A stretch of DNA of 38,623 bases, taken from the IMG/VR virus record IMGVR_UViG_3300036985_002742, positions 1-38,623 of that record; one strand, given 5' to 3'. Of the stretch, positions 1 through 38,623 are shown one piece after another. Under the pieces are notes generated by a model, which saw only the letters and a list, made by a program, of their open reading frames with translations, was not told where the DNA came from and ran no database searches. The translations under genes and the position numbers were made by a program. The DNA comes from a virus. Taxonomy: Duplodnaviria; Caudoviricetes. How positions within the stretch are numbered: position 1 is the stretch's first letter; the number at the start of each line of letters is the position of its first letter.

Positions 1-2142
1 GCTCCATCCTACAATCAACGATCTGCGAAAGCTGTCTGGAAATCGATCGGACGCATGTCCGGTGGCGGCAAGCCCGTCACGATAGCGACCGTGATCTACG
101 AAGCCAAGCAAGGCGGATGGAAGCCAGCGCGCTCCGAACCGCCTCCGCCTGAAGTGCTCGAGCGTCACAAGAAAGAACGCGAGCAGCGCCAGGCTGAAGC
201 CAAACGCCTCGAGGCCGAACGTGCCGAAGAAGCTGCGGCCATTGCCGCGGATATCTGGGCCAATTCAGAACCGGCCCGCGACGATCATCCCTACCTACAA
301 AAGAAACAAGTGCCGGCCTACGGCTTGCGTCAGTCGGAGATCGTCTGGCTGAAATTCATCGACGACGATACCGGTGAGATCAAAGGCTATGAGGTCAAGA
401 ACGCGCTGATCATTCCGGCCTACACGTCCGCGAAGAAGCTATCCTCCGTCCAGATCATCACGGGCGATGGCAAGAAGCGCTTCCTGCTTGATGGCAAGAT
501 GGCCGGCGCCTATGCGAAGATCGGCGAGATCAACAAGACCACCGAGAAGATCGTGATCTGCGAGGGCTGGGCAACCGGCGCCTCGATTCACCTGGCCACG
601 GGCCTGCCTGTTGTCGTGGCGTTCAATGCCGGAAACCTCAAGCCTGTGTCTGAGAAGATGCAAGCCGCCCTGCCCTCCTCCAAGTTTCTGATCGCGGCCG
701 ATGACGACGCCTTCACGAAGCGCCGCGATGGCACGCCGTACAATCCTGGCATCGAAGCCGCGCAAGCGACTGGCCTGCCCTATGTGACGCCTCTATTCCG
801 ATCGCTCGAGGGTGAGCCGACGGACATGAACGATCTGCACACACGCCAAGGCATCGATGCTGTGCTCGCCATGTTCGAGGCACGCATTCCTGAGAGTGCT
901 GTCGAGCCTACCGTGTCGCTCTCACCGGCTCAGGTTCCGGCGATCATGCCTCGGGCCGTGGATATCTTCTCGCCGCTGCCGGACACCAACGACCGCATGA
1001 AGCCTCTGAGCACGATCGACAATGTGCTCGAGATATGCAGCCGCCTTGGCATCACGGTCCGCTACAACGTGATCGCGAAGGAAGAAGAAATCCTCATCCC
1101 CGACGAGAGCTTCTCGATCGACAATCAGGCCAACGCGTCATTCGCCTGGCTGACGTCATGGTGCGCGAAGTTCCGCATGCCGACGGCCAACCTGGGCGAC
1201 TACGTCACCTATCTGTCCGACAAGAACCTGTTCAACCCAGTGGCCCAGTGGATCGAGTCCAAGCCATGGGATGGCATCAGCCGTCTGCCGGAGCTCTATG
1301 CGACGATCAAGGCGAAGGACGATGGCGACGAGCTGAAAGAAATCCTGATCAAGCGCTGGATGATCTCGGCTGTGGCAGCGGCATTCTCACCGGACGGCGT
1401 CTCTGCTGCCGGCGTGCTGGTGCTGCAAGGCGATCAGTACCTTGGCAAAACGAAGTGGTTCAAGTCTCTGGTGCCAGAAAGCCTTGGCGTCGTGAAGGAC
1501 GGCATGCTGCTGCGCCCTGACGATAAGGACTCAGTGAAACAGGTCTGCTCGTTCTGGCTTGTGGAGCTCGGCGAGCTCGATGCGACGTTCCGCCGGTCTG
1601 ACATTGCCGCCCTGAAATCATTCATCACGGCCAAGTCCGATGTGCTGCGCCGTGCCTATGCTCGGAAGGAATCGCACTTTGCGAGACGCACCGTGTTCTT
1701 TGGTTCGGTCAACCCGCGTGAGTTCCTGCACGATGCAACCGGCAATCGCCGCTACTGGACGATCGAGTGCGCGTCCATCGACCATAGTCATTCCGTGGAC
1801 ATGCAGCAGGCCTGGGCGGAGGTGTACGCGCTTTGGCGTGGCGGTGAAGGGTTCTACCTATCCCCGACCGAAATGGCGGCTCTAAACCACCACAACGAGA
1901 ATTTCACGGTGGCGGATCCGATCAACGAACGCATCCAGACCTCGATCAACTGGGAGGCGGACCTCAACTATTGGGACTGGAAGACGGCCACTGATGTGCT
2001 GATCTCCATCGGGATCGATCGTCCGACGAACGGCGATGCGACGAAGGCTGCTCAGTGCATCCGCGCGCTGAACGGAAACAAGGGAAAACGGTCAAACGGG
2101 AAATCCCTTCTATTTGTGCCGCCGAAGCGTGATCGCTTCTAG
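1..2142 (+). CDS. Primase-helicase (end of PriCT-2-like domain + TOPRIM + VapE-like helicase), 5'-truncated
   Basis: Frame 1 is open from base 1 (APSYNQRSAKAVWKSIGR-MSGG...VTIATVIYEAKQGGW, like the end of PriCT-2). TOPRIM motifs ICEGWATG and IAADDD; Walker A GDQYLGKT, VELGEL and DATGNRR typical of VapE helicases. Confidence 0.88.
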   Translation, partial: APSYNQRSAKAVWKSIGRMSGGGKPVTIATVIYEAKQGGWKPARSEPPPPEVLERHKKEREQRQAEAKRLEAERAEEAAAIAADIWANSEPARDDHPYLQKKQVPAYGLRQSEIVWLKFIDDDTGEIKGYEVKNALIIPAYTSAKKLSSVQIITGDGKKRFLLDGKMAGAYAKIGEINKTTEKIVICEGWATGASIHLATGLPVVVAFNAGNLKPVSEKMQAALPSSKFLIAADDDAFTKRRDGTPYNPGIEAAQATGLPYVTPLFRSLEGEPTDMNDLHTRQGIDAVLAMFEARIPESAVEPTVSLSPAQVPAIMPRAVDIFSPLPDTNDRMKPLSTIDNVLEICSRLGITVRYNVIAKEEEILIPDESFSIDNQANASFAWLTSWCAKFRMPTANLGDYVTYLSDKNLFNPVAQWIESKPWDGISRLPELYATIKAKDDGDELKEILIKRWMISAVAAAFSPDGVSAAGVLVLQGDQYLGKTKWFKSLVPESLGVVKDGMLLRPDDKDSVKQVCSFWLVELGELDATFRRSDIAALKSFITAKSDVLRRAYARKESHFARRTVFFGSVNPREFLHDATGNRRYWTIECASIDHSHSVDMQQAWAEVYALWRGGEGFYLSPTEMAALNHHNENFTVADPINERIQTSINWEADLNYWDWKTATDVLISIGIDRPTNGDATKAAQCIRALNGNKGKRSNGKSLLFVPPKRDRF

Positions 2143-2418
2143 GTGCACTTGGATGCACTGCGGGGCGCACTGTGGGATGCACTGCCTCAAAGTGTTGGTA
2201 TCACAGTGTTTCTCTTACTATAGTGTACCCTAGTGTAGCTAGTATATATATAAATAGGAAAAGCATAATACAGCGTAATATAGCGTAACACTATTACACT
2301 ATATCCGAAACGCGACCCTATGTGAGAGATAACGTGCACTTCGCTGCACTGTTTTTGGGATAAAGCCTTATGCAGCAACGGTTTCAGCCAGTGCATCCTT
2401 CATTTTCATGCTGCACTG
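2143..2418. other. Putative replication origin (short iterons around an AT-rich core)
   Basis: Non-coding gap right after the primase-helicase, with GCACT repeats (2145, 2155, 2167, 2179 and more at 2336-2417), AGTGT/ACACT repeats facing each other, and the AT-rich core TAGTATATATATAAATAGGAAAAGCATAATA. Confidence 0.6.
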
Positions 2419-2448
2419 TTGCGCTAATCGAAACAAAGGGGGTAAAAT
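2417..2448 (+). promoter_or_regulatory. 19-bp operator-like palindrome overlapping a putative terS promoter
   Basis: TGTTGCGCTAATCGAAACA (2417-2435); TTGCGC-18 bp-TAAAAT (2443-2448), 6 nt before the ATG at 2455. Confidence 0.6.
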
Positions 2449-2454
2449 CACCAC

Positions 2455-2943
2455 ATGAAAACCGAATCCAAAAAAATGGGCAGGCCTACTGTGTACGATC
2501 CGAAGTTCGTCGATGACATCGTCGAGTTCTTCAATGTCGAGCCGTATGAGCGAATGAAGCTGTACGATAAGCAAGGCAACGAACGTATTGAGCTGGTCCC
2601 GAATAAGTTTCCAACCCTTTCCCGCTTTGCCTGCAACATTGGCGTGACGCGTGAGACGCTTTGGGAATGGTCTACACGTCGCGATGAAGAAACTGGACAG
2701 CTCACATACCCTGACTTTTCTAACGCCTACAAAGCTGCCAAGGAATTCCAGGAAGCAAACCTGGTAGAAGGCACGATGGCTGGGGCTTTTCACGCCACGT
2801 TCTCGATCTTCGCGGCTAAGAACATTCTGGGCTGGCGTGACTCGAAAGACCTCACGATCGCGAACCCTGCCGGCGAGACCTTCAAGACTGAATCAACGCT
2901 GACGGCTGACGAAGCCTACAAGGCGATGCTGGAGGGCAAATGA
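2455..2943 (+). CDS. terS: Terminase small subunit
   Basis: N-terminal GRPTVY, HTH-like segment (LSRFACNIGVTRETLWEW...YPDFSNAYK), IFAAKNILGWRD; directly upstream of terL. Confidence 0.85.
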   Translation: MKTESKKMGRPTVYDPKFVDDIVEFFNVEPYERMKLYDKQGNERIELVPNKFPTLSRFACNIGVTRETLWEWSTRRDEETGQLTYPDFSNAYKAAKEFQEANLVEGTMAGAFHATFSIFAAKNILGWRDSKDLTIANPAGETFKTESTLTADEAYKAMLEGK

Positions 2944-3038
2944 TCCTGCGCGGCATCATGGCTGTGCTGGCTGGCCTGATCCTGGCTCTGATCGGAGCCT
3001 CGATCGTCATGTGCGCCTATGTGATCGTCTATGCCTGA
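2940..3038 (+). CDS. 32-aa hydrophobic single-TM peptide
   Basis: MILRGIMAVLAGLILALIGASIVMCAYVIVYA; ATGA overlap with the terS stop, GGAGG upstream, overlaps the terL start. Confidence 0.55.
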   Translation: MILRGIMAVLAGLILALIGASIVMCAYVIVYA

Positions 3039-4521
3039 GTTCAATTGGCACAATCCGGACTACACCGACGTCTATTCGCAGCGCATGGCTGCGATCCGCA
3101 ACCTTCGCGAGAACGAGTCACTCGTTCCGAAAATCAAAGAATTCTACAAGACGCATCCCGTCGAGTTCATCACTGACTTTGGCATGACGTTCGACCCTCG
3201 AAACGTCGAGATCGGCATCGCTGCCATCGTGCCGTTCGTTCTGTTCCCGAAGCAGGCTGAGTTCATCACGTTCCTCTACGAGCACTGGCGCGGCCGCAAG
3301 GACGGCCTGGCCGAGAAGTCCCGTGACATGGGCGTGAGCTGGCTGTGCGTGGCCTTCGCTGTCTGGATGTGGCTGTTCCATGGCGGCACTGTTGTCGGGT
3401 TTGGCTCCCGCAAGGAAGAATACGTCGACAAGCTCGGCGATCCGAAGTCGCTGCTCTGGAAAGTGCGCGAGTTCATCAAGCTGCTGCCGGTCGAGTTCCG
3501 TCCGGTGGGCTATGACGAGCGGGCTCATGCTCCCTTCATGCGCATCGTGAACCCTGAGAACGGCGCGACGATCATCGGCGAGGCCGGCGACAATATCGGC
3601 CGCGGCAACCGGACCTCGATCTATTTCAAGGACGAGAGCGCCTTCTACGAGCGGGCCGATGCGATCGACGCAGCGCTGTCCCAGACCTCCAACTGCAAGA
3701 TCGACGTGTCGACGCCCAACGGCGCCGGCAATGCCTTCTACCGCAAGCGGCACGGCGGCAAGATCGACGTGTTCGTGTTTGACTGGCGCGATGATCCACG
3801 CAAGGGCGAGAGCTGGTACGAGAAACAAAAGCAGGATCTGGATCCTGTCATCGTGGCCCAGGAGATCGACCGCAACTATACGGCATCCGTCTCCAATTCA
3901 TGGATCATGGGCGAGCCTGTCACGGCTGCCATGATGCGCGGCCCTGCCGATGTCGAGGCCGTTGGCCCGCTTCAGATGGGGATCGACGTCGCCAGGTTCG
4001 GGGACGACAAGACAATTTTCTGCTTCCGCCGTGGCAAGGTGGTCTATCCGCTGATCACGATGGCCAAGCTGGACACCGTCGACGTGTTCGGCCGCGCCAA
4101 GGACGAGATCGACTCGCGAGGCATCGGCACCGTGATGCAGATCGCTGTCGATGACATCGGCGTCGGTGGCGGCGTTACCGACATGCTGCGCCGCGTCTAC
4201 GGCAAGAAGGTCGTGGCCGTGAATTCCGGCATCCGTCTCAGCGACGGGCAAAACTACAATCTGCGCGCCAGGCTCTGGCGTGACATGCGGACCTACATCG
4301 AAAACGGCGCCTCGCTGCCGAATGATCCTGAGCTCCAGACCGATCTCACTGCCTTGCAGTACGAGTACCGCGGCGGCGAGCTGCTGATTGAAGCAAAGGA
4401 CAACGCCAAGAAGCGCGGCATGAAGTCTCCGGACCGTGCCGATGCACTGGCACTGACGTTCGCCGTCCCCGTGCGAGACTACGCAATGGAGACAACCCGC
4501 ACTCAAGCAATCATGGATTAG
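3031..4521 (+). CDS. terL: Terminase large subunit
   Basis: ATPase motif KSRDMGVSW, Walker B YFKDESAF, STPNG; nuclease domain GIDVARFGDDKT and SPDRADALAL. Confidence 0.95.
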   Translation: MPEFNWHNPDYTDVYSQRMAAIRNLRENESLVPKIKEFYKTHPVEFITDFGMTFDPRNVEIGIAAIVPFVLFPKQAEFITFLYEHWRGRKDGLAEKSRDMGVSWLCVAFAVWMWLFHGGTVVGFGSRKEEYVDKLGDPKSLLWKVREFIKLLPVEFRPVGYDERAHAPFMRIVNPENGATIIGEAGDNIGRGNRTSIYFKDESAFYERADAIDAALSQTSNCKIDVSTPNGAGNAFYRKRHGGKIDVFVFDWRDDPRKGESWYEKQKQDLDPVIVAQEIDRNYTASVSNSWIMGEPVTAAMMRGPADVEAVGPLQMGIDVARFGDDKTIFCFRRGKVVYPLITMAKLDTVDVFGRAKDEIDSRGIGTVMQIAVDDIGVGGGVTDMLRRVYGKKVVAVNSGIRLSDGQNYNLRARLWRDMRTYIENGASLPNDPELQTDLTALQYEYRGGELLIEAKDNAKKRGMKSPDRADALALTFAVPVRDYAMETTRTQAIMD

Positions 4522-4525
4522 ACCG

Positions 4526-4639
4526 ATGAGACTGATCGAGATTATTGCGCTCACTTCACTGTGCTGGCTGATGGTTTTTGGCCTGTTTCACACGTTTATA
4601 CTTCCCGCAATTAAACTGTTGACTAATTGTCTTCTGTGA
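4526..4639 (+). CDS. Possible 37-aa hydrophobic peptide
   Basis: MRLIEIIALTSLCWLMVFGLFHTFILPAIKLLTNCLL fills the gap after terL; weak RBS. Confidence 0.35.
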   Translation: MRLIEIIALTSLCWLMVFGLFHTFILPAIKLLTNCLL

Positions 4640-4655
4640 TGCGATAATCGCACCA
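4619..4655 (+). promoter_or_regulatory. Putative sigma70 promoter with overlapping 19-bp operator
   Basis: TTGACT-18 bp-GATAAT (4643-4648); palindrome TGATGCGATAATCGCACCA (4637-4655). Confidence 0.65.
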
Positions 4656-4676
4656 ACTGTTATTTAGGAGCTCCAA

Positions 4677-4889
4677 ATGGGCGGACTGATAAGCAAACCG
4701 AAAGTTCCACCACCTCCACCCGCACCGCCGCCACCGCCTCCAGTTCCGACTGTTGACGATGCTGCCATGTCGTCTGAGGCTGAAGACAAGGTACGCCGCC
4801 GTAAGGGCCGCGCTTCCACCGTTCTGTCTCAGGGGTCTGACCTGGCGACTGCCGAGCCGACCACCGCTGCGACATTGCTGGGCGCCTAG
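4677..4889 (+). CDS. Small Pro-rich pre-portal virion protein
   Basis: AGGAG RBS; MGGL...PPPPP...RRRKGRASTVL...TLLG pattern typical of the small gene before podovirus portals. Confidence 0.75.
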   Translation: MGGLISKPKVPPPPPAPPPPPPVPTVDDAAMSSEAEDKVRRRKGRASTVLSQGSDLATAEPTTAATLLGA

Positions 4890-6602
4890 ATGGCCATGGA
4901 AGAAATCAAGAAAACGAAGCTGCTTGAAAATAGCCCTCGTGCCTCTGAGTTCATCTCACGGCACAAGAGGATGGAAACCAATCGCTCCACCTGGGAGCAG
5001 CATTGGCAGGAAATCGCTGAACGCATCATCGTTCGCAAGGCTGAGTTCACACGCGGCAAAAACCCGACGGCAACCCAATCCCGTGGCGAGAAACGCCAGG
5101 AAAAAGTGTTCGACTCGACGGCCGCACTGGCTCTCGAGCGCTTCACGGCTGCCATTGAAAGCCTGATCACGCCACGCAATGCGCGCTGGCACAAGCTGCG
5201 CCCGATCGACGAGGCGTTGCGAGAAAATCATGAAGTCCGCGTCTACCTCGATGAGGTGACACGCATCCTGTTTGCCAACCGGTACGCACCGACGGCCAAC
5301 TTTGCCTCGCAAACGAACGAGGTCTACACCGATCTGGGCGCCTTTGGCACCGGAGCGATGCTGATCGAGGACGACTACGGCAAGGGCCTGCGCTATTCCT
5401 CCATCCCGCTTGAACAATGCTTCCCGATCTTCGACGCATGGGGCCGCCTCATTGGCGTGCACCGTGACTTTGAGCTCGAGGCGCACCAGGTTCTGCGCGA
5501 ATTCGGCGAGGACATGACGCCAGACACGATCAAGCACGCAGCGAAACACACGCCAATGGCGCGGTTCCGCTTCCTGCATGTGGTCCGCGAGCGCGACGAG
5601 TACGATCCGCAGCGCAAAGACTTCCGCGGCATGAAGTACATGAGCTGCTATGTGAGCTGGACCGGCATGGCGATCGTCCGCGAAAAGGGTTATCGCACGA
5701 TGCCTTACTGCGTGACGCGCTACACGACGTCCACGAAGGAAGACTACGGCCGCAGCCCTGCAATGACGGTGCTGCCGACGATCAAGACCCTGAACGAAAT
5801 GAAGAAGACCGTCCTGCGTGGTGCGCAGAAGATGGTCAACCCGCCTTTGATGCTGACGGAAGATGGCGCGCTGCGCTCTTTCGATCTGCGCGAAGGGGCT
5901 CTGAACGCCGGCGCTCTGGATGCCCAGGGCAACGCGCTTGTGAAGCCTCTCGAGCTTGGCGGACAGCTTGGCCTTGGCATGGACATCATGCAGGCCGAAC
6001 AAAAAACAGTGAACGAGGCCTTCCTCGTCACCTTGTTCCAGATCCTGGTGGAAACGCCAGCCATGACGGCCACCGAAGCGATGCTGCGGGCGCAGGAAAA
6101 AGGCGCCCTGCTCGCTCCAACGATGGGCCGTCAGCAATCCGAATTCCTTGGTCCACTGATCCAGCGCGAGATCGACATTCTGGCTCATGCCGGCGCGTTC
6201 CCGCAGATGCCGGACGTGTTGCTCGAGGCCGGTGGCGAGATCGAGATCGAATACGAAAGCCCGATCATGCTGGCGCAACGTGCCGGCGAAGGCGTCGCGA
6301 TCCTGCAAACGCTCCAGGCCATCACGCCATTGGCTCAGGTCGATCCATCCGTGCTCGATCCGTTCGACATGGAAGCCACGGCCCGCATTCTGGCCGAGGT
6401 GAATGGCTACCCAGCCAAGGCGATGCGCTCGAAAGAAGACATTGCCTCCCGCAAAGAACAAAGCGCTCAGGCAGCTCAGGCTCAGCAGCTTCTGGCAGCA
6501 GCCCCTGTGGCAGCCGGAGCGGTGAAAGATCTGGCTCAGGCTCAGGCCTTGGCCGGCTCGGCTCCAGGACAGCAGGCACCTGACCTGTTTGCTGGCGAAT
6601 AA
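4890..6602 (+). CDS. Portal (head-to-tail connector)
   Basis: 570 aa; FDSTA, DLGAFGTG, YGRSPAM and MTATE motifs of T7/BPP-1-like portals; position after terL. Confidence 0.93.
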   Translation: MAMEEIKKTKLLENSPRASEFISRHKRMETNRSTWEQHWQEIAERIIVRKAEFTRGKNPTATQSRGEKRQEKVFDSTAALALERFTAAIESLITPRNARWHKLRPIDEALRENHEVRVYLDEVTRILFANRYAPTANFASQTNEVYTDLGAFGTGAMLIEDDYGKGLRYSSIPLEQCFPIFDAWGRLIGVHRDFELEAHQVLREFGEDMTPDTIKHAAKHTPMARFRFLHVVRERDEYDPQRKDFRGMKYMSCYVSWTGMAIVREKGYRTMPYCVTRYTTSTKEDYGRSPAMTVLPTIKTLNEMKKTVLRGAQKMVNPPLMLTEDGALRSFDLREGALNAGALDAQGNALVKPLELGGQLGLGMDIMQAEQKTVNEAFLVTLFQILVETPAMTATEAMLRAQEKGALLAPTMGRQQSEFLGPLIQREIDILAHAGAFPQMPDVLLEAGGEIEIEYESPIMLAQRAGEGVAILQTLQAITPLAQVDPSVLDPFDMEATARILAEVNGYPAKAMRSKEDIASRKEQSAQAAQAQQLLAAAPVAAGAVKDLAQAQALAGSAPGQQAPDLFAGE

Positions 6603-6603
6603 G

Positions 6604-6622
6604 TGTTGCGGAAACCACACCA
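6604..6622. promoter_or_regulatory. 19-bp operator-like palindrome
   Basis: TGTTGCGGAAACCACACCA fills almost the whole 20-bp gap between the portal stop and the next ATG. Confidence 0.55.
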
Positions 6623-6910
6623 ATGGTGAGAGAATTCGTTTCAAGAATACTTCGACGCACGCATGCGTATCGCGGCTGCTTCCAACAAGAAGGAGAGCTT
6701 ACGCCCGAGGCGCGTGTTGTGTTGAAGGATTTGGCGAAGTTTTGCCGTGCGCATACAGCCACGACGATCGTTTCGCCAGTGACGCGATGTGTAGATCCCC
6801 TCGCGACGATGCAGGCTGAAGGTCGTCGTGAAGTCTACAATCGCATTTTATGGCACCTCAAGATTGACGATGCCGATTTGTTAGACACCAAGGAGGACAC
6901 AAATGAGTAA
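6623..6910 (+). CDS. Bbp19-like head protein
   Basis: VLKDLAKFC...EGRREVY motif; sits between portal and scaffold as in BPP-1-like phages. Confidence 0.78.
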   Translation: MVREFVSRILRRTHAYRGCFQQEGELTPEARVVLKDLAKFCRAHTATTIVSPVTRCVDPLATMQAEGRREVYNRILWHLKIDDADLLDTKEDTNE

Positions 6911-7583
6911 TGTACCAGTAGATCCAGCGGCTCCGGCTGCTGATCCGGCAGCTCCGGCGGCGCCGGCTGCTCCAGTAGCAGATCCAGCGGCTCCAGCGGC
7001 TCCAGCGGCTCCGGCTGCGGACCCTGCGGCAGATCCTGCGAAAGCGGCTGATCCAGCCAAGCCTGCTGCCGATCCGGTCGACCCGAAAATGGTCGTGCCA
7101 GAAACGCCTGACGGCTACGCGCTGCCAGTGCCGGAAGGTGATAACGGGGCTTTTGCCAAGACGGCATCCGCCTGGTTCCACGAAGCGGGGATCCCGCCAG
7201 CTCAGGCCGAAAAGCTTGCAGTCAAGTGGAATGAGTTTGCAGCGGCCCAGCAGGCAGCAGCGACACAAGCCGAAGCCGACGCTGAGAAGCAGGCCGAAGC
7301 GAAATACAAGGAAGATGACTCCGCACTCCGCAAGGAATGGGGAGCGAAGTACGACGCGAACATTGAATTGGGCAAGCGCGCCTATCGCGAGTTTGGATTT
7401 ACCACTGATGTGGTGGATGCCATCGAGTCGAAAGTCGGCAGCGCACAGCTATTCAAGATATTTGCGAAGATTGGCCAGGGTCTAGGTGAAGACACTGCGC
7501 TTGGTCTGGGCAAGAGCAACAACACACTGACGATGGCCAGTGCAGCCGAAAGACTGTACGGCCAAGATGGTGGCAAGGCGTAA
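6903..7583 (+). CDS. Capsid scaffolding protein
   Basis: Pro/Ala-rich N-terminus, PETPDGY and LRKEWGAKYD motifs; directly before the major capsid gene; AAGGAGG RBS. Confidence 0.82.
   Translation: MSNVPVDPAAPAADPAAPAAPAAPVADPAAPAAPAAPAADPAADPAKAADPAKPAADPVDPKMVVPETPDGYALPVPEGDNGAFAKTASAWFHEAGIPPAQAEKLAVKWNEFAAAQQAAATQAEADAEKQAEAKYKEDDSALRKEWGAKYDANIELGKRAYREFGFTTDVVDAIESKVGSAQLFKIFAKIGQGLGEDTALGLGKSNNTLTMASAAERLYGQDGGKA
6918..7085 (+). repeat. Imperfect tandem repeats encoding PAAPAADP
   Basis: Repeated 9-bp units such as GCTCCAGCG and GCTCCGGCT inside the scaffold gene. Confidence 0.8.
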
Positions 7584-7652
7584 GATGGTGCGGATGGTTG
7601 TCCCCAGCGTTCGTATCAGTAAATTTTTTGGGGCTAATAAAAGGAGTTAAAT

Positions 7653-8666
7653 ATGGCTACTTTAGCTGTTACTCAGCCCACTCTTATTGACTGGGCGAAG
7701 CGTTTAGATCCTGATGGCAAGGTTCCTGTTGTTGCGGAGCTTTTGTCTCAGACTAACGAAATCCTGATGGACGCTGTATTCGTACAGGGCAATCTTCCTA
7801 CAGGCCACCGCGTCGTTGTTCGTACAGGTTTGCCAAGTGTTTACTGGCGCACTTTGAATGCCGGCGTTCCAACCAGCAAGTCCACGACTGCGCAAGTTGA
7901 TGAAGGCTGCGGCATGATGGAGGCTCGCTCACACGTTGACGCGAAGCTTGCAACATTGCACGCCGACATCGGCGGCTTCCGCATGTCAGAAGATGCGGCG
8001 TTTATTGAAGGCATGAACCAGCTTCAAGCAACGACCATGTTCTACGGCAACCCTGCTGCTGACGTGAAACAGTACCTTGGCTTGGCAACACGCTACGGTT
8101 CTATCTCAGGTGCTGGCAATGCTCAGAACGTGATCGATGCCGGTGGTACTGGCTCTGATAATACGTCATTGTGGTTGATCGTTTGGTCTGATCAAACTGT
8201 ATTCTGCACATTCCCTAAAGGGTCTGTTGCCGGCTTGCAGCATAAAGACTTGGGCGAAGAATCTGTTCAGGACTCAAGTGGTGGTTGGTTCCAAGCATTG
8301 CGTACTTTGTACCAATGGGACAACGGCTTGGTTGTTAAAGATTGGCGCTATGCTGTTCGTATTGCGAACATCGACGTGTCAAACTTGGTAGGTGAATCAA
8401 GCGCTGCCGATCTATTGAAGTTGATGATCAAGGCTATCGCCCGCATCCCTTCATTGAAAATGGGCCGTCCAGTGTTTTACATGAACCGCACTGTTAAAGA
8501 AATGCTAGAAATCCAAACGCTTGGTAAGAACGCGTCTGGCTCTGGCGTGATCAATAACGTGGTTCTTGATGACCAGGGCAAACTAAGCCAGGCAATGTCG
8601 ACTTTCCGTGGCATTCCTATTCGTCAATGCGATCAGCTTCTAAACACCGAAGCTCGCGTGGTATAA
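7653..8666 (+). CDS. Major capsid protein
   Basis: 337 aa; TLIDWAKRLDPDG, ELLSQTNEIL, RTGLP and FRGIPIRQCDQLLNTEARVV (epsilon15/BPP-1 type); AAGGAG RBS; T-ending codon bias suggesting high expression. Confidence 0.95.
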   Translation: MATLAVTQPTLIDWAKRLDPDGKVPVVAELLSQTNEILMDAVFVQGNLPTGHRVVVRTGLPSVYWRTLNAGVPTSKSTTAQVDEGCGMMEARSHVDAKLATLHADIGGFRMSEDAAFIEGMNQLQATTMFYGNPAADVKQYLGLATRYGSISGAGNAQNVIDAGGTGSDNTSLWLIVWSDQTVFCTFPKGSVAGLQHKDLGEESVQDSSGGWFQALRTLYQWDNGLVVKDWRYAVRIANIDVSNLVGESSAADLLKLMIKAIARIPSLKMGRPVFYMNRTVKEMLEIQTLGKNASGSGVINNVVLDDQGKLSQAMSTFRGIPIRQCDQLLNTEARVV

Positions 8667-8677
8667 GGGGAAACATT

Positions 8678-9124
8678 ATGATTACAGACGCACTTTTGAA
8701 GTTGTCTGACGCTCAGGCTGTGACATCGACTGCCGTTTCTACCAACACTGTTGACTTGGGCACTGCCCGTGACATCGGTTCTGGTGAAGACTTGGAAGTT
8801 GTGTTCACGGTTGATGAGGCAGCCACTGCTTCTGGTTCTGCAACGGTTGAGTTCCAAGTGATTGGCTCTGCTGCTGCTAACTTGGGCAGCGCTGTCGTGT
8901 TGGGTTCTAGCGGTGCTATCGCTAAGGCCAGCTTGACGCTTGGCGCGCAGATCGTTGTTCAGATCAATCCTCAGGATATCGTTCCTTTGGGTTATCGCTA
9001 CTTGGGCGCAAACTACCTTGTTGCCACTGGTCCTTTGACTGCTGGCAAGTTCTCAGCCAACCCAGTTATGAACGCTCCACAGGGCAAGACAAAAGCTTAC
9101 GCTTCTGGCTTCTCTGTAGCTTAA
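8678..9124 (+). CDS. Capsid cement/decoration protein (Bbp16-like)
   Basis: MITDALLKLSDAQAVTSTAVSTNTVDLG...YRYLG; ATG 8678 after AAGGGG; follows the capsid gene. Confidence 0.85.
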   Translation: MITDALLKLSDAQAVTSTAVSTNTVDLGTARDIGSGEDLEVVFTVDEAATASGSATVEFQVIGSAAANLGSAVVLGSSGAIAKASLTLGAQIVVQINPQDIVPLGYRYLGANYLVATGPLTAGKFSANPVMNAPQGKTKAYASGFSVA

Positions 9125-9134
9125 GGAGACTTAA

Positions 9135-9326
9135 ATGGCTAAGTACGAAGTTTTGGAAACGTCATTCATCGACAATCGCTTGGTGGAAGCCGGCACTGTT
9201 GTTGAGATCAATGACGACCCTAAGAAGGGTGGCATGAAACCTGGTTCCAACATGAAGCCTGTGAAGGGTTCAGCTCCGGCTGCCCCTGACGCTGGCGGCA
9301 ATGGCGGCGACGGCGATAAGAAGTAA
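9135..9326 (+). CDS. Small head-associated protein
   Basis: AAGGAG RBS; MAKYEVLETSFIDNRLVEAG; last gene before a terminator. Confidence 0.75.
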   Translation: MAKYEVLETSFIDNRLVEAGTVVEINDDPKKGGMKPGSNMKPVKGSAPAAPDAGGNGGDGDKK

Positions 9327-9336
9327 GTTGTGAAAC

Positions 9337-9360
9337 AAGGGGAGGCTTAGGCCTCCCTTT
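9337..9360 (+). terminator. Intrinsic terminator after the capsid genes
   Basis: AAGGGGAGGC-TTAG-GCCTCCCTTT hairpin; the U-tract is short. Confidence 0.65.
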
Positions 9361-9446
9361 GCTAACATGTAAAGCTTGGTAATACTTTTGAGATACGCGC
9401 AAGCTGAGTCTTGTGGTATGATATCTCCAGAATTTAAGGACTGATA

Positions 9447-10049
9447 ATGGCCTCTCAAGTAGAAATTGCAAACCGAGCGCTCTCTAAACTAGGTGAAGCG
9501 CGCATCATTTCTTTCGATGACGACACCAAAAACGCACGCGAAATCAAGGCTGCCTTTGACAGCGTTCGCGATGCCGAGTTTCGGGCGCACCGGTGGCACT
9601 TCACGAAGAAGCGCACGACTTTGCCTGCTCTGTCGACGCCGCCGATCTTTGGCTGGGACTACCAGTATCAGCTTCCATCCGATTTTCTCCAGGTGATCCA
9701 GGTGGGTCTCTATGATCCGCCGGTCGACCTGTCTGACTATCGCACCTCTGGCACATCCGAATGGGAGATCGAGGCCGACAACGTGCTTCTCACCAATTCC
9801 GAAGCGCCATTGCCGCTGCGCTACGTCGCACGCATCGAGGACACCACGCGCTATGACGCGACGTTCATCGAGGCCTTTGCTTCACGCCTTGCCGTGGAAG
9901 TCTGCGAGGCTCTGACGCAATCAACAACCAAAAAGGAAAGCGCGCGCGAGGACTACAAGGCCGCGCTCTCCGTGGCCATCCGCTCCAACTCCATCGAGCT
10001 GCCGCCCAAAACGGTGCAGGACGGCTCATGGGTTCTAGGTAGACTGTAA
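9447..10049 (+). CDS. Tail tubular protein A / adaptor
   Basis: VEIANRALSKLGE, HRWHFTKKR and YQYQLPSDFL motifs; position. Confidence 0.87.
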   Translation: MASQVEIANRALSKLGEARIISFDDDTKNAREIKAAFDSVRDAEFRAHRWHFTKKRTTLPALSTPPIFGWDYQYQLPSDFLQVIQVGLYDPPVDLSDYRTSGTSEWEIEADNVLLTNSEAPLPLRYVARIEDTTRYDATFIEAFASRLAVEVCEALTQSTTKKESAREDYKAALSVAIRSNSIELPPKTVQDGSWVLGRL

Positions 10050-12250
10050 TGGCCAAGGCCAGCCCGATCTACACGCAGCTTAACGCCGGCGAGCTCTCTC
10101 CGTTTTTGGAGGGCCGTATCGATGTGGGCAAATACCCGAACGGCTTGCAGCGCTGCGAGAATTTTATTCCATTGGTGCAGGGTCCGGCTGTACGCCGCGC
10201 CGGCACACGCAACATCGCAGCCGTCAAGGATCAAACCGATCGCACCTGGCTGGTGCCTTTTGTGTTTTCTGCGACCGATGGCTGGATCCTGGAATTCGGC
10301 GATCAGTACATCCGCTTCTACACCAACCGCGGCCAGGTCCAGTCTGGCGGTGCGGCCTATGAGATCGTCTCTCCGTACCTGTTGGCTGACCTGACGGCTG
10401 CCGACGGCACCTTCCGGATCACCTTTGTGCAGTCCGCGGACGTGGTCTATCTGACGCATCCGTCCTACAAGCCGCGCAAACTGTCGCGCTTTGCCTCGAC
10501 GAACTGGACGATCGCCGAAGTCGAAACCGACGCGGGGCCATTTCAGGACGTCAACTCGGACCAAGCCGTGACGGTGTACGCATCGGCCACGACTGGCTCG
10601 ATCACACTGACGGCAAGCACGTCGAAATTCACGTCCGATCACGTTGGCACGCTGTTCTATCTGGAATCCAACCCAGCGATCGTTATCGTGCCTTGGGAAA
10701 CGGCCAAGTCGATCAGCTCAGGCGAGCTTCGCCGGTCTGACGGCAACGTCTACCAGGCCATGAACACGGCCACGACGGCCTCTATCAAGCCAACCCACAC
10801 CGAAGGCACGCGCTCTGATGGCGGCGTTCAGTGGAAATACCTCCATTCCGGCTATGGCTGGGCCAGCATTGACTCGATCGTGAGCGGAACGGTGGCCAAT
10901 GCGACCGTTGTCTCGACGCTTCCAAGCGCGACCGTCGGCTCAGGCAATGCAACCTACAAATGGGCGTTCGACGCATGGGGACCGCACGCCGGAGGCTATC
11001 CTTCGCACTGCACATTCTTCCGTGAGCGCCTCGTGTTTGCCCGCGGCGATCGAATCTGGCTGTCCTGCTCCGGCGATTATGAGAATTTTGCCAAGAAGGA
11101 CGCCGACACTGTCACGGCAGACCGCGCAATCTCGGTTCAGCTCGCGTCTGACCAGGTCTCGAGCGTGCAATGGCTGGCTCCGTCGAACGGACTGATCATT
11201 GGCACCACCGGCCCTGAGTTTGTGCTGTCTGAAATCACCACATCCGAGGCCCTTGGCCCGAATAACGTGAAGGCCAGCCCGCAATCAGCCTTTGGCTCCA
11301 AGAATATCCCCGCGATCCGCGTCGGTGCTGCCGTTTTGTTCGTGCAGCGCTCCGGCCGCAAGGTCCGTGAGATCAAATACGACATAAACGCCGACGCCTA
11401 TATCTCGATCGACGACACGATCCTGGCCAACCACATCACCAAGACCGGTGTCGTGGCCATGGCGTTCGCTCAGGAGCCTGACAGCGTCATCTGGTGCGCC
11501 CGCACCGATGGCCAACTGATCGGCTTCACTTTTAACCGTGAGCAGGACGTTCTTGGCTGGCACCGTCACCCTCTAGGCGGCGATGGCATCGTTGAATCGG
11601 TGGCAGCCATCCCCTCACCCGACGCAACACGCGACGATCTGTGGATGATTGTGCGCCGCACCATCAATGGCTCGACCAAACGCTACATCGAATTCCTGGA
11701 AGCGCCCTATGCGGACGGAGACAGCGTCGCTGACGCCTTCTATGTCGACTCAGGCGCGACCTATAGCGGCGCTGCCACCACAACCATTACCGGCCTTGGC
11801 TACCTCGAGGGCAAGACCGTGGACGTTCTCGCGAACGGCGCCACGCACCCTCAGTGCGTCGTCACGTCGGGCTCGATCACGCTTCAACGCGCCTCGACCA
11901 AGGTGCAAGTCGGCCTGCCCTGCCCTGCCCTGCTCCAGACCATGCGCATCGAAGCCGGTGCTGCCGATGGCACGGCGCAAGGTAAGGTGAAACGCATCAC
12001 GCGGGCCGTGATCCGCTTCCTCTACACCCTCGGCGGCAGCGCTGGGAAGGACGAGGCGACCGCGGACCGTATTGAATTCCGCACGGGTTCCGACCTGATG
12101 GACAATGCGCCGCCGATCTTCTCAGGCGACAAGGAAGTGCCATGGCCAGCCGGCTATGAAACCGAAGGCCGCATCATGATCATCCAGGATCAGCCTTTGC
12201 CGATGACCGTGGCAGCCATCATGCCGCAAGTGAACACGAGCGATCGCTAG
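10049..12250 (+). CDS. Tail tubular protein B / nozzle
   Basis: NAGELSP...GRIDV, QSADVVYL, FFRERLVF and EQDVLGWHRH motifs; 733 aa. Confidence 0.9.
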   Translation: MAKASPIYTQLNAGELSPFLEGRIDVGKYPNGLQRCENFIPLVQGPAVRRAGTRNIAAVKDQTDRTWLVPFVFSATDGWILEFGDQYIRFYTNRGQVQSGGAAYEIVSPYLLADLTAADGTFRITFVQSADVVYLTHPSYKPRKLSRFASTNWTIAEVETDAGPFQDVNSDQAVTVYASATTGSITLTASTSKFTSDHVGTLFYLESNPAIVIVPWETAKSISSGELRRSDGNVYQAMNTATTASIKPTHTEGTRSDGGVQWKYLHSGYGWASIDSIVSGTVANATVVSTLPSATVGSGNATYKWAFDAWGPHAGGYPSHCTFFRERLVFARGDRIWLSCSGDYENFAKKDADTVTADRAISVQLASDQVSSVQWLAPSNGLIIGTTGPEFVLSEITTSEALGPNNVKASPQSAFGSKNIPAIRVGAAVLFVQRSGRKVREIKYDINADAYISIDDTILANHITKTGVVAMAFAQEPDSVIWCARTDGQLIGFTFNREQDVLGWHRHPLGGDGIVESVAAIPSPDATRDDLWMIVRRTINGSTKRYIEFLEAPYADGDSVADAFYVDSGATYSGAATTTITGLGYLEGKTVDVLANGATHPQCVVTSGSITLQRASTKVQVGLPCPALLQTMRIEAGAADGTAQGKVKRITRAVIRFLYTLGGSAGKDEATADRIEFRTGSDLMDNAPPIFSGDKEVPWPAGYETEGRIMIIQDQPLPMTVAAIMPQVNTSDR

Positions 12251-12670
12251 ATGATCGTGCCCTTCAAAGCCGAACACCTTGCCAAGCTCTCGCTGCAAAG
12301 CACGCAGCTTGCCATGTCCGAGCAACTGACGAACCCTGAATATGCCACGATGCTGGAAGGCACTTACGCCTATTCCCTGATCGAGGGCGACGAGGTGCTC
12401 TGCTGTGCCGGATTGATGCCGGTCTGGGAAAACCGCTCGATGGGTTGGGCTCTGGTGTCCAGCAAGGCTGGCAAGCACTTCATTGAGATTCACCGCAATG
12501 TGGCAGCCGCAATCAGAATGTGTCCGGATCGTCGCGTTGAGATCGCCGTCGACTCGGAATTTGCAGAAGGCAAGCGCTGGGCAAAGATGCTCGGCCTGAC
12601 CTTTGAAGGTCGCATGCGCGGCTATGGCGTGGACGGTCGCGATCATGACCTTTTTGCACGCGTAAAATGA
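12251..12670 (+). CDS. GNAT-like protein of the podovirus tail/core cluster
   Basis: RWAKMLGLTFEGRMRGYGVDGRDHDLFAR resembles the C-terminus of GNAT acetyltransferases; conserved position after the nozzle gene. Confidence 0.65.
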   Translation: MIVPFKAEHLAKLSLQSTQLAMSEQLTNPEYATMLEGTYAYSLIEGDEVLCCAGLMPVWENRSMGWALVSSKAGKHFIEIHRNVAAAIRMCPDRRVEIAVDSEFAEGKRWAKMLGLTFEGRMRGYGVDGRDHDLFARVK

Positions 12671-12698
12671 TGCGAAAATCTCAACAGTGATATAGAAT
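12668..12698 (+). promoter_or_regulatory. 19-bp operator and putative promoter for the internal virion genes
   Basis: TGATGCGAAAATCTCAACA (12668-12686); ATGCGA-17 bp-TAGAAT (12693-12698). Confidence 0.62.
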
Positions 12699-12725
12699 AC
12701 GCCTAACAAGGCATTGGAGTTTATT

Positions 12726-13271
12726 ATGGCCGCAATACCAATTATTCTTGCAGTAGCGTCCACGGCGATGTCCGTGGTTGGCTCTATTCAGCAAGGCAAT
12801 GCGCAGGAAGCGCAATATAAGGCTCAGGCTCAAGCGCAGGAATACAACGCGAAGATCTCTGAGAACCAGGCTATTGCCACAAACCAGCAGACTTCTGCAC
12901 GCGAGGACGCTGAACGCCGTCAACGCCGCATCGCCTTGGGGGGCGCTCGCGCATCCATGGCCGAATCCGGCCTGACTGACAGCGGCTCGATCCTCGACAT
13001 GTTCGATCAAAGCGCCATCAACTCCGAGCTCGATGTGCTGAACACGCGCTTCGAAGGCAACATGGCTGCACGCGGCTTCAATGAGCAGGCAACGCTGGAC
13101 CGCTACGCTGCTGCAAACTCACGCTCCAACGCCAAGTCTGCAAGCACGGCCAAGTGGATCAACGCTGGCTCTGCCCTGATCTCAGGCGCATCGTCGGCTT
13201 ACTCCGGCTACAAGACTGCCGAATTCCAAAAAACACAGACTGATGTCTGGAAAAAACAGGGGCTTATCTAA
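12726..13271 (+). CDS. Internal virion (ejection) protein, small
   Basis: Hydrophobic N-terminus, Ala/Gln-rich helices, ARASMAESGL...GS motif; GGAG RBS supports ATG 12726. Confidence 0.75.
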   Translation: MAAIPIILAVASTAMSVVGSIQQGNAQEAQYKAQAQAQEYNAKISENQAIATNQQTSAREDAERRQRRIALGGARASMAESGLTDSGSILDMFDQSAINSELDVLNTRFEGNMAARGFNEQATLDRYAAANSRSNAKSASTAKWINAGSALISGASSAYSGYKTAEFQKTQTDVWKKQGLI

Positions 13272-16200
13272 TGGCGCGCGAACTCGACCTTAACTTGGCG
13301 CGAGGCGATAGCGCTGGCAACAACTCCGTTCGCATCCCGCAGCTCAACCAACAAAAGGTTGTCTCGCAGCTTCCAAACAGTCCGCGCATGCAGCCGGTCC
13401 AGATCTCCAACGACATCGGCAAGGCGCTGTCCGGCATGGGTGGCGCACTTGGTGACGCGACCAAGGCAGCTCAGTTTGCCGACGCGACTGATCTCAGAAC
13501 GCAGGAGTTTGAAGTCCAGCAAGAGAAGGAAAAGCAGACGCTTTCTGCGCAAAAGGCCGTGTCTGAAAGCTCGCTTTCGCTGATCAGCCATTTTCAGGAA
13601 TCGCAGGCAGCGGTTGAGCCTGGCGCTGTCGGCTTCACTGGCAAGATCACGAAGGACATCGACACGCATATCGAGGCCGCAACGAAAGACGCGACGCCCT
13701 ACTACAAGAAACAGTATGAAACCAGCATGGTCGGCGTGCGTCAGCACCTGATCGCCAAGGGCCAGGAATACGAATACGGCGAAGGCCTGAAGCTCGAGGT
13801 AGACAACGTCAACAAGGGCCTCGAAAACTCGCAGAAGATCGTCTACGCCGATCCTGCCTTGTTTGAGCAGGAGCTCACCCGCTGGGGCAAGACCATCGCG
13901 GACAACACGCGATTCAATCCAGAAGCCAAGCGCACCATGATTGAGTCCGTGCGCAAGCAGCTCACATGGGCTGCCGGCGCGAAGGCGATCGAGGGCAATC
14001 CGCAAGTCTGGAATGCCACGCTCAATCCCTACTCACCGAAGAACAATCCGAATGCGGTGCCTGGCGCCAATGGCGTCACCGAATTCCGTGCTCAGAAAAC
14101 AGACTACGACGCGTCCACATGGGAAAAGCGCCCTGATGGCTCTGCCAAGGGATCCGGCTTTCTCGGCGTTCTGAAGCGCCCTGATGGCGGCGTCTCCACT
14201 GAAATCAGCGTGGGCGTGACGATCGACGGCAAGCAAGTCGACGTGCCGACTCTGGTGCCAACCCTGACCAAGGCCGAAGTCAAGACGCTGCTCACGCTGA
14301 AAGACGATCAGAAAGTCCCTGACTCGATCGTCAAGAAGGCTGCCGAGTTTGCCCGCACCCGCATCAAGGACGGCAAGCCTGTGTTTGCCCAGCCTGGCGA
14401 GGAAGGCGACATCGTTTCAGCCAAGCCTGCTGCCGGCGCCAATGGTACACCAGCCAGCGCTGCCGCAACCGGTCCTGCGTCATTCGACGGCGTCATGGGC
14501 TTCATCTTCAAGAAAGAAGGCGGCTACAACGCAGACGACGGCAATGGCCATCCCGTGAATTTCGGCATCAATCAGGGCGCAAACCCTGACATCGATGTCA
14601 AGAACCTTACGAAAGAGAAGGCTGCTGAGATCTACAAGACGCGCTACTGGAAGGCGATCAATGGCGACACTCTGCCGCCTGCTACTGCACTGATGGCGAT
14701 GGATGCGGCGGTCAACCAGGGCGTTGGCTTTGCTCAGGAAATCCTGGCCAAGTCCGGTGGCGACGTCACCAAAATGGCCCAGCTCCGCAAGGAACGCTAC
14801 GAAAGCATCATCGCGGCCAACCCTGCGAAAGAGAAATACCGCGCCAACTGGATGAAGCGCCTGAACGAAGCATCGGCTCAGGCCGGAGCTGCTTCCGGTT
14901 CTGCTGGATCTTCCGAGTCTGGGATGCCGGCTGCACCGGTGGGCCGCGTCAAGATTGGCCAGCCCTGGTTTGATCTGGCGACGTTCGACGAGCAGCAGAA
15001 ATTCCGCCAGTACGCCGAAGCGCAGTCCGGCAAGCTTGAGACCGAAATGGCCAAGCAGCGCCAGGAAATCGCCTCAAGCCTCGAGCTCGAGACCCGCAAC
15101 ATCGGTGAAATGGTGTCACGCGGCGTGGCCCCACAAGGCCAGCCGAAAAGCCTGGCTGACTTTCAGGCCGCTTATCAGAACCCTGAACGCGCGATCCAGG
15201 CTCATGCAGCCTACGAGAACGCATGGAACACGGCTCAGGAAACCTCAAAATACAACGGACTTCCGACGGCCAAGCTGGTCGAGGTGATCAAAGAGACAGC
15301 GCCAAGCGCCAACGATCCTGACTTCGCTGTGAAGTCGAACCTCCAGCAGATCAGAATGCAATCGGCAGCCAGCATCATCACGGCGCGTCAGAAAGACCCT
15401 TGGGGATTTGCCCAGGCCACCGGCGACTTCAATGCCGGCCTTGCTGATCCAACGAAAAAAGACTTCTCCGACGTGATCAAGCGTCGTGCGGCCGCGCTGC
15501 CTCAGATGATCGAGAAGTATGGCCTCACCTCTGCCAGCGTCATGACGTCGGCCGAAGCCACCAACCTATCTGACCGCATGGCCATGATGCCGGCCGATGA
15601 TCGTGTTGCCCTGCTCAAGACGCTGCGCCAGTCGATCGGCGACGATACCGCCTATGCGACGCTGCTCAATGCGATCCGCCCTGATTCACCCGTCACCGTG
15701 ATGGCTGGCAATATCGCAGCCGTGGGCGGCACCGTGCGCATCGGATCCGAGAACATCACGACCGACAAGATCGCCAGTCGTCTGGCCCGCGGCGAGGATC
15801 TGCTGAACCCTCGTGGCGTCGACAAGAAAGCCGACGGCACCAAGTCTGCATTCCCGATGCCTAAAGAGCAGGACATGCGCTCCGAATGGACCGAGATGGT
15901 GGGCAATGCCTATGCCGGCTATCCAGACGCCGAAGCTCATGCCTATCAGGCCTATCGCGCCTACTACGCAGCCCGCGCTTCCGAAAAGGGGATCAATGAC
16001 GGGATCGTCAATGGCGAGCTCCAGGGTGAAGCGATCACGGCTGCCACCGGTGGCATCGGCTCAATCGATCCAAACGGAATGATGAATTCCTACAAGCTCA
16101 TCCTGCCCTACGGCATGCCTGGCGACGTGTTCAAGGACAAGTCTGCCCAGCTCTGGAAACAGGTTGGCCCAGCCAATGGCTACACCAAGCACACGATCGA

Positions 16201-16345
16201 CGATCTGCGCCTGATCCCGACCGGCGAGAATGGCCGCTACGTTGTGGCCGGCGCCGACATGCTGCCGCTTCCAGGCAAGAACAACAAACCGATTATCCTT
16301 GATTATCTAGCTAAACCGGCCGCTGCGCCGAGGAGAGACAACTAA
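13271..16345 (+). CDS. Internal virion protein with an embedded GH108-like lysozyme domain
   Basis: 1024 aa, helical; FIFKKEGGYN...NFGINQ...KNLTKEKAAEIYKTRYW...DAAVNQGV at about 14480-14870 matches GH108; C-terminal LILPYGM like epsilon15-type core proteins. Confidence 0.8.
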   Translation: MARELDLNLARGDSAGNNSVRIPQLNQQKVVSQLPNSPRMQPVQISNDIGKALSGMGGALGDATKAAQFADATDLRTQEFEVQQEKEKQTLSAQKAVSESSLSLISHFQESQAAVEPGAVGFTGKITKDIDTHIEAATKDATPYYKKQYETSMVGVRQHLIAKGQEYEYGEGLKLEVDNVNKGLENSQKIVYADPALFEQELTRWGKTIADNTRFNPEAKRTMIESVRKQLTWAAGAKAIEGNPQVWNATLNPYSPKNNPNAVPGANGVTEFRAQKTDYDASTWEKRPDGSAKGSGFLGVLKRPDGGVSTEISVGVTIDGKQVDVPTLVPTLTKAEVKTLLTLKDDQKVPDSIVKKAAEFARTRIKDGKPVFAQPGEEGDIVSAKPAAGANGTPASAAATGPASFDGVMGFIFKKEGGYNADDGNGHPVNFGINQGANPDIDVKNLTKEKAAEIYKTRYWKAINGDTLPPATALMAMDAAVNQGVGFAQEILAKSGGDVTKMAQLRKERYESIIAANPAKEKYRANWMKRLNEASAQAGAASGSAGSSESGMPAAPVGRVKIGQPWFDLATFDEQQKFRQYAEAQSGKLETEMAKQRQEIASSLELETRNIGEMVSRGVAPQGQPKSLADFQAAYQNPERAIQAHAAYENAWNTAQETSKYNGLPTAKLVEVIKETAPSANDPDFAVKSNLQQIRMQSAASIITARQKDPWGFAQATGDFNAGLADPTKKDFSDVIKRRAAALPQMIEKYGLTSASVMTSAEATNLSDRMAMMPADDRVALLKTLRQSIGDDTAYATLLNAIRPDSPVTVMAGNIAAVGGTVRIGSENITTDKIASRLARGEDLLNPRGVDKKADGTKSAFPMPKEQDMRSEWTEMVGNAYAGYPDAEAHAYQAYRAYYAARASEKGINDGIVNGELQGEAITAATGGIGSIDPNGMMNSYKLILPYGMPGDVFKDKSAQLWKQVGPANGYTKHTIDDLRLIPTGENGRYVVAGADMLPLPGKNNKPIILDYLAKPAAAPRRDN

Positions 16346-19300
16346 TGGCTTTCTTTAATGTTGCACCGACCGAGAAAGTCGATCGCCTGACCGAAACATT
16401 CGACAAGGGCTTCAACACCGTTGTCCGTACTGATGAAGCCAAACCGGACGCCTTTACTGGCGTTCTGGACGCGACACTAGGCGGCGTGCAGTCAGGGTTC
16501 AATCGCAGCAAATATAATCTTTTCTCTGATCAGGAGTCGAACCGCAAGAAAGAGATCGCGGCTTCGCTCGTGAAGATGCGCCCTGATCCCAAAACAGTGG
16601 GCTCCGTGGGCCAGTTCATGTTCGGCGTGGCCGAGCCTCTGTCCTTTATAGGCACCCAGTTCCTGCAAGACCCGATCACCTCTGTGCTGGCGCCATCGAC
16701 GCTGGCCATGGGGGTCGCGAAAGACTACGAACCGGCCCAGACGCAGATCAACATTGCCGACGGCATGGATGCTGAAACGGCAGCCAAGGTTGCCCGCACG
16801 CAGGCCACTGGCCTGGCCATTGGCACGATCGCTCCCGCCTCATTGAGCGGTGGCCTTCTGACGCGCGTCCTTACGGGCGGCGCTCTGAACGTGGCAGTCG
16901 GTGCTGGAGAACGGGCCGAGACCGGCCGGATCCTGCGAGCCAATGGCTATGAGGAAATGGCCAAGCAATACTCAGCGCTTGACGGCAACGCGGCGCTGGC
17001 CGAATTCGTCCTTGGCGGCTTTTTCGGTGGCGCGTTCGGCAGCCGCGGCAAAGCTCGCCTGGCCGCACCAGAATCCATTGAGCCATCCCACATCGACGCA
17101 GCCCTGACGGCCAACCAAAGCGTTAGTGCAACTGTCGACGCTGCACCTGGCGTCCCTGTTGATGCCAAGTCTGCCAAGGCTCACGCTGCCGCCTTCGATA
17201 GCACGATCGAGGCCCTGGCCTTTGGCAACAAGCCAAACGTCGAAAGCCTCCTGACCGAAGCTGGCTTCCTCGGCAAGCGTCCGGACTTCAACGCCGTGGC
17301 GATCATCCGCGAAGAATTGGAAAAGGCCGGTTTTGACGATGTCGCTGCCAAGGTGCGCGAGCTCGAGACCGCAGCCAAAGAGCGCGGCCTTCACGTCGAT
17401 GGCGCCGATCTCAATGTGGTGCTGTCTGAAAATCCTGCCGACGTCACCGTTGGCGGACTGAAAGGTCGCGAGTCAGCCGTGAAAATCGGCAACGACTATG
17501 TGCCAACCGAATTCCGCCTCGTCGAAGCCGGTGACGTTCGCGCCACCATGGACAAGGCCGACAATCAATACCGCGACCGAACCCGCGTCGCGTCCGAGCA
17601 GCAGATTCAGGAAGCTGCGCGCGGGCTCGATCCTCGTTTGCTGGGCGATTCACCGGTGATGGACTTTGGTGCGCCGGTTATGACGGCCGACGGCAAAATC
17701 ATCGCCGGAAACGGAAGGGCGGCTTTCATAGAGCGCGCCTACGACACGAACGCAGCCGAGTCCTACCGATCATATCTGAAAGAGAACGCGGCGGCTCTGG
17801 GGCTCAATGCAAGCGAAATAGACGGCATGGCCCGTCCGGTGCTTGTTCGCGTGCTCCAGCGTGACGTCGACGTGAACAAAGCAGCTATTCTGTCGAATGA
17901 AGGCGGCGCGATGGGCATGTCCGCCCTCGAGCAGGCGAAGGTCGACGGCGAACGCCTGGGCGATTTTCGTGCGTTTGAGTTTGGCGAAGATGGCGCGGTG
18001 GGCAATGTCGGCAATATGCCGTTCATCCGCTCATGGGTTGAGCAGTTCCCGACCAATCAGCGCAGCCGCCTGATGGACTCCGATGGCATGCTGTCAGCCG
18101 AGGGCAGCCGCCGTCTCCAGAACGCGATCATGTACCGCGCCTATGGTGACAGCGACACGCTATCCCGTCTGATCGAGGCCACTGATCCTGGCAGCCGAAA
18201 CATTGTGACGGCCTTGTCTCGCACCGCAGCCCGCGTGGCCGATGCGAAAGAAGCGATCATGCGTGGTGATCTCTATCCGCACGATCTCTCCGAAGACTTG
18301 CTGATGGCGGTCGAAAAATACGACTCGATCCGCAAGAGCGGCATGGCCATCAACACATGGGTCAACCAGATCGACGGCTTTGGCGATGGCCTGACAGGCG
18401 AAGCGCGTGCGCTCGTCGTGTTCCTCGACAAGAACATTCGCAGCGCCAGGACGATCGCCGATGAGATCGATGCCTACTACCAGCGCCTTGAAGCGCTTGG
18501 CGATCCGAAACAGGGATCCATGTTCGAGGCGGCGACGCCGACCAAGCAGGATGTGTTTCAGCCAATGCTGGACGCAGACGCCGTGGCCTATTCGCGAATG
18601 GACCAGACCGAGACGCCTCAGTTCAAGGCCTGGGCTGGCACCGACAAGCCCGTCATCGAATATGACGACATCAACAATTTTGAATTTAACGGCGAAGGTC
18701 CGTTCGTGCTGCGCGCCTATCACGGCACGACGAATAGCTTTGATGCGTTCGACGCCTCCGTCAAGGGCAACATGGAAGGCCAATATGGCGCGGTGAATTA
18801 CTTCACCTCCAGCGAATATGACGCCAGTGAAAACTACGCTGGCATGGGGCCTGATCTTACCAGCCGCATCGAGTCCAAGGGCGAGCAGCTCAGTTACAAG
18901 CTGCGCGATGAGTTTGACGAGCTCGGCGGTGATGAGAACCAGGCGGCTGCCATGCAGGCGTTGAAAGAGAAATATGGTGAGGACGTCTATTCAGAAAACC
19001 TGGTGACGATGGCCAAGAACATGGTTGCCAAGGATCTCGATGGTGGCAACGAAAAAGTGTTGGAGGTCTTTATCAAGACGGAGCGGCCTTTTGTCGTGGG
19101 TGGTGAAAAGTCTCCATGGCTTGAATTCTTTGACGAAGGTGTCATCGAAACTCAGGCAATCGAACGCGTTGCCGATAACAATGGCATTGACGTCGACGAA
19201 GTCCGTGCACAGTTCAGCGATTACGAGGATGAAATATCCGACGCACGCTATGAAATACTGGACGATCAGGCCAACCCTTTGATCGAAGCCGTGCAGACCG

Positions 19301-21300
19301 TGGCTGATCGCTACGAGTTTGATCCGATGGCGATCCTGTCAAGCCTTTATGAAATGACCGGAGAAGGCTCCGTCTCTCACACGAGACTTGAAAGCGAGCT
19401 CCGCAATCTGGCTGACAAGGCCTATATCGAGAATCCGGAAACTGGCGATCTGATCTCCAGCCAGGTTGTTTCAGATATCATTCAGGAGCTTGGATTCGAC
19501 TCCATCATTCTGAAAGATGCTGATGTACGCTTCAAGAGTATGTCGATGGATGACGGCACGGCTCACATCCACGTCTTCGATCAAAACAATACCAACATCA
19601 AATCCGCGACCGACAACTCTGGCGCGTTTGATCCTGCTGATCCACGCATCAATTACTCACGCAACGAGGACATCGTCGCGACGGTCGAGCAGCGCATCGC
19701 TCAGGACTTCGACGGCGCAGTGGCTGAATATGCCGCGCTGCCTGATTCAGCCGGTGGCCGCATCCTCAACACCGACCTGGCCCGCGAGCTCTCGCCTGAC
19801 TACCGTGCCGATCGCACGCGCTCTGCCGAAGTGCATGAGCCTGTCAGTGCGTTCGTGAAGAAGCTCTATGCCGAAAAACTCTCGCGTCCGACACCGGAAG
19901 GCTATGACAACGTCGTGCTGTTCACGGCCGGAGGCACTGGAGCAGGCAAGACGACTGGCATCAACATGCTCGGCAGCGCGGCCGACAAAGCCGAAATGAT
20001 CTACGACACCAACATGAACCGCGTCGATTCATCGAAACAGAAGATCGACCAGGCTATCGAGGCTGGCCGCGAGATCGTCGTGATCTATGTGCACCGCGAT
20101 CCGGTCGACGCCCTGGTGAACGGCGCCTTGCCTCGCGCGATGCGCATGGGCCGCACGGTGCCAGTGAAGGATCACGCTGCGACGCATGCTGGCGTGACGG
20201 AAACCATTCCAAAACTCATGGAGCTCTACGCAAACGATTCGCGTGTGAGCTTCGTTCTCGTCGACAACTCGCTGGGCAAAGGCAATGCGCAGCTCACGAG
20301 TGTTGATAAAATCAGAACAGTAGAGTATAATGGCCTACAGGAGAAATTGAATGAAGCAGCAAAAACAGAATACGAAGCCGGCAGGATCTCAGAAGCCGTC
20401 TACCGCGGCACCGTTGGCAGTGACATTGCCGGCGTCCGGCCTGACGCACGCGGAGCTGACGCAGCAACTGGGCGATCAGTTCGTGGCCAACCTCAATCGG
20501 CAAACACAGTCGAAAGCCTGACCGACGTCTTCCGCTCGCAGTTTGGCAAAGACGCCAGCCGCCTGATCGAAGTCTCACGCGTCGCCATTGTTCAATCCGT
20601 CACTGATCTGCCAGCCAGGGCCGACGCCATGCCGCATCCATCCGATGTCGGCGCGATGTACGATCCCCGCACCGGCGTGTCCTATGTCGTGGCAGACAAC
20701 ACCTCCCCTAGTCAGATCCGCGGCCGCATCCTGCATGAGATCGGCGTTCACGCCGGCATGAAGGATATGCTGGGCGATGCCCTTTACCTTGACGTGCTTG
20801 GCCATGTTGATGCTAAAATCGCATCAGGCGACGCACGCTTTATCGAAGCACGTCGTCGGGCCGAAGCGGGTGGAGGCAACATTGCCGAGGAGACATTGGC
20901 CTACCTTGTCGAGAAGGCGCCTGAAATTCCGATGGTCCGCCGCATCCTTGCAGCCGTTCGCCAGTGGCTCTATCGCACAACTGGCGGGCGCTATGTCGAT
21001 CTAAATACGAACGACCTTGTGGCCATGGCCAGTGCATCGTTGCGTCGTCAAGCATTCGATGCCAGCCGGACAATAGATGCGCGAGCTGCGAGTGTGAATG
21101 AATTTTACAATACTGTAGCGGAGTCTGATACAATCGCGACTAACGACAATCCTCTACCGGACACCATGATCCCTACAGGCGACACGATGGAACCAATAGC
21201 TCTAGCAACTGCCAAGGCTGATGCGGAAATCGCAACGTCTGAGCAGATGCAGCCTGGCTACATGTCGGCTGTCGAATGCGCATTGGTGGCGGGCGAATGA
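16345..21300 (+). CDS. Large polyvalent internal virion protein (ParB-like, ART-like, zeta-like kinase, zincin-like domains)
   Basis: 1651 aa in the ejection-protein cluster. NQYRDR...GAPV...IIAGNGR (ddrB-like ParB); TPQFKAW...YHGT...YFTSS...NIKSATDNSGAFD (ART-PolyVal); FTAGGTGAGKTT...YDT...RAMRMGRTVP (zeta-toxin-like P-loop); GAMYDP...ILHEIGVH (zincin-like). Confidence 0.82.
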   Translation: MAFFNVAPTEKVDRLTETFDKGFNTVVRTDEAKPDAFTGVLDATLGGVQSGFNRSKYNLFSDQESNRKKEIAASLVKMRPDPKTVGSVGQFMFGVAEPLSFIGTQFLQDPITSVLAPSTLAMGVAKDYEPAQTQINIADGMDAETAAKVARTQATGLAIGTIAPASLSGGLLTRVLTGGALNVAVGAGERAETGRILRANGYEEMAKQYSALDGNAALAEFVLGGFFGGAFGSRGKARLAAPESIEPSHIDAALTANQSVSATVDAAPGVPVDAKSAKAHAAAFDSTIEALAFGNKPNVESLLTEAGFLGKRPDFNAVAIIREELEKAGFDDVAAKVRELETAAKERGLHVDGADLNVVLSENPADVTVGGLKGRESAVKIGNDYVPTEFRLVEAGDVRATMDKADNQYRDRTRVASEQQIQEAARGLDPRLLGDSPVMDFGAPVMTADGKIIAGNGRAAFIERAYDTNAAESYRSYLKENAAALGLNASEIDGMARPVLVRVLQRDVDVNKAAILSNEGGAMGMSALEQAKVDGERLGDFRAFEFGEDGAVGNVGNMPFIRSWVEQFPTNQRSRLMDSDGMLSAEGSRRLQNAIMYRAYGDSDTLSRLIEATDPGSRNIVTALSRTAARVADAKEAIMRGDLYPHDLSEDLLMAVEKYDSIRKSGMAINTWVNQIDGFGDGLTGEARALVVFLDKNIRSARTIADEIDAYYQRLEALGDPKQGSMFEAATPTKQDVFQPMLDADAVAYSRMDQTETPQFKAWAGTDKPVIEYDDINNFEFNGEGPFVLRAYHGTTNSFDAFDASVKGNMEGQYGAVNYFTSSEYDASENYAGMGPDLTSRIESKGEQLSYKLRDEFDELGGDENQAAAMQALKEKYGEDVYSENLVTMAKNMVAKDLDGGNEKVLEVFIKTERPFVVGGEKSPWLEFFDEGVIETQAIERVADNNGIDVDEVRAQFSDYEDEISDARYEILDDQANPLIEAVQTVADRYEFDPMAILSSLYEMTGEGSVSHTRLESELRNLADKAYIENPETGDLISSQVVSDIIQELGFDSIILKDADVRFKSMSMDDGTAHIHVFDQNNTNIKSATDNSGAFDPADPRINYSRNEDIVATVEQRIAQDFDGAVAEYAALPDSAGGRILNTDLARELSPDYRADRTRSAEVHEPVSAFVKKLYAEKLSRPTPEGYDNVVLFTAGGTGAGKTTGINMLGSAADKAEMIYDTNMNRVDSSKQKIDQAIEAGREIVVIYVHRDPVDALVNGALPRAMRMGRTVPVKDHAATHAGVTETIPKLMELYANDSRVSFVLVDNSLGKGNAQLTSVDKIRTVEYNGLQEKLNEAAKTEYEAGRISEAVYRGTVGSDIAGVRPDARGADAATGRSVRGQPQSANTVESLTDVFRSQFGKDASRLIEVSRVAIVQSVTDLPARADAMPHPSDVGAMYDPRTGVSYVVADNTSPSQIRGRILHEIGVHAGMKDMLGDALYLDVLGHVDAKIASGDARFIEARRRAEAGGGNIAEETLAYLVEKAPEIPMVRRILAAVRQWLYRTTGGRYVDLNTNDLVAMASASLRRQAFDASRTIDARAASVNEFYNTVAESDTIATNDNPLPDTMIPTGDTMEPIALATAKADAEIATSEQMQPGYMSAVECALVAGE
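20301..20343 (+). promoter_or_regulatory. Intragenic sigma70 promoter and RBS
   Basis: TTGATA (20303-20308)-17 bp-TATAAT (20326-20331), then AGGAG (20339-20343); overlaps the degenerate palindrome TGTTGATAAAATCAGAACA (20301-20319). Confidence 0.75.
20351..20521 (+). CDS. Nested out-of-frame 56-aa ORF (candidate antitoxin/immunity peptide)
   Basis: MKQQKQNTKPAGSQKPSTAAPLAVTLPASGLTHAELTQQLGDQFVANLNRQTQSKA in the +1 frame relative to the host gene; has its own promoter, with AGGAG 7 nt before the ATG. Function is inferred. Confidence 0.65.
   Translation: MKQQKQNTKPAGSQKPSTAAPLAVTLPASGLTHAELTQQLGDQFVANLNRQTQSKA
21219..21237. promoter_or_regulatory. 19-bp operator-like palindrome inside the 3' end of the polyvalent gene
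   Basis: TGATGCGGAAATCGCAACG; lies downstream of a TGnTACAAT extended -10 (21126-21134). Confidence 0.55.
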
Positions 21301-23804
21301 AGGCGCGCTGCGTCCAGGCTGTCTCGAACGCCATCGGCCGTCCTCTGACGGTCGCCGAATCCCGCAACATGGAAACCCGCATCAAGGATGCGATGAAGCG
21401 CGAGGCCTCGCGTGATCCGCAGGCCTGGGCTGCCTTGTCCGTGGGCGATCGCATGCGTGCTGGTGCGGCTGCTGCCGCCAAGGAATTGGTGCAGGAAGCG
21501 ACACTGAAACGGGTGCGCATCGCCAAGCAGATCGAAGCGTGGGATCGCGCTGACGCCTACCTCAACGACCAGGTCGCAAAAGGCCTGGACGACACCAAGC
21601 TCGACGCTCTCGAGCGCATGCTCGCTGCCAAGAACGACGGCAAGGGCAACATCACATCCATCGAATCCAACGCCAACGGCATTGAAGCCGTGTCCATGGG
21701 GAAACTCGTCGACGCATGGGAAGCCATTGCGCCGCAGTTCATGGGCACGCTGGCTCGTCGTGAAATGGAAGACGCCTTCATCCGTGAAGTGCATGGCAAG
21801 GCGTCCGGCATTCCTGAAATCGCCAAGGCAGTGAAGGCCTGGCGCGAGACGACCGAAAGCCTGCGCCTGCGTTTCAATGACGCCGGCGGCGACGTGGGCA
21901 AGCTCGACAACTGGGGTATGCCTCATTCGTGGAGCCAGGACATCGCCAACCAGGTCGGCAAAGACAAGTGGGTGAGCGACATGCTCCCGCTGCTGGACCG
22001 AAATCGCTACATCAAGGAGAGCGGCACGCTGATGGACGACGCCGAGCTCACCGAATTCCTCGGCAAGGCCTGGCTGTCAGTGGCCTCCAACGGCGCCAAC
22101 AAGCAGAAGAACGCATCCTTTGGCTCCGGCGTGAAGGCCAACCGTAATTCAGCCGAGCGTCAGATTCACTTCCGCGACGGCGATGCTGCCTTGCAGGCCT
22201 TCCGCGTCTACTCCGATCGCAACGTGTTCCAGGTTCTGTCCGGCCACGTCAAACGCATGTCCTCGGACATTGCCCTGATCGAGCAGTTTGGCCCGAATGC
22301 CGACCACGCCTTTGAAGCGCTGGTCGATGCAGCCTATCGCGAGGCTGCGGTTGGCAGTCCTGATCTGGAGAACAAGTTTTCTGGCCAGGTCGAGCACGTC
22401 ACCAACCTCTACAATTATGTAGCCGGCAACAATCCTCCGCCCTACTCCCGCTTCTGGGCGCAGTTTATGGGCGATATCCGCTCAGTGCTGTCTGCTGCCA
22501 AGCTGGGTTCGGCTCCGATCTCAGCGATCGCTGACAATGGCACGCTGTATCTGACGGCCAAGGTCAACGGCATCCCCGCGATCAAGGTGTTTCTCAATCA
22601 GGTTCGGGGATTCAACCTCGCGAACCAGACTGAGAAGGACTTGGCTCGCCGCGCCGGCCTGATGGTCCGCTCGATGACCGATGATGTGAACCGGTTCAGC
22701 TCCGACACGATGGGGCCGCGCTGGTCGCACAAGCTCAGCACGTTTTTCATGAAGGCCTCTGGCCAGTCTGCTCTCGATCAGGTGCAGCGCCGTGCGTTCT
22801 CGATCTCCATGATGGACACGATCGGCTCGCTGACGCGCAAATACTCAGACATCGGCATGCTCGATCCAGACGATGCGCGCTTTCTCGTCTCCAAGGGGAT
22901 CACTCCGCAGGAATGGGAAATCTGGACCAAGGCGCAGCCCGAAGGCTGGGGCAACAATCATACCGTCCTGACACCGGAAGCGATCTATCGCGTGCCAGGC
23001 CTGTCGGATCTCGACAAGGAGCGTGCGGCCACCAAGCTGCTCGCCGTCACGCTGGAAGAAGGCAACATCGCCGTGATCGAGCCTGGCGCTCGCGAGCGCG
23101 CCGACATGACATCCGGCACAAGGGCAGGCACCTTCAAGGGTGAGCTGCTGCGCTCGATCTTCCTGTTCAAGTCATTCCCGCATGCCATGTTTAAGCGTCA
23201 CATCGAACGCGGCATCAAGAGTTATGACACCTGGCAGGGCAAGGCTGGCTATCTCGCCTCCCTGCTGGCCTTGCAGACCGTGTTCGGCGCCGTGGCGCTC
23301 GAGACCAACGACGTGCTGTCTGGCCGTGATCCGCGCAACCTCAATCCGCTTGAAAAGAACGGCACCCGCAACCTGATCGCAGCGCTCCTGAAGGGCGGCG
23401 CGTTCGGTATTTACGGAGACTTCCTGTTCAGCGAGTCCGGTGCGAATGGCCAGACTCCAGTCGAAACGCTGTCTGGTCCAGTGGCCGGCACTCTTTCTGC
23501 TTTCGCAGGGTTGACTCAAGGAAATATGGTACAATTCCTGCGGGGCGATGATACGCATGCAGGCGCTGAGCTGGCCAAGTTTATCCGTGGCATTACGCCA
23601 GGATCGAATCTTTGGTACTTGAAGGCCGCAACGGATCACTTGATCTTCAACCAGATGCAGGAGTTTTTCTCCCCTGGGTATCTCGCCAGCGCACAGCAGC
23701 GAGCTCACCGGAATTCTGGGACAACCTACTGGTGGGCGCCGCGCGACCAGACAGGTGAAAACATGCGCGCACCTAAATTTGAAAACATTGCAGGGGGTAA
23801 TTGA
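21297..23804 (+). CDS. Internal virion (ejection) protein, large
   Basis: ATGA overlap; MKARCVQAV, RFNDAGGDVGKLDNWGMPHSW, FLFKSFP and GGAFGIYGDFLF motifs of epsilon15/BPP-1-like core proteins. Confidence 0.82.
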   Translation: MKARCVQAVSNAIGRPLTVAESRNMETRIKDAMKREASRDPQAWAALSVGDRMRAGAAAAAKELVQEATLKRVRIAKQIEAWDRADAYLNDQVAKGLDDTKLDALERMLAAKNDGKGNITSIESNANGIEAVSMGKLVDAWEAIAPQFMGTLARREMEDAFIREVHGKASGIPEIAKAVKAWRETTESLRLRFNDAGGDVGKLDNWGMPHSWSQDIANQVGKDKWVSDMLPLLDRNRYIKESGTLMDDAELTEFLGKAWLSVASNGANKQKNASFGSGVKANRNSAERQIHFRDGDAALQAFRVYSDRNVFQVLSGHVKRMSSDIALIEQFGPNADHAFEALVDAAYREAAVGSPDLENKFSGQVEHVTNLYNYVAGNNPPPYSRFWAQFMGDIRSVLSAAKLGSAPISAIADNGTLYLTAKVNGIPAIKVFLNQVRGFNLANQTEKDLARRAGLMVRSMTDDVNRFSSDTMGPRWSHKLSTFFMKASGQSALDQVQRRAFSISMMDTIGSLTRKYSDIGMLDPDDARFLVSKGITPQEWEIWTKAQPEGWGNNHTVLTPEAIYRVPGLSDLDKERAATKLLAVTLEEGNIAVIEPGARERADMTSGTRAGTFKGELLRSIFLFKSFPHAMFKRHIERGIKSYDTWQGKAGYLASLLALQTVFGAVALETNDVLSGRDPRNLNPLEKNGTRNLIAALLKGGAFGIYGDFLFSESGANGQTPVETLSGPVAGTLSAFAGLTQGNMVQFLRGDDTHAGAELAKFIRGITPGSNLWYLKAATDHLIFNQMQEFFSPGYLASAQQRAHRNSGTTYWWAPRDQTGENMRAPKFENIAGGN

Positions 23805-26002
23805 TGACAGTTCCATCAACCACATCGCGCGTAAACTATTCCGGCGACGGTTCTAGTGTTTCGTTTCCTATCAGCTTTTATTTTCTCGCGAACGCCGACC
23901 TCGTCGTTTTGCTTGTCAGTGCTGCTGGGGTTTCCACAACACAGGTGCTGAATACTAACTACACGTTGACGGGCGCTGGCGTCGAAGCCGGTGGCACGCT
24001 GACCATGCTGGTGGCTCCGCCGTCTGGCTCGACGCTGGTGATCTTCCGCGATCCCGCCGTCACGCAGCTTGTCGACTACGCGCCGAACGATCCCTTCCCT
24101 GCTGAAACGCATGAGCGCGCTCTGGATCGTCTCACGATGATCTCTCAGCGCTTCCTCGATCTGCTCAACCGGACGTTCCGGATCTCGGATGGATCGACGA
24201 TCAACTCCACGATCCTGGATGTCAGTGCTGCCAGTCGCGCCAACAAGGTGATGTCCTTCGACGCATCTGGCGATCTGATCGCAGCGCAGGAGCTTGGCAT
24301 CTGGCAAGGCAACTGGGCGTCAGGCACGAATTACAATACGCGCGACCTGATCAAGGACACGAGCAACAACAACATTTATATCTGTATCGCCGAGCACGTT
24401 GCCGGCGGCGCACAACCTATTTCCAGCAATGCTGATGTAGCCAAGTGGGCATTGATCGTCGATGCGGCTGCGGCGGCAACGTCTGCCAGTGCAGCGGCTG
24501 CAAGCGCCATTGCGGCGGCTGGGTCTGCTACGGATGCGGATATTTCAGCGACCGCGGCAGCAGCAAGCGAAACAGATGCTGCCGATAGCGCTGCCGATTC
24601 AGCAACGAGCGCGACGGCTGCGGCTGCAAGCGCAAGCACGGCTACAACCAAGGCCACTGAGGCCACTGGTTCAGCGTCTGATGCTGCTGGGTCTGCCACC
24701 TATGCGGCGTCCTCTGCGACCGCTGCTGCGGCCTCTGAAGCTGCCGCGGCTGCTGTCATCGCCACTGGCATGTATAGCGCCGTGCAGGACAAAACCGGCA
24801 GTTACACCGTGCTGGCCGCCGATGCAGGCGACCTGATCCGCGTTGACACAAGTGGCGGTGCGGCGACCATCACGTTGCCGGCAATCTCGAGCGTCACCGA
24901 CGGCTTCAAGATCGCGATCGTCAAATGGTCTGGCGACGCCAACGCCGTCACGGTCCAGCGCTCAGGCTCAGACCTGATCAATGGCGCGTCGACCTATCTG
25001 CTGGACGCGCAATACAAAAGCGCGACATACGTCGCAGACTTCCAGACCAATACCTGGTTTGCCGCGGGCACTGGTGGATCTGGCACGAACATTATTCTTG
25101 ACTCATTCAGCGGCAATGCCAGCACAACGGCGTTCACGCTTGCGGGCGATCCTGGTTCTGAGAACAACACTCAGGTGTTCATCAGTGGCGTCTACCAAAA
25201 TAAATCCCAGTACAGCGTAAGCGGCACCACGCTCACATTTACGGCCGCTCCTCCGACCGGCACTAGCAACATCGAAGTGGTCTGGTCGCAGCCTCTGCCG
25301 ATCGGCACGCCGAGCGATGGCACCGTGACGACCGCGAAGATCGCTGATGGCGCTTTGGCTGCGACGACCACCGGCCTGGCCAAGATGGCGGATGGCTTCC
25401 TCGCAGCTACAGCGGCAGCCCGTGCGAAGATGGCCGATGCCTTTGTCACCTATGCCAAGATCCAAAGCGTCGCCGCAGGCAAAGTGCTTGGCCGTGATAC
25501 TTCTGGCAATGGTGATGTGCAGGAATTGCCGATTTCCGTTGATGCTAGTGGGAGAGTAAAACTTCTAAATACAGTAAGTGTTGGCAATGCCACTCCGTCA
25601 ACATCAGGTGCAGGTATCACATTCCCAGCTACGCAGAGTGCTAGTACAGATGCTAATACGCTAGATGATTATGAGGAAGGAACTTGGACACCAACTAAAG
25701 GTGCTGGGATAACTGGAACTGTTGCATCATCTACTGGAAATTATGTAAAAGTTGGTAATACCGTATATATTAATGGAACATTTACTGGCTCTGGAAGCAT
25801 ATCAATGTCAACACGAGGAATAGCTGTAGCTGGTGGATTACCATTTGCTGGTTACGGACAAGGAACTGGTGTAGTTTGCAATAATGCTGGCGAAGGTGGT
25901 GCTTGTATCATTAATTTTTCAGGTGCTTTATTTTATACTGATAGTGCAGCCATAACTGGTTCTGCTTATTTTTATTTTGCTGGCTCATATATAACATCAT
26001 AA
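23804..26002 (+). CDS. Tail fibre
   Basis: T7 gp17-like N-terminus (YSGDGSSVSFPISF...HERALDRLTMISQ), Ala/Ser/Thr-rich stalk, C-terminal ANTLDDYEEGTWTP module. Confidence 0.9.
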   Translation: MTVPSTTSRVNYSGDGSSVSFPISFYFLANADLVVLLVSAAGVSTTQVLNTNYTLTGAGVEAGGTLTMLVAPPSGSTLVIFRDPAVTQLVDYAPNDPFPAETHERALDRLTMISQRFLDLLNRTFRISDGSTINSTILDVSAASRANKVMSFDASGDLIAAQELGIWQGNWASGTNYNTRDLIKDTSNNNIYICIAEHVAGGAQPISSNADVAKWALIVDAAAAATSASAAAASAIAAAGSATDADISATAAAASETDAADSAADSATSATAAAASASTATTKATEATGSASDAAGSATYAASSATAAAASEAAAAAVIATGMYSAVQDKTGSYTVLAADAGDLIRVDTSGGAATITLPAISSVTDGFKIAIVKWSGDANAVTVQRSGSDLINGASTYLLDAQYKSATYVADFQTNTWFAAGTGGSGTNIILDSFSGNASTTAFTLAGDPGSENNTQVFISGVYQNKSQYSVSGTTLTFTAAPPTGTSNIEVVWSQPLPIGTPSDGTVTTAKIADGALAATTTGLAKMADGFLAATAAARAKMADAFVTYAKIQSVAAGKVLGRDTSGNGDVQELPISVDASGRVKLLNTVSVGNATPSTSGAGITFPATQSASTDANTLDDYEEGTWTPTKGAGITGTVASSTGNYVKVGNTVYINGTFTGSGSISMSTRGIAVAGGLPFAGYGQGTGVVCNNAGEGGACIINFSGALFYTDSAAITGSAYFYFAGSYITS
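24460..24760 (+). repeat. Ala/Ser/Thr-rich low-complexity stalk repeats
   Basis: AAAAATSASAAAASA-type repeats within the tail fibre. Confidence 0.7.
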
Positions 26003-26028
26003 ATAATAAAATTTAAAAGGAACAAATT

Positions 26029-26265
26029 ATGTTTACAGAAACTAAAGTAATAGACCAAATCACAGTAACCGAGAGCGGCATAGTTTTATACCGTGAAACT
26101 ACCCGTATATTAAAAGATGGTGAGCAAGTTGCACAAACCTATCATCGTAGCTCACTAGCACCAGCATCGGACTTAACAGGTATCCCAAGCAATGTTGCTG
26201 CTATCTGCAATGTAGCATGGACACCTGAAGTCATTGCTGCTTACCAAGCGTCATTGCCAGCATAA
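26029..26265 (+). CDS. Putative tail fibre assembly/chaperone protein
   Basis: AAAGGA RBS; IDQITV...YHRSSL...ICNVAWTPEVIAAYQA pattern commonly follows DDYEEG-type fibres. Confidence 0.65.
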   Translation: MFTETKVIDQITVTESGIVLYRETTRILKDGEQVAQTYHRSSLAPASDLTGIPSNVAAICNVAWTPEVIAAYQASLPA

Positions 26266-26546
26266 TGGAAAAGCTAATAGCAAAAGTAAACGCTCTGCTA
26301 GGTAAACTATACATACCTTGTAGAGTGCCAGCAGATAAGCAGATGCACTTCATCTGCGGAATCGTCATTGCTTCGGTGGCGGTACCATTAATGGGTGTTT
26401 ATTCGGTTGCCTTGGTGGCGGTGATCGCCTTGGCTAAAGAGATCTATGACCACGCCAATAAAAGCCTGCACACGTCTGACGTTTGGGACTGGGTGGCTAC
26501 GGCACTGGGTGGGCTGGTTGGATTCTGCCTCGTCGGTTTTATGTAA
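26265..26546 (+). CDS. Small membrane protein (DKxxH, VanZ-like)
   Basis: DKQMHF...KEIYD...DVWDWVATALGG with hydrophobic segments. Confidence 0.65.
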   Translation: MEKLIAKVNALLGKLYIPCRVPADKQMHFICGIVIASVAVPLMGVYSVALVAVIALAKEIYDHANKSLHTSDVWDWVATALGGLVGFCLVGFM

Positions 26547-26570
26547 ACAACATTTTTGAAAGGATCAGAA

Positions 26571-26831
26571 TTGGATCAGTCTATCATTAACATCATCATC
26601 GGGATCGCTGGATGTCTGGGAGGCTTTGTCTTGCACGCACTCTGGGACGCGCAGAAAGACTTGCAGAAAGCTGACACCGAGCTTGCCAAGCGAGTCGGCG
26701 AGATCGAGGTGCTGGTGGCCGGCAATTACGTCACCCGTGACGACTTCAAGCAGACGATCGGCACCCTGTTCGATAAGCTCGACAGGATCTCAGACAAGAT
26801 CGACGGCAAGCAGGATCGCGTTCATCCATGA
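26571..26831 (+). CDS. Holin-associated/antiholin-like protein (1 TM + coiled coil)
   Basis: TTG start after AAGGA; N-terminal TM then a coiled coil (YVTRDDF...LFDKLDRISDKID); first gene of the lysis cassette. Confidence 0.6.
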   Translation: MDQSIINIIIGIAGCLGGFVLHALWDAQKDLQKADTELAKRVGEIEVLVAGNYVTRDDFKQTIGTLFDKLDRISDKIDGKQDRVHP

Positions 26832-27034
26832 GACTGAATGCGGACTGGCGCAGGATCGCTCGCAAGGCGTGGTCTATCCGCCTCGGGATCGCTGCTGCAT
26901 TTCTATCCGGTGGTGAGATTATCTTACCACTGTTTGTCGATTCGTTCCCCCGCAACGTGTTCGCCGTCCTGAGTTTCGTCACCGTCGTGGCTGCCGTGCT
27001 CGCACGACTCATTGCCCAGAAGGATCTGAACTGA
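26828..27034 (+). CDS. Putative holin/pinholin
   Basis: 68 aa, two hydrophobic segments, WRRIARKAWSIRL...ARLIAQ; directly before the endolysin. Confidence 0.7.
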   Translation: MRLNADWRRIARKAWSIRLGIAAAFLSGGEIILPLFVDSFPRNVFAVLSFVTVVAAVLARLIAQKDLN

Positions 27035-27504
27035 TGGCCACGAACACCCGACGCCTTGGCGCTGCGGCCGCGATCGCAACACTGATCGCCATCCCCGCTG
27101 AGGGTATCAGGCAGATCGCCTACTACGATCCGCCTGGCATCCTTACCGTCTGTTACGGCTCCACGACCAACGTCGTGAAAGGCCTGCGATACAGCCTCGA
27201 CGAGTGCCGTGCACGGCTGGACAAGGACATGATGGCTGCCATCGTGACCGTCGATCGCTGCGCACCAGGCCTGCCTGAGAACGCCTTGGCCGCGTTTGGG
27301 GACGCTGTCTACAACATGGGACCGACGATCGCCTGCAACCCTGCCAAGTCCACTGCTGCGCGCCTGCTGAAGGCCGGCGATGTGACGGGCGCATGCAATC
27401 AGCTTCCGCGCTGGGACAAGGCGAACGTGGCCGGCCTGATGGTCTCGCTGCCAGGTCTCACCAAGCGGAGAGCAAAGGAGCGTGACCTGTGTCTTGGCAA
27501 ATAA
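27034..27504 (+). CDS. Endolysin, GH24 lysozyme, probably SAR type
   Basis: E-x8-D-x5-T triad (EGIRQIAYYDPPGILT), ACNQLPRW, LPGLTKRRAKERDLCL; Ala-rich N-terminal anchor. Confidence 0.92.
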   Translation: MATNTRRLGAAAAIATLIAIPAEGIRQIAYYDPPGILTVCYGSTTNVVKGLRYSLDECRARLDKDMMAAIVTVDRCAPGLPENALAAFGDAVYNMGPTIACNPAKSTAARLLKAGDVTGACNQLPRWDKANVAGLMVSLPGLTKRRAKERDLCLGK

Positions 27505-27830
27505 AAATTATTGCAGCCATGCTTTTTGCGGCCGTCTGCTTTGGCGCCGGCTGGCGGGTGAAGGCGGCTTTTGTCGCTGAGCGCGATCTGGCCGTGGTCG
27601 AGGCCAAGCAGGAATTCATTGACGCCTACCGGAAAGAGGAAGGCAAGTCCGCTGCATTGTTCGAGGATAAATTGAAGGAGCTGAAAGCCAATGAAAAAAC
27701 GATTGAGTACGAGCGCATCAAGATTGTGGATCGCCCTGTTTATCGCAACGAGTGCCTCGATGACGACGGCCTGCACCTCATTGAAGGTGCAAGAACAGGC
27801 GGCGCCGATTCAGGAAAATCTTCTCGCTAG
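27489..27830 (+). CDS. Rz: i-spanin
   Basis: N-terminal TM, coiled coil, IVDRPVYRNECLDDDGL; AAGGAG RBS. Confidence 0.8.
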   Translation: MSWQIKIIAAMLFAAVCFGAGWRVKAAFVAERDLAVVEAKQEFIDAYRKEEGKSAALFEDKLKELKANEKTIEYERIKIVDRPVYRNECLDDDGLHLIEGARTGGADSGKSSR

Positions 27831-27966
27831 GTGCGAACCGCTGACGAAGCACGAAGGCAAGAATGGTTCAATGGTGTTGCTCACGCTAACGCGCTGGGCG
27901 ACAGAATATAACGAATGCGCTGCCAGGCATAACGGTCTGGTGGATGCGATCAAGGGAGGTTTATGA
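27691..27966 (+). CDS. Rz1: o-spanin lipoprotein overlapping Rz
   Basis: Frame-shifted overlap with Rz; signal peptide ending MTTAC; YNECAARHNGLV. Exact start uncertain. Confidence 0.75.
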   Translation: MKKRLSTSASRLWIALFIATSASMTTACTSLKVQEQAAPIQENLLARCEPLTKHEGKNGSMVLLTLTRWATEYNECAARHNGLVDAIKGGL

Positions 27967-28460
27967 CCACGACAGTACAGAAGGAAATGCAGGATAAATT
28001 ATCTGGCGATATCGTTCAGATTGTAAATACGCAGAGCGGGGCGCTTGGTTCAAGCGTTGTCGTCATCCCTTTGGATGACACGATCCCTCAGATCACGGAG
28101 GGAACCGAGTTCATCACCGCGACTATTACGCCAACCAACGCGTCCAATGTGCTGGACATCACGGTGGTGCTGAACCTGTCAAACAACACTGGCGTGACCA
28201 ACGTGGCCGCGCTGTTTCAGGATTCGACAGCGAATGCCCTATGCGCTAGCGCCAAGTCTAGTATGGGCGTGGCCAACGCCATGACGCAGGTGACGCTCAA
28301 GCACCGGATGACGGCCGGCACTACCAGCGCTACTACGTTCCGCGTGAGGGTTGGACCATCTGGAGCAGTGACTATGGGCATCAACGGGACGGCTGGCAGT
28401 GGCCGGTTTTTTGGCGGCGTGTACATTTCGTCCATCACCATCACAGAATTTAAGGCTTAA
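27963..28460 (+). CDS. Stand-alone beta-rich virion/fibre-tip-like protein
   Basis: GGGAGG RBS; GDIVQIVN...IPLDDTIPQITEG...TITPTNASN...SSITITE resembles fibre C-terminal domains. Confidence 0.6.
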   Translation: MTTTVQKEMQDKLSGDIVQIVNTQSGALGSSVVVIPLDDTIPQITEGTEFITATITPTNASNVLDITVVLNLSNNTGVTNVAALFQDSTANALCASAKSSMGVANAMTQVTLKHRMTAGTTSATTFRVRVGPSGAVTMGINGTAGSGRFFGGVYISSITITEFKA

Positions 28461-28462
28461 GG

Positions 28463-28546
28463 TTCTTAGTGTCCTCCACTAAGGGACAGCAGTCTGATGC
28501 CCTCACGGGTTGCCTGAATCGGACTCCCGAGCTTCTCCACTCGGGG
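28463..28546 (+). ncRNA. Candidate structured RNA in the late-operon 3' UTR
   Basis: Three stems in a row: CTTAGTG/CACTAAG (loop TCCTC), AGTCTGAT/ATCGGACT, CCCGAG/CTCGGG (loop CTTCTCCA). Confidence 0.45.
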
Positions 28547-28549
28547 ATT

Positions 28550-28575
28550 AGACCCACTTCGGTGGGTCTTTTTTT
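28550..28575 (+). terminator. Intrinsic terminator ending the late operon
   Basis: AGACCCAC-TTCG-GTGGGTCT followed by a T-run. Confidence 0.92.
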
Positions 28576-28586
28576 GTGACGTAATC

Positions 28587-28618
28587 CGTTGTGAATATCG
28601 CACCAGATGTAGTATGTT
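28587..28618 (+). promoter_or_regulatory. 19-bp operator and putative promoter
   Basis: CGTTGTGAATATCGCACCA (28587-28605); TTGTGA-18 bp-TATGTT (28613-28618), 6 nt before ATG 28625. Confidence 0.6.
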
Positions 28619-28624
28619 CACATC

Positions 28625-28912
28625 ATGAAAAAGCCACGCGACACCGTTCATCACTCCGAGACCTGGGTTTCGACCGTTGCCAGGATCGATGTCCCTCTCA
28701 ACTCCGTCGTGAATTTACGCCGCATCGCCGGTGAACTACGCGCCCTTGCAGAAAGACTCGACTTCATCAGCCGAGACACCGCGGACAGCGCCGACCTCCT
28801 GAGTGCGGCTGGCAGTGCAACACGGCATACTAACGCAAACCTACGTAAAATAAAGCGTGTTGGCAGACCTCGGAAGCTGGTGCATTCTCTTAGATGGGAA
28901 CGCAAGATCTAG
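28625..28912 (+). CDS. Basic hypothetical protein with an AT-hook-like motif
   Basis: 95 aa, KRVGRPRK; separate transcription unit between the two terminators. Confidence 0.6.
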   Translation: MKKPRDTVHHSETWVSTVARIDVPLNSVVNLRRIAGELRALAERLDFISRDTADSADLLSAAGSATRHTNANLRKIKRVGRPRKLVHSLRWERKI

Positions 28913-29074
28913 GGCGAATGCTTACGGGTGCCACAATGTTGCTTATGCGAATGGGATGTGAAGGCATCGGGTGTATCTCATTGTAACTCCTGCGGAATTC
29001 GTGGAATCTGCCTCGCCAAAAACCGCATTAAATCCCCACTAGATCTAGTATGCCTGCCCTCTCGATCGCCCATG

Positions 29075-29096
29075 AAAAACCCCGCCGCAGCGGGGT
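29075..29096 (-). terminator. Intrinsic terminator of the leftward operon
   Basis: On the minus strand, ACCCCGC-TGCG-GCGGGGT followed by TTTT. Confidence 0.82.
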
Positions 29097-29102
29097 GATG
29101 GA

Positions 29103-29279
29103 TCAGGCCTTTAACCGGCGCCGTTCGGCATTGGCCAGGCATTGCGCGCAGATCCAGCGTCGCGTTCGGCCCTCGTTCTCGATCAGGTACTGGCCACCGG
29201 CCGTAAGCGCATGGTCCTTGTGCTGGCTGCACCAACGCATCACTGGCTCGCCGTACTGACGCAGGATGGAGCGCTTCAA
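29103..29279 (-). CDS. 58-aa putative Zn-binding protein
   Basis: TTG start overlapping the upstream TGA; WCSQH...RRWICAQC. Confidence 0.55.
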   Translation of the reverse strand: MKRSILRQYGEPVMRWCSQHKDHALTAGGQYLIENEGRTRRWICAQCLANAERRRLKA

Positions 29280-29509
29280 GTGCCGCTCCGTTGCAGTATC
29301 AGCCCAGTGCCCCAGCCGCCGGCCTTACGACCGAGCCGGCCACCGACGCTGCTGCTCATTTTTGCTGGGAGCTGGACCAGGCCTTCGCGCTCGAGCCGGT
29401 CGAGCCGCAACGAACTGGTTGAAAGGCCGGTGATGATCTTGCTGCGCGTGATGCCAGGGAATGTCGCCACCATCGTGGTGACGGCTTCTGCCAGATCGTG
29501 ATCGGTCAT
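29276..29509 (-). CDS. Small wHTH-like protein
   Basis: FPGITRSKIITGLSTSSLRLDRLEREGLVQLP; coupled by 4-bp overlaps. Confidence 0.55.
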   Translation of the reverse strand: MTDHDLAEAVTTMVATFPGITRSKIITGLSTSSLRLDRLEREGLVQLPAKMSSSVGGRLGRKAGGWGTGLILQRSGT

Positions 29510-29721
29510 TGTCGTCTCTCCAGCAGCACCAAGGCATGGAAGGCCAGCATGGTGTAGCGATCGAGCGGGCTCAGCTTGGCGATGTCGGCGCGGGCCATCA
29601 CGGCCTTGACGGTCTCGTTGGTGTCGATCACGTCATTGATGGCGCGGCGCATACCCTTGGCCGTCATGATGGCCTTGAATTCGTCCTCGGTTGTTGGGGT
29701 TATTTTCTTCATAGTAGTCAT
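29506..29721 (-). CDS. Hypothetical protein
   Basis: AGGA RBS; part of the tightly coupled leftward operon. Confidence 0.6.
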   Translation of the reverse strand: MTTMKKITPTTEDEFKAIMTAKGMRRAINDVIDTNETVKAVMARADIAKLSPLDRYTMLAFHALVLLERRQ

Positions 29722-29727
29722 TATATC

Positions 29728-29910
29728 CTATTCCTCTTTGGTTAGTGTCTTGTGGATCGGGCATGTCACGTTGATCCAGTAGTGCGCCGCGTCGCCCTGC
29801 GGGCTGGTCTGGCCGCGGCCGTGGGCGTTGTCGTCGACCGGACAAAGGCAGCCATCGGCGAGCGCTTCCGTCGAGCCTGGCGGTGGCCATTTAATGAAGG
29901 ACTTCGTCAC
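29728..29910 (-). CDS. 60-aa Cys/His protein
   Basis: GTG start in a GTGA overlap; PPGSTEALADGCLCPVDDNAHGRG...CPIH. Confidence 0.62.
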   Translation of the reverse strand: MTKSFIKWPPPGSTEALADGCLCPVDDNAHGRGQTSPQGDAAHYWINVTCPIHKTLTKEE

Positions 29911-30077
29911 AGGTCGCTCTCCCTTCCGATCACGACGTGGGTCTCGTTGCCGCGACTGATCGCGACGGTGCAGCCCTTGGAGGACTGGACCTCCCGCCCA
30001 AGGTTCACGACGACGGCGGTATAGATGCCGCTGATGAAGCTGAACACGATCACTGCTATCCAGAACCGGTCCATCAT
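29907..30077 (-). CDS. 56-aa membrane-anchored protein
   Basis: MMDRFWIAVIVFSFISGIYTAVVVNLGR...; overlaps its neighbours by 4 bp; GAGGGG RBS. Confidence 0.58.
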   Translation of the reverse strand: MMDRFWIAVIVFSFISGIYTAVVVNLGREVQSSKGCTVAISRGNETHVVIGRESDL

Positions 30078-30361
30078 CGCACCCCCTCGATCTGTCCAAC
30101 CGAGTGCGCATAGTCCAGCGCGGACATCACGACGGCCTTCTGCTTGCGATCGATCACCTCGTCCAGATCGGTTTCAATCGATGCCCTGATCTCTTTCCAG
30201 GTGGATCCTCGTGGTCTGTCGATCGGCAGCGCAGGCGGAGCCGGCGGCGTAAACGCGCATCGACTTCCACTGCGCAAACTGATCCAAAGTCCAGCGGTAT
30301 AAAAACCAAACGTGATCACCAGGCCGACGCCAATGAGCAGTGCAAATATGTCGGTACTCAT
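30074..30361 (-). CDS. Membrane-anchored hypothetical protein
   Basis: ATG 30361 after GGGAGG; N-terminal TM. Confidence 0.6.
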   Translation of the reverse strand: MSTDIFALLIGVGLVITFGFYTAGLWISLRSGSRCAFTPPAPPALPIDRPRGSTWKEIRASIETDLDEVIDRKQKAVVMSALDYAHSVGQIEGVR

Positions 30362-30603
30362 ACGCCCTCCCCTTTTAGTAAAGCAGTGAAGCGATTGCAC
30401 TGCGTGGGAAAGCCGGCGTCATACTCAAGGCACATGCAATGATCGCCGCAAGGGTCTTGCATCATTTTCTTTTCAAGCAATCCAAACTTCAAAGCCTGTT
30501 CTTCTACATAATCGCCATCTAGGTCGCCAGTGTTGTAGTCCCCATTCGGGGCGATGATGGCCAATGCAAATTGGCGTAATGCTTCTTGTGTTTGTTTAGT
30601 CAT
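30358..30603 (-). CDS. Hypothetical Cys-containing protein
   Basis: GGAG RBS; GDLDG...PCGDHCMCLEY...FPTQCNR. Confidence 0.65.
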   Translation of the reverse strand: MTKQTQEALRQFALAIIAPNGDYNTGDLDGDYVEEQALKFGLLEKKMMQDPCGDHCMCLEYDAGFPTQCNRFTALLKGEGV

Positions 30604-30752
30604 TATCTAATCTCCAAGTAAATACAGCCGTAATACTTAAGCCGTTTCAAGCGCCAAATTTCTAGCAATGCACTGAATAGCGACTTAAATCCATCGTGGT
30701 ATTGCTTGCCTTCGCTAATGTGAAAGGTCTGAACCGTGTACTTAAATCCCAT
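30603..30752 (-). CDS. 49-aa hypothetical protein
   Basis: MGFKYTVQTFHISEGKQYHDGFKSLFSALLEIWRLKRLKYYGCIYLEIR; GGGAG RBS; TAATG coupling. Confidence 0.55.
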   Translation of the reverse strand: MGFKYTVQTFHISEGKQYHDGFKSLFSALLEIWRLKRLKYYGCIYLEIR

Positions 30753-30754
30753 TA

Positions 30755-31108
30755 TCAACTCCCTATTCCGTGTGCTTGTTCAATAGCGCGGGCTAGCTTC
30801 ATGATGCGCTTATTGAAAGCTACGGCATCCCCATAAGCCGTTATGTCAGCTTTACTCATTGCCTCAACAATGGCTTTCTCACTCAACGCCTCTCTTGCTG
30901 GTGCAGGATGGGTGTAGAGTGGGATTGAAAACTGTTTTTCATTTCTTGGTTTGCCATGCCACATAAAAGCATGACGCCTATCATCGTCATTAGGATTGCG
31001 CCACGCCACAGGTTCTTGTGATGGCTGTTCTAATGCTTCTTGTCGTTCGTATTTGCCGACGGAATCAAACCAGTCGTCGTCTCTTGTATTGTTAGTCTCT
31101 ATATTCAT
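30755..31108 (-). CDS. Hypothetical phage protein (EPVAW...PLYTHP family)
   Basis: QEPVAW, PLYTHP and ARAIEQAHGI motifs, common in proteobacterial phage early regions. Confidence 0.7.
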   Translation of the reverse strand: MNIETNNTRDDDWFDSVGKYERQEALEQPSQEPVAWRNPNDDDRRHAFMWHGKPRNEKQFSIPLYTHPAPAREALSEKAIVEAMSKADITAYGDAVAFNKRIMKLARAIEQAHGIGS

Positions 31109-31299
31109 ATACCCTCCCCTTTTGGATAATGCAGCCCTTCATTCCCGTTCGGTCCGATGATGTCCATGCGCGCCTCGTCCCAGTCGCGATCGACCGCGCC
31201 TTTCAGGGCAGCGTGCACGTCCTTGATCTTGGTGCCTCGGTATTCCACCAGGCTCCGGCTCATGTCGTCGATGACGCTCAGTGCTTCCTGGCTAGTCAT
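31105..31299 (-). CDS. Hypothetical protein
   Basis: AGGAG RBS; RMDIIGPNGNEGLHY motif. Confidence 0.62.
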   Translation of the reverse strand: MTSQEALSVIDDMSRSLVEYRGTKIKDVHAALKGAVDRDWDEARMDIIGPNGNEGLHYPKGEGI

Positions 31300-31483
31300 T
31301 GTTTCTCTCCTTCTCAAAATTCATGATGTCCTCGATGCGGTAGCGCACGGGCGCCTTCGGGCCACTGTGTAGTTTGAAGTACCGCGGCCCCCTGCCCTGC
31401 TGCCGCCAGTTCTCCAGCGTCCGCGGGTGCATGTGCCAGCGCTCGGCAAGCTGCTTCTGGTCTAGCGTGGTGATGTCGTTCAT
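31292..31483 (-). CDS. Xis/AlpA-like helix-turn-helix protein
   Basis: LAERWHMHPRTLENWRQQGRGPRYFKL...VRYRIEDI. Confidence 0.85.
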   Translation of the reverse strand: MNDITTLDQKQLAERWHMHPRTLENWRQQGRGPRYFKLHSGPKAPVRYRIEDIMNFEKERNND

Positions 31484-32286
31484 ACCGGTGCCTCCTCATC
31501 GACTGGAGCTGCTTCCTGTGGCGCTGGAGTGAGACGGGTTTTCTCCGTCTCGTATTCCGCCTTGAGCGTTGGACGCGCGTGCTCTGGGCAGGCTTTCCAT
31601 GCGGCCGAAAACACGTCCTTCAAGGCCTCGAGCGTGTCGCACTCACGCAGCGCGATGAAGTCGCCGCTCAGGTCATAGGGCGCCGGCTCGGTGACGATCT
31701 CGCCTTCGATGGCCTCCGGCTGCGCGTCAACGATCGACGCGAGGCGTGAGGACTTCTTGGCTGCTGCCGGCTGGGATGCTGGCGTCACGTCCTTGGGCTC
31801 GGCCTGCGTGGCCGGCAGATCCTCGATCTCCTCTGGCGTGTAGTAGCCAGCGACAACGCCAGGGAACACGGTGCGGATGCCTTCACTGACGCAGCGCGCA
31901 CGCAGCATCGAACGTGGATAGGCACTCCAGGTCGGGTTCTTGAGCAGCCCTGCCCGCTTGGCCATCTCGATCGACCAGGTGATCTCGACGCTACCGCCCT
32001 GCGGATGGGTGAAGGTGGCGGTTGCCTTTGCCTCGGTGAGCTCCTTCCACTTCACGGATCCGCCGGCGGTCTGGAAACGTGCCAGCATGGCGTCGGCTTT
32101 CAGGGTCGGACGGCCGCTGATGACGTGATAGTCACGCGCTGCGATCGCTGGATGCAGACCCTCGGCCTGTGCCACGCACATGAGGGCAAAGGCCTGATCG
32201 GAATTCTTGACGCCGAACAGTCCAGACTTGGCGATGGCTCCAGCCATGCGCTCGATGTCGTTGATGGGGATTAGTTGGTTGCTCAT
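31480..32286 (-). CDS. RecT/Red-beta-like single-strand annealing protein
   Basis: AKSGLFG, HVISGRPTLKADAM, W...YPRSMLRAR and YTPEE motifs; lies next to a YqaJ exonuclease. Confidence 0.8.
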   Translation of the reverse strand: MSNQLIPINDIERMAGAIAKSGLFGVKNSDQAFALMCVAQAEGLHPAIAARDYHVISGRPTLKADAMLARFQTAGGSVKWKELTEAKATATFTHPQGGSVEITWSIEMAKRAGLLKNPTWSAYPRSMLRARCVSEGIRTVFPGVVAGYYTPEEIEDLPATQAEPKDVTPASQPAAAKKSSRLASIVDAQPEAIEGEIVTEPAPYDLSGDFIALRECDTLEALKDVFSAAWKACPEHARPTLKAEYETEKTRLTPAPQEAAPVDEEAPV

Positions 32287-32462
32287 TATTTTTCTCCTAG
32301 AACGTGGACCGTCGTGCGGACCAACAAAAATTCGTCTCTGAATTCACGCTCGATGGCGTGTCTGACTTCCTTGCAGATCAGCTCTGATGATGGCGGCTTG
32401 CCATCTGATCGTTGGACGATGCTCATGCTGACGTTCACTTGGTAGGCTTTGAAGTCCTTCAT
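32286..32462 (-). CDS. 58-aa hypothetical protein
   Basis: MKDFKAYQVNVSMSIVQR...VLGEK; GAGGAG RBS; coupled at both ends. Confidence 0.6.
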   Translation of the reverse strand: MKDFKAYQVNVSMSIVQRSDGKPPSSELICKEVRHAIEREFRDEFLLVRTTVHVLGEK

Positions 32463-32653
32463 TTTATTTCTCCTCGTTTAACTTCGTTTAGTTCGTACTT
32501 GTCGACGTAATAGTTTTTGTCGGTGCTGCCGTACTCTGACAGCGCGTCATAGATCTCATTGGCTTTGATCTGATCATCGAACACGCCAATGATGCCGCTT
32601 TGTTTGGGCTCGTGCTGGCTCTCCCAGGTCACGACGTGAATGTTGTTGCTCAT
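32459..32653 (-). CDS. 64-aa hypothetical protein
   Basis: MSNNIHVVTWE...IIGVFDDQIKA; ATGA overlap with the exonuclease stop. Confidence 0.62.
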   Translation of the reverse strand: MSNNIHVVTWESQHEPKQSGIIGVFDDQIKANEIYDALSEYGSTDKNYYVDKYELNEVKRGEIK

Positions 32654-33633
32654 GCTGCCTTGTCCTTCTTCACGCTGACCTTGCACATACGATAACCCTT
32701 GCGGCCACCGATGATGGTGCCGACCATGTCGGCCGTGATGGTGGTGCCGGCGGTGTCCTTCACCAGTCCAGCGCTGAGCGAGTATTTTCCGGCCACGACT
32801 TTCTCGGCGTCTCCGATCAGCTCGAGCAGCTCGGCCTTCTTGGCGTCCTTCAGCTTGTCCATCGCTGTGCATTCGCTGCTGACGTGTTGGTAATCAATGA
32901 TCGCCTGTGCGATTTTCTCATCATCGCTGGCATCAATGAACGCACCTTCGCGGACGTTGGAATTCAGCGCGATGATCGTCTTGGCGTCTGCCGTGTAGTC
33001 CGGATCCGGTGGCGTGCCAGCCTCGATCGACTGCCAGAAGGCTGCTGCCTTGCTGATGATCAAGCCATGGATCTTATAGTCAGCCTCACGCTCGATCAGC
33101 ATGACACGGTTGCCGCCGATCAGAACGCCGATCTTGGCGGAGTGAATTCCAGACACGAGCATTTGGTGCTGGACCTGGAGCTCGATGTGCGGCGGCGCCT
33201 CAATGTTGTCGCCGTCGATGATCCAGCCATCCTTGAAGGCGAAGAAGTCGACGCACTTGATCTCGAGGATCGATTCATTGGAGAGCGCATCGTGAGCGAT
33301 AAAGTCGAATGAGCTGCCAAGCCTGAGCGCTGGCATGTTCATGTATTCCTTGAACGGTGTGGCTGTCCAGCCATTGTCCTCGCAGATGCCTTGGGCAACG
33401 ATCGCCTCAAGGCGACGGCCCCACTGCATGCGCTCATTGTCCTTGAAGTCGCTGGCTACGTTGCCGGCCTTGCGGTGCCAAAGCTCAAAGGCTGTCTGAT
33501 ACGGGCTGCAACCAAAAAGCGCCGCGATGTCGGTTGAGTTGAGGTTTTCCTCACGCATGGCGAGCCAGTGGGCTTCGCTCTCGGGCGTGATGGTGTTGCG
33601 GGTGTTTGGTACTGCGTCTCTGGTCCTGTCCAT
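32650..33633 (-). CDS. YqaJ/lambda-Exo-like exonuclease
   Basis: WLAMR...STDIAALFGCSPY, GRRLE, SSFD, LEIK and QVQHQM motifs; GGAGGA RBS supports ATG 33633. Confidence 0.92.
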   Translation of the reverse strand: MDRTRDAVPNTRNTITPESEAHWLAMREENLNSTDIAALFGCSPYQTAFELWHRKAGNVASDFKDNERMQWGRRLEAIVAQGICEDNGWTATPFKEYMNMPALRLGSSFDFIAHDALSNESILEIKCVDFFAFKDGWIIDGDNIEAPPHIELQVQHQMLVSGIHSAKIGVLIGGNRVMLIEREADYKIHGLIISKAAAFWQSIEAGTPPDPDYTADAKTIIALNSNVREGAFIDASDDEKIAQAIIDYQHVSSECTAMDKLKDAKKAELLELIGDAEKVVAGKYSLSAGLVKDTAGTTITADMVGTIIGGRKGYRMCKVSVKKDKAA

Positions 33634-33667
33634 AATGTCCTCCAAAATGTTGCCGACTCAATGTCGG

Positions 33668-33703
33668 TGTTTGGATTATCGCAACACTTCGGGAAGATGT
33701 CAA
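33668..33703 (-). promoter_or_regulatory. Strong leftward promoter with an operator over the -10
   Basis: Minus strand TTGACA-17 bp-GATAAT; operator TGTTGCGATAATCCAAACA (33686-33668). Confidence 0.82.
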
Positions 33704-33728
33704 GCGGTGTGATATAAAGTAATTGAAA

Positions 33729-34307
33729 TTAGGTCTCGATGTAGAGGATGGGCGCCGCCCACTGCACGTCAACGTCCGTCATCTGGGAGTTGGCGTTGAT
33801 CAGGTTATAGCGGCCGCGCTTGTAGCCACGGCGCAAGGTGCCGATCACTTGCACGCCATCGACCAGGCGGCATAGGCAGAATTTGCCAACGACCTCGGCC
33901 GAGACGTGGTCCACCGGCTTGGCGACGAACAGCAGCCAGCCATCCATATACTCCAGCGGCGATGAGCTGGTGCGGCACTGGATCGCAAACGATCCCAAGG
34001 CCATGGCGTGCGGAGCTGGGATGCGCTCGTCGCTTTCTTCGCTGTGCATTTCGCCGTGTCCGTCGACGAATCCCCGCAGCGGGACTGACTTTGCATCGGA
34101 CTGGATGCCGGCGTTCTCCATGACTTCGGCCACTGGCACGCCTAACAGGCGTGCGATGTCCGCGGCCTCCGCCATCTTCATGTTGCGCTTCCCCCTGAAG
34201 GCCAGGGAGAGGGCTGAATGGTCGACACCGATTTTCTTGGCCAGCTCGCGCTGGCTGATTCGCCGGTCTGCCATCAAGCTTTTGAACCAGTCGGTATTGA
34301 TCGTCAT
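33729..34307 (-). CDS. CI-like repressor (Xre HTH + degenerate S24-like domain)
   Basis: ISQRELAKKIGVDHSALSLAFRGKR HTH; C-terminal beta domain; divergent from a Cro-like gene. Confidence 0.85.
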   Translation of the reverse strand: MTINTDWFKSLMADRRISQRELAKKIGVDHSALSLAFRGKRNMKMAEAADIARLLGVPVAEVMENAGIQSDAKSVPLRGFVDGHGEMHSEESDERIPAPHAMALGSFAIQCRTSSSPLEYMDGWLLFVAKPVDHVSAEVVGKFCLCRLVDGVQVIGTLRRGYKRGRYNLINANSQMTDVDVQWAAPILYIET

Positions 34308-34353
34308 GGTGCTGTGATTACATCACCTTACGCCATGACGCAACAAATACCTG

Positions 34354-34387
34354 TTCAAATTCTCTCCATGTTGTGTTATTCTAAACA
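34354..34387 (+). promoter_or_regulatory. Rightward promoter with an operator over the -10
   Basis: TTCAAA-17 bp-TATTCT with a TG extension; TGTTGTGTTATTCTAAACA (34369-34387). Confidence 0.65.
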
Positions 34388-34417
34388 CTTTAATAGTCAA
34401 CCCATGAAAGAACATAT

Positions 34418-34636
34418 ATGTCAGCAGCAGAAAAAGTCATTCAAAAATTCGGCGGAGTCCGCGCCACCGCTCGAGCTCTGTGCATAAGTCCAGGCGCCGT
34501 CTCGCGCTGGCCAAAGCCAAGAGAAGCCGGAGGCTGTGACGGAGAAATACCTACACGGAATCATAAAAAGATTCTGATCGCAGCGCGGGAGTTGCAGATC
34601 GACATCAGTCCGGCGGAGCTTATTTGTGGACACTAG
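34418..34636 (+). CDS. Cro-like HTH protein
   Basis: VIQKFGGVRATARALCISPGAVSRW...GEIP; divergent from the repressor. Confidence 0.82.
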   Translation: MSAAEKVIQKFGGVRATARALCISPGAVSRWPKPREAGGCDGEIPTRNHKKILIAARELQIDISPAELICGH

Positions 34637-34832
34637 CTCCGAGACATTTCGGTTTCAATGCGAGGTAAGAACATTACTACGCTGGGGGGTGGCTAAATCC
34701 CGCGGGACTGTTGGTGCGTTTCTGGACAAGGTTGAGGCAAAGCGCGGAAAAGAGGCAAAGGTTGCTTTGGAAACGGCGTTTCGAGACCAGTGGTTGAAGG
34801 GGAATCGTGGCGCGGAGGGCGTCTGGTTCTGA
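34626..34832 (+). CDS. Hypothetical phage protein
   Basis: GTG start after GGAG; CEVR...VEAKRGKEA...QWLKGNRG...W pattern. Confidence 0.68.
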   Translation: MDTSSETFRFQCEVRTLLRWGVAKSRGTVGAFLDKVEAKRGKEAKVALETAFRDQWLKGNRGAEGVWF

Positions 34833-34838
34833 GTTTTA

Positions 34839-34857
34839 TGTTGTGATTTTAGCAACG
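34839..34857. promoter_or_regulatory. 19-bp operator-like palindrome
   Basis: TGTTGTGATTTTAGCAACG, intergenic, just upstream of the methylase RBS. Confidence 0.55.
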
Positions 34858-34870
34858 AATTGGAGGATGT

Positions 34871-35506
34871 ATGAATATAAGTGAGAGCAGCAATGCTGCC
34901 CCGTCTGGGATGGCAAAGTTGAAGGTGTTGATCGGATGCGAATCGAGCGGAGCAATCCGCGACGCCTTTTTGAAACTGGGCCATGAGGCCATGAGCTGCG
35001 ACCTGTTGCCGACCGAGTCAGCCGGTCCGCATTATGAGGGCGACCTGTTCGACGTGATCGACTATCCGTGGGATCTGGCGATCTTTCATCCGGAATGCAC
35101 GCACCTCTCTGTAAGCGGCGCCCGTCATTTTGAGACCAAGCGGATGGATGGACGCCAGCAGGCCGGCGCATCCTTCTTCATGCGGGTGGTTCGCCAGTCC
35201 GCGCACATCCGTCACACAGCGATCGAGAACCCGATCTGCATCATGTCCTCGCTTTACAGGAAGCCGGACCAGATCATCCAGCCATGGCAGTTCGGACACG
35301 GCGAGACCAAGGCGACATGCCTCTGGATCAAGGGCCTCCCGCTTCTGGTGCCAACCAACGTGGTCGAGGGTCGTGAGCAGCGCATCCACAAGATGCCGCC
35401 CTCCCCTGATCGCTGGAAAGAACGCAGCCGCACCTATTCAGGAATTGCCGACGCCATTGCCCGTCAGTGGAGTGATGCGATTATCGCAACGAAGGGGGTC
35501 GCATGA
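34871..35506 (+). CDS. Compact phage DNA cytosine-C5 methyltransferase-like protein
   Basis: VLIGCESSG (motif I-like), SCD, HPECTHLS (motif IV), IENP (motif VI), PWQFGH; GGAGG RBS. Confidence 0.8.
   Translation: MNISESSNAAPSGMAKLKVLIGCESSGAIRDAFLKLGHEAMSCDLLPTESAGPHYEGDLFDVIDYPWDLAIFHPECTHLSVSGARHFETKRMDGRQQAGASFFMRVVRQSAHIRHTAIENPICIMSSLYRKPDQIIQPWQFGHGETKATCLWIKGLPLLVPTNVVEGREQRIHKMPPSPDRWKERSRTYSGIADAIARQWSDAIIATKGVA
35473..35491. promoter_or_regulatory. 19-bp operator-like palindrome in the methylase 3' end
   Basis: TGATGCGATTATCGCAACG. Confidence 0.6.
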
Positions 35507-35724
35507 GCCAGATCATGATCGCCTTCTTCGGGGTGACGGCTGTGTTTCTCTCGCAGGATCACGACGTCGATCGGCGCAAGTACGCCTGCCTGTTCGGACT
35601 GATGGCTCAGCCGTTCTGGTTCTATGAGACCTACTCGCATGGGCAGTGGGGTATTTTTGCGCTGTCGTTTTTCTATACCGCGTCATGGCTCCGCGGCTTT
35701 CATGTGCATTGGGTGAAGCCATGA
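35503..35724 (+). CDS. Small multi-TM membrane protein
   Basis: GLMAQPFW...QWGIF motif; ATGA overlaps on both sides. Confidence 0.68.
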   Translation: MSQIMIAFFGVTAVFLSQDHDVDRRKYACLFGLMAQPFWFYETYSHGQWGIFALSFFYTASWLRGFHVHWVKP

Positions 35725-37109
35725 GCCTGCGACCTAGACAGATCCAGGCGATCGACGATTTACGCCAGGCCTACGGCACTGGAAAACGCACGCCGATCCT
35801 GCGAGCTCCGACCGGCTTCGGCAAAACCCATACGACCGCCGAGATCATCAAGAACGCAGTCTCCCGTGGCAAACGCGTCTGGTTCACGGCGCATCTGCGC
35901 GAGCTGCTGCTCGACACATCGAAGCGGCTGACGAGCTCAGGCATTCCGCACTCCTTTATATGTGCGGGCTATCCGATGGGATTGAAGCAGGCCGTCCAGG
36001 TTGTCTCAGCCGAGACGCTGATGCGACGCCTGGGCAAGATCCCGCGTGACCTCTGGCCGGATCTTCTGATCGTGGACGAGGCGCACGTCGGCATGGACCG
36101 CACCAAGAAATTGCAGGACGCGCTGGGCAATCCCCTCTCGCTGCTGCTCACGGCCACGCCATCACGGCTCGACGGCCGCGGGTTGGGTGAGATCTCAGAC
36201 ACCATTATTGAAACATGCGGCACGCAGGAGCTGATCGACGAAGGCCTGCTGGTTCCGATCCGCTACTTCGCACCGTCCGCGGTGAACCTGACCGGCATCA
36301 AGCAGCGCGCAGGCGACTATGCGCAGGACGAGCTGGCCGCTGCCATGGACAAGCCGGCCATCACGGGATCGGCCGTGTCGCATTACCGCAAGCTGGCGCA
36401 TCGTCGTCCGGCCGTTGCGTTCTGTGTCTCGCTGGATCATGCCGAGCATACCGCGGCGGAGTTTCGTGCGTCCGGTTATCGCGCCATGGTGGTGCGCGGG
36501 GATTCGACGGAGCTCGAGCGGTCCACTGCCCTAAAGGCTCTGGCCAATGGCACGGTGGACGTGGTCTGCAACTGCCAGCTCTGGATCGCCGGCGTCGACT
36601 GCCCTGCCATTTCCTGCATCATTCTCCTGGCTCCGACACAATCGCTCACGCGCTACCTTCAATCGGTTGGCCGCGGCCTGCGCACGCATCCAGACAAGAA
36701 GGACTGCGTCATCCTTGATCATGCCAACTGTGCCGCCACGCACGGGCTGCCGACGGAGGACCGTGAATGGTCCCTCGATGGCGCCCGCGGCAAGAAATCA
36801 AAGCGCGATCCGGACGACATCCCGATCAAGACCTGTCCGGACTGCTTCCGCGTGCTGCGCTCCACCGTCTCGGTCTGCGAGTGCGGCCATGTGTTCACGC
36901 CGAAAGGTCGCGAGATCGAGGTGAAGGACGGCGAGCTGGCTGAGATCGATCTGCTGGCGGTACGTCGTGAGCGTATGCGCGAGCAAGGTTCGGCCCAGAC
37001 GCTGGACGATCTGAGAGCGCTGGCCAAGGCCAAGGGCTACAAGCCTGGCTGGGCTGATCGCATCTGGCAGGCACGCCAATCGAAGCAATCGCAAAAATAT
37101 TTCGCTTAG
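35721..37109 (+). CDS. SF2 DEAD/DEAH-box helicase with a C-terminal Zn ribbon
   Basis: LRPRQ, APTGFGKT, DEAH, TATP, QSVGRGLR, CPDC...CECG. Confidence 0.93.
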   Translation: MSLRPRQIQAIDDLRQAYGTGKRTPILRAPTGFGKTHTTAEIIKNAVSRGKRVWFTAHLRELLLDTSKRLTSSGIPHSFICAGYPMGLKQAVQVVSAETLMRRLGKIPRDLWPDLLIVDEAHVGMDRTKKLQDALGNPLSLLLTATPSRLDGRGLGEISDTIIETCGTQELIDEGLLVPIRYFAPSAVNLTGIKQRAGDYAQDELAAAMDKPAITGSAVSHYRKLAHRRPAVAFCVSLDHAEHTAAEFRASGYRAMVVRGDSTELERSTALKALANGTVDVVCNCQLWIAGVDCPAISCIILLAPTQSLTRYLQSVGRGLRTHPDKKDCVILDHANCAATHGLPTEDREWSLDGARGKKSKRDPDDIPIKTCPDCFRVLRSTVSVCECGHVFTPKGREIEVKDGELAEIDLLAVRRERMREQGSAQTLDDLRALAKAKGYKPGWADRIWQARQSKQSQKYFA

Positions 37110-37111
37110 GG

Positions 37112-37143
37112 TGTTGCGATAATCTAAACAGATGTGTTATAGT
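37112..37143 (+). promoter_or_regulatory. Promoter with an operator over the -35
   Basis: TGTTGCGATAATCTAAACA (37112-37130); TTGCGA-18 bp-TATAGT with a TG extension. Confidence 0.75.
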
Positions 37144-37172
37144 GTAATCACATTAACACGGAGGGCAGTAAA

Positions 37173-37469
37173 ATGAGCAAAGCAACGATGGCAACAATCA
37201 AGAGTTTCATTCGGAAGAACGGCGACAATCTTCTGATCTCAGTGAAGTCCCAGTTCGACGGCATGGTCGATGGCGTGAGGGCCTGTGAGGATAAGTCTTT
37301 CACTCCGGTCATCAAGACAGATGCACATGTGCAAAACACGCTTGGCATTCAAGGTGCGTGGGTTGTCGGCGGAAGCAGGGACTACATCAAGCCGCTTGAA
37401 ATCGAAGGCTTGACTGGGTTCAGAATTTACAACTGCTGCGGCAGCTTTGAAATCGCGGTCGCGGTTTAA
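37173..37469 (+). CDS. Hypothetical early protein
   Basis: GGAGG RBS; first gene after the promoter; FDGMVD...GSRDY...YNCCGSF. Confidence 0.75.
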   Translation: MSKATMATIKSFIRKNGDNLLISVKSQFDGMVDGVRACEDKSFTPVIKTDAHVQNTLGIQGAWVVGGSRDYIKPLEIEGLTGFRIYNCCGSFEIAVAV

Positions 37470-37479
37470 TAAGGGGACG

Positions 37480-37707
37480 ATGATGATCAGCAATAGCAAA
37501 CAAAACTGGCAAGTCGGATCGAATGTGAAAGTCGGCTTCATGAGCCTGGTGGTTCTGGCCTCGGTGGCCACGCCAGGCGACTACGCTCCGGACGCCTATG
37601 TGCTCACCAATGGCAAGGCGCTCTACAAGTTCGTGCCGCACAACGGCATCAGCAAACTGGAGTCGAGAGAGATCGAGGCTGCCATCAACGAAGTCAAGTT
37701 CAACTAG
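37480..37707 (+). CDS. Hypothetical early protein
   Basis: AAGGGG RBS; KQNWQVG...TPGDYAPDAY...YKFVPHNG. Confidence 0.72.
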   Translation: MMISNSKQNWQVGSNVKVGFMSLVVLASVATPGDYAPDAYVLTNGKALYKFVPHNGISKLESREIEAAINEVKFN

Positions 37708-37716
37708 GGAGGCAAT

Positions 37717-37875
37717 ATGGACTACCCAGAAATTTACGATCGCAAGCATTATGAGTACGGAACCTGGCGAGACATGAGAGACGTGGAGTTTCCACAAGCT
37801 CCGCGGCCATGGATTGATTATATCGTGGGCGGCGCGTGTTTAGCTGCCGTTATGGTAGCATTGGTTTTTATTTAA
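37717..37875 (+). CDS. 52-aa peptide with a C-terminal TM
   Basis: GGGAGG RBS; ends WIDYIVGGACLAAVMVALVFI. Confidence 0.6.
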   Translation: MDYPEIYDRKHYEYGTWRDMRDVEFPQAPRPWIDYIVGGACLAAVMVALVFI

Positions 37876-37920
37876 TAACTGAAGCCAGTCGGTTACTGGC
37901 ATTTATCGAGGAGTAATATT

Positions 37921-38166
37921 ATGAGCGAAACAGGAAGAAATCCAGATACATACGGAGCAAAGGCAGTCGGCCTAACATTTAATCCAAGCAATGATCCGAG
38001 CGTTGATAGAGTGAAGGTGGCTTTCGCCGACATCATTGACTACATAGACAATCTGCGAAGCCGCACAAATAACGCTGAGATCAAGCGCATGGCGAGCATT
38101 GCAATTACAGAAGCGCAGACAGCGCAAATGTGGTCAGTGAAAGCGCTGACTTGGAAGCACGACTAA
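37921..38166 (+). CDS. Acb2/Tad1-like helical hairpin protein (candidate immune-signal sponge)
   Basis: GAGGAG RBS; FNPS...VDRVKVAFADIID...RMASIAITEAQTAQMWSVKA pattern. Confidence 0.62.
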   Translation: MSETGRNPDTYGAKAVGLTFNPSNDPSVDRVKVAFADIIDYIDNLRSRTNNAEIKRMASIAITEAQTAQMWSVKALTWKHD

Positions 38167-38171
38167 TCTTT

Positions 38172-38360
38172 ATGAGCTGTATTGCTATGACTGGCGTTTT
38201 TCTCAAACCAGTGACGTGCCGCTGCGACGCTTACCCATTCCCGCATCGCCAAGACAGTCCGGAATGCCGCAAGCTTTACAACTCAGCGCATGAAGCCGGC
38301 TACGAGAAAAGCCAAAACCTTTTTACAAGCAACACATTTCCAACGAGAGGATTGAAATGA
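38172..38360 (+). CDS. Small Cys/His protein
   Basis: TCRCDAYPFPHR...C motif; ATGA overlap with the next ORF; start uncertain. Confidence 0.55.
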   Translation: MSCIAMTGVFLKPVTCRCDAYPFPHRQDSPECRKLYNSAHEAGYEKSQNLFTSNTFPTRGLK

Positions 38361-38479
38361 AAGACTATAAGCCAAAGCAGCAAGCCGAGTTCAACGATAC
38401 AGTTCTGATTGTGGTGGTGATCATCGCAGCAGCGTTGTTCGTGCATCAGTTTACGCAGTGGTGGTACATGTTCGACTAA
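38357..38479 (+). CDS. 40-aa single-TM peptide
   Basis: GAGG RBS; MKDYKPKQQAEFNDTVLIVVVIIAAALFVHQFTQWWYMFD. Confidence 0.55.
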   Translation: MKDYKPKQQAEFNDTVLIVVVIIAAALFVHQFTQWWYMFD

Positions 38480-38534
38480 GTTATTTTTGAATCAAACGCA
38501 CCAGCCGTTTGCTGGATTATCAGGAGAAATTGAA

Positions 38535-38623
38535 ATGGCAAAAAAATTATACGACCTCGCTGTCAAGACTGGCGAATACACGAACGGCTCAGGTGAAACG
38601 AAAGGCCGCTGGCAAAACGTCGG
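38535..38623 (+). CDS. 3'-truncated protein, possibly ssDNA-binding
   Basis: AGGAG RBS; MAKKLYDLAVKTGEYTNGSGETKGRWQNV runs off the end of the window. Confidence 0.55.
   Translation, partial: MAKKLYDLAVKTGEYTNGSGETKGRWQNV

Follow-up and report, generated by a model that had tools for sequence, protein, structure and literature searches.

A 56-residue open reading frame (ORF), which lies in the +1 frame inside a phage gene for a long polyvalent protein, is almost certainly a real and conserved nested gene, and its product is quite probably the antitoxin of the zeta-type kinase domain within whose coding sequence it starts. The gene was found in an entire virus record of 38.6 kb (38,623 nt; here 'the window'), the relevant features of which are collected in Table 1. 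Dozens of phages share this hidden arrangement, as do plasmids, and gene callers appear to miss it.

Table 1. Features of the nested gene, its host gene and its putative regulation in the window.
Feature	Position	Strand	Details
Host gene	16345..21300	+	1651-aa polyvalent protein, internal-virion (ejection) gene cluster
ng_zeta1-type (rewired) zeta kinase domain	19672..20418	+	Profile match, structure model, catalytic equivalents
Kinase catalytic equivalents	19774; 19948; 20134; 20152		ng D56; K115; R175; R181
Operator-like 19-bp dyad, TGTT-N11-AACA family	20301..20319	.	Over the -35 box
Sigma70-type promoter-like site	20303..20331	+	-35 TTGATA 20303-20308, 17 nt, -10 TATAAT 20326-20331
Shine-Dalgarno AGGAG	20339..20343	+	7 nt before ATG of nested ORF
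Nested gene, 56 aa, +1 frame, predicted antitoxin	20351..20521	+	ORF, profile, frame tests
Conserved amphipathic helix of nested peptide	20447..20515	+	Residues 33-55, motif ending L-N
cI-like HTH repressor	33729..34307	-	Candidate operator binder
Operator copy between cI-like and cro-like genes	34369-34387		
cro-like gene	34418-34636		Alternative candidate binder

The window carries genes for a portal, a capsid, a nozzle, a T7-gp14-like protein, a lysozyme-bearing protein, RecT and a cI-like repressor. In the host protein of the nested gene, an N-terminal core-protein region is followed by ddrB-ParB, ART-PolyVal and zeta kinase domains (domain matches to ddrB-ParB, ART-PolyVal and Zeta_toxin) and by a further domain. 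The 842-aa protein encoded downstream is 42% identical to virion proteins of phiV10, and the N-terminus of the host protein itself has a weak match to the neighbouring gene of phiV10 and Tyrion. These two similarities point to the host protein being, most likely, an internal-virion (ejection) protein from a temperate podovirus resembling epsilon15 and phiV10, and the position of its gene in the ejection cluster suggests that it would be injected into the cell.

By profile and structure model, the kinase is a member of the rewired ng_zeta1 subfamily. It matches gonococcal Zeta_1 over its full length (E 3.8e-36, with a collinear HMM alignment over profile positions 7-244) and has the rewired order of ng_zeta1, with the catalytic-Asp block before the P-loop. 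Its model (pLDDT 96.8) gives a TM score of 0.83 to PDB 6EPH, with scores of 0.43-0.45 to PezT and streptococcal zeta and of 0.43-0.56 to other zeta-like kinases. The original prediction drew on zeta-family kinases being neutralised by small helical antitoxins; the type here is that of ng_zeta1, whose known antitoxin is an extended helix, and not that of the streptococcal three-helix epsilon. The equivalents of D56, K115, R175 and R181, mapped from the HMM alignment, are each kept in 77/77 aligned kinases, the paired alignments (A2/A3) leaving out 9/86 representatives. The UNAM lactyl-binding residue K59 is replaced by Arg in 73/77 kinases and N75 by Ser or Ala in 75/77, such that substrate and toxicity may differ from those of ng_zeta1.

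The nested ORF starts inside the last helices of the kinase. The promoter-like site, Shine-Dalgarno sequence, ATG and ORF are all present as originally predicted, the first of these scoring 11/12 and being the top sigma70-like site in positions 10000-29999. The end of the ORF had been placed where the next domain begins; it does lie near, some 13 codons short of the match to phrog_873, which is the next recognisable domain. The peptide is predicted to be a single helix, for which Pfam, PHROGs and NCBIfam gave no family and the ESM Atlas no usable match. The hand counts of codons ending in G or C were confirmed (over the same bases 40/56 for the +1 frame and 26/56 for the host frame, with 6/21 host-frame codons across LTHAELTQQLGDQFVANLNRQ), as was the caveat that came with them, that the first host codon position is G-rich. 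Indeed, this position is G or C in 39/56 codons of the nested region and is the same as the third position of the +1 frame, for which reason GC3 was rejected as support for the nested ORF. Moreover, out-of-frame ATG ORFs of at least 56 aa number 27 in 10 long genes of the window, the nested one included. Therefore neither the ORF nor its GC3 proves anything alone; it is conservation that does.

A first set of 63 viral loci was retrieved via the kinase. In these the stop codon of the kinase gene comes a few codons at most from the end of the domain, with an ATG ORF at the equivalent spot in 60/63 (58 in the +1 frame, 2 in the +2 frame). The enlarged set held 215 sequences including the window, 206 of which reach the kinase end (9 loci were dropped); the kinase is internal in 51 of these, terminal in 153 and intermediate in 2. 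Removal of one locus with a frame break (L200) and clustering at 80% left 47 internal representatives, 42 of them strict polyproteins, and 39 terminal ones. A +1 ORF was counted if its start lay 40-100 nt upstream of the kinase end and it stayed open for at least 22 codons past that end. Of the internal representatives 46/47 have one, against 17.9% of the control positions taken from these genes; with ATG as the sole start the figures are 42/47 vs 9.9%. Among the terminal representatives 37/39 have the +1 peptide, and one of the two others carries it in +2. In other words, a small partner gene is consistently linked to the kinase at both kinds of locus, as in a type II toxin-antitoxin pair. 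The loci comparison also bears out the suggestion that the cassette moves, with its kinase, among many different host proteins.

The identity of the internal ORFs was assessed with an HMM trained only on the non-overlapping part of 37 stand-alone partners. The +1 frame beats all 639 decoys in 37/47 internal loci and is not above the decoy maximum in the other 10/47, the corresponding count for each of the other five frames being 0-2/47. For the window ORF the score is 18.8 bits vs a decoy maximum of 3.2, and this ORF is the best match of its genome in six frames (E 2.8e-4; 7,048 segments from 9 phage genomes). Over those 9 genomes the nested ORF ranks first in 6, second in 1 and outside the top 16 in 2, by coordinates read by eye. 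Judged from these profile matches, the nested ORF is the same small gene that stands after stand-alone copies of the kinase, where it is an ordinary called gene.

The two frames were also compared directly. A raw BLOSUM pairwise test on the 42 strict polyprotein loci favours the host frame, with 358 vs 252 of 861 pairs, a result biased by the richness of that frame in Pro, Gly, Arg and Gln. Once composition is corrected by shuffling, over all 42 loci and without selection for the motif, the +1 frame is best in 549/861 pairs (mean z 2.11 vs 0.44 for the host frame); just past the nested stop the corrected test gives no frame preference. The predicted expression signals are likewise conserved. 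A promoter score of at least 8/12 is reached at the conserved position in 37/47 loci vs 3.3% of 889 control windows, and a Shine-Dalgarno match of at least 4 nt precedes 18/24 canonical ATGs vs 29/470 control starts. A synonymous bias is seen among 29 loci chosen for their helix motif: the Asn codon in the -10 box is AAT in 22/23 and the codon supplying the ATG ends in T in 12/12, against a background of 197/620. The host-frame shadow of the +1 N-L-N motif is seen in 65/118 linkers vs 15/1561 other windows. All 4 of the nested peptides sought were missing from 15 billion proteins.

The antitoxin assignment draws on the gonococcal system. The ng_epsilon1/ng_zeta1 pair is described as a type II toxin-antitoxin system of Neisseria gonorrhoeae pConj (PDB 6EPG/6EPH/6EPI), in which ng_zeta1 phosphorylates UDP-sugars at C4' and causes lysis of E. 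coli, its block being an epsilon1 that lies over the ATP site as an extended helix (Rocker 2018, PMC5923241). On the gonococcal plasmid, epsilon1 is separate and upstream, an order also given in PMC2848598, PMC11964940 and PMC10212123, and zeta1 contains no nested ATG ORF. Seven other plasmid zeta1 loci, one of them within a 1190-aa Moraxella polyvalent protein, have an unannotated +1 ORF at the place equivalent to that in the window. A profile of these 7 nested peptides, built with epsilon1 excluded, ranks Epsilon_1 first of 177,635 PDB sequences (E 0.0032), and hhalign puts the relation at 81%, both being modest scores. As the fetched flanks of the 7 loci hold no further epsilon1-like segment, the nested ORF of the plasmid branch is taken to be an epsilon1 homologue. 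Environmental plasmid pairs with an epsilon1-like peptide include those of Sphingobium (L218) and Paraburkholderia (L220). A search of the protein databases with ng_epsilon1 gave 5 near-identical hits. Such a near absence of relatives for ng_epsilon1, though homologues of ng_zeta1 are widespread, would follow from its counterparts being nested and uncalled.

The phage peptides are more distant. As a family they match neither epsilon1 (hhalign 0.08%; no epsilon1 hit in a PDB search) nor the plasmid nested peptides (hhalign 0.14%), and the plasmid nested-peptide profile gives -0.8 bits for the window peptide, which has no detectable similarity to epsilon1. Reciprocal scoring shows a mild enrichment at most, with 32/86 +1 frames above the decoy 95th percentile vs 7/86 for the +2 frame. 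One candidate bridge between the phage peptides and epsilon1, P0153 (46% over 26 aa), fails as a family (hhalign 13.7%, no epsilon1 hit), and by hhalign, PSSM, HMM and PDB search any such bridge is weak at most. Scanning viral sequences with the alignment of plasmid zeta1 gave no loci, and two order-level genome samples gave 2/401 and 6/401 matches. The probable role of the window peptide as antitoxin of an ng_zeta1-type kinase is therefore argued from its position, its frame, the kinase family and its single conserved amphipathic helix.

The lack of epsilon1 similarity in the phage family also leaves some room for a rather improbable alternative, in which a real nested gene makes a chaperone, a packaging aid or a modulator of activity that binds the kinase or the virion protein without being a neutralising antitoxin. 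Tandem arrays of 2-4 copies of this helix are present in other proteins, some of them fused to other domains, as a generic binding module might be. Against this alternative, homologous cassettes on plasmids, which have no virion, carry an epsilon1-like peptide in the same place and frame, and in Acidobacteria a bare kinase is followed by the peptide, which is the layout of a toxin-antitoxin pair.

A good deal less probable is a relic: the ORF would descend from an ancestral partner gene whose peptide no longer matters, with the internal promoter retained for the downstream genes (the 842-aa core protein and a tail fibre). The near-consensus promoter-like site with its late-type operator copy would suit such a role, and the motif has been lost in some internal loci (the 10/47 above). 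A relic would hardly, however, keep its Shine-Dalgarno sequence and ATG, or its helix across hosts whose kinases are 30-60% identical, with variation that is synonymous in the +1 frame; nor would it have an independent called protein as a relative, which shares 59% identity with the window peptide across 51 aa. That the ORF and promoter look-alike arose by chance from host-frame codon patterns is barely credible and largely refuted already: the 27 comparable ORFs, the equality of +1 GC3 with host GC1 and the raw alignment scores speak for it, and the profile, promoter, Shine-Dalgarno, codon-bias and shuffle-corrected tests all set the site apart from controls, as does the called gene found where the kinase gene ends.

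How the overlap arose is a separate matter. The original prediction had the immunity gene overprinted on the linker, for which de novo origin is not borne out: the same gene occurs after stand-alone kinases, and the host-frame linker is the less conserved of the two frames. These observations suggest that the host frame may have come to read through an existing partner gene, with the linker as a by-product. In a quick tree the nested state needs 6 changes, strong branches force only 1, and a freshwater stand-alone clade is placed within the nested polyproteins with support of 91.

The predicted overlap of the promoter with an operator-like copy also holds. The TGTT-N11-AACA pattern, which was drawn after the copies were seen, has 5 occurrences in the window vs 0.34 expected. 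With a matrix trained on 4 intergenic copies, the dyad over the nested promoter ranks ninth of 38,604 positions and is the best within any gene; the eight better copies are intergenic, and they precede the genes for the terminase, the portal and ejection proteins or lie in the gap that separates cI from cro. The score of the nested copy is reached by 1 in 10,000 synonymous recodings. No operator stands over the nested promoter in the 8 other phage genomes (0/8), none of which has a detectable homologue of the window repressor. The position of the dyad over the -35 box suggests expression of the nested gene in the lytic phase rather than in the lysogen, making the protection of lysogens originally proposed doubtful. 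If the repressor binds the dyad, the antidote would be shut off in the lysogen and expressed during lytic growth and early in infection; we infer both the binder and the sign of its effect.

By sequence comparison, the kinase, internal promoter-like site, Shine-Dalgarno sequence, +1 start and short helical peptide form one cassette whose parts travel together. At a gene end the partner gene overlaps the kinase stop, and within long virion proteins the host frame continues across the partner gene, which it reads as a linker of low complexity. The kinase would presumably phosphorylate UDP-sugar cell-wall precursors and be toxic in the cytoplasm, and the peptide, expressed from a short transcript of its own, may bind it as an extended helix and block it as ng_epsilon1 does. 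More speculatively, a repressor-type operator might hold the promoter low in the lysogen and release it on induction and fresh infection, such that the antidote could be on hand during synthesis of the ejection protein and just after its injection. A tentative extension, which we consider rather doubtful, is an injection-coupled addiction module, in which the cell-wall kinase is active when the virion injects it, and the incoming DNA hides the sole antidote gene behind a host-type promoter. As the cassette would bring its antidote along, written out of frame in its tail, the toxin could then be inserted in-frame into any virion protein.

Parts of this arrangement have precedents. With ng_epsilon1/ng_zeta1 the window pair has in common the rewired zeta kinase fold, the catalytic residues and a small helical partner, and plasmid homologues of that system nest epsilon1-like peptides. 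Unlike the separate, upstream ng_epsilon1, the window partner is downstream, out of frame and within the toxin's gene, has its own promoter-like site and lies in the gene of a phage virion protein; the peptide is not detectably epsilon1-like, and two substrate residues of the kinase differ. Streptococcal epsilon/PezA is a three-helix bundle encoded upstream, whereas the window peptide is a single predicted helix, downstream, with no Pfam match. In polymorphic and MuF toxin-immunity pairs the immunity gene stands right behind a toxin domain that is C-terminal; here the kinase is internal in 119/120 long proteins among the matches listed (562 hits). PezAT, as reviewed in PMC10532202, is among the nearest precedents. 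Zeta-toxin-like kinases are described in polyvalent proteins and MuF fusions (Iyer 2017, PMC5512222), and the window host resembles those proteins in its ddrB-ParB, ART-PolyVal and zeta-like kinase domains; the accessible text of that study describes no nested or overlapping antitoxin for them.

Overlapping partners are known elsewhere. In Rpn (Zhong 2023, 10.1101/2023.05.02.539157) the antitoxin gene likewise lies within the toxin gene with an internal promoter and start; RpnS is, as described there, the in-frame C-terminal part of a host defence nuclease, whereas the window product is read out of frame (+1 start), has no relation to the host protein and is carried by a phage. Synechocystis slr0489/slr1079/slr1082 (10.64898/2025.12.20.695498) and lambda Rz/Rz1 share with the window an out-of-frame nested product, which in those cases binds the host-frame product, and slr0489S is reported to relieve growth inhibition. 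These, however, are membrane, spanin-like systems, with neither a kinase nor a mobile polyprotein cassette in the available accounts. In the literature searched, most subscription papers being outside reach, no account was found of an out-of-frame nested antitoxin that belongs to a zeta kinase or lies in a virion polyprotein.

The nested gene adds to the known genes-in-genes a natural and recurrent out-of-frame case, for which the predicted function is clear. If the addiction reading were true, transcription of the phage genome would disarm the kinase in cells that permit it, and cells that destroy or silence phage DNA, by restriction, CRISPR or an operator-bound resident repressor, would be poisoned; a whole class of epsilon1-type antitoxins would, moreover, be invisible to annotation. 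The arrangement offers a testable general answer, namely that phages carry toxic enzyme domains mid-polyprotein with the antidote in another frame of the next linker, and suggests that the linkers behind other toxin domains of polyvalent proteins are worth scanning for nested antidotes.

Throughout the freshwater phage loci (L001-L063), the kinase is a gene of 270-400 aa with a Q/P/A-rich N-terminal extension, lying amid small genes, and its partner comes after it, an ATG ORF having been counted at that spot in 60 of the 63. In another phage (L216), the kinase, annotated 'thymidylate kinase', forms the end of an 878-aa protein, which the partner then follows. On plasmids, six further 'zeta toxin' genes (L218, L220-L224) contain unannotated nested ORFs resembling epsilon1, the antitoxin of gonococcal ng_zeta1, as in L217; all seven toxin genes appear to be orphans in their records. 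Two kinase relatives have, as judged by eye, a signal-peptide-like N-terminus: at L233 an ORF bearing the motif lies slightly downstream, and at L186 a partner was looked for and none was found.

Coordinates of partner ORFs, a kinase relative and dyad copies
Feature	Positions	Remarks
L216 partner ORF, 40 aa	6716-6838	GenBank MW202577.1; unannotated
L217 nested ORF, epsilon1-like	2093-2293	inside plasmid 'zeta toxin' gene; unannotated
L186 kinase relative	3875-4729	N-terminus signal-peptide-like (by eye)
19-bp dyad copies	window 2417, 4637, 12668, 26911, 28587, 33668, 34369, 34839, 35473, 37112	at promoter-like sites

The host polyvalent gene holds another promoter-like stretch in its last linker (TTTACA ... 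TGATACAAT, window 21103-21134), with in-frame ATGs shortly 3' of it, and weaker operator-like sites occur at 20808 and 21219. Its ART-PolyVal match (18709-19650) is split into two stretches flanking an acidic insertion of lower GC3.

Across the window, copies of the 19-bp dyad lie 5' of early genes and of late ones (terminase, portal, ejection-protein and lysis-region), frequently over the -35 and in constant register among the promoter-like sites. From this placement, many of the window's promoters appear to be under the control of a single regulator.

P0133 and P0176 resemble false hits to the peptide's helix. Two to four tandem copies of that helix are found in separate proteins (P0130, P0131, P0132, P0134, P0135, P0136, P0139, P0149, P0152, P0161 and P0172), some with a fused NT5C or membrane segment; these are possibly multivalent or orphan immunity proteins.
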